DNA of 63,588 bases, counting the filler, from Actinomycetota bacterium (GTDB lineage Bacteria > Actinomycetota > CADDZG01 > JAHWKV01 > JAOPZY01), in assembly GCA_025963875.1 (NCBI GenBank). It is 5 parts of 5 records of this genome, joined end to end, with 100 filler letters (N's around TTAATTAATTAA, not from the genome) between each part and the next. Parts side by side here need not be neighbours in the genome. Positions count along the whole stretch, not along the records: positions 32,696 to 53,688 come from JAOPZY010000020.1; 4 more parts are not named here. The stretch is one strand, 5' to 3'. A model generated the notes under the pieces. That model was not told the origin of the DNA, did not search any database, and worked only from the letters and a program-made list of their open reading frames with translations. How positions within the stretch are numbered: the first letter of the stretch is position 1; the number at the start of each line of letters is the position of its first letter. The translations under genes and the position numbers were made by a program. Shown piece after piece: positions 1-63,588 of the stretch.

Positions 1-1925
1 AGGGCCGGGCCGGGGCTGATCGGCTTGGTCTGCCCGCTGGGCGGAGTCGTCGCCGCCAACGGCGGGATCATCTCGAGGACGCTGGCGTCCTGGTTGGTGT
101 ACAGCACCTTCGCGAGCGCGTTGTCCACGAGCTTCTGCCCGAGGCTGTACGCCCACCCGGTCGGGAGGGAGTCGAGGGCCTCGCCCGCCGCCTCCTGGCT
201 GCGCGTGATGATCAGGTACACGGGGTGGTCCCCGAGTCCCTGGTCGACCGCCAGGCTCACGAGCCCCCGCTCGTTGGGCGGGTCGGTGGTGTTCTGGACC
301 GACTCGTAGTCGAAGCTGTTGATGTCCTGGTAGCGCCAGGGGAGCTGCGGGAACAGCGAGATCAGCGTCGTCTTCCCGTGGCCGGGTGCCGCCGGCTGGG
401 CGTGGGCGTACAGGTACTTCACCGCGGCGAGGTCGGCGTTCGAGACGCGGTCGAAGCGCTCGTTGCCGTACCGGGCGACGAGCCAGGCGGGGGCGAACGC
501 CGCCGCCACCAGGCAGAAGCACAACGCCGGCACCGCCACCTTCTTCGGCTCGGTCGACGGCATGAACGCCATGGCCGCCAGCAGGGCGACGAACGGCATG
601 GCGAACAGGTACGCCCGCAGCAGGGCCTCGCCGCCGTAGCTCTGGACGGCGAGCACCGGGAAGGGCGCAAAGGCGAGGAGGAGCAGGCTCCAGTCGCCGT
701 AGCCGAGTTGCCGCCGCCGGATGGCGCCGACCAGGGCGATGGCGGCGATGACGCCCGCAAGGGCGATGCGGATCCCGAGCACGCTCAACCGCCCGGGGCT
801 GCCCTGGATACGCCCCGTCAGGCTGGTGCTGACGTTGGCGCCGAGGTGGCCGACGTCGCCGACGATCAGGTTGAGGTGGCCGGACCAGAACGCGATGGCC
901 CCCAGGCTGATCCAGGCCACCATCGTCACGGCGAGGATCAGGGGGAACCCCCGGAGGGTCGTCCGCCCGAAGATGAGGAGGGCGATCAGGCCGCCGAGCA
1001 AAAGGAACGGCGTCAGCTGGTGGCTGACGGTCATCGCCAGGAAGATGAGGGCGAGGATGGCGATCAGCGCACCCCGCTGGATCGGTGTGGAGCGCGCCCC
1101 TATCCGCTCCTCGCCCCGGCCCCCGAGCCTGGCCATCCACACCCCCATGAACCGCTCCCACCGGTTGCCCTTCCCGGGGTCGGGCATCGGGGGGCGGAAC
1201 CAGCGCAGGGCGACGGCGAGGAAGACGAGGAAGAGGAAGAAGTTGAACGCCTGGGGCGAGAAGTAGTCCTGACCGACCCAGCTGGCGAGGTAGAAGAAGC
1301 CGAGGCCCATCCACCAGGCCCGCTCGTTGCGGGTGACCGCCCGGAAGATGGCGTACAACGGGGGCAGGTACATGAGGTTGAAGGCGAGCGGTGCCCACCG
1401 CAGGAAGACCACCGGGCTGTGCAGGCCGGCGGCCTTGGAGAGGAAGGCTGCGAGAGCGAAGAAGCCCGGCCACGAGAAGCGGGCGTCGAGCGTGGGGATC
1501 GTGGCGCCGTGCTGGGCGATGTACTGCGCGAAGCCGGCGTGCAGCCACGATGTCGCGAACGACGCGTGGGGTTCGACCAGCGGACCGAGCCCGTCGAGCA
1601 ACGCGATCAGGCCGATGAGCTGGAAGGCGAGCAGCGGCCGGCGCAGCGGCCGCTGGCAGAGGGCGAAGCCGAAGCTGACGAGGATGAGGGCGACGGCGAC
1701 GAAGTACACCGGCCCGACGACCGACACGAGGCCCAGGTCGCCGAGGGCCGAGGAGTCCACCCGGAGCAGCGCCAGGACGCCCATGACGAGGGCCGCGAAC
1801 GTCATCAGCGCCATCTGCCCCGTGCTCAGCCCACCGCCGCGCCGGCTCGGAGCCGCGGGCGTCGCCAGGTTCAGGCTCGGCCCGGTGGTGCCGGGCTGGG
1901 TCCGGGGAAGCTTTTCTTCCGCCAT
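1..1925 (-). CDS. Polytopic membrane protein of actinobacterial polysaccharide clusters (putative GT-C-like glycosyltransferase/polymerase); 3' end runs off the window
   Basis: Read manually from ATG at 1925 (MAEEKLPRTQ...); many hydrophobic segments; motifs FATSWLHAGF, ARFSWPGFF, WVGQDYFSPQ; missing from the ORF track because there is no stop in the window. Confidence 0.7.
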   Translation of the reverse strand, partial: MAEEKLPRTQPGTTGPSLNLATPAAPSRRGGGLSTGQMALMTFAALVMGVLALLRVDSSALGDLGLVSVVGPVYFVAVALILVSFGFALCQRPLRRPLLAFQLIGLIALLDGLGPLVEPHASFATSWLHAGFAQYIAQHGATIPTLDARFSWPGFFALAAFLSKAAGLHSPVVFLRWAPLAFNLMYLPPLYAIFRAVTRNERAWWMGLGFFYLASWVGQDYFSPQAFNFFLFLVFLAVALRWFRPPMPDPGKGNRWERFMGVWMARLGGRGEERIGARSTPIQRGALIAILALIFLAMTVSHQLTPFLLLGGLIALLIFGRTTLRGFPLILAVTMVAWISLGAIAFWSGHLNLIVGDVGHLGANVSTSLTGRIQGSPGRLSVLGIRIALAGVIAAIALVGAIRRRQLGYGDWSLLLLAFAPFPVLAVQSYGGEALLRAYLFAMPFVALLAAMAFMPSTEPKKVAVPALCFCLVAAAFAPAWLVARYGNERFDRVSNADLAAVKYLYAHAQPAAPGHGKTTLISLFPQLPWRYQDINSFDYESVQNTTDPPNERGLVSLAVDQGLGDHPVYLIITRSQEAAGEALDSLPTGWAYSLGQKLVDNALAKVLYTNQDASVLEMIPPLAATTPPSGQTKPISPGPA

Positions 1926-1963
1926 AGTGGGCTCTCCGGTGGAGCTACGCCTGGCCATGGCCC

Positions 1964-3397
1964 TCACTCGGCCCCGGCTGCGACGGGCTCTTTGCGCCCC
2001 AGGATCTTGAAGATCGAGGGTAACAGGCAGAACGCCACCACGACCTGGCTCACGAGGTAGCCGAGGCCCACCCCGTCGATGCCGAACCGCCCCATGAGCC
2101 ACCAGGACAAGCCGGTGATCGACAGGAGGAGGACCGCCTGCCAGAAGGCGATCTGGCCGACCCGGCGCTCCACCCTGGACAGCGCGATGTACAGCGAGGT
2201 CACCGCCTTCGCCAGCACGGCGACCGCCAGCAGGCGTAGCAGGCCGGACCCGTGGACCGCGTAGGCGTGCCCGAAGACGCCAAGCACTCGGGGGGCGAAC
2301 AGGACGAGGACGGCCACGGCGGGCCCGATGATGGCCAGGATGCGGCGGATCACGGTCGCGGCGTGGTGGCGGAGCAGGGAGCGGTCCATCGCCCCTTCGA
2401 CCATGAGTGCGACCCCCAGGTTCACGGTGACGAGGTCGAGGGCGTAGATGATGAGGTAGGCGCTGGCGAAGTAGCCGGCCTCTGCCTTGCCCAGCCGGGC
2501 GAGGATCAGCACGGGCAGCAGCGTCCCCGTGGCCATGAAGAGCACGGTTCCGAGGTAGTCGCCGCCCATGAAGCGCCGGATCGATCGGACGCTCACCCCC
2601 ACTGGTTCAGTGGCGCTCGCCCGCATGTGGCGGGGCAGCAGCCGCCGGAAGATGAAGTAGTTGGTGGGGAACAGGGCGATGAACGCCGGCAGCGTGAACG
2701 AGGTGAAGATCCCGTAGTGCTGCGTGACGTGGGCCAGGGCCACGAGCATGCCGATCTTGACGACGCCGTAGAGCCCGTTCTCGACGGGGATCCACACCGC
2801 CTGGCGGATCCCGGTCAGCACCGCGTCCTGGAGGGCGAAGAGGCACCACACCGTGACGGAGGCGCCGAGGGCCGCTGCCAGGAGCCAGCTGTGACCGAGG
2901 ACTGCGGGGATGCGGTTGAAGAACCCCACGTGGATGTGGATGACGGCGATGTAGACGAGGCTCACGGCGACGCCGGCGCTGCCGGCCAGGAGGTAGGAGA
3001 AGAAGGCAAGGCGCCTGGACCCTCCGCCCGCCCGCGGGATGAACCTGGCGAGGGCGGCGGCGAAGGTCAGCTGGCCTCCGATGCCGGCGAGGAGCTGCAT
3101 CAGGCTGATGGCGGCGTTGCCGACGCCCACCTCGGCCGGCGAGTACAGCCGGGCGGCCAGGACCCAGTAGAGGAGGCCGAGCACGGACGTGGCCCCCACG
3201 TTGATGATCAGCGCGTAGCCGTTGCGCAGCAAGGGGTCGCGCCAGTCCTCCCGGAGGCGCCGCAGGGGCGCCAGTGCCAGGCTCACCGGGTCGCGGTGCG
3301 ACGGCAGCCTCATCGGCATCTTATCCGGCGCCTTGAGGGGCGCCTCGGGAGCCGGCGAGTCGACAGATGGAGTGCGGGCAGCCCAGCGGTTGGCCAT
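1964..3397 (-). CDS. Wzx/MATE-like polysaccharide flippase
   Basis: About 12 hydrophobic segments; LRNGYALIIN...LGLLYWVLAARLYSPAEVG N-terminus; glycosyltransferase neighbourhood. Confidence 0.8.
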   Translation of the reverse strand: MANRWAARTPSVDSPAPEAPLKAPDKMPMRLPSHRDPVSLALAPLRRLREDWRDPLLRNGYALIINVGATSVLGLLYWVLAARLYSPAEVGVGNAAISLMQLLAGIGGQLTFAAALARFIPRAGGGSRRLAFFSYLLAGSAGVAVSLVYIAVIHIHVGFFNRIPAVLGHSWLLAAALGASVTVWCLFALQDAVLTGIRQAVWIPVENGLYGVVKIGMLVALAHVTQHYGIFTSFTLPAFIALFPTNYFIFRRLLPRHMRASATEPVGVSVRSIRRFMGGDYLGTVLFMATGTLLPVLILARLGKAEAGYFASAYLIIYALDLVTVNLGVALMVEGAMDRSLLRHHAATVIRRILAIIGPAVAVLVLFAPRVLGVFGHAYAVHGSGLLRLLAVAVLAKAVTSLYIALSRVERRVGQIAFWQAVLLLSITGLSWWLMGRFGIDGVGLGYLVSQVVVAFCLLPSIFKILGRKEPVAAGAE

Positions 3398-3411
3398 TCG
3401 CTCACCCCTGC

Positions 3412-4701
3412 TCAGCTGGCCTTGCGGGCGGTGCGTGCCCAGCGCCGGCTACGGAGGTAGGCCAGGGGGCCCACGAGCGCCCCACCCATCTCGACGAGGG
3501 TGAGCTGCCGCGGGAACGTGGAGGTCTTCTTCTCGTTCTTCGGCGACGCGGGGTTGAGGAAGTAGGCCACGCCCCGGGGAGCCCGGCGAAGAACGTCCGC
3601 GCGGGTCTTCGGGTTCAGGAGGGCCTTGGTGAGCACGGCGGCAAGGCCCACGCCGTAGCCCCGGACCGCACGCCGGAGGTCGGCATACTCCCGGCGGTGG
3701 TGGTGCCGGACGAGCGAGCGCGGCTCGTAGACGAGCCGGTGACCGGCCAGGATGATCTGCAGGAAGGCGTCGATGTCCTCACCGCCGCAGGCCGGCGTGG
3801 CGGGGCCGAGGGCGGTGTCGAAGCCACCGATGCCCCGCAGCACCGCCGGGTCGAAGGCGGCGCTGGCCCCCGAGCCGAACTTGCCCACGGAGTAGGGGTA
3901 GAGCGGGTCGGGCTGCGCGTACTCCTCGAGGTCGAAGATCTTCTGCTCGTAGCCCTTGTCGAAACCACCGAACTCCTCGATCCATACCTGCGACTGCGTG
4001 TCGAGCTCGGCGGGCAGGATCATCCCGGTCACGCAGGCCACGCCAGGGGCTGCCTGGAAACCCAGCACGAGGCTGCGCAGCCACAGCCGGTCCACGAGCA
4101 CGTCGTCGTCGACGAAGGCCACCACGTCGCCTGCGGCGGCCCACAGGCCGCAGTTGCGGCCCGCCGAGGCGCCCGGCGTGGGCTCGAGGAGGTACCTGAC
4201 CCTCGGCTCGTCGCCGAAGCGCTCGGCCACCATCTCCCGTGTCGCCGGGGTCCGGGGGGCATTGTCCACGACGAGGATCTCGAAGGCGGGGTACTCCGCC
4301 CGCAGGATCGATTCGATGCAGGCACCGACAGGTCCGGGCCGCTCATGGGTGGAGATCACGACCGAGGCGAACGGGAAGGAGGCCTCGTCGTAGCGCTGGC
4401 AGGCGGCTGGGTGCTCCGATACCAAACCGGTCTCGGTCAGGCCGTCCGGCGTTCGGACGCCGTCGGCGGCCAGGTGGTCCACGATCGGCTGGCCCAGGCG
4501 CTCCCAGACCAGCCGTGCGACCTCGCCGGCCGGGATCGCGCCGCCGCGCAGGTCAAGCTGCAGGGTTCCGAGAGGACGGCCGTGCAGGCGCACCAGCACG
4601 AGCGCGGAGCCGTAGTCCTCTTCCCCGGCCAGCGCCTCGGGACCGATGCTCGCCAGCGCCTCGGAGATCTCGAGGTCAAGGACTCGAACGGGAGTCAACA
4701 T
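3412..4701 (-). CDS. Glycosyltransferase family 2
   Basis: SVVISTHERP, LVVDNAP, AFVDDD (DxD), GGEDID motifs. Confidence 0.9.
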   Translation of the reverse strand: MLTPVRVLDLEISEALASIGPEALAGEEDYGSALVLVRLHGRPLGTLQLDLRGGAIPAGEVARLVWERLGQPIVDHLAADGVRTPDGLTETGLVSEHPAACQRYDEASFPFASVVISTHERPGPVGACIESILRAEYPAFEILVVDNAPRTPATREMVAERFGDEPRVRYLLEPTPGASAGRNCGLWAAAGDVVAFVDDDVLVDRLWLRSLVLGFQAAPGVACVTGMILPAELDTQSQVWIEEFGGFDKGYEQKIFDLEEYAQPDPLYPYSVGKFGSGASAAFDPAVLRGIGGFDTALGPATPACGGEDIDAFLQIILAGHRLVYEPRSLVRHHHRREYADLRRAVRGYGVGLAAVLTKALLNPKTRADVLRRAPRGVAYFLNPASPKNEKKTSTFPRQLTLVEMGGALVGPLAYLRSRRWARTARKAS

Positions 4702-4965
4702 GAAACGACAGAGCACCTTTCAATCAGTTTTGTGATTCGATCACGTGCGGCAGCTGGGATCCGGCCCCCATAAGATGATGTCGGCACCCGAATGCCTGGT
4801 CTGAAGCGGGAAATGCCTCAGGATAGTCGGCCTACACTCTTCCTTTAAACTTTCCGTCCCGGATTGCCGAAGTAAGAAGTTGAAAAACGGTGTCGTCCCG
4901 CTCCAGGGTGAGGCGTGACGCCGACAGCCCGCCCAAGCCGGGGACCCAGGGGAGGTACATCGGAA

Positions 4966-5928
4966 ATGGCGTCAGAGCGCGTACGCTTCTCGGTGGTTAT
5001 CTGTGCGTACACCGAGCAGCGGTGGGACGAACTGCTCGGCGCGATCGAGTCGCTTCGGGTGCAGACCCACGCTGCTGACGAGGTCATCCTGGTCATCGAT
5101 CACAACACCCCGCTGGCGGAGCGTGTCTGGCGGGAGATCCCCGATATCACCTGTGTCGAGAACCACGGTCGCCAGGGGCTCTCCGACGCCCGCAACTCCG
5201 GACTGGCCGCCGCCCGGGGCGACATCGTCGCCTTTCTCGACGACGACGCCGAGGCGGAGCCCCAGTGGCTGTCGCTGCTCGCCGAGGGTTACGCCGATCC
5301 CGCCGTGGTGGCTGTCGGCGGGTACGCCGACCCCGCGTGGGCCGAGGGCCGCCCGGGATGGTTCCCCCGCGAGTTCGACTGGGTGGTCGGCTGCACCTAC
5401 CGGGGTATGCCCGAAGCCGCCTCGCCCGTGCGGAACCTCATCGGCTGCAACATGTCATTCCGCCGGGAGGTCTTCGAGGACCTCGGTGGGTTCACTGCCG
5501 GCATCGGGCGTCTCGGAACCCGTCCCGTGGGCTGCGAGGAGACCGAGCTGTGCATCCGGATCTCCCAGCGCCGTCCGGGGTCGGTCATCCTCTTCGACCC
5601 CAGGGCTGTGGTCCACCACCACGTCCCCGGCTCCCGCGGCACCTGGGCCTACTTCCGTTCCCGCTGCTATGCCGAGGGATTGTCCAAGGCAGCCGTCTCG
5701 GCACTGGTCGGTGCCGGCCAGGGGCTCGCCGATGAGCGCAGCTACACCACCCGGACGCTGCCGAAGGGCGTCGTGCAGGGCATCGCCGCCGGCGTGAAGG
5801 GCGATGCCGGAGGCTTCGGCAGGGCGGCCGCCATCGTCGCCGGGGTTGGCATCGCAACCGTGGGGTACGGCCTGGGACGCCTCTCGCCCCGCCGCTTCGT
5901 TCGAGCCGGGATGGTGCCGGCGGCGTGA
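4966..5928 (+). CDS. Glycosyltransferase family 2
   Basis: SVVICAYT, GLSDARN, AFLDDDA, GCNMSFRR, GCEETE motifs; GGAGG RBS before ATG 4966. Confidence 0.9.
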   Translation: MASERVRFSVVICAYTEQRWDELLGAIESLRVQTHAADEVILVIDHNTPLAERVWREIPDITCVENHGRQGLSDARNSGLAAARGDIVAFLDDDAEAEPQWLSLLAEGYADPAVVAVGGYADPAWAEGRPGWFPREFDWVVGCTYRGMPEAASPVRNLIGCNMSFRREVFEDLGGFTAGIGRLGTRPVGCEETELCIRISQRRPGSVILFDPRAVVHHHVPGSRGTWAYFRSRCYAEGLSKAAVSALVGAGQGLADERSYTTRTLPKGVVQGIAAGVKGDAGGFGRAAAIVAGVGIATVGYGLGRLSPRRFVRAGMVPAA

Positions 5929-6731
5929 GAGCCCTGCCCGTCCTCCTCTATCATTCGATCAGCGAAGCGGCGTCGTCCGGCGTGGCGCGGTTCGCGATCA
6001 CGCCGAAGGTCTTCGACGGCCACATGCGACACTTGGCGGAGGAGGGCTACTCCTCGATGACCGTGACCCAATTGCTGCCGGTGCTCGAAGGGCGGAGCGA
6101 CGTGCTGCCCGAGCGCCCGGTCCTCGTCACCTTCGACGACGGATTCCGCGACTTTCTGACCAACGCCCTGCCCGTCATGCAGCGCCACGGCATCGTCTCC
6201 ACCCTCTATGCCACGACCGGGTTCATGGGCGACGGCGAGGCGCCGGGCTCCAACCGCTCCGGCGACGAGATGCTGTCGTGGCGTGAGCTTGCGGAGGTGG
6301 CCCGCCAGGGCGTCGAGGTGGGGGGACACACCCACAGCCACCCGATGCTCGACACGCTGCCGCACGCCGCCGCCCGGGACGAGATCGTCCGGTGCAAGGA
6401 GCTGATCGAACAGCACACCGAGGCGGCGGTGGCCAGCTTCGCCTACCCCCACGGCTACTCGAGCGCCTGGATCCGCCGGGTGGTGGCCGAAGCCGGGTAC
6501 ACGTCCGCTTGCGCCGTGAAGAACGCCATGAGCCACACCGGCGATGACCGCTTCGCCATTGCCCGCCTCATGCTGGAGGCCACGCACACCCGGGACGACT
6601 TCCTCGGCATGCTCTCCGGCGAGGGCCTCCCGGTTGCCGGTTCGCGCGATCGGTGGAAGACCCGGGGGTGGCGCATCGCGCGGCGAGGGCTCGCCGCGGG
6701 CCACCGGCTCCGGGCGAGGACCGGACGGTGA
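5925..6731 (+). CDS. Polysaccharide deacetylase (NodB/CE4)
   Basis: LLYHSI, TFDDG, HTHSHP, FAYPHG motifs; GTGA overlap with upstream GT2. Confidence 0.9.
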   Translation: MRALPVLLYHSISEAASSGVARFAITPKVFDGHMRHLAEEGYSSMTVTQLLPVLEGRSDVLPERPVLVTFDDGFRDFLTNALPVMQRHGIVSTLYATTGFMGDGEAPGSNRSGDEMLSWRELAEVARQGVEVGGHTHSHPMLDTLPHAAARDEIVRCKELIEQHTEAAVASFAYPHGYSSAWIRRVVAEAGYTSACAVKNAMSHTGDDRFAIARLMLEATHTRDDFLGMLSGEGLPVAGSRDRWKTRGWRIARRGLAAGHRLRARTGR

Positions 6732-7195
6732 AGGAATTCGGCCGCGAGGGCGGCGAGAACAGCGAGAACGTGGACGAGGACCAGACACCGGCGCCCGTGG
6801 TCCTCGGCCCCCTCGGCGGGTACTGGCGCGTCGCCGTCATCGGCGGGCTGCTGGTGGCCACCCTCGCACTCCAAGCCCTTTCCGGTGTCGGAAGTCTTGA
6901 CGCGATCCGGGCCGGCGTGACGCTGGCCTTCATGGCGGCGGCGCCCGGTATGGCGCTCATGGGGCTGCTCCGGCTCGACGACCTCCTGCTCGAACTCAGC
7001 CTGGCGCTGGCCCTCAGCCTGGTCCTGGAGACGATCATCGCCATGGCCCTGCTCCTTCTCAGGCACTGGGTCCCTTCCCAGGGGCTGATCGCGCTCGAAG
7101 TCGTGACCGCGATCGGTGCACTTGCCCAGGCCAATCAGGTCACGAAGTTGAAGCAGCGAATCCACCACCCCGGCGCAGCCCCCGCCTCACCGTAG
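6728..7195 (+). CDS. Small membrane protein
   Basis: About 4 hydrophobic helices; GTGA coupling to the deacetylase stop. Confidence 0.6.
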   Translation: MKEFGREGGENSENVDEDQTPAPVVLGPLGGYWRVAVIGGLLVATLALQALSGVGSLDAIRAGVTLAFMAAAPGMALMGLLRLDDLLLELSLALALSLVLETIIAMALLLLRHWVPSQGLIALEVVTAIGALAQANQVTKLKQRIHHPGAAPASP

Positions 7196-7245
7196 CCCGA
7201 CCCATTTCCGCGACGCAGGCTTGACGCAGGCTTAAGGACAACGAC

Positions 7246-7494
7246 ATGGTCTCCTCGCTCACCAAAGACACCTACAGTTTCCTGGCGTCGCACCACTTCG
7301 TGGTGACCTCGGGGCGGATCGGTGGGCTGATCCTCGCCCTCCTGCTGCTCCTCCTCGTGGAGAAGGAGGTCACGCGGGCCGTCGTGCGCTCCCTGCCGTT
7401 GAGCACGGGTCGTGTTTTCGACACCGCCGCCATGCCGTTGCTGCTCACGTTCGCGGTCGTGGTCATCGAGCGGTTCCGCGCCCTGGGCTTTTGA
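7246..7494 (+). CDS. Small 2-TM membrane protein
   Basis: ATG with AAGGA RBS; two hydrophobic stretches; operon position. Confidence 0.55.
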   Translation: MVSSLTKDTYSFLASHHFVVTSGRIGGLILALLLLLLVEKEVTRAVVRSLPLSTGRVFDTAAMPLLLTFAVVVIERFRALGF

Positions 7495-7512
7495 GGGGTC
7501 GTTGAGCGACTC

Positions 7513-8337
7513 TTGAACGCAACCCGGCCCTGGCTGCAGGACAGGAAGAGCCCCCCGCAGGGGATCCGCTCCAGCGTGGAGCTCATCTACGTCGCGGCCT
7601 TCGTTGCCGTCGAGCTCCTGGGCCTCATCGACCCCCTCATCACGGCATTCGGCCAGGCCATCCTGGTGCTGGCGCTGATCAACCACTACATCCTTGCCGA
7701 GCGGGACCACCGCCAGCCGCTCCTGCTGGCCCTGGCCGTGGCCAGCCTTTACCGGCTCCTGGCGTTCACCCCCCTTCCGACCATCGACTTCACGAACCAT
7801 CTCGTCCTCGTCGGCGCCCCGATGCTGATCGCCACGATCCTGGCGCTCCGCCTCCTCCAGGGACCGGGCCTCCGAGCCGTCGGGGAGGCCCTCCGGCCGA
7901 ACATGCCGATCTGGCAGCTCCCCGTCGCCCTTTCGGGGATTCCCCTGTCGGTCGTCGCCTTCATGCTGCTGAAGCCGGGGTTTGTGGTCACGTTCTCCGG
8001 CGCCGGGCGCCATCCCGCCGCCGTCGCCGCCGCGGTCGTCGCGCTGGCCGTGTTCTCGGGCCTCGGCGAGGAGCTGCTCTTCCGGGTCCTCCTGCACAGC
8101 GCAGCGAGGACAAGTTTCGGCCCCGCCGCCCTCTATGTCAGCTCGGCCGTCTTCGGGGCCGCGTACTTCGGGACGCGCTCGATCCCCTTCGTGCTGTTCG
8201 TCGTGGCGGTCGGCGCCTTCTTCGGTTGGGTCTACGAGCGGACCGGATCGATCCTCGGCTCCGCCGTCGCGCACAGCCTCATCAGCATCGGCGTCTTCGT
8301 GGTCTGGCCGTCACTCGGGCACATCCCCCACCTATAA
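7513..8337 (+). CDS. CPBP (CAAX/Abi) family intramembrane protease-like protein
   Basis: GEELLFR motif, YERTGSILGSAVAHS; multiple TM helices; start uncertain. Confidence 0.8.
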   Translation: MNATRPWLQDRKSPPQGIRSSVELIYVAAFVAVELLGLIDPLITAFGQAILVLALINHYILAERDHRQPLLLALAVASLYRLLAFTPLPTIDFTNHLVLVGAPMLIATILALRLLQGPGLRAVGEALRPNMPIWQLPVALSGIPLSVVAFMLLKPGFVVTFSGAGRHPAAVAAAVVALAVFSGLGEELLFRVLLHSAARTSFGPAALYVSSAVFGAAYFGTRSIPFVLFVVAVGAFFGWVYERTGSILGSAVAHSLISIGVFVVWPSLGHIPHL

Positions 8338-8364
8338 GCGCTCCACAACATGGTTCTAGACATT

Positions 8365-8411
8365 TTTGTTTGTTTCGCCGCGACCGCGCTCTACGCGGTA
8401 AAACAAACAAA
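8365..8411. terminator. Intergenic inverted repeat between convergent genes (terminator/REP-like)
   Basis: TTTGTTTGTTT...ACCGCG-CTCTA-CGCGGT-AAAACAAACAAA. Confidence 0.5.
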
Positions 8412-8590
8412 GTCCATATGCCTGTGCCGGCCACCCACGAGGTATGGAATGGCGTGTGCCCCTACTGGTGGACTTGGAGATTAGGTTAGTCGCCTATCGC
8501 GCGTATCTGCGCGATCGCGGACTATCCACGTGGCCACCGGGTCTTCTGGGCGCGCGATGCCACCTTGATGGGGTATTTCACCCCAGAAGA

Positions 8591-9499
8591 TTAGTGATGG
8601 GTCCCCCCCACCGTCCGGGCGAAGCGCGCGCCCGGGTGGCGGGAGGCCAGGCCGGCGAGCTCCAGGCGGGAGAGGACCGCCGTCGCCGCCGAGGCCGGCA
8701 TGCCCGCCAGCCGGGCGATGCGGTCCAGCAGCATGGGCTCGGCCTGCAGGATCTCGAGGACACGGCGTTCGTCGGGAGAGAGCGGGGGCGTGGGGGCCGA
8801 GAGGGCGTCCTGCGTCCACGACGCGGCCGAGCGGGGGAAGGAGAGGCCGAGGTCCTCCAGGACGTCCCGGGCCGACGTGACAAGGCGAGCGCCGTCCCGT
8901 ACCAGGGCGTGCGGACCCTCGGAGCCCGAGGCGTGGACGGGGCCGGCGACGGCGAAGACCTCCCGGCCGTACTCCAATGCGAGGCGGGCGGTGATCATCG
9001 CTCCCCCGTCCTGGCGCGCCTCGACGATGACGACACCGAGGGACATCCCGGCGATGATGCGGTTGCGGGCCGGGAAGCGCCACGGGGCGGGGGTGGTGCC
9101 CGGCGGGTACTCGGACACGACGCTCCCCTGCTCGGCGATCTGGCCGTAGAGTGCGGCGTTGGAGCGGGGGTAGCAGACATCGACGCCGCTGCCCAGCACT
9201 GCAACCGTCGACCCGGTCGTCAGTGCCCCCCGGTGGGCAGCGGCGTCGATCCCTGCCGCCATCCCGCTCACCACGACCACGCCAGCTGCCGCCAGCTCGC
9301 GCCCTATCCACCTCGCGACCTCCAGCCCGTAGCGGGAGGCCCGCCGGGTGCCCACCACCCCGACGTACGCCGCCGGCTCCAGCGTCCTCCCGGACACCCA
9401 GAGCGCCGCGGGGGCGCCGGGCACCTCCGCCAGCAACGGCGGGTACCCCGCCGCCCCGCGCTTCACCAGCTGCGGCTCGGCACCTGTCACGCCTGCCAC
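8591..9499 (-). CDS. dprA: DNA-processing protein DprA
   Basis: VVGTRRAS, VSGMAAGIDAAAH, FPARNRIIAGMS, C-terminal winged helix; follows comM. Confidence 0.95.
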   Translation of the reverse strand: MAGVTGAEPQLVKRGAAGYPPLLAEVPGAPAALWVSGRTLEPAAYVGVVGTRRASRYGLEVARWIGRELAAAGVVVVSGMAAGIDAAAHRGALTTGSTVAVLGSGVDVCYPRSNAALYGQIAEQGSVVSEYPPGTTPAPWRFPARNRIIAGMSLGVVIVEARQDGGAMITARLALEYGREVFAVAGPVHASGSEGPHALVRDGARLVTSARDVLEDLGLSFPRSAASWTQDALSAPTPPLSPDERRVLEILQAEPMLLDRIARLAGMPASAATAVLSRLELAGLASRHPGARFARTVGGTHH

Positions 9500-11004
9500 A
9501 CCATCCGCCGGAACTGCAGCGCCTCGGCGATCTGAGCCTCCCCGACGACCTCAGCTCCGTCGAGGTCGGCGATGGTCCGGGCTACCCGCAGAAGCCGGTG
9601 GAAGGCCCGGGCCGATGCGTACTGGTCGGCAAGCGCGCTCCGGAGGAAAGCCCTGCTCCCCGCATCGAGGCAGCAGGCGTCCTCGATGTCGGTGCCGGCG
9701 ACCGCCCCGTTCAGGGACTCCGTCCGCCGAAGCTGCGCTCGCCGCGCCTCGAGCACGCGTGCCCGGACCACCCCGGACGGCTCCGAGGGCTCCATCTGGA
9801 GCAGCTCCTCTTCGCTGAGCGCGGCCACCTCCACCTGGAGGTCGATGCGGTCGAGCAACGGCCCGGACAGGCGGCCCCGGTAGGCCTCCAGCCGTCCGGC
9901 CGAGCACGTACACGTTTGGCCCCCCTGGCTCCGCCGGCCGCACAGGCACGGATTGGCCGCGGCGACGAGGGCGGTGCGAGCCGGGAACCGCACGGTTGCG
10001 CCCCGCCGAGCGATGGTGACGAAGCCGTCCTCCAGCGGCTGGCGGAGCCCGTCGAGCACCGCCCCACCGAACAGCGGGACTTCATCCAGGAACAGGACGC
10101 CGTGAGAGGCCACCGATACCTCTCCGGGCCTTGGCATGGGGCTCCCGCCGCCGATGACGGCCGCCGCGGAGGCGTGGTGGTGCGGCGCCCGGAACGGCCG
10201 GGCCGTGACCACGGACTCGCCCGCGGAGAGCAGCCCGGCCACGGACCAGACGTGGGTGACCTCCAGCGCCTCCTCAACCGAGAGGGGCGGCAGGATGCCC
10301 GGCAGGCGCCGGGCGAGCATGGTCTTGCCGGACCCGGGCGGCCCGACCATCAGGAGGTTGTGGCCCCCCGCCGCGGCGATCTCCAGCGCCCGGCGGGCGA
10401 GGGCCTGCCCCCGCACCTCGGAAAGGTCGGGCCCGCCCGCAGCCGCCCGAGCGAGCAGCTCCCCGATGAGCGGCGGGGTGGTGACCGCATCGACGGTGCC
10501 ATCGACGATGGCCAGGGCCTCGGTGAGGCTCGCTGCACCGGACACCTCGACGCCGGGCACGAGCGCCGCCTCGGGGGCGTTGGCCTTGGGCAGCACGAGG
10601 CGGCGGACGCCGAGCTCGCGTGCCGCAAGGGCGGCGGCGATCGCGCCGCGCACCGGCCGCAGCGTCCCGTCGAGTGCAAGCTCGCCCAGGAAGAGGAACG
10701 GGCGGAGGGCCTCCGGCTCCAACAGGCCCGAGGCGGCAAGCACGCCCATTGCCAGAGGAAGGTCGAGGAGCGACCCCTCCTTGCGGAGGTCGCCGGGGGC
10801 CAGGTTGGCCGTGATGCGCTGGTTCGGCCATGCCTTCTTGGAGTTGACGACGGCCGCCCGGACCCGCTGGCGGGATTCGCGCACCCCTGCGCTGGGGAGT
10901 CCGACGATCTGGAAGTCGGGCAGATGCTGGTCGAGCGCTACCTCAACCTCGACCGGTCGTGCCTCCATGCCGATGAGTGCAATGGAGGATACTTTTGCGA
11001 ACAT
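9487..11004 (-). CDS. comM: YifB/ComM Mg-chelatase-like AAA ATPase
   Basis: NLAPGDLRKEGS, GPPGSGKT Walker A, RPFRAPHH, LFLDE, SGPLLDRID. Confidence 0.95.
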   Translation of the reverse strand: MFAKVSSIALIGMEARPVEVEVALDQHLPDFQIVGLPSAGVRESRQRVRAAVVNSKKAWPNQRITANLAPGDLRKEGSLLDLPLAMGVLAASGLLEPEALRPFLFLGELALDGTLRPVRGAIAAALAARELGVRRLVLPKANAPEAALVPGVEVSGAASLTEALAIVDGTVDAVTTPPLIGELLARAAAGGPDLSEVRGQALARRALEIAAAGGHNLLMVGPPGSGKTMLARRLPGILPPLSVEEALEVTHVWSVAGLLSAGESVVTARPFRAPHHHASAAAVIGGGSPMPRPGEVSVASHGVLFLDEVPLFGGAVLDGLRQPLEDGFVTIARRGATVRFPARTALVAAANPCLCGRRSQGGQTCTCSAGRLEAYRGRLSGPLLDRIDLQVEVAALSEEELLQMEPSEPSGVVRARVLEARRAQLRRTESLNGAVAGTDIEDACCLDAGSRAFLRSALADQYASARAFHRLLRVARTIADLDGAEVVGEAQIAEALQFRRMVWQA

Positions 11005-11010
11005 GAGTCG

Positions 11011-11032
11011 AGAGTAGCGACGACCACCGACA
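11011..11032 (-). promoter_or_regulatory. RecA-NDp (PafBC-type) DNA-damage promoter of comM-dprA
   Basis: Minus strand TGTCGG-N10-TACTCT, 6 nt before the comM ATG (leaderless spacing). Confidence 0.7.
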
Positions 11033-11073
11033 AAAAGTGGCCTGTTTTCGACTCCAGGGAAACTGCTGCGAAA

Positions 11074-11928
11074 CTAGGGCGTGAACGCCGTCCAGCCGGT
11101 GACGCCGTCGTTGGAGCCGTAGACGACCCGCTCCCTGGTGACGGCGAAGAACTTGCCGTTCTCCGCCGACAGCCCGTGGTCGTCCTGGCGCATCCCGGTC
11201 TGGTGCCACTGGAGGCCACCGTTCTCCGACAGCAGCACCCCGCCCGGAGTGCCGAGGAGGATGCGCTGCGGGTTGGAGGGATCGACGAGGACCGCCTGGC
11301 TCGGGGTGCCGAGGATGCGCTGCCACGTGCTGCCGGCGTCGTCGGTCCGCCACAGGCCCCCGATGGCCCCGACGAGGACCGAGCCCGGCTTGTCGCCCAC
11401 CACCGCCATGGCGAGGACGTCCGGCACGGGGGGCCCCGCCAGCGGCGCCAACTGCCCGCCGCCGCCGGCGATCCGGGTGATCGTCCGCCCCGCCGCCACG
11501 TAGATGGTCCCGCCCGGTCCGGGGGCGATGACGGTGCCGGTCACCCCGGTCGCCACGGTCCCGAAGGTGCGGAGGTCCCTCGTCGACTTGAGGACGCCCC
11601 CGGCCAGGACATACGACGTCGTGCCGTCCGAGGCCACGGAGACCGGCTCCCGGGGAATGTTGGTGGCGGCCAGCCAGGTCCTGCCGTCGGGGCTCTTGAG
11701 GAGGCCGCCGGTGGTCCCGACGAGGAAGCCCTGCCGGATGGCTGCCAGGGACAGGATGGAGTCGCTCCCGGGAATCGACCCCTGGATGCGGCGGGTGGAC
11801 AGCAGCGCCAGGATGAGCGCCCCCAGGAACAGGACGCTCACACCGACCCCCACCCACTGGATGCCGCGGTGACGGCGCCGGGGCGGCGCCTCAGCCTTAT
11901 CCGGCGCCTTGAGGGGCACCTCGGGCAT
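11074..11928 (-). CDS. Membrane-anchored BNR/beta-propeller repeat protein
   Basis: One N-terminal TM; Asp-box-like repeats SPDGRTW, TDDAGSTW, SENGGLQW, SNDGVTGW; ATG overlaps the yraN stop. Confidence 0.75.
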   Translation of the reverse strand: MPEVPLKAPDKAEAPPRRRHRGIQWVGVGVSVLFLGALILALLSTRRIQGSIPGSDSILSLAAIRQGFLVGTTGGLLKSPDGRTWLAATNIPREPVSVASDGTTSYVLAGGVLKSTRDLRTFGTVATGVTGTVIAPGPGGTIYVAAGRTITRIAGGGGQLAPLAGPPVPDVLAMAVVGDKPGSVLVGAIGGLWRTDDAGSTWQRILGTPSQAVLVDPSNPQRILLGTPGGVLLSENGGLQWHQTGMRQDDHGLSAENGKFFAVTRERVVYGSNDGVTGWTAFTP

Positions 11929-12302
11929 CAGAACGCCGCCTCGATGCGGGTGACCTCGACCCCGTTCGGCCCGACCACCACCCCGACGACGTCGAAGCGG
12001 CACTCCGTGAACACCGGCTTCTCGAGGGCGAGGTAGGCCTCGGCCACCCGGCGCAGCTGGCGTTGCTTGCGCCAGTCCACACCCAGAGCCGGGTCGACGT
12101 ACACGGGGGCCCGGCGAGCCTTCACCTCGACGAAGACGAGGCAGCCGTCCCGCCGGGCGACGATGTCCAGTTCGCCGAGGCGCAGGCTCCAGTTGCGATG
12201 GAGCACCGTCCAGCCCTCCGCCACGAGCCGGGCGGCGGCGGCGTCCTCGCCAACTTTTTGCACGTCGCTTCGGGATTGAAGGTTCTTGCGCATTGGTTTC
12301 AT
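11928..12302 (-). CDS. yraN: YraN family endonuclease
   Basis: GEDAAA, RNW..RLGELDIVA, FVEVKAR, RFDVV, IEAAF. Confidence 0.93.
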   Translation of the reverse strand: MKPMRKNLQSRSDVQKVGEDAAAARLVAEGWTVLHRNWSLRLGELDIVARRDGCLVFVEVKARRAPVYVDPALGVDWRKQRQLRRVAEAYLALEKPVFTECRFDVVGVVVGPNGVEVTRIEAAF

Positions 12303-12319
12303 GAAGATAGGCTGTGGGC

Positions 12320-12622
12320 ATGACGTCCGCGGCGCCGGCCAAGCCCGATACCATCGACCGTCCCGATCAGGACGAGGTCGCGGAGCCGCAGCTGCCGTGG
12401 GTCGTCATCGTCTGGAACGACCCCATCAACCTCATGTCCTACGTCACCTACGTCTTCCAGAAGCTCTTCGGCTATTCCAGGGACAAGGCGACCAAGCTGA
12501 TGCTCGACGTACACCATCGCGGGCGGGCCGTGGTGTCGTCCGGCCCCCGGGAGAAGGCTGAGATGGACGTCTATCGCCTGCACGCGTACGGCCTCTGGGC
12601 AACCATGACCAAGGACGCCTGA
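12320..12622 (+). CDS. clpS: ATP-dependent Clp protease adaptor ClpS
   Basis: [20 protein letters not shown]...[13 protein letters not shown]...LHAYGLWAT. Confidence 0.95.
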
Positions 12623-12627
12623 GCCAG

Positions 12628-13095
12628 TTGTTCCGGCGTCGCCGAGGTCAGGTGCGGGTGGCGCTCAGCGAGGAGGAGGGCGAGCTGCTCAAGGGCATCG
12701 TCCGGGAGTATCTCGAGCTCCTCGACGCCGAGCGTGAGCCGGGCGACCCTGTGATCGCGCGGCTCTTCCCCTCGGCGAGCATCGACGACCCCACCCTGGA
12801 GGCCGACTTCCGTGAGCTTGCGGGCGGCGACCTCCAGGACCACAAGCGACAGGCTGCCCTGCGGGTGCTCGAGTACCTGGATACGGGGGACCGCCGTCCC
12901 CTGACCGACGACGAGCAGGAGGCCTGGCTCGTGGCCCTGACAGACCTTCGCCTCGCCATGGGCGTGCGCCTGGGCGTCACCGACGAGACGTTCGATGCGT
13001 TCCCCAACCCGAACGACCCCGCCCAGTGGCCGCTGGCCGTGCTGCACTACCTGGGGTCCCTGCAGGAGAGCCTGGTCGCCGCGCTCGACGCTTAG
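12628..13095 (+). CDS. DUF2017 family protein
   Basis: DPVIARLFP, AWLVALTDLRLAMGVRLG, LQESLV; usual clpS partner. Confidence 0.8.
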   Translation: MFRRRRGQVRVALSEEEGELLKGIVREYLELLDAEREPGDPVIARLFPSASIDDPTLEADFRELAGGDLQDHKRQAALRVLEYLDTGDRRPLTDDEQEAWLVALTDLRLAMGVRLGVTDETFDAFPNPNDPAQWPLAVLHYLGSLQESLVAALDA

Positions 13096-13113
13096 GAACC
13101 ACCACCAAACAGA

Positions 13114-13282
13114 CCGGGCGGAGCGGATGTTCGTCGCCTTTCGCGCGCAGGCGCGCGCCGGGCTCCTAACCTCGGCGGCCCGTCCAACAGGCTCGGCCGG
13201 ACGCGGGGGACACCGCCGGGCGGAGCGGATGTTCGTCGCCTTTCGCGCGTATGCGCGCGCCGGGCTCCTAAGTTCGGCGGCC
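13114..13282. repeat. Two 67-bp direct repeats (13114-13180, 13216-13282) with an internal GC hairpin; REP-like
   Basis: CCGGGCGGAGCGGATGTTCGTCGCCTTTCGCGCG...GCGCGCGCCGGGCTCCTAA..TCGGCGGCC twice, 35-bp spacer, between convergent genes. Confidence 0.85.
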
Positions 13283-13311
13283 ACCCAAGGTTGCTCGCAG
13301 GTTATCGCCGC

Positions 13312-13635
13312 TTAGTCCGTCAGCCGGCCCAGCGGGTCGCCGCTGCGGTCGGGGTGCTTCAGCTCCTCGATGTTGACGTCACGGAACGTCCGGACCGCCA
13401 CCTTGGTCACGAAGCGGGTGGGGCGGTAGACATCCCAGACCCACGCGTCGGTCAGCGTCAGCTCGAACCAGGTGTCCCCGCCGTTCTCGTGCTGGTCGAG
13501 GTGGTAGCCGTTGCAGAGGTAGAAGCGACGGGCGGTCTCGACGACGTAGCGGAACATCGGCAGGACGTCCCGGTACTCCTTGTACAGGGCCAGCTCGAGG
13601 TCGGTCTCGAAGCGTTCCAGGTCTTCGGCGCTCAC
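13312..13635 (-). CDS. DUF2469 family protein
   Basis: MSAEDLE..E..LELALYKEYRDV, VETARRFYL, DAWVWDVYRP; conserved position after rnhB. Confidence 0.9.
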   Translation of the reverse strand: MSAEDLERFETDLELALYKEYRDVLPMFRYVVETARRFYLCNGYHLDQHENGGDTWFELTLTDAWVWDVYRPTRFVTKVAVRTFRDVNIEELKHPDRSGDPLGRLTD

Positions 13636-14369
13636 GGCGTCAGACTATCCGGACTTGACCCTTGCCCGAGCAGCCGGCCCGGTACGCCCTCGTCGACGAG
13701 CTTGCGGATGGGGGCGTAGAGCCGCCGGTGGATGGGCGACGGCCCGAAGGCCGACAGGCCCCAGAGGTGCCTGGGGGCCGGATACCCCTTGTTGGCCTCG
13801 AAGGCGTAGTTCGGGTACAGCTCGGCCAGCGACGACATGAGGGAGTCCCTCGCCACCTTCACCACGATGGAGGCCGCAGCGATCGACACCGACTCGCAGT
13901 CCCCTCTTACCACCATCCGGGCACGGTCGCCGATGAAGTTCCACTTGCCGTCGACGAGGAACACGTCGGGCGTCACCGGCAGCGCCGCCACCGCCCTCGC
14001 CCCGGCCCGGCGGATCGCCTCGGAGAGGCCGACCTCGTCGATCTCGTTCGGCCAGGCGAGGCCCACGCCGTGGCCCACGCAGCGGCCCCGAACCCGCTGG
14101 GCGAGCCATTCCCGCCGGGCGGGGTCGAGCAGCTTGGAGTCACGAAGCTTGTAGATCCGGTCGGCCGGGTCGAGCACGACGGCGCCGACGGCCACCGGGC
14201 CGGCCCAGGCTCCGACCCCCACCTCGTCGATGCCGCCCACGAGGGCGGCGCCGTCCGCCAGCAGCCCCCGCTCGAGGTGGAGACCCGGCACGGGCTGGGT
14301 GCGCGCGACGCGGCCCTTGCTGAGGTAGGTCCGGGTGCGGTAGGTCGCCTTGTACGCCACGTCCGGCAT
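13632..14369 (-). CDS. rnhB: Ribonuclease HII
   Basis: GIDEVGVGAWAGP, DSKLL, SIAAASIVVKVARD, NKGY. Confidence 0.93.
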   Translation of the reverse strand: MPDVAYKATYRTRTYLSKGRVARTQPVPGLHLERGLLADGAALVGGIDEVGVGAWAGPVAVGAVVLDPADRIYKLRDSKLLDPARREWLAQRVRGRCVGHGVGLAWPNEIDEVGLSEAIRRAGARAVAALPVTPDVFLVDGKWNFIGDRARMVVRGDCESVSIAAASIVVKVARDSLMSSLAELYPNYAFEANKGYPAPRHLWGLSAFGPSPIHRRLYAPIRKLVDEGVPGRLLGQGSSPDSLTP

Positions 14370-14401
14370 TATGAAACGTGCGGCACCGAGATGGTGGGCG
14401 T

Positions 14402-15130
14402 TTAGAAGAAGTGGAAGCGGTTCACCGGCCAGATGCGCAGGAAGGCCTGGCCGAGCACGCTGGATTTCGTGATGGTCCCGAACATCCGGGAGTCGTCGGA
14501 GTTCGAGCGGTTGTCGCCCATGACGAACAGGTGGTCCTTCGGCACCTTGGTCGGGCCGTAGTCCCCCATCCCCATCGTGGCGGGGTTGTGGTCTTTCAGG
14601 TACGGCTCATCCTTGCGCACGTTGTTGACGTAGAGGGCGTTGTCCTTGACCTGCACCGTGTCACCGCCCACCGCCACGACCCGCTTGATGAAGTCCCGCT
14701 GGCTCGACGGCAGGCCCAGGCCCTCCTTCAGGGAGTTGAGGAAACCCGAGATGCCGCCGGATGGTGCCGGCAGGCTCGTGGTGGCAGACGGCGGCGCCAC
14801 GAAGACCACGATGTCGCCCGGCCGGGGGTCCTTGAACCGGTAGATGAATTTCGAGACCAGGACCCGGTCGTTGACCAGCAGCGTGTTCTGCATCGACTCG
14901 GACGGGATGTAGAACGCCTGGACGACGAACGTTTTGATGATGATGGCGATCGCGAACGCGACCAGGACGAGGATCGGCAGCTCTCGCAGGAAGCCGAGGC
15001 CGCTCTCCTCCTTCGCCCGGGGGGTCTTCGGGGCCTCGAGGGCCTCGTCCTCGTCCGGGCGCGCCGATGGGCCCGAGGGTGGGCTGAACTGTGCGGTCCC
15101 CTTCGCGGAGTGCCGCCCGTGGAGCGACAC
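14402..15130 (-). CDS. lepB: Signal peptidase I
   Basis: IPSESM (Ser), FIKRV (Lys), GDNRSNSDDSR. Confidence 0.95.
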   Translation of the reverse strand: MSLHGRHSAKGTAQFSPPSGPSARPDEDEALEAPKTPRAKEESGLGFLRELPILVLVAFAIAIIIKTFVVQAFYIPSESMQNTLLVNDRVLVSKFIYRFKDPRPGDIVVFVAPPSATTSLPAPSGGISGFLNSLKEGLGLPSSQRDFIKRVVAVGGDTVQVKDNALYVNNVRKDEPYLKDHNPATMGMGDYGPTKVPKDHLFVMGDNRSNSDDSRMFGTITKSSVLGQAFLRIWPVNRFHFF

Positions 15131-15133
15131 CGG

Positions 15134-15481
15134 CTAGAAGCGCTTCTCTTTGACCTTGGCCGCCCGGCCGACCCGGGAGCGCAGGTAGTAGAGCTTGGCC
15201 CGCCGCACGTCGCCGTGGGTGACGATCTCGAGCTTGGCGATCATCGGGGAGTGGACGGGGAACGTCCGCTCGACGCCGACGTTGTTGAACGAGATCTTGC
15301 GGCAGGTGAAGGTCTCACGGATGGCGGAGCCCTGGCGGCGGATCACCATGCCCTGGAACACCTGGATCCGCTCCTTGCCACCTTCGACGACTCGGACGTG
15401 CACCTTCACGGTGTCACCAGGGCGGAAATCGGGGAGATCCTCCCGCAGCACCGGACGCAAAAGGGCGTCGGTCTTCTCCAT
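15134..15481 (-). CDS. rplS: 50S ribosomal protein L19
   Basis: [37 protein letters not shown]. Confidence 0.98.
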
Positions 15482-15560
15482 TGCTCCTCCTTAAGGCGGC
15501 TCTTGCCCGGATTGGCGCCCAGCATTGGCGCTGTGCACTCGCTTGTAGGCGCCGGCAGTC

Positions 15561-16217
15561 CTACTCGCGGCCGGTAAAGGGCCGGGAATTCGATGATAAC
15601 AGAGCCCGCCACTCGGCCACGAGGTCGCGTTCGTCGTCGGACAATTCGCCTGCTCTGATCGCAGCATCGACAAGGTCTGGCCGCTGCTCGAACGTCCGGC
15701 GGAGGCTCTGCTGCCGCCGCCACCTGGCGATGCGCCCATGGTCGCCCGACAGCAGGACCTCGGGGACCTTGAGGCCGCCGATCTCGGCGGGCCGCGTGTA
15801 CTGGGGGTACTCCAGGAGTCCACCCGTGAACGACTCCTCGGCCAGGGAGTCGAGGTTGCCCAGGACCCCGGGCACGAGGCGGGCGACGGCTTCGATGACG
15901 ACGAGCGCCGCCACATCGCCGCCGGCGAGCACGAAGTCGCCGATCGAGACCGTTTCCGCCCCCACGAGCCCGGCGACCCGGTCGTCCATCCCCTCGTACC
16001 GAGCGCAGATCACCACCACCTGCTCCTCGGCGGCCAGCTCGGCGGCAAATGGCTGGTCGAAGCGCCGCCCCGCGGCCGAGAGCAGCACGACCCGGCCGGA
16101 GGGCCGGCGGACGGCCTCCACGGCCGCGACGACGGGGCCCGGGGTCATCACCATGCCCGCTCCGCCTCCGAAGGGGGTGTCGTCGACCTTGCGGTGCGGC
16201 CCCTGGCCCCAGGCCCG
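15561..16217 (-). CDS. trmD: tRNA (m1G37) methyltransferase TrmD; 5' end lost at the contig edge
   Basis: VDDTPFGGGAGM, RYEG.DDR, SIGDFVLAGG, LEYPQYTRP, LLSGDH. Confidence 0.95.
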   Translation of the reverse strand, partial: RAWGQGPHRKVDDTPFGGGAGMVMTPGPVVAAVEAVRRPSGRVVLLSAAGRRFDQPFAAELAAEEQVVVICARYEGMDDRVAGLVGAETVSIGDFVLAGGDVAALVVIEAVARLVPGVLGNLDSLAEESFTGGLLEYPQYTRPAEIGGLKVPEVLLSGDHGRIARWRRQQSLRRTFEQRPDLVDAAIRAGELSDDERDLVAEWRALLSSNSRPFTGRE

Positions 16218-16317
16218 NNNNNNNNNNNNNNNNNNNNNNNNNNNNNNNNNNNNNNNNNNNNTTAATTAATTAANNNNNNNNNNNNNNNNNNNNNNNNNNN
16301 NNNNNNNNNNNNNNNNN
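16218..16317. other. Artificial contig spacer
   Basis: N-run around TTAATTAATTAA (stops in six frames). Confidence 0.98.
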
Positions 16318-17449
16318 GCTCGTCGCGCATCAGGGCGAAGTTGTGCCCTGCCGAGTAGCTGTACAGGAGACCGTCGCCGTCCTCACCGGTCAGGTCCGTG
16401 AGCTCGGTGACCACGCCGGTGATGGGGCTGACGTGGTGTTCGAGGCGGCCGTAGGTGACCTCCGAATGGACGCTGCGGTGCCCTCCGTCGGATCGGCTCG
16501 CCTGGGGCCGGGACCGAAGGACCACCGGCTCCGGCGGCCGGCGGAACCCCGCGGCGTCCCCGCACCCCCCGCACTGGGGGCGCCGGGTGAGGACGTGGTG
16601 CCGGGTGACAAGGGTGCGGGTGTCCAGGGTGACGACCCTGCCTCCCAGCATCGACAGGTCGGCCGAGACAATGAACTTCGCCGCCTCGGATGCCGCGAGC
16701 TGCAGGGCCGCGTCGACGTAGGGAGCCAGGGCTGCCCGGGAGACGACGAGGGGCCGGGACACACCGGACCGGCGCTGGAGGAACCCCTCCATCTGGCGGT
16801 TGGACCTGAGGCGCTGGGCGAGGCACTCCCAGCAGCCGGTGACGCCCGGGGCGAAGATCGGCCCGAGCCACACCTGCCGCCCGACCGGCTTGACCGGCAT
16901 CCAGGGGCGCCCGGAGGCGAGCGCCAGGCGGTTCACCTCGCCCAGGCGATCGTCGAGGTAGTCGTCGACGAGCACGAGCTGCAACGTGGCGCCCTCCGCT
17001 CCGTTCCGGGCATCGTGGCCCGTCGTGGCGACCAGGGGCTCAAGCGCGCGGTTCATCGGGCCGGCGGGAACCGAGCCCAGCGAATGGACGGCGACTCGGC
17101 TCTCCTCGAGCCGAGTCGCCACCGTGCTTGCATCCATGTTGAGTCCGTGCCAGAAGGCGAGCGCCTCCGCCGCCATCGCATGGCCGCTCTCGAGCACGTA
17201 TCCCTGCTCCCGGAGCGTGGTGAGCCCGAAGAGCAGCTCGGGGAAGGGAACGCTCGGAGCGACTGTGCCGGCGAGCTCGGAGAGCGTGCGCGTCCCGTCG
17301 AGGTCGCTCGCAACGAGCGGGAGCGTCCGACCTGCGATGACGACGTAATCGGTTTCGTCGACCAGGACGACGTGGGTGTCGTCCACGACCTGTACGTGAT
17401 AGGAGGAGTTCCATTGCGGCTTGAGCAGCATCCCGTTACTCCGATCCAC
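16318..17449 (-). CDS. Fused TOMM cyclodehydratase (RRE + E1-like/ocin-ThiF + start of YcaO); 3' part lost at the contig edge
   Basis: LDGTRTLSELA (RRE-like), WLGPIFAPGVTGCWECL and RRPQCGGCG, then DGGHRS...HHVSPITGVV (YcaO start). Confidence 0.9.
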
Positions 17450-17506
17450 GTCCGTGCTCCGACGCAGCGTTTCGTGCTGGAGAGCTGCGGGCCAGCTCGG
17501 CCCGCG

Positions 17507-17857
17507 TCACGTGCAGGAGCAGCAGGGGCAGCAGCAGCAGCAGTACGAGGTGTCGGCGGCAGCCCCCTTGGCTGCGGCGGACGTCTGCAGTCCGAGCTGC
17601 GGCTGGGGAGGGATGTAGAGCACGTATTTTCCAGTATCGGCGCCCTTGTTCCAGGCGTCGACTGCGGCGTTGATGTCGCCGCTTCCGCCCATGGTCTGGT
17701 CGATCTGCACCGTCCCACCGGGCTTCACGGGAAGGCCGGCCTGGGCCAGCAACGTCGTCGGGTCCTTGAGCAGCTGGCTGAGGTAGTTCTTGTCCGTCCA
17801 GGCGTTCACCAGGACCTTCGAATAGTTGTGCGTAAACGTGGCGGTGTCTATAGGCAT
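17507..17857 (-). CDS. NHLP-type RiPP precursor peptide with poly-Cys core
   Basis: Leader VLVNAWTDKNYLSQLLKDP...YVLYIPPQP resembles nitrile-hydratase-like leaders; C-terminus DTSYCCCCCPCCSCT; AGGAG RBS; directly upstream of the cyclodehydratase. Confidence 0.85.
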   Translation of the reverse strand: MPIDTATFTHNYSKVLVNAWTDKNYLSQLLKDPTTLLAQAGLPVKPGGTVQIDQTMGGSGDINAAVDAWNKGADTGKYVLYIPPQPQLGLQTSAAAKGAAADTSYCCCCCPCCSCT

Positions 17858-18304
17858 GATTTCACGTCTCCTGATCTCGAGGGAGGGACGGGCAGTGTTC
17901 TTGCATGCCCCGTAAACTCCAAAGATTTCACGGCCGCCGCGGTCGCTACCTCATGCGGAGCCGGCAGCGTTTATTGCTGCCACGATTCACCTCCCTTCCG
18001 TACTTTGCGTGAGGTCCAATCGCGTGGAGGGTTTTGCCAGCCTCGTAATGAAACGGCGATTCGCATCTCCCGAACAGAGCATTCGGGCGTCTCTCGGAAG
18101 CCGCTCGGAGGTGAAACGCCTGCGGAAGCCCCCTCGCAGAGCACCCGCGCGTCCGGGGACGCGGCACCGAGCCGGGTCTGTCGGAGCTCAGCTCCTGGGC
18201 GTCGCGTTCGACGCGTCATCGCCGCCTGTTGGCGGCCGCGGCACCGAGTGCATGCCCGGGCGCGCCGGCCGGGAGCCGGCTGCTGTGGGCGTTCGGGAAG
18301 AGGC

Positions 18305-19648
18305 TCAGGCCTCCGTTGCCGACATGTCCCTGGGTCGTGCCCAGGTGGACGCGCTGGCCAGTTGCTCGTCCAGGTCCCCGACGGGCTTGAGGTGGTCCCA
18401 CTCTCGAAGCTGCTCGCGGAGCTGGGCTATCCGCCGGAGTGCCCGGGTCGACCGCGTCTCCTCCGCGATGCCAATGGCGTCACCGGCGATGCGGCACACT
18501 TTCTCGATATCTCCCTCGGGGATGTAGGTGGCGGCCAGCCGGGCCAGGTAGATGGCCTGCTCCCTGACCTCGCGGGCGGGCGAGAGCGTGATCGCCGTAT
18601 TGAGCGCCGCTCGCGCGGCCTCAGGGACGTTCAGCAGGGCGTAGCAGGTACCGGCTGCGCTGGCCAGGGCCACCCGGTCGTAGTGGTACATCCAGGGAGG
18701 ATCTTCTCCAGCGCTTTGCTTTCCGAGCAGGTTCTCTCCTCTCTCCAGCGCCTGCTCGGCCGCCGTGCGGCCCCCGAGCGTGGCCCAGACCTCCGCGTGG
18801 ACCGTCGCCAGCCAGGAGGTGATTGCCGGCGTGGCGGTGCGCCGTCCTCGTGTCTCGGCAGCCTCCGCGAAGGCCAGCCCTTCGTGCGGCTCGTCGCTGT
18901 ACGTCACAAGGACGCTCAGATACCCGAGGATGTACGCCGCCAGAGCCTCGTCCCCGACTTCGTGAGCGAGCCTCAGTGCTTCGTTGAACCGGCTGCGAGC
19001 AATCTCGTGGTGGCCCATGTCGAAAGCGAGCCACCCGAGAAACTGCGACAGCTGAGAGGTGAGGTTCACCAGCGCGGAGCGTACGTCATCCGTCTGCGCG
19101 CTCTCGAGCAGCCGGAGAAGCAGACTCCGATGTGCGAGAGCCGGAGCCACGGCGGCGCGGGGGCCCAGTAGATCGTCGACACGACGGAGACTTCCAATGG
19201 ACAGCGAGATGACCGAGATGACTTCCGGAGCAACTCGGGCCGGTTTCCGGATGATATCGGTCAACTCTTCCCAATTCGGCCACTCCGGTGATGTTTCAGC
19301 AGATAGGGCGCCGGAATCGCCGGTGGTTCTTTCCACCCGAGCTGCGATTTCCCCCCGCCGGGATCGCGGAGACAAAGACGGCTGGACGCCGAGCACTTCG
19401 GCAGAAGCCTCATAGAGAAGCGTCAGCAGTTTTGGGTAGGGGGCCCGAGGCATCTTTTCTCCTCGCTCCCAGCGTCCCACCATATCGGCATTGACCCCGA
19501 GATTCGACTCGCCAACTCGATTTCCCAGCTCAATCAATTGCTGCGCCACGTCCCCCAGGGACCAGCCTCGGCTGAGGCGATGCCTCCGTAGCTCGTCCAA
19601 GGGACTCCGCTTGTGGCCGGTACTCCGGTCTGACGGAATCGGTACCAC
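18305..19648 (-). CDS. XRE-family HTH regulator with helical/TPR-like C-terminal domain
   Basis: LRRHRLSRGWS...VGRWERGEKMP HTH; LGWLAFDMG, ALRLAHE repeats typical of large actinobacterial XRE regulators. Confidence 0.85.
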   Translation of the reverse strand: MVPIPSDRSTGHKRSPLDELRRHRLSRGWSLGDVAQQLIELGNRVGESNLGVNADMVGRWERGEKMPRAPYPKLLTLLYEASAEVLGVQPSLSPRSRRGEIAARVERTTGDSGALSAETSPEWPNWEELTDIIRKPARVAPEVISVISLSIGSLRRVDDLLGPRAAVAPALAHRSLLLRLLESAQTDDVRSALVNLTSQLSQFLGWLAFDMGHHEIARSRFNEALRLAHEVGDEALAAYILGYLSVLVTYSDEPHEGLAFAEAAETRGRRTATPAITSWLATVHAEVWATLGGRTAAEQALERGENLLGKQSAGEDPPWMYHYDRVALASAAGTCYALLNVPEAARAALNTAITLSPAREVREQAIYLARLAATYIPEGDIEKVCRIAGDAIGIAEETRSTRALRRIAQLREQLREWDHLKPVGDLDEQLASASTWARPRDMSATEA

Positions 19649-19916
19649 CCCCCCCCGTCACGCTCTGCCACCGTGCCAGAAGATCTTGGGCGACTTCTGT
19701 CGGCTTGGCAACATCAGCAACGATAGAGGCACATGAGAGCCGCATGAGAGACATCCGAAAGGCCGGTTTGGCATGGCTCGCGAGCTATTGGGACCCTGCC
19801 GGCCGGCTGCCGGGCGCCCGCCGGCGGCATCCTCCAGAAGCCCGGCCCCGTCGGTGCAGGCATGCGGCGATGACTGCACAGCCTTGCCTCCGAGGAGAGT
19901 CCGAGCCGCGTGCCGC

Positions 19917-20840
19917 TCATCCGGTGGTGGCACCGGGCAGGGCGGACGCGCCGGCCGGTGCGGCCGGCGCCGACGGACTCGCATCGGGGACGGCGCCGGT
20001 GACACGGAGTTGCGCCACGCGTCCCAGGAGGTCGAACCAGAAGGGTGCGCCCAGTGAAACGGCGATCGCGGTGAGCAGCCAGCCGACCAGCGCCACGTAC
20101 CACGTGCCGGGGCGCACGCCGTTGCCCCAGCCGATCGGCAGGGAGAGGCCGGAAATGGTCGCCAGGCCCGATGCCACGTTGCCGAGCGCCGAGGCCACCG
20201 CCTGCCGGTCGCTCGACGGGGGCGGCACCGCTCGCTGGGCCTGCTGGGCCACCGCGTCTCTCAGCGGTGCATCCGTCCAGAGGCGCTGGGTCATGGTGAC
20301 GGCGTTGACGTTCAGGCCCACGGCGAGGATCAGGCCGAAGGCCAGCAGCATCGCCTGCGCGCGCCGCCGGTACCAGCCCGACACCCGGTCCATGCTGTCG
20401 TCGAACCAGTGTGCGACAGCCCTCTGGAAACCTGCGATGTCCTCGCCGGCCTCCCTCCAGAGGACGTCGAGTACTGCTTTCACCTGCCCGTCCGGCAGGT
20501 CCTTGATGGCCGTGGCCACCGCGGCGGTACCCGCCGCGGCACCGCTGGCTGCGACGCTCACGGCCGGCCTGACCTTGTTGTCCAGCAGCGCGATGGCGAA
20601 TTTCTCGGACGGCAGGTAGGACGGCCCTTTCCTGCCCAGGTAGAGCGACTGGACCAGGGGGTGCCGGTAGAGGTCCTCCGCGTCGGAGGGATTGCCGAGC
20701 ACGTGAACGATCCCCTGCTTGAGCGTCCCGGCGCGCAGCCGGAGGGCTGCTGCGACCAGCTCGTTCGCTCCAGAGGCCACAAGGCTGAGGACGATGAAGA
20801 CAAAGGAGAGACCGATTACAACCTCGAGGATGACGGACAT
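19917..20840 (-). CDS. Conserved hypothetical membrane protein
   Basis: PSYLP..FA.ALLD, WFDDSMDRVSGWYRR, GWLLTAIAVSLGAPFWFDLL; about 3 TM. Confidence 0.8.
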   Translation of the reverse strand: MSVILEVVIGLSFVFIVLSLVASGANELVAAALRLRAGTLKQGIVHVLGNPSDAEDLYRHPLVQSLYLGRKGPSYLPSEKFAIALLDNKVRPAVSVAASGAAAGTAAVATAIKDLPDGQVKAVLDVLWREAGEDIAGFQRAVAHWFDDSMDRVSGWYRRRAQAMLLAFGLILAVGLNVNAVTMTQRLWTDAPLRDAVAQQAQRAVPPPSSDRQAVASALGNVASGLATISGLSLPIGWGNGVRPGTWYVALVGWLLTAIAVSLGAPFWFDLLGRVAQLRVTGAVPDASPSAPAAPAGASALPGATTG

Positions 20841-21004
20841 TGCCGAGCTACCCCCCGGTCGTCGAGTCGTGGCGATCGTAGCCCAACCGGTTCGGTTCCG
20901 ACAGAGTCTGCGACGCGTCTCCCGGCTGCAGGGGTCGGAACGTTGCCTTCCTCACGGTGCCGGTGGAACCGGGCCGACTGCCCGGTGCCAGCCGAGGTCG
21001 TGCA

Positions 21005-21343
21005 TCATGACGTGTCACGGGTGGCTGGTTTGCGACGGTAGGTCATCTGGACCGAGGCCTGGGCGCCCGTGGAGGCGATGAAGCCGAGATGGCCCTCCGC
21101 GCTGAAGCCGAGCTCGAAGACCACCTCATGGAGGTCGAAGTTCTCGACGCTGGTCGCCACCCGCTCGAGGAAGGCCTTCATTTGCACGCCGATCGCCTCC
21201 CACTCCGCCGCCACATCCTCCTTGCGGCGCTGGATGAAATCCCCCACCTTTCCGTAGTCCTGCTCGGCCCCCAGCGGCCCCCCGCTCAACTCCGAGCCTC
21301 CCCCGATGAACACGATGAACTCTGCCGCGTCGTCCTCCGTCAC
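21005..21343 (-). CDS. Pepco/Trypco-like peptidase co-occurring small protein
   Basis: Amphipathic helix then FDLHEVVFELGFSAEGHLGFIASTGAQASVQMTYRR; GTGA overlap with the protease stop. Confidence 0.7.
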   Translation of the reverse strand: MTEDDAAEFIVFIGGGSELSGGPLGAEQDYGKVGDFIQRRKEDVAAEWEAIGVQMKAFLERVATSVENFDLHEVVFELGFSAEGHLGFIASTGAQASVQMTYRRKPATRDTS

Positions 21344-23319
21344 GCTCCGCCTCCGTCTCCCCCCTCGAGCAGCTGGAGCTGCCACACCTGCTCGATCTGG
21401 GTCAGCATGTGGACGCGCCCGAGCGTCCCGCCGTACACCTTGCGGACCCCGACGAACATTCCGTAGGGCCGCGGCCCGGGCGCGTACTCCGGGGATACTC
21501 GGTAGGTCGCCTCCCAGACCATCGAGCCGGACCAGCCGGGCTGCCCGGTGACGTCGATCAGCAGGACCGCCGGGTCGCTGGGAGGCTGTCCGGGGGCGCC
21601 GGGGACGACGCCCTGGGGTACCTCCATCTCCACGACGTGCCCGGCCACGACGGAGCCCTCGGGGCTTCGCATCTCGATGGGGAAGTAGCCGGCGAAGGGA
21701 TAGGCGTGCACGCCGCGGGCGCCGGGCGCCGGCGACCCGTCCTCCACCACCGCGGCGTCCATGATGGGGTCCGCCCGGAGCACCCGGCGCTCGACCGGAG
21801 CCTGCTCGCCGGGCTGGGGGAAGCGCACCGTATCGTTCTCGCGCAGGGAGCGCTTGTCGCCACCCCTGGCTGCCACGTGAGCCGCCGTGAGGATTCCCGT
21901 CTCACCGCCCAGCCGCACGCTGCTGGTGACCATGCCCGTGTCGAGCCGCAGCCGGGTCCTGAGGGGTACCCTCCTGGGGCGGTCCTTGTACATGGGCCGG
22001 ACGACGACCGGAAACTGCTGCCCGTCCACCGTCACGAACAGGGGAGCCGCCTGGGGGAGTGCCGGGAGGCGGACGTAGAAGATCGCCGCAAGCCGGACCT
22101 GACCTCCCGCCTCGACGAAGCCGATCGTCACCTTGCGGACCCCGCGCAACCGCCGGCCTATCCCTCCCCGCCGCCGGACCGCGTCGTTCAGCGCAAGCAT
22201 CCACAGAGCGGCATGCCGGAACGGCTCCGGGGCGTCCGGGACCCGGTAGTAGTCGCGGCGGGCCAGCAGGTCGGCGATGTTGGCCGGCCGCTGCTGGGGC
22301 AGGACGGCCCGGGCGGCTCGGGCAAGCTCGAAGCGGGCGGGCGGGGGCGCGCTCGTGAAGCTCGTGTCCCCCCCGAACCTCCAGCCGCGCCGCCACCGCC
22401 CCACTCCGAGCAGGGCAGCCGGCGCCGCGCCGGTGGTGACGAGGCCCACCGTGGCCGACCCGGCGACCGCGAGAGCGATTGCGCCGGGGACCCAGGGAGA
22501 GCCGGGCAGCCCCCTGTGGTGCCCCGACGTGGGCGGTGCCTGCCCTTCGACGAAGGGAAGCGCCTTGCCGGAGCGCGTGGGCTCCGGCGACGGCGACTGG
22601 CCGGGCGCCGGCGACGGCCCTGCCGGGCCGGAGGACGAGGTCGGAACCGGCGTGGGCGATGGCGACGGGCCCGGCGTCGGCCCGACCGGGCCGGGGAACG
22701 GAGTGGCAACGGGCGTCGGTGAGCGCGGCAGGAAGACGCCGTTGCTGGGAGCCGGCGCGGGTGCGGTACTGGGGCAGGCGCCGAGGAGAGGGAGGCCGAG
22801 CAGGGTCACCTGGGTGTCCAGGGAGGTCGAGTTGTTGGCCGGCTCGGGATCGGGCTGGCTGCCCGTCACGGTGGCAGAGTCGCTGACGCAGGCGGGGAGC
22901 AGCGGAGCCGTGACGTCGACGGTGACTACTGCAGAGCTGCCGGGGGCAAGGGACCCGAGACTGCAGGCGACGGTGCCGTCGGAGTTCGTGCAGCTTCCCT
23001 TCGAGGCGCTCGTGGAGGAGAACTGCACCTGAGCGGGAAGGTTCTCGGTGAGCGTCACCGCGGTCGCCACGCCCGGCCCGGCGTTGGCGACCAGCAGCGT
23101 GTAGGAGAAGGGGAACAGGATCATGGCCGGATTGGGGGAGGCCGATGCGGCGACCGACAGGTCGGCGCCGGGGGTCTGGGCGCGTGCCTGCGTGGGCCAG
23201 ATGCCCACAAGGATTGCTCCGGTCAGCACCAGCCCGGCAAGACCGGCAGCGGCGCCTCCGGCCGTCCGGAGCAGGACCCGCTCTCTGGGTGTCACACGGC
23301 TCTCGTCGTTTGGAAGCAT
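21340..23319 (-). CDS. DUF11 (Ig-like) domain - Pro/Ser linker - TM - trypsin-like serine protease
   Basis: Signal peptide (ARA/Q), ADLSV...NAGPGVATAVTLT...DPEPANNS, TM, then LTAAHV / DAAVV / GQPGWSGS catalytic-triad motifs. Confidence 0.75.
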   Translation of the reverse strand: MLPNDESRVTPRERVLLRTAGGAAAGLAGLVLTGAILVGIWPTQARAQTPGADLSVAASASPNPAMILFPFSYTLLVANAGPGVATAVTLTENLPAQVQFSSTSASKGSCTNSDGTVACSLGSLAPGSSAVVTVDVTAPLLPACVSDSATVTGSQPDPEPANNSTSLDTQVTLLGLPLLGACPSTAPAPAPSNGVFLPRSPTPVATPFPGPVGPTPGPSPSPTPVPTSSSGPAGPSPAPGQSPSPEPTRSGKALPFVEGQAPPTSGHHRGLPGSPWVPGAIALAVAGSATVGLVTTGAAPAALLGVGRWRRGWRFGGDTSFTSAPPPARFELARAARAVLPQQRPANIADLLARRDYYRVPDAPEPFRHAALWMLALNDAVRRRGGIGRRLRGVRKVTIGFVEAGGQVRLAAIFYVRLPALPQAAPLFVTVDGQQFPVVVRPMYKDRPRRVPLRTRLRLDTGMVTSSVRLGGETGILTAAHVAARGGDKRSLRENDTVRFPQPGEQAPVERRVLRADPIMDAAVVEDGSPAPGARGVHAYPFAGYFPIEMRSPEGSVVAGHVVEMEVPQGVVPGAPGQPPSDPAVLLIDVTGQPGWSGSMVWEATYRVSPEYAPGPRPYGMFVGVRKVYGGTLGRVHMLTQIEQVWQLQLLEGGDGGGA

Positions 23320-23745
23320 CCGGACAGCGCCAGCTACGGGAGTGAACCGCGAGCATTGGGTTGGTCAGGGCGTATCTGATCCTTAAGAACTCAGGATACT
23401 GAGCGAGGATCCGCCCAGGGGGCTGCTTTACCCGTCCCTTACCTGTCTATCTCCCGTGGAGCCTGTCCCTCCGCGTCCACCGTCTTTGCGGAGCAGCCCA
23501 CTTTGCGGAGCAGCCCGCCCCGAGCAATCACCATCACGAGCCGGGGTGAGCCTTCGCCCAGAGAACAGCATGGAGTCGTCCACACGTATGCCACGCTGAT
23601 CCTGGGCGGGACTGCACCGCGACGGCTTCCGTAGGGAGCCGCCCGCGTGGGATGCCAACCAGCCATAGCCAGTGCTTGATTGCCTCTTCCATGGAGCTGG
23701 GGGACATTGGGGCCGTTCGAAGGATTCAAGGCCTCTCCCACATTG

Positions 23746-23791
23746 TGGGCGCACGAGGATTTGAACCTCGGACCTCTTCCATGTCAAGGAA
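23746..23791 (-). tRNA. 3' half of tRNA-Val(GAC); fragment only, likely attachment site
   Basis: Minus strand TTCC-TTGACAT-GGAA anticodon arm, CGAGG-TTCAAAT-CCTCG T-arm, TGCGCCCA acceptor strand; D-arm and 5' half absent. Confidence 0.85.
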
Positions 23792-24004
23792 TTCACGACA
23801 TGCCATCTACCAGCACAAACGCAGCCTGACCTGCGGCGTTGTGTTCGTTGTCGTTCATCATGTACTCGTTGTTGCTCTACGTTCGCGGGATTTCCGCGGG
23901 ATGGATCAGCTCCCGGAGGCGTCCAAGACATAGTGGCTGGACCAGCCTGGGGAGGACAAACCCAAGATGCTCACGCCGTCAGGCACGGCATGCTCGCCCA
24001 AGAC

Positions 24005-24285
24005 TTAACCGGCCTTCAGGTAGTCACGAACCGCCCTGCAACCACTTCCCCGGCCGTCACTCCATTCTCTTCCGCCCGATGCTCAATCGCTTCCCGAAGC
24101 TCAGGCTCGAAACGAACTGGGAGTGCCTGCGCCGCGGCGGACCCCATGCGAGGCCGCCCAGGCCGTCGCCGCAGCTTGGACGGATCGAGGCCAGCCTCGG
24201 CCTCGGCTGCCATGCGTTCAACCACCTCAGGGGTAAGGTCGACGCCGCTTCGTGACCTTCCATAGGACCGCTCGTCTTCAGTCAT
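24005..24285 (-). pseudogene. Ribbon-helix-helix (CopG-like) protein with a 1-base frameshift
   Basis: GRPRMG...VRFEPELREAIEHRAEENGVTAGEVV; adding one base near 24040 gives ...RRAVRDYLKAG-stop. Confidence 0.7.
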
Positions 24286-24499
24286 CGGCACCTCGGGGAA
24301 GCAGCGCGGCATAGGCACGTCATACAGTAGTTGGTCCTTTGAGCGATCAGCGGCAGCTCGGCCCCTGTGATGCGGTCTGTCCTGGGCTCCAACGAGTGCA
24401 TCCGGATGGCCTCGGACACACCTGCCCACGCTGATCCTCGGAACCCCCGTCGAGATCGTCGGCTGATCCTGACGACGGATGGGAGCGGCTCTCGGTCGC

Positions 24500-25610
24500 T
24501 TACGGCGTTGGGGCCAAGCTGAGCTCTACGACCTGCACCAATGGACGCAGAGCGCCGCCGCTGGACGAGGACAGCCCGCTGGCGAGATAGACGGCACTCC
24601 CGACGGTTCCGATCGCCTCGTCCGCCACCGATCCAGGGAGCGACCCCGCAGGCGTCACTGTGGCATCGGCCGGATCGAATCGGAGGATCGCCGCGGTCGG
24701 TCCGGCAGGGGTCCAGCCGCCGAAGACGAGGATCTCCCCGTCGACGAGCGCCGCCCTGGCGTGAGCCAGGGGGACGTGAAGCTGTCCGATCACCCGCGAT
24801 TGGCCGGTGGCGACGTCGAAGCTCTGCACGACCGTGCTGAAGGTTCCGTTGTACTCTCCGCCGGCGGTGAGGCCCCCAAAGAGATAGATGGTCGTCCCGG
24901 TCACCGCGATTGCGGTAGCGCTCCGCCCGTGCGATCTGGCCCACGACCGAGAACGACGTGCCGTCGCGGGTGGCCCAGACGTCGCTGATGAACGCGGAGC
25001 CGTTGAATCCGGCCAGCAGGAACACATCGGCCCCCACCGCTGCCCCGACCAGGTCGGCCCGAGGGCCGGGCATGTGGCCGATCACGGAGGTGGCTCCGGT
25101 GGCGGGGTTGAAAGCTTGGACAAGGTTGTCGGGCGAGACGTCGGCGCCCCCAAACACCAGGATCTGGCTTCCGACCGAGACTGCGGCTGCGCCGTGGGTG
25201 GGGGTCGCCAGGTGCCCGGCCAGCCCGACCTGCCCGCTTGTGGGCTGGATCCGGTAGACGTCCCCCGACGACACGCCGTTGGGGTCGAGTCCTCCCAGGA
25301 GGAAGACGCTGTCGCCTGAGGCCGCCCCCATCGTTCGGTACCGGGGTGACGGCACGGTCCATGGCTCGGGCTGGGCCAGGAGCGACGCGCTGGGTGCGGG
25401 CAGCGGAGCCGTCGTCGGGGAGGCTGCCGCTGAGGGCGGTGCCCCTGCGGTGCCCGCGGTCGGTGTGGGCGTCCGGCCCGCCGCGCTCGGTCCCGGGCCG
25501 ATCGGGCCGCCGGAACTGCAGCCTGTCGCCACGACCAAGAGGGCGACGACCATCCCGGCGGGGCGGAGCGGCAGCCTGCGCCAACATCGATGGCGGCTAT
25601 GGTTCAGCAT
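24500..25610 (-). pseudogene. Kelch-repeat lipoprotein, frameshifted near 24914
   Basis: Lipobox VATGC; Kelch repeats (VFLLGG, ILVFGG, IYLFGG) split over two frames at ERY|AIAV. Confidence 0.75.
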
Positions 25611-25668
25611 GCCCTGCCTCGGACCGGGGGGAGCGTGTCCATCAGAGTATGCCCCTCGCGCCTGGGGG

Positions 25669-27029
25669 TCAGACTCGGCTGAACAGGGCGATGAAGTCAC
25701 GGCTGCTGGCAGTGAGGTAGTTGGTGATGGAGGGATGCATGTCCGGCAGGAGCTTGTTGACGGTGATGCTTCCATCGGGTTGGTGGGCGTAGCTGAAGAA
25801 GTCGACCCACGCTGAGTTGATGTCGAGCTCCATGGCTCGCACGGCGCCGGCCCGCATCAGCACGTCGGCGAGGGTTGCGGCGCTCAACCCGTCGCCTGCG
25901 GCGTAGAGCATGGCGCCATCGGCGGTGATGCCCAGCCCGGATCGCCACACGTAGACGGCGCTGCCAAGGCTGGCGCCCCAGACGCGGCTGTTGGTGTTGA
26001 GGTCGGCGGCTGGCTGGCCCCCGTCGACGATCAACTCGAGGTTCTGCCGGGCGAAGGCGATGGTGGGATTCATCGCGACGTCGCGTTCCCACACCCCGAT
26101 GTTGGGCACGCCGTTGGGGTCGATGACCAGCGTTGCCTCCCCAGCGACGAGCGGCCGGGCCGTGCGCCCGTCGGCGTAATACCACCTCGCGCGTCGCGCA
26201 TCTTGAAGCCGGAGTTGAAGGCGGCGAGCAGTTGGGGGCGGAGGTTCTCCGGGATGGGCGCCTGGTTGGTCCACGGGCCTCCGCCGGGTTCCAGGACGCC
26301 GGCGTAGCCCGTGAAGCGGACCAGCGTCGGGTCGATCCAGGCGACCGCCGTGACAAGGCTGGTGTGGACCGGATCTGGGCGCAGGAAGGCCGCGTACATG
26401 GCCGGGACGCTATCCACGGTCTCGCCGAGCGGTCTCCACTGGCCCTCGCCCGGGAGCGGGTTGGCCGCGATGCTGGGGGTGGAGGGCGGCGCCGGACGAT
26501 GTGGGAGCGGGCTCGGCGGGCTGACCAGTGGCGCCGGTGCGCTCGCTGGCCGCAAGGTTGGGCTCGGCACGAGTGGACTGACCGGTGGCGGGGATGGAGC
26601 CGGCCCCGTTTGCAGGATGTTGCCGAGTGCCCCGGTTGGCTTTCCGCCTTTCTTGGGCGGGTGGTGGGTGTACCACCATCGTTCGACGTCGTTGACCGCC
26701 CAGGCCAGGTGGTGGTCCTTGAGCCACTCGGTCGAGCGGATTGCGAGCGAGTCGTTGCCGGGGCCGGTGAGTGCCTGCCCGTACGACCACCCCACCGGGA
26801 TCATGATCCCGGCCAGGGCGATGGCCACCATGGCGGCCACCAGCCTCCGCCGAGGGTCGCGTAGGGTCGGCGAGACCTGTCGCCGCGCCGATGAGATGAC
26901 GATCTCCCATCGGTTGGTCAGTCTCGGGCGGGGCTCGATCCTGGCCATCTGGTCACCTCCTCGCAAGGCGTGCAAGGGCTGGTGGTCCCTCCGTCGCGAG
27001 GCTTTCGGCGGAGCCCGTGGGGATGTCAC
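25669..27029 (-). pseudogene. Phosphodiester glycosidase (NAGPA-like) family protein, frameshifted near 26182
   Basis: LLAAFNSGFK in one frame continues to YYADG...RQNL...WRSGLG...AMELDIN in another. Confidence 0.75.
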
Positions 27030-28015
27030 GGTGCCGCCGATCCACCGGGCACGGCCAGGAACTGCTCGATCGCCCGTGTGATGCCGGCGGCGATCGCCTG
27101 CTGGCCGGCCGGGTCAGCGGCGACCGTCGCCTCCGTGGCGTTGGCCAAGAAGAAGGGCTCGACGAGGACGCCGGGCATGGCGCTGGGCGTGCTCAGCCAC
27201 CCCGCTGCGGCAGGACCGAGTAGGAGCAGGTGCCCGTAGGCGTTCGCCTGGGCCGACAGTGCGGGGGCGTTGAGGGTCGCGTCGTCGATGATGCCCCGGT
27301 CGGGCACCTGCCACCCGGCGGCATTCAGCGCCGCCACCACATCGCCTTCGACGAGTTGGGCGAGCTGGCGGTTGGAGGCGCTGAAGGTGCGGGCGCTGTC
27401 GTAGGCGGTCAACGAGCCCCGGGCGGTCGGGTCGGAGAACGCGTTGAAGTGGACCGAGACCAGCGCGGCTGCGCCGGACCGGTTGGCGCAGGTGACTCGG
27501 GCCTGCGTGTCGGCGTGCTCGCCCGCCAGCGAGAGCAGCCCTGATCTCGTGACGTCGCCTGGGCCGAGACGGGCCACCGACGTGTCGACGGTCCGAGACA
27601 GCGTCACGCGGTAGCCGTCGGCTCGCAGTGAGGCCGCTGCGGCGAGGACTACCGGGAGCGTCAATTGGCTTTCGTTCACCCGCTTGCCGGTGGTCGTGGT
27701 GCCGCTGGCACCGGGGTCCGGGCCGCCGTGGCCGGCATCGAGCAACACTGTTTGGCCGCGTCCCCGGGTGGTTGGCGCCAGCGTCCTGCACGCGCCGGCG
27801 GCGAAGGTCGAGTCGGCGGATGACGCCGGCGTGGCTTTCGGGGTTAGCGACGGTGCGGCTGCCGGGGCGGTCGTCGGCCCGCGAACGGCGGCGCGGCCAA
27901 TCAGCGTGGCCGCGAGAACCAGGGCGCTCAGGGCCAGGAGAGCCCGACGCGCCCGCACCCGTGCCGACAACCGCGGTCTGAGGGCGAAGATCCTGCTGGT
28001 TTCGCCCTGCATCAC
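27026..28015 (-). CDS. N-acetylmuramoyl-L-alanine amidase (Amidase_3), membrane-anchored/secreted
   Basis: LDAGHGGPDPG, E, LSR, SVHFNA, PGVLVE motifs. Confidence 0.9.
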   Translation of the reverse strand: MMQGETSRIFALRPRLSARVRARRALLALSALVLAATLIGRAAVRGPTTAPAAAPSLTPKATPASSADSTFAAGACRTLAPTTRGRGQTVLLDAGHGGPDPGASGTTTTGKRVNESQLTLPVVLAAAASLRADGYRVTLSRTVDTSVARLGPGDVTRSGLLSLAGEHADTQARVTCANRSGAAALVSVHFNAFSDPTARGSLTAYDSARTFSASNRQLAQLVEGDVVAALNAAGWQVPDRGIIDDATLNAPALSAQANAYGHLLLLGPAAAGWLSTPSAMPGVLVEPFFLANATEATVAADPAGQQAIAAGITRAIEQFLAVPGGSAAP

Positions 28016-28414
28016 CGAGCCCAGCGGTGAGAGCTGCGTCGGGGGGCCGGCCGTTGGTCGTGAGTGCCTCGCAGGCCGCAGCGGCGGGAGGGAGGGCCGG
28101 CAGGATGAGTCAGCAGGTTGGTGAGGTCCACCGCCGGTGGTCGACAGTCAGGGGCTTGCTCCTGGTTGCGACGCATTCCTCAAGGGACAGTGGGGGTCTC
28201 TGCCCGCGACGAGTGTGAACCCCCAAGCTGAAGGTAAGGACCTCCATAAGCTGTCAATCGGCTGTGGGGCTGCGCATCAAGCCGGCTCGCCGACAAGCGG
28301 GCCCCGTCGGGCGCCGATCTCGACCCAGTGGGGCCCGTTGGGGCTGGAAGCCCTGGCTCGCGACCTGGGGGAGCCGGGGTGGAGAGGAAGGCAGCCACGA
28401 GAGACGATCTGGGC

Positions 28415-28798
28415 TCAGGAAGATTGGGAGGGCCAGCGGATAGTGAGGACAACGGAGTCGTCCAGAGCCTGCCAACGATGCCTGGTGCCGGGGCCCCACA
28501 CCGCGTAGTCGCCGGGGCGGGCAAGGGTGACGGGCTCGGCATCGAAGTACAGGTTGAAACGGCCACTGACGAGCAGGCACAGGGTGGTGGCTGCGTCGTC
28601 GGGGTTCCAAGCGGGCCGCGTGTCGCCTGCTGGATGGAGGCCCCATTTGACCTCGACGTCATCGGTGACGCGGGCATCGTCGCCCCGGACAAAGCTCCCG
28701 ACGAACCACCCCCGGTAGTCAGCGCCGTCGGTTTCGGCATTCCCGACGTGAGGGGTGCCTGATGGCCGAGGGCCGCGTGGAGTTGGTTGGTGGCTCAC
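28415..28798 (-). CDS. Small cupin-fold protein
   Basis: GWFVGSF, EVKWGLH, LLVSGRF, GDYAVWGPGTRHRW; GTGA overlap with the upstream stop. Confidence 0.75.
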   Translation of the reverse strand: MSHQPTPRGPRPSGTPHVGNAETDGADYRGWFVGSFVRGDDARVTDDVEVKWGLHPAGDTRPAWNPDDAATTLCLLVSGRFNLYFDAEPVTLARPGDYAVWGPGTRHRWQALDDSVVLTIRWPSQSS

Positions 28799-30510
28799 AG
28801 CAGCTCGGCGGGTACCGGAGCCAGGCGGCGAACCCGTATCGCAGGGAGGGACACTCGCTCTGGGAATTGCCGCTTGAGGTAGGCAAGCCCTTCGACGAGG
28901 ACCATGAGCCCCTCGCTCGTCCACTGGTCGGTTGCCCGAATGAGCCCGCTGAGACCGCGCTGGGGAGAGGCACTCGGAGCCGGCAGGGTGGAGCACCGGA
29001 TGAGGTTCGCCACTTCCCAGTTCGGGCGGAGAACCTGCTCGAACGCACGCCAAAACCTTGGGTCATGGATGACGAGGAGGGTGCCGATCTCATAGTTGCC
29101 AGAGAGGAGGTTGATACCCACTCCTACGCAGAGCGCCTGGTAGGAGTCGGGACGTTCCTGTAGCCAGCGAAGCGGCTTGCTCTTCTCTACGAACCACATA
29201 GGCTGCAGGTCCCGATCCGCAAGTTCAACCTCGCGACCACCGAGCACCTCTTCGAATAGCTCTCGGTACAAGGTGGCCGAGGGTGCGACTTCAGAAGCCA
29301 GGGCCTGGGAGTGAGGGAGGACCGAAGGCTGATGGAATGCCTTCGGGATGACACTGAGGAGGCCCGGGGAGTCGGACACGACGGCACTCCTGCGTTGGGC
29401 CAGGACGACAAAATCGTTGTGGGGCTTGGGGCGGGCGATGGCGAGGAGGGTGAGCACGCCGCCCGAGCACACCCGATTGTCGAAGTCTGCGAGGGCGCCG
29501 CCATGGGGAAGAACCTGTGCCCGCAAGGGCATGTGCTTGTCGGGAGCAGCAAGCAGGTCGTGGATGCTCCTGGTCTGAGCCAGGGCACCCGTCAGTTCAT
29601 CCGCAAGGAGACCAGCACTCAGCCGGTAGTGCAGGAACGAGTCGGTCGAGAACGTGGCCGACAGACGTCCCCGGCGCGGATCGAGCTGCCGCAGCCTGAA
29701 GATCGGGGAGTCGTAGATCTCCAGACTCTTGGCTTCGATTTCGCAGAGGAAACGGAGCGCCGACGAGCGGAAGGCATCGATAGCTCGATCGGGGGCAACG
29801 GTCGCTGAGATTCCGCAGTCCTCTTGCGGTGATGAACGGCCGAGGCCGGCGAGTGGCACGCAGAGGCCCGACCATGCGGGTCGCGTGGCTAGCGCCAGAC
29901 GGACTCGCCGCTCGTTGATTTCCAGCTCGTACGACGCGAGCCCTCCTCGGTCCAGGGAGTCATCTGAGTAGTACGCGGTGAGGACTTCTCGGGCGCCGAG
30001 GGGCAAATGCTTCGAGTCTTCTCGTCGCTCTGGCAGGCCTTCGGCGGAAGCGAGAGCCGGGAACACTTCGTCGCAAGCCTCTAGGTACTCGATGCGGAAC
30101 AGACGGGCATACTCCCGGATCACCTGTGGGTCGAGGGTCGTGAGTCGGGCAGGACGAACCTTCGTCGTTGTCTGGCGGCGACGACCAGGTGGCAACTGGG
30201 CGCTCTCATCATGTAGCTCCCGCATGGCCTTGGCTCGAAGGCCAAGGAGCTCGCTCCGGAGCGCTTCGGCTACGGCGGCGTCCCCTTGGGCGAAGTGGCG
30301 GGCGAGAGCGTCCAGAGCCTGTTCCCTGGGGATGTGGCGGCCGTGCTCCCACTCCCAAAGCGAATGCTTCGACGTACCCACCGCTGATGCGAGAGCAAGG
30401 CCCTTGAGGGGACGTCCGAGCGCCGTTTCCCGCAGCTCGACAAGGCGGCGAGCCAGTGCCCCGCGGCATGAGTCGCTGTCATCGCCATGAGCTGGGACGG
30501 CCAGCGCCAT
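28795..30510 (-). CDS. XRE-like HTH fused to a Nudix-like C-terminal domain
   Basis: LASAVGTSKHSLWEWEHGRHIP HTH; QRRS...LSVIPKAFHQP...LYRELFEEVLGG. Confidence 0.7.
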   Translation of the reverse strand: MALAVPAHGDDSDSCRGALARRLVELRETALGRPLKGLALASAVGTSKHSLWEWEHGRHIPREQALDALARHFAQGDAAVAEALRSELLGLRAKAMRELHDESAQLPPGRRRQTTTKVRPARLTTLDPQVIREYARLFRIEYLEACDEVFPALASAEGLPERREDSKHLPLGAREVLTAYYSDDSLDRGGLASYELEINERRVRLALATRPAWSGLCVPLAGLGRSSPQEDCGISATVAPDRAIDAFRSSALRFLCEIEAKSLEIYDSPIFRLRQLDPRRGRLSATFSTDSFLHYRLSAGLLADELTGALAQTRSIHDLLAAPDKHMPLRAQVLPHGGALADFDNRVCSGGVLTLLAIARPKPHNDFVVLAQRRSAVVSDSPGLLSVIPKAFHQPSVLPHSQALASEVAPSATLYRELFEEVLGGREVELADRDLQPMWFVEKSKPLRWLQERPDSYQALCVGVGINLLSGNYEIGTLLVIHDPRFWRAFEQVLRPNWEVANLIRCSTLPAPSASPQRGLSGLIRATDQWTSEGLMVLVEGLAYLKRQFPERVSLPAIRVRRLAPVPAELL

Positions 30511-30674
30511 GGCGGCATTGTATCGGCGGCCGGACGACGAGACCAGCGAAAGAGTTTTGTTCGATTTCGAACTCAAGAAAGCTCGAAACAGCTCGATTGG
30601 CGATGGCTCGGCATCAAAGATGAGCCATGAAAGCCCGGGAATGGCCCCTGGCTCCAGCTCACGGGAGGTCCAGC

Positions 30675-31043
30675 ATGAAGATCCAACTGCCGATCGACAC
30701 CTCCGCGGTTTCGTTCATCGACGTCATGCCGCCGGAGCCATTTCTCGACGGCCACACGAAGCAGCAGAAGGCCGACGCCAACGGCGAGCCGCTGTACTCG
30801 GTTGAGCTGGTATGCATCGGGACCGAGGGCGACGAGATCCTGTCAGTGACGTTCCCCGGCCCTCCTCCGGCCGGAATCTGTCAGGGCATGCCGGTGAGGG
30901 TGACGGGCCTCATGGTCACCGGCGGGGCCATCGGAGACCGCTTCGGGCTCACATTCCGGGCCACCGACATCGAGCCCCTGTCGGCCGCGGACGCAGAGAC
31001 TGGCCGTCAGCCCAGCAGTGGCGCAGCGGGCTTGAACCGATGA
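30675..31043 (+). CDS. SCO3933-family / Pra-like protein of actinomycete integrative elements
   Basis: LPIDT, QQKAD.NGEPLYSVEL, PVRVTGL, GLTFRATDI; GGAGG RBS. Confidence 0.75.
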   Translation: MKIQLPIDTSAVSFIDVMPPEPFLDGHTKQQKADANGEPLYSVELVCIGTEGDEILSVTFPGPPPAGICQGMPVRVTGLMVTGGAIGDRFGLTFRATDIEPLSAADAETGRQPSSGAAGLNR

Positions 31044-31327
31044 AGGAGAACCTGCAACCCCAGTTCCTGAGGATCCGGTGGGAGGTCACCACGGAGCAGG
31101 GCGCCGCCGTCATGCTGGAGACCATGGCGTGCCTACGGCATCGCCGGGAAATCGCGCTCGCATACCCCAGCGCCCGAGGAGTCGGAGGGCGGGGCGATGT
31201 CTGCGACCTCTGCGAGGGCCGCCATCCGCGGCCACTCGGATCCGAGCTACCCAGTTCGCACCGCAGTCAGCTCGGGTCCCCTGACGGCAGCCTGGCACGC
31301 CCGGCCGCTCTCGGCGCCCCGCGCTGA
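31040..31327 (+). CDS. Hypothetical protein
   Basis: ATGA-coupled to the upstream gene; CxxH and CxxC motifs. Confidence 0.4.
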   Translation: MKENLQPQFLRIRWEVTTEQGAAVMLETMACLRHRREIALAYPSARGVGGRGDVCDLCEGRHPRPLGSELPSSHRSQLGSPDGSLARPAALGAPR

Positions 31328-31597
31328 GCAAATAAGTCCGGGATCGATGCCCTGCTGCAGGGGGCCCGAGGTGACTGCGGCACAGGCGTGACCGTGTCGC
31401 AGGCCGTTTCCCGAGCCTCAACGACGCCACCACAAGCAAATTGAGCCGTGGCCACCTGGACGAGATCGCTGTAAACCACGGCGTGGTGATCGGGGAGATT
31501 GCCGCACATTCCGTGACCCGACCTCGGTCCGGATCGCGGAATCCCCGATACTGGGTGCCGGCCGCCTTTGAGCAACTGCCGGGGGGCATGCGTGAGC

Positions 31598-32152
31598 TTA
31601 CGCTCGCAAGAGGCCAACAAAGACCCAGATGACTGCTGTGAGGAATACGCTGGCCAGAAACGGCCATGTTGCAGCCCAGGAGATCTTGACCCTGGTCAGG
31701 CGAGTCTCCGTAGCGTACGGGACGGACTCGGGCGGCGACCCCTTCAGCAACCGTCGGAGCTTCTCTTCTGCAGTCCGGTAGGCGCCACGGTCTTTGGCAT
31801 TGCGAGCTTCCACTTGAAACAGTAGACCCGCGAGCAAAACCAAGCCACCAATCGCAATCATCCTGACGAGAAGGCGCAATTCCCCGGCATGTTGAACCTT
31901 TTGGATAGCCTCCATCGAACCCTTACTTAGGAGAAGGTCGAACGAGACGAGACCCAAGAAGGCTCGGAGCTGAATGGCTCTCCGCCGGTCCATCGACTCG
32001 CGAAAGTAGCCGGCTATCTCGACTAGAGAGGGTTGGGCCAGTGACGGTGGGCTGCCCGACTCTTCCGCCCGGGCTCCATTTCCAAGCGAGGAGGCCTGGA
32101 CCTTGACTGGCCGTACAGCCTTGTTGCGCTGGCCCGTTGCCCGCACGTGCAC
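31598..32152 (-). CDS. Hypothetical membrane protein
   Basis: 2-3 hydrophobic segments; visibly more AT-rich; AGGAGG before GTG. Confidence 0.5.
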   Translation of the reverse strand: MHVRATGQRNKAVRPVKVQASSLGNGARAEESGSPPSLAQPSLVEIAGYFRESMDRRRAIQLRAFLGLVSFDLLLSKGSMEAIQKVQHAGELRLLVRMIAIGGLVLLAGLLFQVEARNAKDRGAYRTAEEKLRRLLKGSPPESVPYATETRLTRVKISWAATWPFLASVFLTAVIWVFVGLLRA

Positions 32153-32467
32153 CCTCCTGGGACGTTTCCGCCAGTTTACCTTAAGTGCCCCAGGCAGAAA
32201 TCCGGCCCATCATGTATGACACCTTCCTTGTAAGGGATGCTCGGCGGCGTGGAAAACGTGCCTGGGGGACGACGAATCGGCCTGGGAGCAGGGGAAACAG
32301 GTTGGCGTCAATTGCCGCTGGTTATCAGCGTTGCGCTCCTTTCACGGCCTCAGACGGCCTGGAGACGGCCTGGAGGTGCCGTCGCCGGGGCCCGATCCAT
32401 CAGGGGGAGCGCTTCCGGGAGCAGGTCGCCCACAGGGCCACCAGCGCGTAGCGGAGTAGTAGCCACG

Positions 32468-32595
32468 GCGCGGAAGAGACGAAAGAGGTCCGTGGCGCGC
32501 TCGAGATCGCTGCGCACGGCGGGGTAGGCGTAGGTCAGGAGACCCATCGCCACGCCGACGATGACCGGGTCGACCCCGGACCGGAACAGCGCGAC
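32468..32595 (-). pseudogene. nhaA: Fragment of an NhaA-type Na+/H+ antiporter; similarity ends after LFRLFR
   Basis: ALFRSGVDPVIVGVAMGLLTYAYPAVRSDLERATDLFRLFR resembles actinobacterial NhaA; the frame then diverges and stops at 32350. Confidence 0.55.
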
Positions 32596-32695
32596 NNNNN
32601 NNNNNNNNNNNNNNNNNNNNNNNNNNNNNNNNNNNNNNNTTAATTAATTAANNNNNNNNNNNNNNNNNNNNNNNNNNNNNNNNNNNNNNNNNNNN
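32596..32695. other. Artificial contig spacer
   Basis: N-run with TTAATTAATTAA. Confidence 0.98.
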
Positions 32696-33398
32696 GATCG
32701 GCTTCCTTGGCCCCATACCGGAAGTGGAAGACCTGCCGGTGCTTGCGTTCGACGGCTGCGCCGTTGGCGAGGCGCACGGAGACCGGAAGACCGTAGAGGT
32801 CCGTCGCGGTGACGAAGAGGTCAAGTTCCCGGACAAGGGGGCTTGTAACCTCCGGGTCCTTGCCCATGCCGTCGAGAGCGGTGACGAGGTTCGCGTACAT
32901 CCACCGGCCGTCGAGGAGCGACTTGGGCGGCCGTTCCGGCTTGAGATTCACGTCCTTGGAATGCTTGCCGTCGTTGTAGAGCTGGACGATGTCGCCCTTT
33001 TCGATCCACAGCTGCTTCAGCTGGTCGAGGCTCTGATTGTTGGCGAGCGCCTTCGCCAGGAAGATCCCGTTGATACCGCCGGCAGAGCTGCCGGTGAGGA
33101 TGTCGACGACGAATCGACGGCAGAGCGGATCCCCGGGGCGAGGCGTCCCTGGGTCGTCGGGGCCGAGCTGGGCAAGCTGCCGGTAGACCTGTTCGGTGCC
33201 GTCGAGAGCTTCGGTCGGAAACGCGACGGCAGTCTCTGGGTCGAAGGTCTCGCCAGCCGTTGCCCGCACAAGCCGCAAGAGCTCCTGGGCGACGCCGTTC
33301 ATGTAGATGCAGAGCGAGGACCCGCCGTAGAGCACGACGGCAAGGCGCACTTCCTCGTCCGCCTCGATCTTCGGCGCTTCAACCCCCACCTCGACCAC
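32696..33398 (-). CDS. Patatin-related protein, N-terminal part
   Basis: EVRLAVVLYGGSSLCIYMNG, GSSAGGING (GxSxG), LDLFVTATD. Confidence 0.88.
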
Positions 33399-34938
33399 GT
33401 CCTTTCCGCCCGGCCAGGCGTCGCTGGGCGCGGCACCTGAGCGACTTCGTGCATATAACGAGTGTCTGTTTGACCGCGAAATACGCGGTCAGGCAGACAC
33501 TTGATTTTGGGCGCATCAAAACATCAAAACTAGTGCACCTTCGCATTAATCCCACGCATCCAGCGCAGCCTCCATGCGAACCTCGCAGGGTGCCGTTGTC
33601 GACGGCATGAACCGTCCCCGGAGCCGGAGACCCGGCTCCTAGACGGCTCGCCTGCGAGCGACTCCCGGGTCCCCCCGGGCGGCCCGGTGCCGGGCAGGAC
33701 CTGCGCTCATCGTAGAGATGACGGCGCCGGTCACGCCGTGCTGGGACAGTCCCAGCCCGACGGTGCGTGACGCGTGCGGGCGCACGCGTGGATCCGCCGC
33801 CTCGTGCGGCGATGTTTCGGGCACCGACGAGGTCCCGGTGGCCCGTGTGCCCGCAGTGCAGGCAGGAAAACGAGCGTCCCCTGGGCTTGGGGGCCGCCTT
33901 GTGGCACTCCGGGCAGGTGGACGACGTCCCCCGCTCGTTCACGAGCACCACCTCGATCCCCGCCAGCTCCGCCTTGTCTTTGAGGCACGCCATGAGGTGC
34001 GTACGCCGCCAGTTGCGAAGCCGCAGGTTCTGCTGTCGTCCGCAGTCCCTGGTGGTGATGCCCTTGGGATCGCCAATTACGACGGTGCTGACGTTGTGCT
34101 CCACCAGCCACGACACCACAGCCTTGGCCGCCTCGTGCTGGCCCTGGCGGACCCTGCGGCGGTGACGGGCCTCGGCTCTGCGGCCGGAGGCCCGGTGGCG
34201 CCGCCAGCGGCGGCTGCCCCTCTGGCCCTTGGAAGGTGCCTTTCCTGCCGCCTTCTGGGACCGTCGCTTGGTGTCCTCCAGATGCAGGCGCTCCTCGGAC
34301 CGGATGGCCCGTCCCGAGACCAGCAAGGCCTCGTCGCCGGTGACGACAGCGTACGGGTGGATGATGCCGAGATCGACACCGGCAAACCTTGCGGGATCGA
34401 GGGGGTGCACCTCCACCGCCACCTCGGCTGTCATGTCAAGGTAGAGCCGTCCCGCCTCGGCGACAAGGGTGACCGAGCGGAGCGACCCGGACGGGTAGGG
34501 GATCGCTCTCCCGAGGCGCACCCACAGCTCGGGAGGGCCCTTGGCAACCCGGAGCCGGACGCGGGAGCCGTCAACGGCGAAGCATCCCTTGCGAAAGCGC
34601 ACGGGGACCAGTGCCCGCTTGCGCCGGGGGAACCCGGCTCGGACACCCAGCTTCTTGCGCTTAACTGCCTCGAAGAATGCGGTGGAGTAGTTCTTCAGGA
34701 CCGCCTCGGCGCACTGCCGGGACAGATCACCGAACGTTGTGCCCGTAAGCTCACGGCACAGGGCCGAGAAGTTGGCCACCTCGGGGCGATGCTGCTCCCG
34801 GAGCCGGCGGTTCCCGTCGATCACCCAGGCCCACACGTCTCCGGCGGAGCGCAGCAGGCCGTAGCAGCGACGGCGCTGGGCCGGTGTCGTCCGCAGGGCG
34901 ATCCTGGCGGTGCGGTGGACGGTGGGCACGGAACACAT
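33379..34938 (-). CDS. tnpB: RNA-guided endonuclease TnpB; conserved part ends near 33700 and the frame reads through the element end
   Basis: GFPRRK, GVDLG (RuvC-I), VVIGD, VNERGTSSTCPEC / CLHCG Zn finger, HRDLVGARNI (RuvC-III). Confidence 0.92.
   Translation of the reverse strand: MCSVPTVHRTARIALRTTPAQRRRCYGLLRSAGDVWAWVIDGNRRLREQHRPEVANFSALCRELTGTTFGDLSRQCAEAVLKNYSTAFFEAVKRKKLGVRAGFPRRKRALVPVRFRKGCFAVDGSRVRLRVAKGPPELWVRLGRAIPYPSGSLRSVTLVAEAGRLYLDMTAEVAVEVHPLDPARFAGVDLGIIHPYAVVTGDEALLVSGRAIRSEERLHLEDTKRRSQKAAGKAPSKGQRGSRRWRRHRASGRRAEARHRRRVRQGQHEAAKAVVSWLVEHNVSTVVIGDPKGITTRDCGRQQNLRLRNWRRTHLMACLKDKAELAGIEVVLVNERGTSSTCPECHKAAPKPRGRSFSCLHCGHTGHRDLVGARNIAARGGGSTRAPARVTHRRAGTVPARRDRRRHLYDERRSCPAPGRPGGPGSRSQASRLGAGSPAPGTVHAVDNGTLRGSHGGCAGCVGLMRRCTSFDVLMRPKSSVCLTAYFAVKQTLVICTKSLRCRAQRRLAGRKGRGRGGG
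33461..33501. repeat. Intergenic palindrome (18-bp arms)
   Basis: AGTGTCTGTTTGACCGCG-AAATA-CGCGGTCAGGCAGACACT. Confidence 0.75.
33530..33790 (-). ncRNA. Candidate omega/reRNA scaffold overlapping the tnpB 3' end
   Basis: Position plus nested hairpins (33620-33639 inside 33609-33649; 33591-33607); boundaries inferred. Confidence 0.45.
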
Positions 34939-34967
34939 GTTCGCAAGGATAGCGAGGGGTACCGACA
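34931..34967 (-). promoter_or_regulatory. RecA-NDp (PafBC-type) promoter plus LexA box at the tnpB start
   Basis: Minus strand TGTCGG-N10-TATCCT (34967-34946) followed by CGAAC-ATGT-GTTC (GAAC-N4-GTTC at 34931-34942). Confidence 0.7.
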
Positions 34968-35080
34968 GAAAACGCCGCCTTTCCAGGCCCGACGAAGAAA
35001 GTTTGAAAGAGAGGCGACCTCCTCTCATCTCGAAGATATGGAGGGCCAAATCAACTGACTGTTATTAATGCGAGGCAGCA

Positions 35081-35617
35081 CTAGGTCTGGGGTCCCTCCG
35101 TCGCCGTGTGGACGAACGCCTCGAGGTCCGGCAGGTGAGCCCAGGCATGGCGGAAGGGATGCGCCGGCATCCCGGTCGTCGATCCGACGTGCTCACCGAA
35201 CGTCAGCGTGCGGTCTTCCCGCGTCCCGGGCGGTACCCGCCCCCAGTCGTCGTCGGCGATGGTCCGGATGGTCGCCACGAGGCGGGCGTTGGTTGCCCGG
35301 AAGCTCGTGACCGTCTCCTCCCAGCCCCTGGCCTCCTTGCGTTCGATCTCGGCGGCATTGAAGAGGTCGAGGGACGCCTCGTCGGTGACGGTGTTCCGGA
35401 TGCCGGGCGGACGGCCCGCACGGATGTCCTCGATCGTGCGGAGGGCGACCTCCTCCCAGGTCTCGATGTGGCCGGCGAGGTCGCGGGCCGACCAGGCGCC
35501 GCTCCCGATCGTCCCCCTGGCTTCTGCGGCATCCCTGCTCAGTCTCGAGAACAGGGCGTCGAGCGACTCGGAGCCCTCGGTGAGGATGGCAGCGGCCTCG
35601 GCCGGCGTCTCGTTCAC
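35081..35617 (-). CDS. DinB/maleylpyruvate isomerase N-terminal-like protein
   Basis: WSARDLAGHIETWEE and C-terminal HAWAHL; GTGA overlap with the zwf stop. Confidence 0.75.
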   Translation of the reverse strand: MNETPAEAAAILTEGSESLDALFSRLSRDAAEARGTIGSGAWSARDLAGHIETWEEVALRTIEDIRAGRPPGIRNTVTDEASLDLFNAAEIERKEARGWEETVTSFRATNARLVATIRTIADDDWGRVPPGTREDRTLTFGEHVGSTTGMPAHPFRHAWAHLPDLEAFVHTATEGPQT

Positions 35618-37064
35618 TGCAGCGCCTCCGAGGCGGGGTGGGAATGGCGAATCGCGTCGTGGTCGTGATCGATCGGGCCCGGGTTGTGCCAACGCCGGTG
35701 GTGGGCGACGACGTGGTCGGCCTCGGGCGGCCCCCAGCTTCCCCGCGGGTAGGGGTACACGGGGCCCGGATGGTCGAGCAGGGGCTGGACGATCTGCCAG
35801 GCAGTCTCGACGGCGTCCTGGCGGGCGAAGCGGGCGGCGTTGCCCTCGATGGCGTCGGCGAGGAGTCGTTCGTACGCCTCGTGGCGGTGCCCGAAGACCT
35901 GCTCGAAGTCCACGTCGAGTTCCACGGGATAGCTCACGAGGGCCTCTCCCGGCTGCTTGGCCTGAAGGCTCACCGTCACGCCGTCGTGAGCGCCGAGGCG
36001 GAAGACCAGCAGGTTGGGGTGGGGCCGATGGTCGGTCGAGCTGAACAGCATGCGGGGCGGGGTCTGGAACTCCACGATCGCCTCGAGCGACGTGGTCGCG
36101 AGGGCCTTGCCGGCCCGTACGTAGAACGGGACCCCCGCCCATCGCCAGCTCTCGATGTCGAGGCGGAGGGCGGCGAAGGTCTCCGTGGTCGAACCCGGAG
36201 CGACGCCGGGCTCGTCGAGGTACCCCACGTACTGGCCCCGCACGAGGTACCGCGGGCTGGCCGGGTGCATCGCCTTCAGGACCCTCTCCTTCTCGTCGCG
36301 CAGCGCCTCCGCCCCCGCGCTCGACGGAGGATCCATGGCGAGGAAGGCCACCACGTTGAGCAGGTGGTTCTGGACGACGTCCCGGATGGCACCGACGGTG
36401 TCGTAGAACGAGCCACGGCCCTCGACGCCGAACGACTCCGCCATCGTGACCTGGATCCCGGCGATGTAGCGGCGGTTCCACACCGGCTCGAGCAGGCTGT
36501 TGGCGAAGCGGAACACCATCAGGTTCTCCACGGACTCCTTGCCGAGGTAGTGGTCGATGCGGAAGATGGCCTCCTCCCGGAACACTTGGTGAAGCACGCG
36601 GTTGAGCTCCTGGGCGGATGCCAGGTCCCGCCCGAACGGCTTCTCGACGACCACACGGGCGCCCTTGTCGAGGCCGGCGGCGGCCAGGCCCTGCACCACC
36701 GCCTCGAAGAGAGATGGCGGGATGGCCAGGTAGTGCAGCGGCCGCTCCGAACGGACGTTCTTCAGGGCGTCGGCGAGGCGTTGGAACGTCGCCTGGTCAC
36801 GGTAGTCGCCGTTGACCAGGCAGAGGTTGGTGGTGAGCTGCTCGATGGCGGCCGGGTCCGGGTCCTCGACGCCCGCCTTGATGGCCTCGGTCGCGTAGTT
36901 GCGGATCTTGTCGTCGTCCCAGCCGACGGCGGCGGCGACACCGATGACGGGGATCTTGAGCCGCCCTTCGGCGGTCAGGTGGTAGAGGGCCGGATAGAGC
37001 TTCTTGTGGGCGAGGTCCCCGGTGGCGCCGAACAGGACGAGGGCGCCGGACCGCTCCGCCTTGG

Positions 37065-37068
<4 letters not shown>
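35614..37068 (-). CDS. zwf: Glucose-6-phosphate dehydrogenase
   Basis: GATGDLA, EKPFG, RIDHYLGKE, RDVVQNH, RWAGVPF. Confidence 0.97.
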
Positions 37069-38084
<1,016 letters not shown>

Positions 38085-38232
38085 CGGAGCCTCCTTACCT
38101 CGTTTTCCTGCTGACCTTGCATACCCTAGCGGGGGATGGGTGGGGTTTTCCACGGATAGGGTGGACTTCGACGTGGCCCCCCGGCAGGAACAAGAGGGCG
38201 GACTGCAACGTGGTGAATTATGGATGGACGAC

Positions 38233-39303
38233 ATGAGCTTCCCCTCCAGCGACCAGAGCGTGGCACCGCCGGTCGCAAACCGGAGGCGCCGCTGGCTCGG
38301 CCAGGCCCTGCGGTGGGGGATCGGAATCGGGGCTGCCCTCCTCGTATTCAACGCTCTGTTCAGCCGGCGCGACGAACTGGCCGGGGCGCTGACCACGCTC
38401 GAGCATCTGCGGTACGAGTGGGTCTTCTTCGCCGTCGTCGCCGAGCTCGCCTCGATCGGCGCCTACGCGGCGCTGACGCGCCAGCTGCTCCGGGCGGGGG
38501 GCGTCGACATCAGCCTGGCCGAGCTCAGCGGCATCACCCTCGCCGCCAACGCCATTCAGAATTCCCTGCCTGCCGGCCCGGCCTGGTCGACGGTGTACGC
38601 CTACCGGCAGTTCCGGCGCCGGGGCGCCGACCCCGTGCTCGTGGGATGGACCCTCGCCATCACGGTCCTCATCGCCATCGCCACGCTGGGGGCGATCGCC
38701 CTCGTGGGCCTGATCGTCTCCGAGGATCAGGCGGCCTCCCTCGACCTGGTACGGGTCATCGTGGTGGTGGCCATCGCGATCCTGCTGCTCGTGGTCGCCG
38801 CGCGCCGTGGCCTGGTCAGCCTGCCGGGCCGGCGGGCGGCCGTGCTGATCGTTTCGGCGTGCCAGCGGGTCGTCCACCGGCCGCGGGGCGACGCTGCGGA
38901 GCTCGTCGACCGGGCCTTCGACCGCCTCCGGGCGGTGCATCTCACCAAGCGCACGCTGGCCGGCGCCGTCCTCTGGTCGCTTGCGAACTGGTGGCTCGAC
39001 CTCACCGCTCTCGCCATGTCCTTTGCTGCCGTCGGGACGGCCGTCCCGTGGCGGGGACTGTTGCTCGCCTATGGCGCCGGTCAGCTCGCCGCCAACCTGC
39101 CGGTGACGCTCGGGGGCCTCGGCGTCGTCGAAGGCAGCCTCACCGTCGCCCTCGTGTTCTACGGCGGTGCCCAGGAGGCGACGGTGGCGGCGGTGCTGCT
39201 CTACCGGATCGTCAGCTTCTGGATGATGCTGGTGATCGGCTGGGCTGCCGCGCTGCTCATCCGGATCCGCACCCCGCACCTCGAGGAGGCGAAGGCCCGA
39301 TGA
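38233..39303 (+). CDS. YbhN / lysylphosphatidylglycerol synthase TM-domain protein
   Basis: NSLPAG, LPVTLGGLGVVEGSL, VLLYRIVSFW. Confidence 0.85.
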   Translation: MSFPSSDQSVAPPVANRRRRWLGQALRWGIGIGAALLVFNALFSRRDELAGALTTLEHLRYEWVFFAVVAELASIGAYAALTRQLLRAGGVDISLAELSGITLAANAIQNSLPAGPAWSTVYAYRQFRRRGADPVLVGWTLAITVLIAIATLGAIALVGLIVSEDQAASLDLVRVIVVVAIAILLLVVAARRGLVSLPGRRAAVLIVSACQRVVHRPRGDAAELVDRAFDRLRAVHLTKRTLAGAVLWSLANWWLDLTALAMSFAAVGTAVPWRGLLLAYGAGQLAANLPVTLGGLGVVEGSLTVALVFYGGAQEATVAAVLLYRIVSFWMMLVIGWAAALLIRIRTPHLEEAKAR

Positions 39304-39689
39304 GGCGGACGGTCGTCGCCCTGTTCCTGGCCGCCGCAGTCCTGGCGCTCGCTTCGTGCACGCCGCGCAACTCACTCGGCACCGGCAGCACGGCCTGCAT
39401 CCAGGCCATCCCGGTGGCGGCGGCCGAGGTCCACCACAAGGGCAGGCCGGAGGGCGTGCGCACGGTGAGCGCGGCCAGCCTCGCCAAGCGGATCCCGGAG
39501 GTCGCCCCGCTCGGCAAGCAGACCGTCTGCGTCGTCGCCTTCAGCGACGACTTCAAGCCCGGCGATGTCACCCACGCCAAGGTCCAGCGGGCGGGGCACT
39601 ACGCCCTCGTCGTGGTCGACAACCACCAGCGGGTGGTGGTGTCCTACGTGCTCGACCAGTTGCCCCTGCGGTTCCGCCACCAGGTCTAG
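39300..39689 (+). CDS. Putative lipoprotein
   Basis: MRR + hydrophobic + LASC lipobox; ATGA coupling. Confidence 0.7.
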   Translation: MRRTVVALFLAAAVLALASCTPRNSLGTGSTACIQAIPVAAAEVHHKGRPEGVRTVSAASLAKRIPEVAPLGKQTVCVVAFSDDFKPGDVTHAKVQRAGHYALVVVDNHQRVVVSYVLDQLPLRFRHQV

Positions 39690-39711
39690 GTGCGCTTCAC
39701 TCCTCATCAAA

Positions 39712-39760
39712 CTTCTTTGTGTGAATACCTGCGATTATGACTGGTTTTCACACAAAGAAG
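39712..39760. terminator. Inverted repeat between convergent genes
   Basis: CTTCTTTGTGTGAA ... TTCACACAAAGAAG, perfect 14-bp arms. Confidence 0.65.
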
Positions 39761-39761
39761 C

Positions 39762-40403
39762 TCAGGCGGAGGCTGCCCTCGCATGGCCGGCGAGGTGGCG
39801 GACGACAACCTGGAGGTCGGCCACGAAGTCCGCCCGGGCCTTCAGGCGCGCCTTGCCGTCGGGGGCCCGCAGCAGCGACGACGGGTGCACCGTGGCCAGC
39901 ACGTTCCCGTAGGGACCGGGCATGAGCCTGCCCCGGTCCTGCGAGACCTTGAAGTCCTTGTCGATGAGGGTCTGGGCGGCGACGGCGCCGAGGCAGACGA
40001 GGACGTCGGGCCGCAGCCGCTCCAGCTCGGCGTCCAGCCAGGGCCGGCAGGCGTGGATGTGCTCGGCCGCCGGCGTGTGGTGGATGCGCCGCTTGCCCTT
40101 CGGTTTCCATCGGAAATGCTTCACCACGTTGGTCATCCACACCTGATCCTCGGCGAGCCCGGCCTCCGCCATGCAACTCCGCAGCATCAGGCCCGCGGGG
40201 CCGACGAACGGATGCCCCCGCCGGTCCTCGACGTCGCCCGGCTGCTCGCCAACCAGCATGACGGGCGCCTTCGGCGGACCCTCCCCGAACACCGCCTGGG
40301 TGGCGTCGCTCCACAGGCCGCAACCGCGGCAGTCGTGGACGGCGGCCGCCAGGTCGGCCAGCGTGTCGTCGGGGTGGATGAGGTCCTGCGGTCCCGTCGT
40401 CAT
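39762..40403 (-). CDS. udgX: UdgX-type uracil-DNA glycosylase/binding protein
   Basis: CRGC, GEQPG, KRRIH signature loop, HPS. Confidence 0.9.
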   Translation of the reverse strand: MTTGPQDLIHPDDTLADLAAAVHDCRGCGLWSDATQAVFGEGPPKAPVMLVGEQPGDVEDRRGHPFVGPAGLMLRSCMAEAGLAEDQVWMTNVVKHFRWKPKGKRRIHHTPAAEHIHACRPWLDAELERLRPDVLVCLGAVAAQTLIDKDFKVSQDRGRLMPGPYGNVLATVHPSSLLRAPDGKARLKARADFVADLQVVVRHLAGHARAASA

Positions 40404-40493
40404 GTGGTTGCGCTACCCGGGTGCCACCGGGCCAAACGGGGGTAGGTTGGATCGGGGAACCGGCGACAGGCAGATGAGCGCGAGGAGGACACG

Positions 40494-41504
40494 GTGGTTG
40501 CGAAACGCCCGCTGGGCAGGACCGGCATGGAGATCACCCGGGTCGGCTTCGGCGCCTGGGCCATCGGGGGCGGCGAGTGGAGTTTCGGGTGGGGCAGCCA
40601 GGAGGACACGGAGTCGATCGCCGCCATCCGCCATGCCGTCGAGGTGGGGATCAACTGGGTGGACACCGCCGCCGTGTACGGGCTCGGCCATTCCGAAGAG
40701 GTGGTGGCCACGGCGCTGGAGGTCTTCTCGGACGCCGACCGGCCGTCTGTGTTCACCAAGTGTGGTCTGCGCTGGGACGACCGGGACCCCATGGCACCGG
40801 CCCGGCGCGTCGGCAGGCCCGAGTCGATCCGCGAAGAGGCCGAGTTGTCGCTGAAGCGGCTGCGGACCGACCGCATCGACCTCTACCAGATGCACTGGCC
40901 CCCCGAGGACGGCACGCCGATCGAGGAGTACTGGGGTACGTTGCTCGAGCTCAGGCAGGAGGGCGTCATCGCCGCAGCAGGGCTCTCCAACCACTCCGCC
41001 GATCAGGTGCAGGCGGCGGAGCGGCTCGGCCACGTCGACTCCGTCCAGCCGCCCCTGTCGCTGATCAACCGTCAGGCGGCGGCCGACCTCATCCCCTGGT
41101 GCCGGGACCACGAGACCGGGGTGATCGTCTACAGCCCCATGCAGTCCGGGCTGCTCACCGGGGCCTTCACCGCGGAGCGGGTCGCCGGGCTCCCCGAGGA
41201 CGACTGGCGGCGCCGGAGTGGCGAGTTCACGGTCAACCTGGAGCAGAACCTTGCGCTCGCGGAGGCCCTCCGTCCGGTCGCGGAGCGCCACGGTGTGACG
41301 CAGGCGGCGATCGCCGTGGCCTGGACGCTGGTGTGGCCTGGCGTCACCGGCGCCATCGTCGGTGCCCGCCGCCCCGACCAGGTCGACTCCTGGTTGCCCG
41401 CGGCCGACCTCGAGCTGACCGACGAGGACCTCGACGAGCTGGCGGCAGCGATCGAGGCTACGGGGGCCGGGTCCGGCCCCGTCCGGCCGCCGTCAGGAGC
41501 CTGA
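40494..41504 (+). CDS. Aldo/keto reductase
   Basis: GFGAWAIGG, DTAAVYG, TKCG, IDLYQMHWP, YSPMQSGLL. Confidence 0.95.
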   Translation: MVAKRPLGRTGMEITRVGFGAWAIGGGEWSFGWGSQEDTESIAAIRHAVEVGINWVDTAAVYGLGHSEEVVATALEVFSDADRPSVFTKCGLRWDDRDPMAPARRVGRPESIREEAELSLKRLRTDRIDLYQMHWPPEDGTPIEEYWGTLLELRQEGVIAAAGLSNHSADQVQAAERLGHVDSVQPPLSLINRQAAADLIPWCRDHETGVIVYSPMQSGLLTGAFTAERVAGLPEDDWRRRSGEFTVNLEQNLALAEALRPVAERHGVTQAAIAVAWTLVWPGVTGAIVGARRPDQVDSWLPAADLELTDEDLDELAAAIEATGAGSGPVRPPSGA

Positions 41505-41509
41505 CGAAC

Positions 41510-41836
41510 TCACGAATCCGGCGGCCCTCTGACGACCGCGATGTTGGGGGTCTGTTCCAGGCCGACAAGCTCGATGGTGCGTGCGACGGCTCGCTGGGGG
41601 CTCTCGAGGAAGAGCTTGCCAGTGTTTTCCAGCCCGGTCGCAACGCGCAGCAGGCTGCGCAGCCCCATGCTGTCGATGAAGGTGAGTTCGGCGATGTTGA
41701 GCACCAGGTCGCCGCCTTCGTCGATCTGCGGCACCAGGGCGTCGAGGAACTCCTCCGCGTTGGACGCGTCGAGCTCGCCGATGAGTCGCATGGTTCTCGG
41801 CTCACTCGTCGGGACCACCTGCAGGAGGTCGCTCAC
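41510..41836 (-). CDS. STAS-domain anti-sigma factor antagonist
   Basis: GELDAS, LTFIDSMGL (phospho-Ser motif). Confidence 0.85.
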   Translation of the reverse strand: MSDLLQVVPTSEPRTMRLIGELDASNAEEFLDALVPQIDEGGDLVLNIAELTFIDSMGLRSLLRVATGLENTGKLFLESPQRAVARTIELVGLEQTPNIAVVRGPPDS

Positions 41837-42053
41837 GTATCCACCACCCACTTCTGATCTCCACGACCGACCCCCCGCCGGACCGGGGCTGAGTGCGTCC
41901 CAGCACGCCGATTCTAGAGGACAAATCACCTAGACGCGCGACCACTCTCCCCGACCGCCCCAGGGTGGGGTTAGGACGGTCGGCGGAGAGTGGCCGGTGG
42001 TACTCCGCAGCCGTGCCTCCCGGCGGGGCTGCGGGTGGAACGCCTGATGTGCG

Positions 42054-42542
42054 TTATGCAGCCTGCTGGTTGACCAGCGCCTCGGCCAGCTTGCTGAGCT
42101 TGCGGTCGGTCTCGGCTTCCTCGTCGAGCGTCGCCTGCAGCAGCTCCGCTACCTGGTCCTGGCCGAGCTCCTGCGCCCACGTCCGGGCGCTGCCGTAGGA
42201 GGCGATTTCGTAGTGCTCCACCTTCTGGGCGGCCGAGATAAGGGCCGCGTCCATGACGGACGGCTCCATCTCCTCCTCGAGGAACTCCTTGCCCTCTTCG
42301 ATCAGACCCTCCATCGCCACGCACTTCTTGGCACGGGCGGTGTGGCCGAGGATCTCGAACGCCTGCTCCAGACGAGCGATCTGGCCCTGGGTCTGGGTGA
42401 GGTGCTCCTCGAACCCAGCCCGGAGTTCCTCAGACGATGCGGCTTTCGCCATCTTCGGAAGGGCCTTCGTGATCTGCCTCTCGGCGCTCAGCAGGTCTCT
42501 GAGCTCATCGATCAGCAGGTTCTCCAGGGATCGCACCGCCAT
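42054..42542 (-). CDS. yciF: YciE/YciF (DUF892) ferritin-like protein
   Basis: LRDLLSAERQ, HLTQT, AQKVEHYEIASYG, TLDEE; GGAGG RBS. Confidence 0.9.
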   Translation of the reverse strand: MAVRSLENLLIDELRDLLSAERQITKALPKMAKAASSEELRAGFEEHLTQTQGQIARLEQAFEILGHTARAKKCVAMEGLIEEGKEFLEEEMEPSVMDAALISAAQKVEHYEIASYGSARTWAQELGQDQVAELLQATLDEEAETDRKLSKLAEALVNQQAA

Positions 42543-42592
42543 TTCCTGACCTCCTATCAGTGACTTTTCGCACGACATCTTCGATACTCCAA

Positions 42593-42618
42593 GTACCCAC
42601 GCCTTCGGAGAGGCAAAC
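42593..42618 (-). promoter_or_regulatory. SigB/SigF-type stress promoter of yciF
   Basis: GTTT-N16-GGGTAC on the minus strand. Confidence 0.55.
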
Positions 42619-42707
42619 GGCGGATATGGGTAGTTAGAATCACCGAGCAGATGGGTAGTGCGGGCACCAGGATGATGCGCCGGTCGGCCAATGGCGAGCG
42701 CGCTTCG

Positions 42708-43715
42708 ATGCGTGCCCGCCGGCGCGTGGCGATGGCGCCTGGGGGTGTGATCGTTGCCGCGGCAACCGCCGCCTGTGCTGGTCCGGCGTCGATGCTTCGC
42801 ACCGCCGGGCCCGGTGCGACCCGCGTCGAGCACTTCTGGTGGCTGCTCTTCGGAATCTCCGCCGCAGTCTTTTTCTTCGTCGCCGCGATGCTCGCCCTCG
42901 CCGTCGTCCGCCGCCGGCGGCCTTCGCAGGGAGACCCCGGAAGAGAGGTCGAGCCGGGATGGGGCCACCGGTTCATCCTCGTGAGCGGAGTCGTGATCCC
43001 CGTGATCATCCTCTCCACCACCTTCCTCGTGACCCTCCGGGAGATGACCGCCCTCGCCAAGCCGCTGCACAGCACCCGTCTGACGGTCGCGGTCGTCGGC
43101 CACCTGTGGTGGTGGGAGGCCCGTTACCCCAACGGGGCGGTCACCGCCAACGAGCTGCACATCCCGGTCGGTGAGCCCGTGCGCCTGGAATTGACCACGG
43201 CGGATGTGATCCACTCCTTCTGGGTGCCACAGCTCCAGACGAAGATGGACCAGATCCCCGGCCACACCAACGAGATGTGGCTGCAGGCAGACGCCCCCGG
43301 CCGGTACCGGGGCCAGTGTTCGCAGTTCTGCGGCCTCCAGCACGCCCACATGATCTTCTTCGTCGTCGCCGACTCCCCGGGCGACTTCCAGGCATGGGAG
43401 ACACGCGAGGCCCAACCCGCGGCGGCGCCCAGCAGCCCCGCGGCAGCGAGTGGCCTGGGGGTGTTCACGTCCAACACCTGCGCCGGCTGCCACGCCATCC
43501 GCGGCACCAGCGCGGTCGCGACGGTGGGGCCGGACCTCACGCACCTGGCGGACCGGGCCACCCTGGCGGCCGGCACCATCGACAACACGCAGTCCGAGCT
43601 CGCCCGCTGGATCACCGACCCCCAGGGTGTGAAGCCTGGTGCGATCATGCCTCCTACGCAGCTCTCGTCATCCGACCTGGCCGACCTGGTGGCCTACCTC
43701 CAGTCGCTCAAGTAG
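42708..43715 (+). CDS. coxB: Cytochrome c oxidase subunit II with fused cytochrome c (caa3 type)
   Basis: DVIHSFW, CSQFCGLQHAHM CuA site, CAGCH heme motif; start uncertain. Confidence 0.92.
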   Translation: MRARRRVAMAPGGVIVAAATAACAGPASMLRTAGPGATRVEHFWWLLFGISAAVFFFVAAMLALAVVRRRRPSQGDPGREVEPGWGHRFILVSGVVIPVIILSTTFLVTLREMTALAKPLHSTRLTVAVVGHLWWWEARYPNGAVTANELHIPVGEPVRLELTTADVIHSFWVPQLQTKMDQIPGHTNEMWLQADAPGRYRGQCSQFCGLQHAHMIFFVVADSPGDFQAWETREAQPAAAPSSPAAASGLGVFTSNTCAGCHAIRGTSAVATVGPDLTHLADRATLAAGTIDNTQSELARWITDPQGVKPGAIMPPTQLSSSDLADLVAYLQSLK

Positions 43716-43723
43716 GGACGCCG

Positions 43724-45615
<1,892 letters not shown>

Positions 45616-45619
<4 letters not shown>

Positions 45620-46266
45620 CCACCACCGCGCACGAGATGTCAACCATCCCCACCGTGCCCACGGGGGCTCCCGGGGAACGCCTGCCCATCGTCGCCTCCG
45701 GGCCGGACTCGTTCGGCTGGTGGGGGATGTGGGGCCTCATCGCCACCGAGGCCATGCTGTTCGGATCGCTACTCGCCAGCTACTTCTACCTCCGCTTCCG
45801 GACGGGGGCGGGGGGGTGGCCGCCCGACGGCATCCACAAGCCGGAGCTCGTCCTCCCGCTGGTCATGAGTGCCATCCTGTGGTCTTCGAGCATCCCGGTG
45901 CACATCGCCGACCGTGCCATCCGCCGGGGCAATCAGGGCCTGCTCCGGGTCGGCTTGCTTGCGGGCTTCCTGCTGGGGGCGATCTTCCTGGGCATGCAGC
46001 TCCTCGTGGAGTACCCGAAGATACTGACCGAGTTCCACCCGACCACCAACGCCTACGGCTCGTTGTTCTTCACCATCACGGGCTTCCACGGCTTCCACGT
46101 GGTCGTCGGCCTCCTCATCAGCCTCTGGACGCAGATGCGAGCCCGGCAGGGGGCCTTCGACGAGCACCGCCACGTGACGGTGCAGAACTTCGCGATGTAC
46201 TGGCACTTCGTCGACGTCGTGTGGGTGCTCGTGCTCTTCACCGTCTACCTCTCACCGCACTTTTGA
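45616..46266 (+). CDS. ctaE: Cytochrome c oxidase subunit III
   Basis: TEAMLF, TGFHGFHV, YWHFVDVVW. Confidence 0.93.
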
Positions 46267-46661
46267 ACGCGCTCGCCTACCTCCGCGAACACCGGGGCCT
46301 CGCGCTCCAGTGGTTCGGCGTCCTCGCGGGTCCCTCCGCCTGGAGCGCCCAGTTCATCGTCAGCTACAACGTGACGGATACCGGTGCCTGCGCACCGGCC
46401 GGGGCCCGTTTCCTGGCATCCGGGGGGTTCCGGCCGGTCGTCGCCGTCGTCAGCGCCCTGGCAGCCGCCGTGACCGCTCTTGCCCTCGTCGTCTCCTACC
46501 GCTGCTGGAAGCGGCTCCACGGCCAGGATCCGACGCCGGGCGAGCGGGCCTCATGGCTGGCGGTCGCTGGCATGATGAGCAACGGCTTGTTCCTCGTCAT
46601 GATCCTTGGCAGCTTCGTTCCCCTGGCATTCTTCTCCCGATGCATCCCATCGCCGGCGTAG
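46263..46661 (+). CDS. Small membrane protein of the oxidase operon
   Basis: TTGA coupling; 3 TM; GPSAW.AQ pattern. Confidence 0.6.
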   Translation: MNALAYLREHRGLALQWFGVLAGPSAWSAQFIVSYNVTDTGACAPAGARFLASGGFRPVVAVVSALAAAVTALALVVSYRCWKRLHGQDPTPGERASWLAVAGMMSNGLFLVMILGSFVPLAFFSRCIPSPA

Positions 46662-47527
46662 GGCCGGTCGCCGTGGTCCCGCCCTCCGCGGCCTGGGGGG
46701 CCTGGACCTTCGACCCCCTCGTCGTGGCCGGGCTCGGAGCCGCCGCCGTCCTCTACGCGCGGGGGTTGGCCAAGCTGCGACGGGCTGCACACGTCCACGT
46801 CCGGCCCCGGCAGGCGGCCTCCTTTGCCGCCGGGCTTGCCTTGCTGGCGGCTGCCCTCGTCTCCCCGATCGACGCCCTGGCAGATACCCTGCTGTCGGTC
46901 CACATGGTCCAGCACCTCATCCTTCTGATGGTGGCGCCGCCGCTCCTCGTCTACGGCCGGCCGGGCCTGGTCATGTATCTCGGTCTCCCGGCCTCGTCCC
47001 GCAGCGGTCTGGGTGGGCTTGGGGCTCGCCGGCGCTTTCGAGGGGTGGCCAGGGTGGTGCTCAACCCGCTGGTCGTCCTCGTCGCGACCGTCGTCGCGTT
47101 GTGGGGCTGGCATCTGCCCGGGCCCTATCAGGCGGCCATCACCCACCCGGCCCTGCATGCCATGGAGCACCTCACGTTCCTTGTCTCGGCGCTTGCGTTC
47201 TGGGCGCTGGTCATCGACCCCGCACCACACAGAAGGCTCGGCTACGGCCCGGCGATCCTGCTCGTCTTCGTCACCATGCTCGCGGGTGCAGCCCTCGGCG
47301 CTCTCATCACGTTCTCCTCGACCGTGCTCTATCCCATCTACGACGCCGGAGCGCGCTTGTGGGGGACCACCCCCCTGGCCGACCAGCAGGTCGCCGGGGC
47401 GATCATGTGGATCCCACCGGGGGCGGTCCTGTTCCTGACCGTGGTCTTCCTTGCCCTGCGATGGTTCGATGACGTGGACCGTAGGGTCCGTGCCGCGGAG
47501 AGCGCCGTGGCCGGTGGCCAGGCATGA
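46640..47527 (+). CDS. ctaG: Cytochrome c oxidase assembly factor (Caa3_CtaG)
   Basis: SVHMVQHLILLMVAPPLL, WH.P, EH, DQQVAGAIMW. Confidence 0.9.
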   Translation: MHPIAGVGPVAVVPPSAAWGAWTFDPLVVAGLGAAAVLYARGLAKLRRAAHVHVRPRQAASFAAGLALLAAALVSPIDALADTLLSVHMVQHLILLMVAPPLLVYGRPGLVMYLGLPASSRSGLGGLGARRRFRGVARVVLNPLVVLVATVVALWGWHLPGPYQAAITHPALHAMEHLTFLVSALAFWALVIDPAPHRRLGYGPAILLVFVTMLAGAALGALITFSSTVLYPIYDAGARLWGTTPLADQQVAGAIMWIPPGAVLFLTVVFLALRWFDDVDRRVRAAESAVAGGQA

Positions 47528-48393
47528 AGCGCCGGGCCCTCCTCGTCGTCCCCTTGTTCCTGCTTTTGTTGCTGTTGGGCGCGTGCTCGTACTTCCAGGG
47601 GCAGGCCGCCCCCTACCGCCCGGCGGGTGGCATCGTGGCGCCCGGCCCTGCGAGCGGCGAGCAGCTCTACCAGCGGGACTGCGCCTGGTGCCACGGCAAC
47701 CGCGGGCAGGGGACCTCGAACGGACCCACGCTGGTCGGGGGCGGTCCGGCCCTGACGGACTTCATGCTCTCGACCGGCCGTATGCCGGTGACCTCGCCCT
47801 CCCAGAAGGACGCTCTGCACCGCGACCCTGCCTACTCCCCGCAGGACATCGCCGCCATTGTTGCCTTCGTCAATTCCTTCGGCGCCGGCGGGCCGGACAT
47901 CCCAGTGGTCGATACCGCCCGCGGGAACCTGGCGGAGGGCTTGAACCTCTACCAGGCGAACTGCGCCGCCTGCCACTCGACCACGGGTGAGGGGGGTGCC
48001 CTGGCGACGGGCAAAGCCGGCATCGTCAACGGCTATGTGCTGTCGCAGAACGGACTGGTCGCGCCCCCGCTCCTCAAGGCGACCCCCACCCAGGTCGCCG
48101 AGGCCATGCGGACCGGACCGCCCGGCATGCCGGTCTTCGGCCCCAGTGCCTTCCCCGACGACCAGGTGGACTCCATCGCCCGTTACGTGGTCGCGCTGCA
48201 GCGAGCCAAGAGCCCGGGAGGCTTTGCGCTCGGCCGGATCGGGCCGGTGGCGGAGGGGGCGGTCGGCTGGCTGGTCGGCCTCGCCATCCTCGTGCTGCTG
48301 ACCCGCTGGATCGGCACCGGCCTGCCCAAGCCCGGCCACCACGGCGGAGCCCACGCCGGCGACGCCCCGCCCGGCGGGGAGGGCCACCCATGA
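47524..48393 (+). CDS. qcrC: Cytochrome bcc complex diheme cytochrome c
   Basis: CAWCH and CAACH; LSTGRMP; GPVAEG and C-terminal TM. Confidence 0.9.
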   Translation: MKRRALLVVPLFLLLLLLGACSYFQGQAAPYRPAGGIVAPGPASGEQLYQRDCAWCHGNRGQGTSNGPTLVGGGPALTDFMLSTGRMPVTSPSQKDALHRDPAYSPQDIAAIVAFVNSFGAGGPDIPVVDTARGNLAEGLNLYQANCAACHSTTGEGGALATGKAGIVNGYVLSQNGLVAPPLLKATPTQVAEAMRTGPPGMPVFGPSAFPDDQVDSIARYVVALQRAKSPGGFALGRIGPVAEGAVGWLVGLAILVLLTRWIGTGLPKPGHHGGAHAGDAPPGGEGHP

Positions 48394-49226
48394 GAGGCGC
48401 CCGGCTTGCCGCCCTCGCCTTCGTGGTCAGCACCGTGGCTTCTCTGTCCCTCGCGGTGGTGTACGTCTTAGGGGGCCAGGCGCAGCTCGAGGGGACCCTG
48501 CTCGGCGTCGGGCTCGGCGGCCTGGGCGTCGGGCTGGTGGCCTGGGCGAAGCACCTGATGCCCACCGGGCCGTTCGTCCAGGCCCGCAAGGTGACGCTCG
48601 CCCGGACCGGTGAGATCGAAGAGGTGGCGGAGTCGTTCGAAGAGGGTGCCGCGACCATCGGCCGCCGGCGGTTCCTCGCCCGCCTGCTGGCGGTGTCGCT
48701 GGGTGCCTTCGGCATCGCCGCGGTGTTCCCCATCCGGTCGCTGGGCACCAGTCCGGGCCGGCAGTTGTTCCACACGTCGTGGCGCAAAGGGTCCCGGGCA
48801 GTCACCGACGCGGGCCAGCCGATCCGGCCCGCCGAGTTGCCCGTCGACAGCGTCCTCACCGTCTTCCCCGAGGGGGCCGTCGGGGTCGAGGACTCCCAGA
48901 CCCTGCTGATCCGCCTGCCGGCGGGCGACTACCGGCCCCTGCCCGGGCGGGAGGGATGGGCGCCCGACGACGTGGTCGCGTTCTCCAAGATCTGCACCCA
49001 TGCCGGGTGTCCGGTGGGGCTCTACCGGGCCGACACCAACCAGCTGTTCTGCCCCTGCCACCAATCGGTCTTCGACGTGCTGCAGGGAGCAAAGCCGGCG
49101 GGCGGCCCCGCGACGACCGCCCTCCCGCAGCTCCCGCTGGACGTCGACGGCGAGGGGTACCTCGTCGCCAGGAGCGACTACACCGAGCCGGTCGGCCCCG
49201 GCTTCTGGAACCGCAACCGTGCTTAA
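48390..49226 (+). CDS. qcrA: Cytochrome bcc Rieske protein
   Basis: CTHAGC and CPCH motifs; internal RR after TM helices. Confidence 0.93.
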   Translation: MRGARLAALAFVVSTVASLSLAVVYVLGGQAQLEGTLLGVGLGGLGVGLVAWAKHLMPTGPFVQARKVTLARTGEIEEVAESFEEGAATIGRRRFLARLLAVSLGAFGIAAVFPIRSLGTSPGRQLFHTSWRKGSRAVTDAGQPIRPAELPVDSVLTVFPEGAVGVEDSQTLLIRLPAGDYRPLPGREGWAPDDVVAFSKICTHAGCPVGLYRADTNQLFCPCHQSVFDVLQGAKPAGGPATTALPQLPLDVDGEGYLVARSDYTEPVGPGFWNRNRA

Positions 49227-50670
49227 ACGCCTCGCGGCCTGGATCGACGACCGCCTCGGGGCTGCCGCCTTCGCGGAGGAGGCCCTCAACAAGGTCTTCC
49301 CCGACCACTGGGCGTTCCTGCTCGGCGAGATCGCCATGTACTGCTTCGTCGTGCTGCTCGCCACCGGCGTCTTCCTGACCTTCTTCTTCGACGCCAGCAC
49401 CGCCAAGACCGTCTACTCGGGCCACTACGCGCCGCTCAACGGCTCCCAGGTCTCGAGTGCCTACAGCTCGGTGATGCACCTCAGCTTCGACATCCGGATG
49501 GGGCTCGTTATCCGTCAGATCCACCACTGGGCAGCCGTGGTGTTCATCGCCGCCATCGTCGCCCACCTGTGCCGCATCTTCTTCACCAGTGCCTTCCGCC
49601 GGCCCCGGGAGATCAACTGGGTGCTCGGCATGACGCTGATGATCCTCTCGATCTTCAACGGCTTCACCGGCTACTCCCTCCCCGACGACCTCCTGTCGGG
49701 GGTGGGCCTGCGGATCGCCTATTCCATCGCTATCTCGATCCCGTTCATCGGTCCCTGGATGGCGTTCCTGGTCTTCGGGGGCAAGTTCGGCTCGCCCCAG
49801 ATCATCGGGCGGCTGTTCATCATCCATGTGCTGCTGATCCCCGCTGCAATCGCGGGGATCCTCGGGGCTCACCTCGCCATCGTGTGGCGCCAGAAGCACA
49901 CCCAGTTCCTCATCCCCGGGGCGGCGGAGAGCAACGTGGTGGGGGAGCGGCTCTGGCCCACGTACGCCACCAAATCGGTCGGCCTGTTCTTCGGTGTGGC
50001 GGCAGTCCTCTCCTTCCTCGGGGGCCTGGTGCAGATCAACCCCGTCTGGCTCTACGGCCCGTACGCCGCGGCGCAGGTGAGCTCGCCAGCCCAGCCGGAC
50101 TGGTACCTCGGGTGGCTGGAGGGGGCGCTGCGCCTGTTCCCCGCCTGGCAGTTCCAGATCTTCGGCCTCGAGATCCCCAACGTCTTCCTGCCCGCCATCG
50201 TGCTGCCCGGCATCACGTTCGGCCTGTTGTACGCCTGGCCGTTCATCGAGGCCTGGCGTACCGGGGACTATGCACCCCACCACGTCCTCGACCGGCCCCG
50301 GGACCGCCCCGTCCACACTGCCCTCGGGATGGCGACGCTGAGCTTCTACGCGGTCCTGCTGTTCGGTGGCGTGAACGACCTGGTGGCGAAGTGGTTCCAG
50401 CTCCCCGTCGAGTCGGTGACGTGGACGTTTCGGATCATGGGCATCGTGCTGCCGATCCTCGTGGGCTGGCTCACGTACCGCCTCATGGTGGCCCTGCGGC
50501 TGGACGCGTGGGAGCGTGCCAGGCATGCGCCGTCCCCCGAGCCGGTCCTTGCCGCGGCGGGGGCGGCGGCCGGGCCCGGCAGTGGGGCCGCCCGATGGGG
50601 CCTGGCCGGCTTCTTCGGCGCCGGCGCCCTGGGGGCCTGGCGGCTCCTCCGCCGCCACCGGCGGGAGTAA
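49219..50670 (+). CDS. qcrB: Cytochrome bcc complex cytochrome b
   Basis: VFPDHW.FLLGE, RQIHHWAA, GYSLPDDLLSG, QPDWY. Confidence 0.95.
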   Translation: MLKRLAAWIDDRLGAAAFAEEALNKVFPDHWAFLLGEIAMYCFVVLLATGVFLTFFFDASTAKTVYSGHYAPLNGSQVSSAYSSVMHLSFDIRMGLVIRQIHHWAAVVFIAAIVAHLCRIFFTSAFRRPREINWVLGMTLMILSIFNGFTGYSLPDDLLSGVGLRIAYSIAISIPFIGPWMAFLVFGGKFGSPQIIGRLFIIHVLLIPAAIAGILGAHLAIVWRQKHTQFLIPGAAESNVVGERLWPTYATKSVGLFFGVAAVLSFLGGLVQINPVWLYGPYAAAQVSSPAQPDWYLGWLEGALRLFPAWQFQIFGLEIPNVFLPAIVLPGITFGLLYAWPFIEAWRTGDYAPHHVLDRPRDRPVHTALGMATLSFYAVLLFGGVNDLVAKWFQLPVESVTWTFRIMGIVLPILVGWLTYRLMVALRLDAWERARHAPSPEPVLAAAGAAAGPGSGAARWGLAGFFGAGALGAWRLLRRHRRE

Positions 50671-50747
50671 GCGCTCACCGCTGCAGGCATACGCGCCGGC
50701 CTCCCGGGTAATTGACAAGTAAGCGACCCGCGAGGAGGTGAGCGCAG

Positions 50748-50993
50748 ATGCGACCCGGAATGTTCTTCCGCCTCGCCGTGCTCGCCGCCAACTTGCTTGC
50801 CGCCAGCGTCTTTCTGCTCGGTCCCGGCGCGGCTCCAGCGGGGGCTCTGACCCCGGTCAACCGCCTCGTGACCTGGCTCCAGCGCATGCCGAGGGAGGCC
50901 GTGATCGACGGGCACTGCCAGATCGTCGACGAGAAGGGCATCCCCCTGACCGACTCGCTCTCTTGGCAGCGCACCGGGCACGATGCTTGCTGA
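50748..50993 (+). CDS. Small hypothetical protein
   Basis: AGGAGG RBS, ATG, N-terminal hydrophobic helix. Confidence 0.45.
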   Translation: MRPGMFFRLAVLAANLLAASVFLLGPGAAPAGALTPVNRLVTWLQRMPREAVIDGHCQIVDEKGIPLTDSLSWQRTGHDAC

Positions 50994-51091
50994 CAGCCCC
51001 GCCGAGGAGTAGGACAACTACGCGAAGACGGGGGGTATGCCCCACGCGTTTGTTGTAGACAGTCCACGACTCTCGAGACGGGGGAGAACCA

Positions 51092-51502
51092 TTGGGAACC
51101 GACCAGTACCACGAGCCGCCGAACGAGCTGCCCGACTACATCCGCACCTTCGCCCGCATCTGCACCTCCCTGCAGGAGGAGGCGGAGGCCATCGGCTGGT
51201 ACGAGCAGCGGATCGCGCTCGAGACGGACGCCGAGGCCCGGGCCATCATGCGTGACGCCCAGGGCGAAGAGTTCAAGCACTTCAGCATGGCGCTGGAGTT
51301 CCTTCTCCGGCGCAAGCCGCGCTGGCGCGAGATCTGTCAGGGGATCCTCTTCAGTGAGGGGGACATCGTCGAGCACGGTGAGGAGGCGGAGGCAGAGGCC
51401 GAGCCTGAAGCCGGTGCCGAAGCCCACAGTCCCCACCCATCCGGACCCGTCGACGCCTCCGGGTCCCTCGGCATCGGCGGTTTGAAAGGGGTCCCGGAAT
51501 GA
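51092..51502 (+). CDS. Encapsulin-associated ferritin-like protein with cargo-loading peptide
   Basis: YHEP, SLQEEAEAIGWYEQR, EEFKH; C-terminal GSLGIGGLKG. Confidence 0.9.
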   Translation: MGTDQYHEPPNELPDYIRTFARICTSLQEEAEAIGWYEQRIALETDAEARAIMRDAQGEEFKHFSMALEFLLRRKPRWREICQGILFSEGDIVEHGEEAEAEAEPEAGAEAHSPHPSGPVDASGSLGIGGLKGVPE

Positions 51503-52299
51503 ATCATCTGCTGCGCCAGATTGCTCCCATCTCCGAGTCCGGCTGGGCCCTCCTCGATCAGGAGGCCCGGCAGCGCCTGGGGGCGACGCTCGGCGCCCGC
51601 AAGCTCGTGGACTACGGCGGCCCCTACGGTTGGCAGTTCTCCGCGGCCGACCTCGGCCGGGTGAAGCCCCTCGCTGCGGAGCCTGCGGACGGCGTCACCG
51701 CCGTGCAACGGGTCGTCCTCCCCGCAGTCGAATTCCGCGCCGACTTCGTCCTCTCCCGCGACGCCCTGTCCGACTACGACCGGGGCGCCGTGGACACCGA
51801 TCTGACCGCCCTGGACGACGCCGCCCACCGCATCGCCATCGCCGAGAACGCCGCCGTCTTCCACGGGATGGAGGAGACGGGCATCCTGGGCATCGCGGAG
51901 GCATCGACGCAGGCGCCGATCCCCCTCGGCGAGGACGTCAAGACCTACCCCCGCCACGTCGCCCAGGCCGTGGAGATGCTGCGCAACGCAGGGGTCGGTG
52001 GCCCCTTTGGCCTGGCGCTCGCCCCCCGCGCCTACACCGCATCGACCGAGGTGGTCGAGCTCAGTGGCCTGGTGCTCGACCACCTCGCCGAGATCCTCGG
52101 AGGCCCGGTCGTCTGGGCGCCGGGTGTGCGCGGTGGCGTCGTGCTCAGCCAGCGAGGCAACGACTTCCTGATGGAGGTGGGCCAGGACCTGTCGATCGGC
52201 TACGACCACCACGACGCCGACTCAGTCCACCTGTACCTCGAGGAGAGCCTCGTCCTGCGCGTCGCCACCCCTGAAGCGGCGGTCTGGCTCAAGCCCTGA
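51499..52299 (+). CDS. Family 1 encapsulin shell protein (Linocin M18)
   Basis: MNHLLRQIAPIS..GW, GARKLVD..GPYG, GQDLSIGY, LYLEES. Confidence 0.95.
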   Translation: MNHLLRQIAPISESGWALLDQEARQRLGATLGARKLVDYGGPYGWQFSAADLGRVKPLAAEPADGVTAVQRVVLPAVEFRADFVLSRDALSDYDRGAVDTDLTALDDAAHRIAIAENAAVFHGMEETGILGIAEASTQAPIPLGEDVKTYPRHVAQAVEMLRNAGVGGPFGLALAPRAYTASTEVVELSGLVLDHLAEILGGPVVWAPGVRGGVVLSQRGNDFLMEVGQDLSIGYDHHDADSVHLYLEESLVLRVATPEAAVWLKP

Positions 52300-52306
52300 C
52301 CGGCCG

Positions 52307-52885
52307 CTACTGAGGGGTGAACGAAGTCGAGCAGGACGCCCGCTGACCGACAGTTACGTCCACGATCACCGTGTAGCCAATCGTGGGCCGCCCGATACCG
52401 AACGTAATGGATCCTGCGCCCGAAGTGTCACTCGCTCCGGAGTAGGAAGTGTTCTTCGTCTTGTAGTGGACGACGAGACTTACCGCGGCTTTGGGAACAT
52501 TGCTCGTCACGGAGAGCGTCTCGGTCCCCCCGTCACCCGGCGTCGGGTTGGACATCGATGCTGAGCAGCTGGCAGCGATGGCCGGCGCCGGAGTGCTCGG
52601 CGCCGGCGGCGGGTTGGTGGTTGTTCTTGCAACGGCCGCAGGAGTCGCCAAAGCCTTGCTCGGCCAGGACGGCGAGGATTGCCCGCTGGTGGCGGAGGGA
52701 GACGGCGAGGTCGATGTTTCTGTAACTGAAGCCGGCTGGGCGGACGGGACCCTATGTGAGGGAGCGCAGGCACCTCCTGCGATGAACAGGGTAAGACCCG
52801 TCATCAGCACCGTGACCCTCTGCTTCCGCCCAAGCACCCCAAGCAACCCAGCCACGCTCACACCCCCTGGTTCGTTCGCTTCCAT
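52307..52885 (-). CDS. Hypothetical exported Ser/Pro/Thr-rich protein
   Basis: Possible lipobox GGAC, low-complexity linker, Cys-bracketed beta domain ending CSTSFTPQ. Confidence 0.55.
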   Translation of the reverse strand: MEANEPGGVSVAGLLGVLGRKQRVTVLMTGLTLFIAGGACAPSHRVPSAQPASVTETSTSPSPSATSGQSSPSWPSKALATPAAVARTTTNPPPAPSTPAPAIAASCSASMSNPTPGDGGTETLSVTSNVPKAAVSLVVHYKTKNTSYSGASDTSGAGSITFGIGRPTIGYTVIVDVTVGQRASCSTSFTPQ

Positions 52886-53249
52886 GGCAAGCAAATCTCG
52901 GCACGAGACAGTTCATTGAGCCTGTACCTCCTCGGAGCGGCTCTCATCCCTGTACTAACTCGACAGGTTCGACTCGATTTATAAATTAGGGAATCCTCAG
53001 ACTTCTGAGGCATGCCGGTCTGAGGCCTTGTTGCGGGGGAAGGCGATCTCATCGCGCACTCGCCGAGAGCGGCCGGGCCGTGAGGGGTTGCGGAAGAAAA
53101 GTGAGAGATCTCTCACTAATAAAGCGAGTCGAAGCGGTCGAAGTAGTAGATATAAGTAAATAGGACTTGGCGTTCGACGGATCAAGTAATACAAAGCGCA
53201 TTAGGATCCTTCTGGCTGGCGCCATCACATGCAGCGGGGGAGGAATGGT

Positions 53250-53688
53250 ATGCCCATTGGCAACGTGCTTAACTTCACTCAGGGCTTCTTGCCCGACGCC
53301 ATAGGCGAGATCCTTCTCGATCAAGCTGTTGCTCGGGTTGGCGCATTCTGCTCGGACCCTGATAGCGGATTCTTAGCCTACGACCTCGTAGGTTACGTTG
53401 CCCGAAATAGTGGGCGTCTTGAAGAGATCGGACCGTGGACCATACTTGTCGCAGATGCCCTCGCCGGACGTATAAGTGTCGGCGATGTGAACAAATTCGC
53501 ACGCCACATGGAGGAGTTTGCCAAGCGCCTCGGAGACGTGCCCAAAGAGGACCTCGCCTGTACGGACGAGGGTGGCCTAAGCCGAGTGATCGACTTTTGC
53601 TGTTTTGGATTCCGAGGGGCCTGGGCTCCCAAGATCACGAAGGTGGGAGCCCTCTTCCGGAACGAGGCTATACCGATCCTTGACGGTC
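53250..53688 (+). CDS. Hypothetical protein (possibly DUF6308-like), truncated by the contig edge
   Basis: GGAGG RBS; G...PKITKV...IPILD pattern; AT-richer region. Confidence 0.45.
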
Positions 53689-53788
53689 NNNNNNNNNNNN
53701 NNNNNNNNNNNNNNNNNNNNNNNNNNNNNNNNTTAATTAATTAANNNNNNNNNNNNNNNNNNNNNNNNNNNNNNNNNNNNNNNNNNNN
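53689..53788. other. Artificial contig spacer
   Basis: N-run with TTAATTAATTAA. Confidence 0.98.
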
Positions 53789-55087
53789 CAGGAGCAGTTG
53801 GTGCGAGCTGACGGCCAGGGCGAGGTCGGCCTTGAGGGCCGAGCGGGCGACCATGTCGTCGTGGAGCTGGACGTCGAAGAGCTGGTAGCGGTTCTTGCCG
53901 CCGCTTTTTGCCATCTCCATGGCGAAGTCCGCATCCCGAAGCAGCTCACCGGCGTCAAGTGTCTCGGGGCGCCGTTGGGCGACGCCGATGCTCGCGGAGA
54001 TCTGCAGATCGGTGCCGCCGACGGTGAACGGCGCCCGCAGCACCTCCAGGATCCGCTCGGCGATGACCACTGCGGCGGAGCCGGCATCGTCTTCCAGGAC
54101 CACGATGGCAAACTCGTCGCCGCCGAGGGAGGCGACGAGGTCGTGAGGCCGGACGCAGTCTTTGAGCCGGCCGGCCAACTGCACGAGCAGCGCGTCGCGT
54201 CCAGCGTCGCCCACGGAGTAGTTGACGTTCTTGAAGTCGTCGATGTCGATGGAGAGCACGCTCTCCTTGCGGGCCCTCCGGTCGCTGCCGGCGTGGAGGG
54301 ACTCCGCCAGGCGTTCGATCAGGGATGCGCGATTGGCCAGTCCAGTCAGCGAGTCGTGCGTGGCCCGAAGCGTCGTCGCCAGGTCGTGCTCGTGGAGAGC
54401 GCCGGTCATGCCGTTGAACGCGTCGGCCAGTTCGCCCAGGTCCTTGGTGGCCACTCGCCGGCGGAAGTACCCCGTCACGGCCAACGCCGCGCCGAACAGC
54501 GCAGCCAGGGCGACCAGCAGCAGCCGCTCCACGCCGGCATCCGCGGCGAGCCCCTTGCGCATTGCTTCGAGGGCAGGCTTCTGGAGGCCCAGCAGCAGGT
54601 CGCGGGCTACGTCGCTGTCGGCGCCGAGTTGGGCCTGGAGTTCGTCGTGAGCGCCTTGCAACGCAGACACCTGGTCCCCCCAGAGGCCGGCCCTGGTCAG
54701 CGCAGCCTGCCAGGATCGAGCGGCCTGGCTCAGGGCGTCCCGGGCGTCCTTTGCCGGGAACGTGGCGAGTGCATCTCGAAAGGCAACCGAAATCTGGTCC
54801 TGCTGGCGCAGGTAGGCCTGGCGGTCCACGGGCGCCCCGCTGAGCAGTTGATGTGCCGTGGCCTCATGGTCGATGAGGCTGGTCCCGAGGGAGGCGACGA
54901 TCGTCGATTCCCGGTCGAGGCGCTGCGCCGTGCCGCTGAACTCGCCGACGATCTGCCGGACGCCGGCGACGGTCGTGATGCCCACCGCCAGCAGCAACAC
55001 CAGCATGAGCGTGAACGCCCGCGACCATTCCTGTGACAGGCTCCGCGTGCGTCCCCCGTCGACCGCGACTGTCTCTGGCTCCACCAT
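53789..55087 (-). CDS. Membrane diguanylate cyclase (GGDEF, probably followed by EAL), truncated at the contig edge
   Basis: 2 TM, HDSLTGLANR, DIDDFKNVN, LGGDEF, ASIG, AKSGGKN. Confidence 0.9.
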
Positions 55088-55223
55088 GTCAGCCTGCCTT
55101 CCGATCGATGCCGAGGGCTGCCGCTTGTGCGCGGACAACGTCTCCCCTCCACGTCGACAGGGGGCTGGTGCGGCTACATAGGCCGAACGCACCATTTCCC
55201 AGAGGGAGCATGGTGCAGGTGAG

Positions 55224-55646
55224 TCAGCTGGCCGGGTACTTCGCCAGGTAGTCGGCCACGGCCTTCGAGACCGCACCGGACGCCGTACCGGCCTTCGCCG
55301 CATCGCCGGCGTTGGCCGCCGACTCCAGAAGCGCGAAGTTGTCCTCAAAGGTGGCGTAGCCGACCTGGCTGTTGGCCTTGACGGTCCCCTCGATGGTCTG
55401 CCAGACGGGCTCGATCAGGGCGTCGAGTGCCTGGGCACCCGCCTTGTCGTCTGCGGCCTTGGAAGCGACCCCCTTGGCGGAGCCGTCGATCGTCCTGAGA
55501 CCGGTGGCAACCTCCGCAGCCGTAGCCCGCTTCTCCTCGGGCGACGGGGACGACGTGGGTGTCTGGGACGGAGGGGGGGTAGCGCTTTTTGAGGCCGAGC
55601 AGGCCCCTCCGGCGAGCGCCGTGAGTCCCAGTGCCGCTGCCAGCAT
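55224..55646 (-). CDS. Small lipoprotein, probably iron-regulated
   Basis: Lipobox GGAC; helical body W..IEGTVK...Y..FED; upstream IdeR-like box. Confidence 0.7.
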   Translation of the reverse strand: MLAAALGLTALAGGACSASKSATPPPSQTPTSSPSPEEKRATAAEVATGLRTIDGSAKGVASKAADDKAGAQALDALIEPVWQTIEGTVKANSQVGYATFEDNFALLESAANAGDAAKAGTASGAVSKAVADYLAKYPAS

Positions 55647-55717
55647 GCGCGTCGAACGAAGCACCTGTTTCCTCCTTTTGTCGTGGTCCCCGGCCGAATC
55701 GGGAATTTACGAGGCAG

Positions 55718-55747
55718 ACATTAGGTGAGCCTAATCTGGATTGTCAA
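55718..55747 (-). promoter_or_regulatory. Sigma-A promoter overlapped by a DtxR/IdeR-like operator
   Basis: TTGACA-N18-TAATGT on the minus strand; TTAGGTGAGCCTAA at 55721-55734. Confidence 0.7.
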
Positions 55748-55766
55748 GCTTCCATAACTGACTTAG

Positions 55767-56588
55767 TTAGGTGCCCTTATCGAACCGGGGGACGTCCTTG
55801 TAGGCGACGTCGCGGGGGGCGGTCCGACCGAGCAGCTCGTAGGGCACCTGGGCCCGCCCCCGCCGCCGGATCTCGGTGACCGCCTCAGGGTAGAAGATCT
55901 CGGCCAGCTCCACTGCGTCGTCCAGGCTTGGGAACTCCATCGCCATGTCACCGTCGAAGCAGCGGTAGGTATAGCCGCGGCTTGCGAGCCAGCGGCGGTG
56001 GACGGGCCACACGATGACCACCCTCCCGCCGGGCGTGCAGCAGCGTTCCATTTCCGCCAGGCCGGCGTCGCCCCCGTGCGCCGGGTCCCGCGCCATCGCC
56101 GAGCAGGCCACGACGAGGTCGGCCCACCCGTCGGGCACGGGAAGCTGGTCGAAGAACCCTCGGACGATGGCGACCCGACCACGGCGGCCGGCGGCGGCGA
56201 GGTTCGCTTTCAGGACGCGGGCGAGCGGGCGTGCCGGCTCGACGGCGATCATCTCGTCGCAGCGGCCGGCAAGCGGCACGGTCAGCCGCCCCGTCCCGGC
56301 ACCCACCTCCACCACCCGGCACGGCGCGGCAGGAAGCCAGGCGAGGATGCCAGGATGGAGGGGCTCTGCTTGGATCAGCCGGTCGTAGAGGGAGGGCTCC
56401 AACCGGTACAGCAGCTCCCACACCAGGGCAGCGCTGCGGCGGGGATCGTCGAGCCCCTGTCCCAGAAATCGACGGGTCTCCTCCTCGTCGAAGACGGAGA
56501 GATCCGCCGGGCTGTAGCGGTGGGCCAGGGCAACGGCGCCACGGCGGTCTGCCCTCTCGATGGCGGGGCGAGAGCCGCCCAGGCTCAC
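55767..56588 (-). CDS. Class I SAM-dependent methyltransferase
   Basis: VVEVGAGTG, AVEP, ADLVV, PGG; GTGA overlap with the folE stop. Confidence 0.85.
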   Translation of the reverse strand: MSLGGSRPAIERADRRGAVALAHRYSPADLSVFDEEETRRFLGQGLDDPRRSAALVWELLYRLEPSLYDRLIQAEPLHPGILAWLPAAPCRVVEVGAGTGRLTVPLAGRCDEMIAVEPARPLARVLKANLAAAGRRGRVAIVRGFFDQLPVPDGWADLVVACSAMARDPAHGGDAGLAEMERCCTPGGRVVIVWPVHRRWLASRGYTYRCFDGDMAMEFPSLDDAVELAEIFYPEAVTEIRRRGRAQVPYELLGRTAPRDVAYKDVPRFDKGT

Positions 56589-57310
56589 CGCCGGCTTCCC
56601 TCCACGGTTCGGAGGAACTCGTCCCGCATCGCCGGCTCGGCCTCGTAGCTTCCCCTCCAGAACGACGTCCGCGTCTTGGACCGACTCTCCTGAACTCCCC
56701 GCATCTGGGTGCAGAGGTGGGTCGCAACCAGGTGGACGGCCACGCCATGGGGGTCCAGCAGCTTCACGAGGGCCTCGGTGATGTCCACGCCCATGCGTTC
56801 CTGGACCGTGAACCGCCGAGCGAAGAGACGGACGAGACGGGTCAACTTGGAGATACCGATGATGAGCTCGTGGGGCACGTACCCGACATGGGCCACACCG
56901 AAGAACGGCAGCGCGTGGTGTTCGCAGACGGAGTAGAAGTGGATCGGCCCCTCGATGACCTGGCTCAGCCGGCAACCGCTGCCTCCCCTGCACTCGGTGG
57001 GGAACGCGGTGACGAGGTTCGGATCGCCCTCGTAGCCAGACGTCGAGTCGAACAACGCCCGCAGGAAGCGCTCCGGGGTGCGCCGGGTCCCGGGGGTGTC
57101 GAGGTCCATGCCGAAGGCTTGCAAGATCTCGCCCATGTACCGCTCATAGGTGGCCCACCGCTGCGCATCGATCCGGCGGGGAGCCACCCGGTCCCACACG
57201 AACGGCTCGTCCTCATCCTGCAGCGGATATGCGTTCGCGGCGGCGCCGTCGAGCCTCCGCCCTTCGTCACCCTGGGCGGCCACCGCGGGGGGATGCCCTT
57301 CCTGCGTCAT
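56585..57310 (-). CDS. folE: GTP cyclohydrolase I
   Basis: TPERF, CEHHALPFFG, GISKL.R, VQER, HLC..MRG. Confidence 0.92.
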   Translation of the reverse strand: MTQEGHPPAVAAQGDEGRRLDGAAANAYPLQDEDEPFVWDRVAPRRIDAQRWATYERYMGEILQAFGMDLDTPGTRRTPERFLRALFDSTSGYEGDPNLVTAFPTECRGGSGCRLSQVIEGPIHFYSVCEHHALPFFGVAHVGYVPHELIIGISKLTRLVRLFARRFTVQERMGVDITEALVKLLDPHGVAVHLVATHLCTQMRGVQESRSKTRTSFWRGSYEAEPAMRDEFLRTVEGSRR

Positions 57311-57397
57311 GCCCCGTCTCTTTCTCGGTCGCCCAGCAGGCCAGCGGTTATACCCAATCCGTCGGCCTTTCAGACGCCATGAGCGGGCGGGCCGCAG

Positions 57398-57769
57398 CTA
57401 CCCCTGCTTCAGGCCTTGTTTCAGGCCCGTCCCGGTCGCCAGGTGGTCGACCTTGGCGGCCATGATGAAGTCGTTCTCGGTGAGGCCCCCGGAAGAGTGC
57501 GTCGTGAGTGACACGACGACTTTCCCCCAGCCGATCTCCATGTCGGGATGGTGGCCCTCCTCCTCGGCAACCAGCGCGATGCGCGTGGCGAACCCGAATG
57601 CGTCCTTGAAGTCATCGAAGCGCAACGTGCGCCGAAGTCTCGTGGTGCCATCGCGCTCCCAGGCCGGGTCGAGATCCCCTTGCAGCAACTTGGCCCGCTC
57701 GTCGTCCAGCGGCGGGGTCCCCTGCTCGCACGCCTCGCAGTGGCGCGAGGCCAGCTCTGTATCTGCCAT
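57398..57769 (-). CDS. phhB: Pterin-4-alpha-carbinolamine dehydratase
   Basis: AEEEGHHPD, TTH..GGLTENDFIMAAK. Confidence 0.92.
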   Translation of the reverse strand: MADTELASRHCEACEQGTPPLDDERAKLLQGDLDPAWERDGTTRLRRTLRFDDFKDAFGFATRIALVAEEEGHHPDMEIGWGKVVVSLTTHSSGGLTENDFIMAAKVDHLATGTGLKQGLKQG

Positions 57770-57905
57770 GAACCTTCCCTCCCAGTGTGGTCCTGCTCCG
57801 GTGAAGGATTACCCAGGTTTCCGAGGTCCGGAAGAAATCCCGCGTCTGCGCGGGAAAAGTTCCGCACCTGCTTGCTACTTTTGCTGAGCCGTCCATGATG
57901 ACCCC

Positions 57906-59113
57906 ATGATCGCCTGGAAGCTCGCCAGCATCCTCCTGCTGGTCGCCGCCAACGCCTTCTTCGTTGCCGGCGAGTTTGCCCTGGTGAGCCTGCGGCGGAC
58001 CCGCATCAAGGAGATGGTCTCGCGCGGCAGCCGGCGGGCGGTCAGCGTGCAGAAGGCCGTCTCGCAGCTCAACCTCATGCTGTCCGGCACGCAGCTGGGC
58101 GTGACGCTCACCGCGCTCGGCCTCGGTGCCATCGGGGAGCCCACGCTGGCGCACGAGTTCTCCCAGCTCCTCGGCAAGCTGCCGTCCCCGCTGCACGCGA
58201 TCGCCACCCATGCCGTCGCCACCGTCGTGGCCTTCGTGCTGATCACCTTCCTCGAGGTGGTGATCGGCGAGATGGTGCCGAAGAACCTGGCCCTCACCCG
58301 GCCCGAGGGCATCGCCCTGGCCGTGGCGGCCCCGCTGCGGACCTTCATCGCCGTCCTGCGCCCACTCATCTGGCTGATCGAGCGGAGCTCCCGGCTCGTG
58401 CTGCACCGACTGGGGGTCAAGACGCTCAACATCTCGAGCGCCCACACGCCGGGCGAGCTCGCCCTGATCGTCGAGGAGTCCCGCCGGGGCGGCTCGATCG
58501 AGCCGGGGCAGAGCGAGCTGCTCACCCGGACGCTGGAGTTCCCGGAGCGGCGAGCGGTCGAGGCGATGGTACCGAGGGTGTCCGTGGTCGCGGTCCCGGC
58601 GCAGGCGAAGTACGACGAGTTCCTGGACGTCGCCGAGCGTACCGGCTACTCGCGCTTCCCGGTCTGGCGGGAGCGCCCGGACGAGTATGTTGGCTGGATC
58701 CACCTCAAGGACATGATCCGGGCGGCGCGGCGGCGGCCGGGCGTCACGGTGGGCGAGGTGATGCGGGAGGCGCTCTACGTCCCCGAGTCCCTGCCGCTGG
58801 ACGAGCTCCTCGTGCAGATGCAGCGCAACCGGACCCATCTGGAGATCGTCCTCGACGAGTTCGGCGCCACCGCCGGCATCATCACCCTGGAGGACATCCT
58901 GGAAGAGCTTGTCGGCGAGATCCGGGACGAGTCCGACCGCCAGGAGCGTGCGGGCCTGCGGAAGGTGCCCGGCGGCTTCCGGGTGCCCGCCACCATGCGG
59001 CCCGACGAGCTGGCCGACGCCACGGGCCTCGAGCTGCCCGAGGGCGACTACGAGACCGTCGCCGGCTACATCCTGCAGAAGCTCGGCCGCCTCGCCCGGC
59101 GGGGGGACATCGT
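57906..59113 (+). CDS. HlyC/CorC (CNNM-CBS) family protein, truncated
   Basis: [42 protein letters not shown]. Confidence 0.93.
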
Positions 59114-59213
59114 NNNNNNNNNNNNNNNNNNNNNNNNNNNNNNNNNNNNNNNNNNNNTTAATTAATTAANNNNNNNNNNNNNNNNNNNNNNNNNNNNNNN
59201 NNNNNNNNNNNNN
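59114..59213. other. Artificial contig spacer
   Basis: N-run with TTAATTAATTAA. Confidence 0.98.
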
Positions 59214-59271
59214 GACTTGTAGGAGTCTTTCCCCCTTGCTGAGTCGACGCGATTCAAGGAGAGCAGCGCAC

Positions 59272-59547
59272 GTGCCAGGTCCATCAACTGTCGCTTTGCT
59301 CCCGATCTTCGTCTTGGCCGTCGGTCTTGCCATTGATTTCTGGGTCTATTCCGACGCCAAAGCCCATGAGGAGCGTGGTCGGCCCGTCGTCTTCTCAGCG
59401 GGTGCTCTCGAAGTGAACACGCCCACGGCGTGGTTCCTGGCCTGCCTGCTCATGTGGCTCCTGTCTTTACCGCTCTATATCTGGAGTCGGGACCAAGTGG
59501 GTTCGTCGAATCGTTCGGATCCGCCCGCCTGCGGACGCGTCTGCTGA
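59272..59547 (+). CDS. Small 2-TM protein
   Basis: AAGGAG RBS before GTG; WVYSDAK and LPLYI patterns. Confidence 0.55.
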   Translation: MPGPSTVALLPIFVLAVGLAIDFWVYSDAKAHEERGRPVVFSAGALEVNTPTAWFLACLLMWLLSLPLYIWSRDQVGSSNRSDPPACGRVC

Positions 59548-59608
59548 GCGTAGGCGTTGACCGCCAGGATCGTCGAGCTCCGTTGGCTGGCGGGAGATGG
59601 ACCCGCCT

Positions 59609-61792
59609 CTACGGCTCGGACGCCACTGCGCTGCTCTGGCCTTCGAGCGGGACCTCGATCAGCAGCGTGGTGCCGCTGCCGGCGGGGCTGGTGACCTGGA
59701 GCGTGCCGCCGAGCGCCTCGATGCGATCGCTGAGCCCGACCAGTCCCGACCCTTTGCTGGGGTCGGCTCCCCCGAGCCCGTCGTCGCGGATCGCCAACTG
59801 CAAGATCGCATCGTGGGTGTCGACTTCGACCTTCACGACGGATGCGTGCGCGTGCTTGGCGGCGTTGGTCAACGCTTCCGACACCACGTAGTAGGCCGCG
59901 ACCTCCACACGCTCGGGCAGCCGTCGGTCGGCGTGCAGGTCGAGCTCGACCGGTACCGCCGAACGGCGTGCAAGCGTTCTGAGCGCTGGCCCCAGGCCCC
60001 CCTCGGACAGGATCGCGGGGTGAATCCCGCGGGAGATCTCCCGCAGCTCGTCAAACGCGCTCGCCAGCCCCTCGGCAACGCGCGATAGGTCGCGCTCGAG
60101 CTCGCCGAGCTGCGGCGGCACCGCCGTCTGCACCGCGCGCATCTGCAGCTGGAGCGAGACGAGCCGCTGCTGGATGCCGTCGTGCAGGTCGCGCTCGATC
60201 CGCCTCCGCGTCTCATCGGCGGCGGCGGCGATCCGGGCGCGCGAGGCAATCAGCTGGGCGCCGCTCTCCGCGTTCGCGATCGCCGTCGCCACAAGCTCTG
60301 TGAACGAGGCGAGGCGCGCCTCGGTATCCGCCGCCAGCGGCCGGCCCAGGGATAAGTGGGTCGACATCACCCCCCAGAGGCGGCCCTCGACGATAACCGG
60401 CGTCCCGACGCCTGAGCCGACCTTGTCATCGCGGGCTGCGACACCAAGCGGCCCGGAGGCATCAGCAAAGCCGTCGATCCGGGCGGCGCGGCCCGTCTGG
60501 AAGACGAGCGTGCTGACGTTCTTCCCCCCAAGGCTCCACCGGGGGCCACCACGAGGAGCGATGGGGTCGCCGCCTGTCCTGCCCCAGCCGGCAACGATGG
60601 TCATCGTCGTGCCGTCGGACTCGTAGCGGCCCAGGTGCGCGTAGTCGACGGAAAGCAGCCGCCCGACCTCCTCGGTCACCACCGCGAACAGCTCCTCCGG
60701 CGGCGCTTCATGCGCCACCAGCGTCGCGACCCGCCGCAACGCCGCCTGCTCGTCGGCCAGCCGGGCGAGACCGGCGCGGCTTTCTGCATTCGCGATCGCC
60801 GTGGCAACGAGCTCCGTGAACTCCGCGAGGCGTAACTCCGTTCCCGACGGCAGCGGCTCAGGTTTCGTCGACCCGGCTGTCATCACGCCCCAGAGGCGTC
60901 CCTCGACGATGATGGGAGCGCCAGCTGCGGCCCGAACTCCTGCTCTCTGCAGGGGCTCCGACAACGGGCCAGCGGCAGCCGCGTAGCTGTCGATCCGGGC
61001 CGGCCGTCCCGTCCGAAACACCAGCGCCGAGAGACTCTCACCCTCCAGCACCAGGCGCGCACCAACCTCGAGCTCGAGAGGAACCTCAACGGACTCGCTC
61101 CACCCCCCGATCACGGTTGCGGTGCCGTCGGCCTCGTAGCGAAGGATTCTCGTCCCGGCGATCGAGAGGAGCCTCCCTACCTCCTCGGCAAGGGCAGCAA
61201 AGATCTCCGTCGGCGGCAGACCGCGCGCCACAAGAGTCGCCACCCTCCGGAGCGCCGCCTGCTCGTCAGCAAGCACTCCGAGCGCCGCGCGTGACTCGGA
61301 GTTCGCGATCGCGGTGGCCATGAGCTCGGTGAAGTTCGCCAGGCGCTCCTCGGTGTCCGGAGCCAGAGGCTCTCCCTTCGTCAATACCGTCATCACACCC
61401 CAGAGGCGGCCCTCGACGATGATCGGCGTTCCGACTCCTGAGCCGATGCCCTCCTCGCGGACGGCGGCACCGACCGAGCCTGAGGCATCGGCATAGCTGT
61501 CGATCCGGGCCGGACGGCCGGTCTCCAACACGATCGTCACGAGGTTCTTCCCACCAAGCGTCCACCGACCGCCAACGGGGAAGCGGTCGCCCAGGCGGCC
61601 CCAGGTGGCGACGATGGTCATCGTACCGTCGGACTCGTAGCGGCCGATGGCTACGCTAGCGACCGAAAGGAGCCGTCCGACCTCCTCCGCGACCGCCGCG
61701 AACAGTTCCTCCTGCGGCGCCCCACGCGCCACCAGCGTGGCGACCCAGCGCAACGCCGCCTGCTCCTCGGCCAGCACACGCAAACTCCTCAC
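59609..61792 (-). CDS. Cytoplasmic histidine kinase with three GAF domains (HisKA_3/NarX-like)
   Basis: 3x EQAALR.VATLVA...VEGRLWGVM; ERDLHDG H-box, EALTNAAKHA, DDGLGG. Confidence 0.92.
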   Translation of the reverse strand: MRSLRVLAEEQAALRWVATLVARGAPQEELFAAVAEEVGRLLSVASVAIGRYESDGTMTIVATWGRLGDRFPVGGRWTLGGKNLVTIVLETGRPARIDSYADASGSVGAAVREEGIGSGVGTPIIVEGRLWGVMTVLTKGEPLAPDTEERLANFTELMATAIANSESRAALGVLADEQAALRRVATLVARGLPPTEIFAALAEEVGRLLSIAGTRILRYEADGTATVIGGWSESVEVPLELEVGARLVLEGESLSALVFRTGRPARIDSYAAAAGPLSEPLQRAGVRAAAGAPIIVEGRLWGVMTAGSTKPEPLPSGTELRLAEFTELVATAIANAESRAGLARLADEQAALRRVATLVAHEAPPEELFAVVTEEVGRLLSVDYAHLGRYESDGTTMTIVAGWGRTGGDPIAPRGGPRWSLGGKNVSTLVFQTGRAARIDGFADASGPLGVAARDDKVGSGVGTPVIVEGRLWGVMSTHLSLGRPLAADTEARLASFTELVATAIANAESGAQLIASRARIAAAADETRRRIERDLHDGIQQRLVSLQLQMRAVQTAVPPQLGELERDLSRVAEGLASAFDELREISRGIHPAILSEGGLGPALRTLARRSAVPVELDLHADRRLPERVEVAAYYVVSEALTNAAKHAHASVVKVEVDTHDAILQLAIRDDGLGGADPSKGSGLVGLSDRIEALGGTLQVTSPAGSGTTLLIEVPLEGQSSAVASEP

Positions 61793-62403
61793 CGCTCAAC
61801 GACCCTCCCCATCCCCTCACGATCGCGCGCCGCGCGCAAAAGCGCCTCGACCGACGCCACCGCCCGCCCCTGCACGCGCCGCTCCGTCGTCTGCGGCAGG
61901 TCGGCGGGAACCAGACGGGCATGGCTCAAGCCGCCCCGTTGCCACAGAGTCTCGCCTTCCTGGGGCGGCGCCGGCTGCGGCCGTTCCCCGGATCTTCGAC
62001 GAGCAGACACAAGTACCGGTGTGTCGAATACTTCCCGCTGAGCGGGCAAAATCCGACGCGCCTCCTGGACTGTCGCTCCGATTTGCTGCCTTGCCACGAG
62101 CTGCCCGTCACTAGCACACGGGACCTGCCCGATACCGCCGGTATCAGCCTGGAGGCGCCATCTCGGGGTGCTTGCAGAATTATCGTCTTGCCACAGCCGC
62201 AATTTTGCGGGGGCGAACTGGTCCAGAACCCCATGAGGGGGGGGCAGTGGACGAAGCAGGGCCGGACGGTCGTGAGCAACATACCGGCCAGCTCACAACG
62301 ATGTAAAGATCCGGAACGAAACCGAGAAGATTCATTTGCGGGAACCAGACCCCCGCGCGTTTTAGGTGAAGTGAGCCGAGCTTTGGGTAGACAGGGGCCT
62401 GCG

Positions 62404-63456
62404 ATGCGGGTCTTCTCCTGTCAGAACTGCGGGCAGCGAACGTACTTCGAAAACGTCCGCTGCGAGCGGTGTGGAACCACCTTGGGCTTCCTGCCGGACC
62501 GGCGCGAGCTTCACGCCTTTCGTCCCCTCCCGGACGCCGGCGAGGAGTGCTGGACGCCCGTCGCGCCGGAGGTCCCCGGCCGCTTCCGCCGGTGCGCCAA
62601 CTGGATCGACTACGACGTCTGCAACTGGATGTTCCCCGAAGCCAGCCCGCAGAGGTACTGTCTGGCGTGCCGGCTGAACGATGTCATCCCCGACCTGGAC
62701 CAGCCCGGCAATCTGGAACTGTGGGCCCGCCTCGAGGCAGCGAAGCGGCGGGTGGTCGACGACCTCACGGCGATCGGCCTGGAGATCGTCCCGAAGAGCG
62801 ACGACCCGGAGCGGGGCCTGGCGTTCCGCTTCCTCGCCGACCTTCCCGGGTCCAATGAGCCGACGACAACTGGGCACCAAGACGGCATCATCACAGTGAA
62901 CCTGGCCGAGGCCGACGACGCTGAGCGGGAGCGACGCCGGATGGCCCTCCACGAGCCGTACCGGACCCTGGTCGGGCATTTCCGCCACGAGAGCGGGCAC
63001 TACTACTGGGACCTCCTCGTCGCCGGCAACGAGGAGGTGCTGTCCGGGTTCCGCGAGCTGTTCGGCGACGAGCGGGCGGACTACCAGGAGGCCCTCCGGC
63101 GACACTACGACCAGGGCCCGCCCCCGGATTGGAGGAAGCGCAACGTGTCCGCCTATGCCGCGATGCACCCCTGGGAGGACTGGGCCGAGACGTGGGCCCA
63201 CTACCTGCACGTCCGATCCACCCTGGAGACCGCCGAAGCCGTGGGCATCCGCGCAGCGCCGTCGTGCGAGGCGGCCTCGCTGCCTGATCCCGCCTTCGAC
63301 GATCTGCTCGCCTGCTGGAATCCCCTCACCCAGGCCCTCAACGAGCTCAACCGCTCGATGGGCCTACCCGACCTCTATCCGTTCGTGCTGTCCCCGCCGG
63401 CGGTGGACAAGCTGCGCTTCGTGCACAATGTCGTCACGAGTCGCCGGAGTGCGTGA
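62404..63456 (+). CDS. Zinc-ribbon plus putative zinc-binding metallopeptidase
   Basis: CQNCG/CERCG, HFRHESGHYYW (HExxH), HPWEDWAETWAHYLH, DLYPFVL. Confidence 0.9.
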   Translation: MRVFSCQNCGQRTYFENVRCERCGTTLGFLPDRRELHAFRPLPDAGEECWTPVAPEVPGRFRRCANWIDYDVCNWMFPEASPQRYCLACRLNDVIPDLDQPGNLELWARLEAAKRRVVDDLTAIGLEIVPKSDDPERGLAFRFLADLPGSNEPTTTGHQDGIITVNLAEADDAERERRRMALHEPYRTLVGHFRHESGHYYWDLLVAGNEEVLSGFRELFGDERADYQEALRRHYDQGPPPDWRKRNVSAYAAMHPWEDWAETWAHYLHVRSTLETAEAVGIRAAPSCEAASLPDPAFDDLLACWNPLTQALNELNRSMGLPDLYPFVLSPPAVDKLRFVHNVVTSRRSA

Positions 63457-63588
63457 CGGTCATGGCGCGGTAGAAATAACAAGGATATTTAGGTGTCGGA
63501 TACGACGGCGGCGGAGGAGATCGAGACCGGGGTGGCCCAACTCACCGCGTGGCTGGCGGCGGTGGATCCCGCGGCGCTCTACGAAGCG

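What the first reader, a model, noticed from the sequence alone, without database searches (positions are those of the whole stretch)
16318..17857. NHLP-leader RiPP with an extreme poly-cysteine core next to a fused cyclodehydratase
Seen: a 116-aa precursor with about 100 aa of nitrile-hydratase-like leader and the core DTSYCCCCCPCCSCT (8 Cys in the last 11 residues), with no double-Gly site next to the core, followed by an RRE-E1-YcaO enzyme. Established: YcaO cyclodehydratases convert Cys/Ser/Thr to azolines. Inference: a densely contiguous polythiazol(in)e product (toxin or metal binder) that I cannot match to a characterised compound. The rest of the cluster lies beyond the contig break.
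Basis: partly seen in the sequence, partly recalled or inferred. Interest (0 to 1): 0.75.

Follow-up and report, generated by a model that had tools for sequence, protein, structure and literature searches.

The report
Conserved poly-cysteine NHLP peptide precursor
A small gene encodes a peptide precursor ending in eight cysteines, next to the front half of an enzyme that turns cysteines into thiazole rings; it belongs to a widespread family, apparently undescribed, whose cysteine tail is unusually conserved.

Summary
A 116-aa ORF (17507-17857, minus strand) ends in DTSYCCCCCPCCSCT. Directly downstream lies the first 377 aa of a fused cyclodehydratase, cut by the contig break. Only its RRE and E1-like halves are in the window; the YcaO domain is inferred from ~750-aa relatives.

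The precursor is one member of a large family. A profile search found 236 representative clusters, and 104 of the 150 listed carry a poly-Cys tail with the consensus CCCC[C/S/T]PCC[C/S/T]C[T]. In the alignment of 98 members the tail is far more conserved than the leader: 75% against 30% identity to the window protein across 93 distant members. A leader-only search returned only poly-Cys proteins (17 of 17).

In 12 genome loci from bacteria I assign to six phyla, the neighbours recur:
- fused YcaO enzyme, 9 of 12
- SagB-type dehydrogenase, 8 of 12
- B12-radical-SAM enzyme, 7 of 12
- P450, 4 of 12
- NHLP-type peptidase exporter, 3 of 12

The best reading is a polythiazole-rich peptide from the NHLP clan. 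It departs from the NHLP definition in two ways: no Gly-Gly site, and a conserved rather than hypervariable core. It is not a streptolysin S family member. Product and function are untested. No NCBIfam model and no paper found covers the family.

The parts
17507..17857 (-). Precursor gene, 116 aa plus TGA stop. NHLP-clan leader followed by a poly-Cys tail.
   Evidence: ORF and sequence. Five close homologues at 74-92% identity. Family profile search.
17615..17845 (-). Folded part of the leader, residues 5-81: three helices, a strand, a helix, a strand.
   Evidence: AlphaFold2 with the 98-member alignment gave mean pLDDT 77.9, with elements H5-21, H23-31, H33-39, E49-53, H62-75, E77-81. The top Foldseek hit is 8TB1, an NHLP precursor, followed by nitrile hydratase alpha chains; none of these hits is significant by E-value.
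17543..17614 (-). Linker, residues 82-105 (PPQPQLGLQTSAAAKGAAADTSY). It has no Gly-Gly and is predicted disordered from residue 90. The PQ[LIF][GF] motif is shared by 9 of 98 family members.
17510..17542 (-). Poly-Cys tail, residues 106-116 (CCCCCPCCSCT). This is the presumed core and substrate of cyclodehydration. All eight Cys are TGC codons.
   Evidence: Consensus and conservation. The 15-residue stretch DTSYCCCCCPCCSCT is identical in Flavobacterium locus L010, but I count 11 of its 15 codons as differing, all synonymously.
17867..17872 (-). Shine-Dalgarno-like AGGAGA, 9 nt upstream of the precursor ATG.
   Evidence: Read from the sequence.
16318..17431 (-). 5' part of a fused cyclodehydratase gene (RRE plus E1-like domains), cut off by the contig end. 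The likely start is the ATG at 17431, which is where the alignment to relatives begins; a GTG at 17449 is also in frame.
16409..16909 (-). E1-like 'TOMM precursor leader peptide-binding' region (TIGR03882, residues 181-347 of the 377-aa translation). It carries two CxxC pairs (C206, C209, C293, C296) that are invariant in 39 aligned enzymes.
16218..16317 (.). Artificial N-linker between two contigs. The YcaO domain and all downstream cluster genes are lost here.

Best explanation
This is the 5' end of a RiPP operon of the NHLP / thiazole-oxazole (TOMM, LAP) type.

Shown:
- The 116-aa protein has a folded nitrile-hydratase-alpha-like leader (residues ~5-81), a floppy linker, and an 11-residue tail CCCCCPCCSCT.
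- The next gene encodes the leader-binding half (RRE plus E1-like) of a LynD/TruD/MusD-type fused cyclodehydratase.

Inferred:
- The missing half is a YcaO domain. With ATP it cyclises each Cys (and probably Ser114 and Thr116) onto the preceding carbonyl to give azolines.
- A SagB-type FMN dehydrogenase just beyond the break oxidises them to azoles.
- The result would be Tyr-(thiazole)5-Pro-(thiazole)2-oxazol(in)e-thiazole-Thr: two rigid polyazole arms hinged at the nearly invariant Pro.
- In relatives a B12-radical-SAM enzyme of the C-methyltransferase class, and often a P450, methyltransferases and DUF6445, add further decoration.
- The leader is then removed. In the half of the family with Gly-Gly this is done by an NHLP-type C39 peptidase exporter. 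In the window's Gly-Gly-less subgroup the protease is unknown.

What the product does is not known. Exporters and ABC-2 pumps in the actinobacterial loci suggest a secreted, self-toxic compound.
For: Precursor and tail.

Leader in the NHLP clan:
- 75 of 98 family members hit TIGR03793, best E 5e-17.
- The family profile hits NHase alpha at 2e-13 and 8TB1 at 3e-12.
- The top fold hit is 8TB1, probability 0.90.
- The Atlas nearest named clusters are NHase_alpha / NHLP.

Enzyme:
- TIGR03882 at 154.9 bits against a cut-off of 36.9.
- MusD, LynD and TruD at E ~1e-60.
- 1431 longer relatives, of which the 120 listed are 673-796 aa and all carry the YcaO domain PF02624.
- 44% identity, collinear, to the Caulobacter fused enzyme.

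Coupling of leader and tail:
- 104 of the 150 best profile hits, and 66 of the 68 with E<=1e-10, have at least 5 Cys within 12 residues.
- A leader-only profile returned 17 hits, all 17 with the poly-Cys-Pro tail.

Cluster content in the 12 genome loci:
- Fused YcaO enzyme in 9. The 3 without it are contigs of 1.7-4.0 kb.
- SagB/ThcOx dehydrogenase in 8. TIGR03605 passes its cut-off in both loci tested, L001 and L010.
- B12-rSAM in 7, P450 in 4.
- C39 peptidase ABC exporter in 3. TIGR03796 scores 985 bits against a cut-off of 853 in L003.
- An ABC-2 pump beside the precursor in 4.
- Among the loci, the two closest leaders belong to Caulobacter L001 and the 1.7-kb Anaerolineales contig L002. 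L001, the only one of the two with neighbours to read, has the order precursor - fused YcaO - SagB - DUF6445 - B12-rSAM.

Mechanistic precedent from passages of papers:
- Eight thiazoles were installed in a Cys-rich LAP core (PMC9576775).
Against: - No YcaO domain, dehydrogenase, protease or exporter is in the window, so the chemistry is inferred from relatives that share only 26-49% leader identity.
- Taken alone, the window protein is below every curated family cut-off.
- Foldseek found no hit with E<=0.001.
- No dehydrogenase was found in L007 among the ORFs scanned.
- Nothing shows how many of the eight Cys are cyclised. Some may stay as thiols or be used by the rSAM or P450 enzymes.
- The leader-tail coupling partly reflects how hits were collected. 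The first profile included the tail, and the leader-only control works through a word index and found only 17 proteins.
Confidence: 0.78

Rival explanations
1. Same biosynthesis, but the product is a conserved metabolite with a physiological role, such as a metal (for instance copper) chelator or a redox-active compound. It would then resemble methanobactin or PQQ, which have conserved cores, more than a bacteriocin.
For: - The tail is conserved across bacteria I assign to six phyla, while leaders drift: 0.75 against 0.30 identity.
- The 15-residue tail region is identical in the window and in a Flavobacterium, and 11 of its 15 codons differ, all synonymously (my count).
- In Flavobacterium L010 the operon is divergent from an ECF sigma / Metal_resist / MbnP / MbnH-like gene set.
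- A Pro flanked by thiazole or thiol donors is a plausible chelating geometry (my own inference).
Against: - Metal-related neighbours were seen in 1 of 12 loci only.
- The actinobacterial loci carry peptidase exporters and ABC-2 pumps, as antibiotic clusters do.
- Two slightly different precursor genes per locus in 5 of 12 loci (L003, L005, L006, L007, L008) fit a bacteriocin habit.
Confidence: 0.2
2. The product works like streptolysin S: a contiguous-polyazole, membrane-damaging cytolysin or bacteriocin.
For: - The tail has runs of contiguous Cys.
- 3 of 98 family members give weak hits to the streptolysin S model TIGR03602, best E 5.5e-4.
- Passages of Cox et al. 2015 tie cytolysin activity to contiguous heterocyclisable residues (PMC4603692).
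- Exporters and ABC-2 pumps are present in the actinobacterial loci.
Against: - The window protein does not hit TIGR03602.
- The longest uninterrupted C/S/T run is 5, where the cytolysin family has a Gly followed by 10 or more.
- The leader, the fused enzyme type and the accessory enzymes (B12-rSAM, P450) all differ.
- The bacteria named in the locus records are environmental.
Confidence: 0.12
3. It is not a RiPP. Instead it is a small nitrile-hydratase-alpha-like protein that keeps its Cys tail as a metal or iron-sulfur binding site, and the neighbouring enzyme acts on something else.
For: - The leader is a folded domain.
- Nitrile hydratase alpha subunits bind metal through a Cys cluster (passages of PMC2887384).
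- The tail contains a C-S-C triplet.
Against: - The tail is at the extreme C-terminus of a predicted disordered stretch.
- Half of the family has a Gly-Gly site just before it: 48 of 98.
- C39 peptidase exporters passing the NHLP cut-off are in the cluster.
- The enzyme next door is a leader-peptide-binding cyclodehydratase.
- The match to nitrile hydratase covers only the helical N-terminal part.
Confidence: 0.04

Closest known systems
NHLP (nitrile hydratase-like leader peptide) TOMM precursors, TIGR03793 (Haft et al. 2010, PMC2887384; passages read)
   Same: Both have a long folded leader homologous to nitrile hydratase alpha, a short C-terminal core rich in Cys/Ser/Thr, and an adjacent fused cyclodehydratase of the TIGR03882 type. 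In some relatives the NHLP-specific exporter TIGR03796 is also present.
   Different: The window protein is below the model's cut-off and has no Gly-Gly at the leader end. The core is conserved across the family, whereas the family definition calls for a hypervariable core.
MprE/MprC/MprD system and the NHLP structure 8TB1 (PMC12455567; abstract and passages read)
   Same: An NHLP leader is recognised by the RRE of a fused YcaO cyclodehydratase, and an FMN oxidase then makes thiazoles. 8TB1 is the best fold and sequence-profile match among RiPP precursors.
   Different: Mpr has ten precursors with varied cores carrying two to six azolines. Here there is one fixed poly-Cys-Pro tail with up to ten or eleven cyclisable residues.
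Cyanobactin-type heterocyclases LynD, TruD and MusD (PDB 4V1T, 4BS9, 7U58)
   Same: They share the three-part architecture, and the window fragment matches their first ~400 residues at E ~1e-60.
   Different: Their substrates have short unstructured leaders, and their clusters carry PatA/PatG proteases. None of that is seen here.
Streptolysin S-like cytolysins (TIGR03602; Cox et al. 2015, PMC4603692, passages read)
   Same: The core contains runs of contiguous cysteines, presumably turned into contiguous thiazoles.
   Different: The leader is unrelated and the enzymes are fused rather than separate C and D proteins. The heterocyclisable runs are shorter and broken by Pro. The window protein gives no model hit.
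NHLP-Burk, BMA_0021/BMA_0022 family (TIGR03795)
   Same: There is a weak full-length match (residues 11-95 to model positions 16-102, E 7e-4), the neighbour is a fused cyclodehydratase, and the C-terminus carries Cys.
   Different: The score is below cut-off (19.9 against 41). Per Haft 2010, that family occurs as tandem or fused pairs ending in one or two Cys, not in a poly-Cys tail.

Membership tests
NHLP precursors (TIGR03793; Haft 2010) | Leader homologous to nitrile hydratase alpha subunit / NHLP | tested here: met
   The family profile hits NHase alpha at 2e-13 and 8TB1 at 3e-12. 75 of 98 members hit TIGR03793. The window protein alone reaches only E 5e-4.
NHLP precursors (TIGR03793; Haft 2010) | Score above the curated cut-off of the model | tested here: not met
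   19.9 bits against 50.9 for the window protein. None of 25 further family members reached any curated cut-off; the best was 48.9 bits.
NHLP precursors (TIGR03793; Haft 2010) | Gly-Gly cleavage motif at the end of the conserved leader | tested here: not met
   There is no GG within 14 residues of the tail in the window protein. 48 of 98 family members have one.
NHLP precursors (TIGR03793; Haft 2010) | Hypervariable core after the leader | tested here: not met
   The core is the most conserved part: 0.77 against 0.41 for the commonest-residue fraction, and 0.75 against 0.30 identity to the window protein.
NHLP precursors (TIGR03793; Haft 2010) | Adjacent fused cyclodehydratase-docking protein (TIGR03882) | tested here: met
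   154.9 bits against a cut-off of 36.9, 57-75 nt downstream on the same strand.
NHLP precursors (TIGR03793; Haft 2010) | NHLP-type export ABC transporters (TIGR03796/TIGR03797) | not testable with these tools
   The cluster is cut at 16318. In relatives the C39 exporter is present in 3 of 12 loci, and in L003 it passes the TIGR03796 cut-off.
Azol(in)e RiPPs (TOMM / LAP) | YcaO cyclodehydratase domain | tested here: inconclusive
   The window holds no YcaO domain. The fragment stops at the equivalent of residue 358, and the domain starts at 375 in the Caulobacter enzyme. All 120 listed longer relatives carry PF02624.
Azol(in)e RiPPs (TOMM / LAP) | SagB-type FMN dehydrogenase for azole formation | not testable with these tools
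   It would lie beyond the break. It is present in 8 of 12 related loci, and TIGR03605 passes its cut-off in L001 and L010.
Azol(in)e RiPPs (TOMM / LAP) | Azol(in)e rings in the mature peptide | not testable with these tools
   This needs mass spectrometry of the product.
Streptolysin S-like cytolysins (TIGR03602; Cox 2015) | Precursor matches the family model | tested here: not met
   The window protein gives no hit at E<=0.01. 3 of 98 family members hit weakly.
Streptolysin S-like cytolysins (TIGR03602; Cox 2015) | Gly followed by 10 or more contiguous heterocyclisable residues (passage of PMC4603692) | tested here: not met
   The tail reads TS-Y-CCCCC-P-CCSCT. The longest C/S/T run is 5, preceded by Tyr or Pro.
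Streptolysin S-like cytolysins (TIGR03602; Cox 2015) | Separate SagC and SagD proteins | tested here: not met
   The enzyme is of the fused TIGR03882 type. The match to the SagC model TIGR03603 is 32.3 bits against a cut-off of 187.65.
NHLP-Burk (TIGR03795) | Score above cut-off; tandem or fused precursor pair | tested here: not met
   19.9 bits against 41. Only one precursor gene is seen before the break.
Nitrile hydratase alpha subunit (TIGR01323) | Full-length match with the metal-binding CxxCSC region | tested here: not met
   18.3 bits against 249.85. Only residues 10-50 match, to model positions 39-79.

The most novel reading that the evidence does not exclude
The family makes essentially one compound, kept the same in Actinomycetota, Cyanobacteriota, Myxococcota, Bacteroidota, Chloroflexota and Pseudomonadota. 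That compound would be a Pro-hinged polythiazole with a physiological role, such as binding copper or another metal or carrying electrons. This would be a new conserved-core RiPP metabolite built on an NHLP scaffold, not one more variable bacteriocin.
Probability: 0.2. Interest if true: 0.85.

Novelty: new variant of a known kind. Interest (0 to 1): 0.6.

Why it matters
NHLP precursors are known as carriers of hypervariable cores, a form of natural combinatorial biosynthesis. Here the reverse holds: leaders diverge to about 30% identity, while an 11-residue tail made almost only of cysteine, with one nearly invariant proline, is held fixed across distant bacteria. It is accompanied by a recurring enzyme set (YcaO, SagB, B12-rSAM, P450).

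That pattern points to a specific and so far unnamed polythiazole natural product under strong selection. The product would be among the most densely heterocyclised ribosomal peptides. It would also be a test case for how a cyclodehydratase handles five cysteines in a row, and a candidate antibiotic, cytotoxin or metal binder.

The window itself adds only the first two genes. Complete clusters in cultured strains, such as Caulobacter sp. B11, several Streptomyces and Myxococcus, make the question directly testable.

Tried and rejected
- Complex prediction (enzyme fragment plus precursor) was not available, so binding was not modelled.
- The search for related loci with the 98-member alignment failed because no stretch was conserved enough. 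I repeated it with a 20-member alignment.
- Foldseek against PDB gave the right names on top but no hit with E<=0.001. I use it only as weak support.
- The hairpin just after the precursor stop is not better than shuffles, z = -0.06. No promoter-like or terminator-like site was found in 17300-18400.
- The contig holds no tRNA and no Rfam family. A T-loop-like motif search found nothing.
- None of seven ORFs on the other side of the precursor, between 18305 and 31040 (among them the HTH/TPR regulator at 18305-19648 and the membrane protein at 19917-20840), has a relative in the 12 loci by tblastn. I do not count them as part of the cluster.
- One relative (P0279) carries a precomputed Pfam label, PF27793.1, that the local Pfam copy does not contain. 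A newer Pfam family may already cover part of this family. This stayed unchecked.
- Literature: six full-text searches for a poly-Cys NHLP, polythiazole or proteusin gave no paper on this family. Subscription journals and supplements are not covered.
- I recalled that cyanobacteria and myxobacteria make contiguous methyl-thiazoline compounds (tantazoles, mirabazoles, thiangazole). This could fit a Cys run plus a B12-rSAM methylase. The search and the one passage read say nothing on their biosynthesis, and the ring counts and flanking residues do not fit the tail. It remains an unsupported lead only.
Full report
WHAT IS IN THE WINDOW

The window is five contigs joined by N-linkers, at 1-16217, 16318-32595, 32696-53688, 53789-59113 and 59214-63588, with 68-70% G+C. 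The finding sits at the very start of the second contig.

On the minus strand, ORF 17507-17857 encodes 116 aa ending ...AAADTSYCCCCCPCCSCT. An AGGAGA box lies 9 nt before the ATG. No other stop-free 11-residue stretch in any frame of the window has more than 5 Cys, and 40 Markov simulations of the window gave at most 5. Chance is therefore excluded even before looking at relatives.

A second ORF starts 57-75 nt downstream on the same strand. It begins at the ATG at 17431, where the alignment to relatives begins, or at the GTG at 17449. It runs into the linker at 16318, leaving 377 aa.

THE ENZYME FRAGMENT

The fragment passes the curated cut-off of TIGR03882, 'TOMM precursor leader peptide-binding protein' (154.9 against 36.9 bits). 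It matches the solved heterocyclases MusD, LynD and TruD at E 1e-60 to 1e-59 over residues 14-373. Two CxxC pairs are invariant in an alignment of 39 such enzymes.

A search among longer proteins found 1431 relatives. The 120 listed are 673-796 aa and all carry the YcaO domain PF02624; the best is 51% identical.

The fragment aligns collinearly to residues 1-358 of the 741-aa Caulobacter enzyme (44% identity), and that enzyme's YcaO domain begins at residue 375. So the window holds the RRE and E1-like parts only.

THE PRECURSOR IS ONE OF A LARGE FAMILY

A word-indexed search found only five close homologues, at 74-92% identity, all with the same tail.

A profile of these six, run against 1.84 billion representative proteins, found 236 clusters at E<=1e-3 and 68 at E<=1e-10. 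Among the 150 listed:
- 104 have at least 5 Cys within some 12 residues, including 66 of the 68 best.
- 87 match a stricter Cys-run / Pro / Cys-run pattern.
- In 75 of those 87 the pattern ends at, or one residue before, the C-terminus, and 47 of those 75 end in Thr.

The consensus is CCCC[C/S/T]PCC[C/S/T]C[T]. Pro111 and Cys112 are at least 90% conserved.

For the alignment I took 98 of the 150: those with at least 5 Cys in the last 30 residues and no longer than 150 aa. I dropped five of these as fragments or tail-extended forms and aligned the other 93 with the window protein and four of its five close homologues.

In that alignment the tail is much more conserved than the leader. The commonest-residue fraction is 0.77 against 0.41. 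Identity of the 93 distant members to the window protein is 0.75 in the tail against 0.30 in the leader.

Because the first profile contained the tail, this is partly circular. As a control I built a leader-only alignment from the window and ten locus-encoded precursors and searched with it. All 17 hits carry the poly-Cys-Pro tail. That search works through a word index, so it is a limited control.

A direct sign of selection comes from a Flavobacterium (L010). It has exactly the same 15 residues, DTSYCCCCCPCCSCT, behind a precursor only 35% identical. By my count, 11 of the 15 codons differ and all the differences are synonymous.

IS THE LEADER AN NHLP?

Alone, the window protein scores below every cut-off: TIGR03793 19.9/50.9, TIGR03795 19.9/41, TIGR01323 18.3/249.85, Pfam NHase_alpha 17.1/27.2.

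As a family the answer is yes:
- 75 of 98 members hit TIGR03793, 45 hit TIGR04351, 40 hit NF038399 and 36 hit TIGR03795.
- The family profile hits nitrile hydratase alpha chains at 2e-13 and the NHLP precursor structure 8TB1 at 3e-12.
- An AlphaFold2 model (pLDDT 77.9) has a folded domain over residues 5-81 and a disordered end from residue 90.
- The model's best Foldseek matches are 8TB1 and then nitrile hydratases, though none is significant by E-value.
- The ESM Atlas neighbours carry NHLP or NHase names.

Still, none of 25 members scanned singly reaches any curated NCBIfam cut-off, and 6 of the 25 hit nothing at E<=1e-3. No current NCBIfam model therefore names this family.

By the definition in Haft et al. 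2010 (passages), two features fail for the window protein. It has no Gly-Gly at the end of the leader, and its core is not hypervariable.

In the family, 48 of 98 members have GG within 14 residues of the tail. Nine, including the window protein, instead share a PQ[LIF][GF] motif, and no member has both.

WHAT THE REST OF THE CLUSTER PROBABLY LOOKS LIKE

Twelve loci were confirmed as relatives:
- Caulobacter
- an Anaerolineales MAG
- two Streptomyces
- Actinacidiphila
- Cylindrospermum
- a Dermatophilus MAG
- a Propionibacteriaceae MAG
- a Streptosporangiaceae MAG
- a Flavobacterium MAG
- two Myxococcus

By my knowledge of taxonomy these represent six phyla.

Pfam and NCBIfam scans of the neighbouring ORFs gave:
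- Fused YcaO enzyme in 9 of 12. The three without it are contigs of 1.7-4.0 kb.
- SagB/ThcOx-type dehydrogenase in 8 of 12 (L001, L003-L006, L010-L012). TIGR03605 passes its cut-off in L001 and L010.
- B12-binding radical SAM enzyme in 7 of 12. There are two kinds, nearest to the HpnR and KedN5 C-methyltransferase models, both below cut-off.
- A HemN-like rSAM in an eighth locus (L004).
- P450 in 4, DUF6445 in 2, and SAM methyltransferases in 2.
- C39 peptidase ABC exporter plus HlyD in 3. All three are loci whose precursors have Gly-Gly, and TIGR03796 passes its cut-off in L003.
- An ABC-2 pump next to the precursor in 4 (ATPase only in L003).
- An S8 protease in 1.

Five loci have two precursor genes. 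In three of them (L003, L005, L006) the two tails differ at a single position, Cys to Ser.

Among the loci, the two closest leaders (46% and 45%) belong to Caulobacter L001 and the 1.7-kb Anaerolineales contig L002, both also without Gly-Gly. L001, the only one of the two with neighbours to read, has the order precursor - fused YcaO - SagB - DUF6445 - B12-rSAM. Both Myxococcus loci read precursor - YcaO - SagB - B12-rSAM - P450.

I therefore expect a SagB-type dehydrogenase right after the break. This is an inference.

HOW IT MOST LIKELY WORKS

Established for this enzyme class (own knowledge, with passages of PMC12455567 and PMC2887384):
- The RRE binds the leader.
- The YcaO domain uses ATP to cyclise Cys, Ser and Thr onto the preceding carbonyl.
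- The FMN dehydrogenase aromatises azolines to azoles.

Applied to this tail, the product would be two rigid polyazole segments: five rings from C106-C110, then Pro, then up to five more.

Precedent exists for heavy processing of Cys-rich cores. Eight thiazoles were installed in Lap-1 (PMC9576775).

All of this is inferred for the window. Nothing here shows how many rings form, what the rSAM or P450 enzymes do, or how the Gly-Gly-less leader is removed.

FUNCTION

Exporters and ABC-2 pumps in the actinobacterial loci fit a secreted, self-toxic compound.

The extreme conservation of the tail fits a product with one fixed target or ligand. One locus (L010) is divergent from an ECF sigma / Metal_resist / MbnP / MbnH-like set. 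That is a single hint towards copper.

The resemblance to streptolysin S is limited to the runs of Cys, and the membership features fail.

NOVELTY

Six full-text searches found no description of an NHLP family with a conserved poly-Cys tail. Cox et al. 2015 state that NHLP precursors were not detected by their parameters.

Coverage is incomplete. Subscription journals and supplements are not searched, and a newer Pfam entry (PF27793, seen as a precomputed label on one relative) could not be inspected.

I rate this a new variant of a known kind. The chemistry and the enzyme are textbook. The conserved-core family and its product are not described, as far as I could check.

Noticed in passing
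window 16218-16317, 32596-32695, 53689-53788, 59114-59213: The window is an artificial join of five contigs. Each junction is two runs of 44 N around TTAATTAATTAA, which puts a stop in all frames. Gene neighbourhood must not be read across these points.
   Followed up: yes
L010 3936-9576 (minus strand), divergent from the precursor at 10001: In the Flavobacterium locus the RiPP operon faces a gene set made of an ECF sigma factor, a small ORF, a Metal_resist protein, MbnP, an MbnH-like di-heme enzyme, a T9SS-tailed protein and a second MbnH-like enzyme. This may link the operon to copper handling, but it was seen in 1 of 12 loci only.
   Followed up: partly
L003 9914-10354 and 12400-12756; L005 9995-10354 and 13412-13768; L006 6589-6960 and 9995-10351; L007 5833-6228 and 6416-6772; L008 152-532 and 834-992: The actinobacterial loci carry two precursor genes each. 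In the two Streptomyces and the Actinacidiphila loci the two tails differ at one position (CCCCCP against CCCCSP), and the second copy sits directly before the B12-rSAM gene.
   Followed up: partly
family members in alignment A2: 3 of 98 family members give weak hits to the streptolysin S family model TIGR03602, best E 5.5e-4. I did not look up which members these are or which residues match.
   Followed up: no
protein P0279: This relative carries a precomputed Pfam label, PF27793.1, that is absent from the local Pfam copy. A recent Pfam family may already cover some members.
   Followed up: partly
window 33382-35061 (-): An IS605-type OrfB / TnpB gene (OrfB_IS605 plus Cas12f1-like TNB domain) lies on the third contig.
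   Followed up: no
window 51059-52296 (+): An encapsulin shell gene (Linocin_M18) is preceded by an EncFtn-like cargo gene. They sit next to the cytochrome bc1 / aa3 oxidase genes.
   Followed up: no
window 21005-23319 (-): A 659-aa DUF11 protein is followed by a 126-aa ORF with a weak Pepco match (E 9e-5, below cut-off). This is 3.5 kb upstream of the precursor. Neither ORF has a relative in the 12 related loci.
   Followed up: partly
L011 5838-7871 and L012 6117-7859: Both Myxococcus loci have a caspase-domain (Peptidase_C14) protein about 2 kb upstream of the precursor, beyond a sigma-54 activator and an ECF sigma factor. It is a possible leader protease for Gly-Gly-less precursors. This is untested.
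   Followed up: no

Follow-up and report, generated by a model that had tools for sequence, protein, structure and literature searches.

The window, a 63.6-kb stretch of DNA, contains a tnpB gene enclosed by a pair of inverted repeats, with a DinB_2/MDMPI_N-family gene beside it (Table 1). TnpB, from which Cas12 descends, is a compact enzyme for genome editing, and its known role is to restore IS605 and IS607 elements after their scarless excision. Because tnpB is on the minus strand, the right end in the window is the left end (LE) of the element; the opposite arm is its right end (RE). Open reading frame (ORF) and Pfam analyses found tnpB to be the only gene inside the element. There is no transposase gene within it: 143 nucleotides (nt) separate the end from the tnpB ATG, and tnpB occupies the remainder.

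Table 1. Features of the tnpB element and its surroundings (positions in the window)
Feature	Position	Strand	Remarks
Whole element, both CTAGs included	33530..35084	-	Delimited by the arms, related-locus boundaries and within-genome copies
Element proper	33533-35081, 1549 bp	-	TA taken as duplicated target
Presumed TA target duplications	33531-32 and 35082-83		Flank C at 33530, flank G at 35084
Terminal inverted repeat LE, tnpB-upstream end (right arm)	35064..35084		Plus strand ATTAATGCGAGGCAGCACTAG; reverse complement, outside-in, CTAGTGCTGCCTCGCATTAAT
Terminal inverted repeat RE, tnpB-downstream end (left arm)	33530..33550		Plus strand CTAGTGCACCTTCGCATTAAT; minus strand is the last 21 nt of the presumed guide-RNA scaffold
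Presumed guide segment, flank DNA directly past RE	33511..33530	-	Minus strand G TTTTGATGTTTTGATG...; predicted from the TnpB/omega-RNA model (PMC13565253, PMC10711439)
Presumed omega (guide) RNA scaffold	33533..33770	-	Overlaps tnpB 3' end, stops at RE; 5' limit approximate
tnpB	33379..34938	-	ATG at 34938; stop at 33379-81; conserved protein to ~residue 425
DinB_2/MDMPI_N-family gene	35081..35668	-	Stop TAG is the last element base plus TA

Pfam matched the window TnpB to OrfB_IS605 (E = 1.8e-10) and Cas12f1-like_TNB (E = 1.8e-19), and its scores for PF01385 (41.5 bits; cut-off, 30.5) and PF07282 (70.1 bits; cut-off, 26.3) were both above the cut-offs. The protein has a RuvC acidic triad (D189, E335 and D369) and a C4 zinc finger (C342/C345/C359/C362), all invariant in 22 sequences. 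E335 is an alternative Glu. The canonical RuvC-II Glu position is held by Gly289, also invariant in the 22 sequences and aligned to the Glu of the solved Cas12f 9nzq (IGD in the window protein opposite MED); E335 stands 46 residues beyond it and six residues before the CxxC. This is a rearranged RuvC-II site, with Gly or Pro in place of the canonical Glu and an alternative Glu about 45 residues further on. TnpBs of this kind are called "TnpB2" in PMC10530073 and "RIIr-5" in the main text of PMC10691335. When TnpB was compared by tblastn with a plasmid collection of 72,556 records, there was one weak match (33% identity).

The preliminary description had pictured tnpB as enclosed by the two arms. 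It is indeed the sole gene between them, but in the window copy no stop codon of its frame falls within the element, and the frame stays open across the left arm (RE) into the flank, as far as 33379. Relative to close relatives, the tail of the window TnpB is frameshifted. In those relatives tnpB ends at the terminal TAG of the element; the tail ..VH, e.g., INAGVH, was found in 17 of 120 TnpB hits. Because tail frames differ among relatives (P0002 uses the TAA within ATTAAT, whereas other relatives stop at the terminal TAG), the TnpB tail seems free to vary.

The two arms, as read from the window, are identical at 18 of 21 positions, and both have the start CTAGTGC and the end TCGCATTAAT; the repeat variant of the window copy is ATTAATGCG..G.GCACTAG. 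This pair ranked first of 36 inverted pairs in a repeat search of positions 33300 to 35300, and a degenerate pattern of the arms occurred at only 2 places in the window and in 0 of 100 shuffles. Other, chance inverted pairs in the same 2 kb were 26 to 27 nt long and 70 to 73% identical. The claim that 21-bp arms bracket tnpB and no other gene was thus borne out. By itself an 18/21 repeat is modest evidence for the ends of an element; the case draws its strength from the same ends being kept in related loci.

In the window copy a C precedes the left TA and a G follows the right TA, so that the flanks read C/TA...TA/G (here and below, a slash sets the TA off from its neighbor). When TA is taken as the duplicated target, the restored site computed from the window sequence is CATCAAAAC-TA-GGTCTGG, which contains a single CTAG, as had been claimed for the excision product. 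This CTAG had also been described as the stop of the upstream gene, correctly: the gene, of the DinB_2 family, is upstream in the orientation of tnpB, and its TAG stop, the reverse complement of 35081-35083, would persist in the empty site.

We considered whether stop-codon targeting might be a property in its own right. Element ends fell at the stops of long ORFs in 11 of 44 cases at LE and 22 of 64 at RE; the values for control CTAGs in the same flanks were 39 of 166 and 27 of 166. Given these control counts, stop-codon targeting as a separate property was dropped, and the overlap of the element with host TAG stop codons is a by-product of CTAG targeting.

Our sample of the family consisted of 80 related loci with 53 to 65% TnpB identity. 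When the ends were delimited with a TA-containing motif required, tnpB lay between exact TAGTGC...GCACTA ends in 31 of the 80 loci, with at least 20/30 inverted-repeat identity (some had 29/30), and GCACTA stood at the expected right end in 64 of the 80, with flanks that were all different (64/64). A motif-free search recovered the same ends in most of the 80 loci. GCACTA was missing from the expected place in 16 loci, several of which are cut by contig ends or degenerate, and a further 20 had no recognizable left motif. The repeats of the 31 loci, like the 18/21 repeat of the window copy, are terminal inverted repeats of the IS630 type.

The bases around the TA were also unevenly distributed. 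A C preceded the left TA in 41 of 44 loci, and a G followed the right TA in 55 of 63. Base -2 on the left was G in 35 of 44 loci versus C at +2 on the right in 23 of 63 (Fisher P = 1.2e-5, in which loci are counted, not independent insertions). The window copy has C, not G, at -2, and its left flank reads CC/TA versus the common GC/TA.

Copies within one genome were 87 to 99.7% identical over ~1.37 to 1.52 kb, and the likeness ended at the CTAGs; the copies in loci L034 and L036 were 99.67% identical over 1514 bp. The same ends accompany tnpB across 53 to 94% protein identity. The boundaries of homologous tnpB genes, which the preliminary description had proposed to compare, show the same TA/GTGC...GCAC/TA in CTAG and not hairpin ends of the IS200/IS605 type. 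A large family of tnpB-only elements in Actinomycetota therefore keeps inverted-repeat ends with a TA in CTAG at both, and its members occupy many different sites, with multiple copies in single genomes. We infer the TA "duplication" for the family from the TA at both ends; no empty site was seen.

Conservation, covariation and predicted fold all point to a guide RNA at RE, with a 3' structure running into the flank. In 53 aligned right ends, conservation runs to the CTAG and then stops exactly at the flank. The consensus structure pairs in 94.8% of cells, versus 81.7% in shuffles and 34 to 46% in slid controls, and the 5-bp stem homologous to the RE pairing has compensatory changes in 5 of 5 pairs (41 sequences). 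That RE pairing, UUCGCAU/AUGCGAA, is present in the predicted fold of the window, where the last 170 nt of the element have a predicted folding energy of -98.2 kcal/mol (z = -3.76). Rfam at the gathering score gave no match to a curated omega-RNA model in the whole window. In the region 33000 to 35600, with E values up to 1, it gave no relevant match, the sole hit being a weak miRNA (E = 0.16) on a flank hairpin. Judged from sequence, the RE repeat combines three roles: it is one arm of the inverted repeat, it pairs within the predicted guide-RNA scaffold, and it supplies the final codons of tnpB.

A Pfam search of 86 ORFs of at least 170 amino acids (aa) with coding-like GC3 found, tnpB apart, no transposase gene in the 63.6-kb window. 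In the 80 related loci we clustered 1229 flank ORFs; the recurrent clusters were ABC transporters, acyl-CoA dehydrogenases and the like, and no transposase was among the 21 recurrent flank ORFs scanned. Transposase ORFs of single occurrence in the flanks were found by tblastn with the IS630 transposase P0122.

In L008 (Acidimicrobiales), a 910-bp repeat-bounded element at 4014-4923 adjoins the tnpB element and has a TA in common with it. It holds a decayed, frameshifted IS630 transposase (NF033545, E = 9.8e-6 and 0.0029, collinear; DDE_3, E = 5.4e-5), which matched residues 183-376 of P0122 in three frames by tblastn and is ~90% identical to 376-aa proteins named "IS630 family transposase" by NCBI. 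The repeats of this element and the ends of the neighboring tnpB element are identical at 19 to 20 of 22 and 21 to 26 of 30 positions. Intact IS630-family elements adjoin tnpB elements in L025 (1613-2750) and L034 (3734-4917), with NF033545 scores of 280.8 and 269.5 bits (cut-off, 100); in both, the repeats start with TAGTG, the site is CTAG and the transposase stop codon is inside the terminal repeat.

The C-terminal tail RANVA, which is encoded by the common repeat, was found in 25 of 120 TnpB hits and in 115 of 120 hits to IS630 transposases of the P0122 type. The tails of the L025-type transposases, INDSGH/INDSAH, have the same register as the window-type INAGVH but a different sequence, and no INAGVH-like tail occurred in the 120 top relatives of the L025 transposase. 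For the Acidimicrobiales lineage, then, an IS630 transposase that shares its repeats with tnpB elements was found (the L008 remnant and the RANVA tails), with a repeat variant other than that of the window. Genomes with tnpB elements can also contain IS630-family transposase elements whose repeats are the same or related and which lie in the CTAG/TA context; the search for transposases with matching repeats, suggested in the preliminary description, thus succeeded in L008 (decayed) and in L025 and L034 (intact, TAGTG).

From the ends, the L008, L025 and L034 elements and the RANVA tails, it is quite likely that the element is a nonautonomous IS630-type (Tc1/mariner-like, DDE) transposon of 1.55 kb whose only cargo is tnpB and its guide RNA. 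The same evidence supports the earlier reading of a nonautonomous DDE transposon moved in trans by an IS630 transposase.

IS5-group targets resemble CTAG, and the ends could belong to another DDE family that favors TA- or CTAG-like targets, e.g., the IS5-family ISL2, IS1031 and IS427, with a mover outside IS630. This we consider improbable. It is true that TnpBs within inverted repeats are described together with transposases of ISL2, IS630 and IS1031 (PMC13565253) and that no transposase with the exact repeat of the window was found. However, all three transposase elements with TAGTG ends in CTAG are of the IS630 family by NCBIfam, the RANVA tail is common to IS630 transposases specifically, and there was no IS5-type gene among the recurrent flank ORFs. 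An IS607-like element is less probable still. In such an element, a serine recombinase would act through a circular intermediate with TA as the crossover dinucleotide, and the abutted repeats would form a palindromic recombination site. The TA at both ends and a palindromic junction might suit a serine recombinase, and rearranged-Glu TnpBs are typical of IS607 lineages (PMC10711439), but IS607 elements, with their serine recombinase TnpA, have GG ends, insert at GG and have no inverted repeats (PMC13565253), whereas the window element has GTGC...GCAC in CTAG. No serine recombinase was found in the window or in the recurrent flank ORFs of the 80 loci, and the transposases with these repeats are DDE_3/IS630.

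That the repeat is due to chance, or that an ordinary IS200/IS605 tnpB landed in an older miniature inverted-repeat element (MITE), seems extremely unlikely. The window arms match at only 18 of 21 positions, and chance pairs of similar length lie nearby, but the ends stay with tnpB over the whole range of protein identity given above, and in close relatives tnpB terminates at the TAG of the element end. The older-MITE version is excluded, as the RE repeat covaries within the guide-RNA scaffold. A different matter is whether the window copy belongs to the right family but has been left behind as a fossil that can neither move nor function in its own genome, which is possible although we rather doubt it. 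The copy may be inactive because its tnpB tail, frameshifted relative to close relatives, reads through with no stop inside the element, its arms have 3 mismatches in 21, and its left flank is CC/TA instead of GC/TA; there is also a single copy, and no transposase, in 63.6 kb. On the other hand, the conserved part of the protein (425 residues) is complete and retains every catalytic and zinc residue, tails differ in frame among relatives, the predicted RNA fold is intact, and the copy and transposase counts cover 63.6 kb of the genome only.

If the element is a nonautonomous IS630-type transposon, an IS630-family transposase made elsewhere would bind both repeats and excise it, and insertion would be into TA, preferably within CTAG, with duplication of the TA. 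With G as the first base of the repeat and C as the last, CTAG is re-created at both junctions, and consequently a host TAG stop hit by the insertion survives, as in the DinB-family gene. Transcription through RE would give a guide RNA that ends in flank sequence. TnpB, with its rearranged yet complete active site, would cut copies of the site that are free of the element, and repair would restore the element. The G enriched two bases before the TA, on the left side only, may belong to a motif required by TnpB; such a motif would tell GCTA, the empty site, apart from ACTA, the right junction when occupied. We infer the RNA, cleavage and transposition steps from sequence. Cut-and-paste excision already leaves a break, and the benefit of TnpB is less obvious than for IS605/IS607 (PMC13565253); how TnpB serves a cut-and-paste DDE transposon was raised as an open point in the same 2026 review.

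A broader proposal can be made only tentatively. A large Actinomycetota clade of rearranged-site TnpBs, maybe much of "RIIr-5," might be solo IS630-type cargo, with a 20- to 30-bp end that is triple coded (transposase site, guide-RNA stem, and C-terminal codons plus stop) and a TA/CTAG target that doubles as the nuclease motif, GCTA when empty versus ACTA when occupied. In the passages of PMC10691335 considered here, no transposase is named for the "RIIr-5" clade. If the proposal is true, the family would be a bacterial counterpart of Fanzor1 in Tc1/mariner elements and would offer a natural setting in which to study the role of an RNA-guided nuclease in a cut-and-paste transposon.

Compared with known systems, the window element resembles the tnpB-only "IS1341 group" of IS200/IS605 in having tnpB as its sole gene and a predicted 3' guide RNA reading into the flank, but those elements have subterminal hairpins and neither inverted repeats nor target duplications (PMC3627910, PMC13565253). 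IS200/IS605 elements with a Y1 HUH TnpA likewise have subterminal hairpins and lack terminal inverted repeats and duplications; the window element has inverted repeats and TA, and no second gene. Members of the IS630 family use TA as their target and duplicate it on insertion (PMC2170065). With IS630/Tc1-mariner insertion sequences (ISY100, PMC2170065; ISMsm2-like, Micromonospora) the window element shares repeats of ~20 to 30 bp, a TA at both ends and the CTAG context, and a gene stop in the terminal repeat is also found in the IS630 elements of L025 and L034; unlike them, it has no DDE_3 transposase, and its cargo is an RNA-guided nuclease and a predicted guide RNA.

Fanzor1/Fanzor2* (PMC10711439, PMC10530073, PMC3627910) are similar in that the RuvC-II Glu of the TnpB-family nuclease has moved to just before the zinc finger, the carriers are inverted-repeat DNA transposons (Mariner/Tc1 among them), often with no other gene, and the guide-RNA scaffold includes the repeat and the target duplication. 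The window TnpB differs in being bacterial, 469 aa long versus ~600, and free of introns and nuclear signals, and the likeness is one of features. The preliminary description had proposed a prokaryotic parallel to Fanzor capture. Carriage by an IS630-type element with terminal inverted repeats is supported, but the idea is not new: the main text of Altae-Tran et al. (PNAS 2023; PMC10691335) describes IS630-borne TnpBs with symmetrical ends (the "DDE-6" branch) and solo TnpBs within the same type of ends, inferred there to be moved in trans, and suggests the Fanzor link. The preliminary description could not confirm that the arrangement was undescribed; the window element is a well-documented new example of the arrangement reported in that paper. 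Like the IS630-associated and solo TnpBs there, it has TnpB in symmetrical IS630-type ends, with the tnpB 3' end <250 bp from the end. As described in that text, "DDE-6" elements carry a transposase and a separate HTH protein, whereas our 80 delimited elements leave no space for another gene besides tnpB. The main text of PMC10691335 says nothing of the CTAG site, of a stop codon within the end or of a stem shared by repeat and guide RNA. Literature searches for this specific family gave general reports only, and CTAG appears in a Haloquadratum paper only as an avoided tetranucleotide.

For the question of how TnpB serves DDE transposons, the family offers exact boundaries, a candidate transposase lineage (the 376-aa IS630 proteins ending in RANVA), a guide RNA with a final stem that is also the predicted transposase binding site, and a candidate recognition motif. 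For annotation, CTAGTGC...GCACTAG can be used to mark the limits of "IS605 OrfB" genes in high-GC Actinomycetota.

The preliminary description placed terminal inverted repeats around tnpB and no other gene, and this repeat-and-gene observation is confirmed. The two arms are complementary at 18/21 positions and rank first among inverted pairs in a repeat search of 33300-35300. A degenerate pattern of the arm has just two matches in the window, the two arms, and none in 100 shuffles. The TAG stop of the adjoining DinB_2/MDMPI_N-family gene consists of the last element base plus TA. If TA is the duplication, the sequence restored at an empty site would be CATCAAAAC-TA-GGTCTGG, which retains the DinB_2 stop codon, as had been claimed for removal of the element. 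One correction is needed: no stop codon of the window tnpB lies within the element, and its frame is open as far as 33379.

Features of the window and of IS630-family elements at related tnpB loci (locus positions are within the locus)
Feature	Source	Positions	Strand	Details
Repeat arm (right end)	Window	33530-33550		plus-strand reading CTAGTGCACCTTCGCATTAAT
Repeat arm (left end)	Window	35064-35084		plus-strand reading ATTAATGCGAGGCAGCACTAG
tnpB	Window	ATG at 34938	minus	sole gene between arms; Pfam OrfB_IS605 and Cas12f1-like_TNB
DinB_2/MDMPI_N-family gene	Window	35081-35668	minus	adjoins element
ORFs of 28100-33000	Window			593-aa ORF with HTH_31 domain; weak cupin match
Patatin-like gene (same group)	Window	32640-33398		
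Encapsulin shell protein gene	Window	51409-52296		Linocin_M18, E 8.6e-76; downstream of cytochrome oxidase and bc1 cluster
Repeat-bounded element	L008, Acidimicrobiales MAG	4014-4923		910 bp; adjoins tnpB element, TA common to both
IS630-family element	L025	1613-2750		1138 bp, intact; NF033545 280.8 bits (cut-off 100)
IS630-family element	L034	3734-4917		1184 bp, intact; NF033545 269.5 bits (cut-off 100)
IS630 transposase gene	L025	1613-2710	minus	stop is terminal TAG (target TA plus next base)
IS630 transposase gene	L034	3781-4917	plus	stop is terminal TAG (target TA plus next base)

A protein search with TnpB gave 2,488 matches (E up to 1e-10) among 8,000 candidates scored, mostly of ∼460 to 470 aa and from uncultured Actinomycetota. 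Close relatives in a 22-sequence alignment end in INAGVH or TYAGVH; this tail is encoded by ATT AAT GCn GGn GTG CAC TAG, in which the arm supplies the final six codons and the terminal TAG serves as the stop. A single genome scan using the alignment yielded 80 loci (53 to 65% identity) in Micromonospora, Actinoplanes, Actinomadura, Spirillospora, Dactylosporangium, and MAGs of Acidimicrobiia and Actinomycetota. When the best 21-nt inverted repeat per gene was sought without a motif, the repeats of most loci started (C)TAGTGC and finished GCACTA(G), with up to 21/21 matches. Demanding exact TAGTGC/GCACTA, 31/80 loci and the window reached at least 20/30 repeat identity. GCACTA was at the expected right end in 64/80 loci, 44 of which also had a recognizable left motif; the remaining 16 include degenerate copies and loci cut by contig ends. 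The left TA was preceded by C in 41/44 loci, and the right TA was followed by G in 55/63. The right flanks were all different (64/64), and same-genome copies were 87 to 99.7% identical across ∼1.37 to 1.52 kb; between loci L034 and L036 identity was 99.67% over 1,514 bp, and the likeness ended at the CTAGs. Together these results show the ends to be real, conserved, and mobile. The expectation that homologs would carry the repeats at their boundaries was thus borne out.

CTAG was about tenfold under-represented in the flanks of the 80 loci (165 observed versus 1,568 expected from base composition, ∼600 kb). In about one fifth of the surviving flank CTAGs, the tetranucleotide overlaps a long-ORF stop codon on either strand. 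Element ends lay at long-ORF stops in 11/44 and 22/64 cases, and control CTAG sites in 39/166 and 27/166; since control sites share the overlap, it is a by-product of CTAG targeting. At the left TA, 35/44 loci have G in the second position outward, versus a mirror-image C at the right TA in only 23/63 (Fisher P = 1.2e-5). A symmetrical transposase would not be expected to produce this difference, and we tentatively regard the left-side G as a candidate part of the nuclease's adjacent motif. In the occupied right junction, the position matching this G is A.

None of the elements has room for a second gene. No transposase other than tnpB was found among 86 window ORFs scanned, and the genes that recur in the flanks of the 80 loci belonged to ordinary housekeeping families. 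At L008, the cargo of the neighboring element is a frameshifted IS630 transposase remnant, with two collinear matches to NCBIfam NF033545 (E 9.8e-6 and 0.0029) and one to DDE_3 (E 5.4e-5). In tblastn, residues 183-376 of P0122, an IS630 transposase, were covered by the remnant in three frames, and it is ∼90% identical to proteins of 376 aa whose NCBI name is IS630 family transposase. The repeats of the remnant match both tnpB-element ends at 19-20/22 and 21-26/30 positions; between the two ends of the tnpB element itself, the match is 17/22. The repeats of the L025 and L034 IS630 elements, which also adjoin tnpB elements, begin TAGTG in a CTAG context. Because the stops of their transposase genes are the terminal TAG, a complete reading frame depends on the insertion context. 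The same device is common to close relatives of the window tnpB. An IS630-family element lies directly against a tnpB element, sharing the junction TA, in 3/80 loci (L008, L025, and L034). It seems that a further element can insert into the CTAG regenerated at each element end, so that tandem arrays form.

The tail RANVA ends 25 of the 120 TnpB matches listed and 115 of the 120 P0122-type IS630 transposases listed. The two proteins are unrelated and have this tail in common because each gene extends into one shared repeat (...AAC GTT GCC TGA...), which is the right end in Acidimicrobiia-type loci. Judged from the proteins alone, these tails point to the IS630 link independently of the locus data. 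Window-type TnpBs, with ..VH tails such as INAGVH, make up 17 of the 120 matches listed; L025-type transposases end in INDSGH or INDSAH, which is the window-type register (ATTAAy ... CAC TAG) in a different sequence. The proposed movement in trans by an IS630 transposase is supported by the L008 remnant, the L025 and L034 elements, and the RANVA tails; among the 120 best relatives of the L025 transposase, no INAGVH-like tail of the window type was found.

The right end also appears in the putative guide RNA. Alignment of 53 right ends showed conservation as far as CTAG and random sequence past it. A consensus fold of 41 right-end sequences has three helices, with 94.8% pairing cells versus 81.7% in shuffles (0/500 reached the observed value) and 34 to 46% with slid partners. 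In the third helix (UUCGCAU/AUGCGAA in the window), five bases after a conserved GCGAGGA pair with five bases inside the right repeat, with compensatory changes in 5/5 pairs. The last 170 nt of the window element fold at -98.2 kcal/mol (z = -3.76); Rfam models gave no relevant match in the element region or in a whole-window scan. The flank adjoining the element (33513-33529) has two tandem copies of CATCAAAA when read on the plus strand; the presumed guide region on the minus strand thus reads TTTTGATG TTTTGATG. TnpB retains D189, E335, D369, and four zinc cysteines. Gly289 is invariant in the alignment where solved Cas12f has the RuvC-II Glu, and the rearranged RuvC-II of the window TnpB is that described for TnpB2, RIIr-5, and Fanzors. 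Past about residue 425 the frame varies among relatives, and the tail looks to be under RNA rather than protein constraint; for this reason, read-through of the window tnpB need not be disabling.

IS630-family elements are described as inserting into TA, which is duplicated (PMC2170065). Older accounts have tnpB-only elements without inverted repeats or duplications (PMC3627910, PMC13565253), whereas the window element has inverted repeats and TA at both ends. The text of Altae-Tran et al. 2023 (PMC10691335) places one TnpB branch in IS630 transposons with symmetrical ends, reports inverted repeats in all six DDE-associated branches, deduces trans movement of solo TnpBs from the near identity of their ends with the ends of elements that carry a transposase, and considers a Fanzor link possible. 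Because IS630-borne and solo TnpBs are published there, the window element is a member of a described kind. Its reading as an IS630-type transposon carrying tnpB alone is supported. We found no literature on this family specifically. The main-text accounts did not yield the CTAG site, the triple-coded end (presumed transposase binding site, guide-RNA stem, and C-terminal codons with stop in one repeat), the RANVA signature, the candidate motif, or the Actinomycetota spread. Fanzor elements have been shown to include the repeat and duplication in their guide-RNA scaffold (Yoon et al. 2023, PMC10711439).

Elsewhere in the window, the gap separating the element from the patatin-like gene has an 18-nt inverted repeat at 33461-33501 (89% complementary, 5-nt loop). 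With TGATTTTGGG next on the plus strand, it resembles an intrinsic terminator. A weak Rfam match of this repeat to mir-3927 (E 0.16) was taken as chance. G+C is lower at 28100-33000 (0.52 to 0.68, versus 0.68 for the window), with few coding-like ORFs; this stretch is a possible accessory region next to the insertion. The encapsulin gene is unrelated to the tnpB element.
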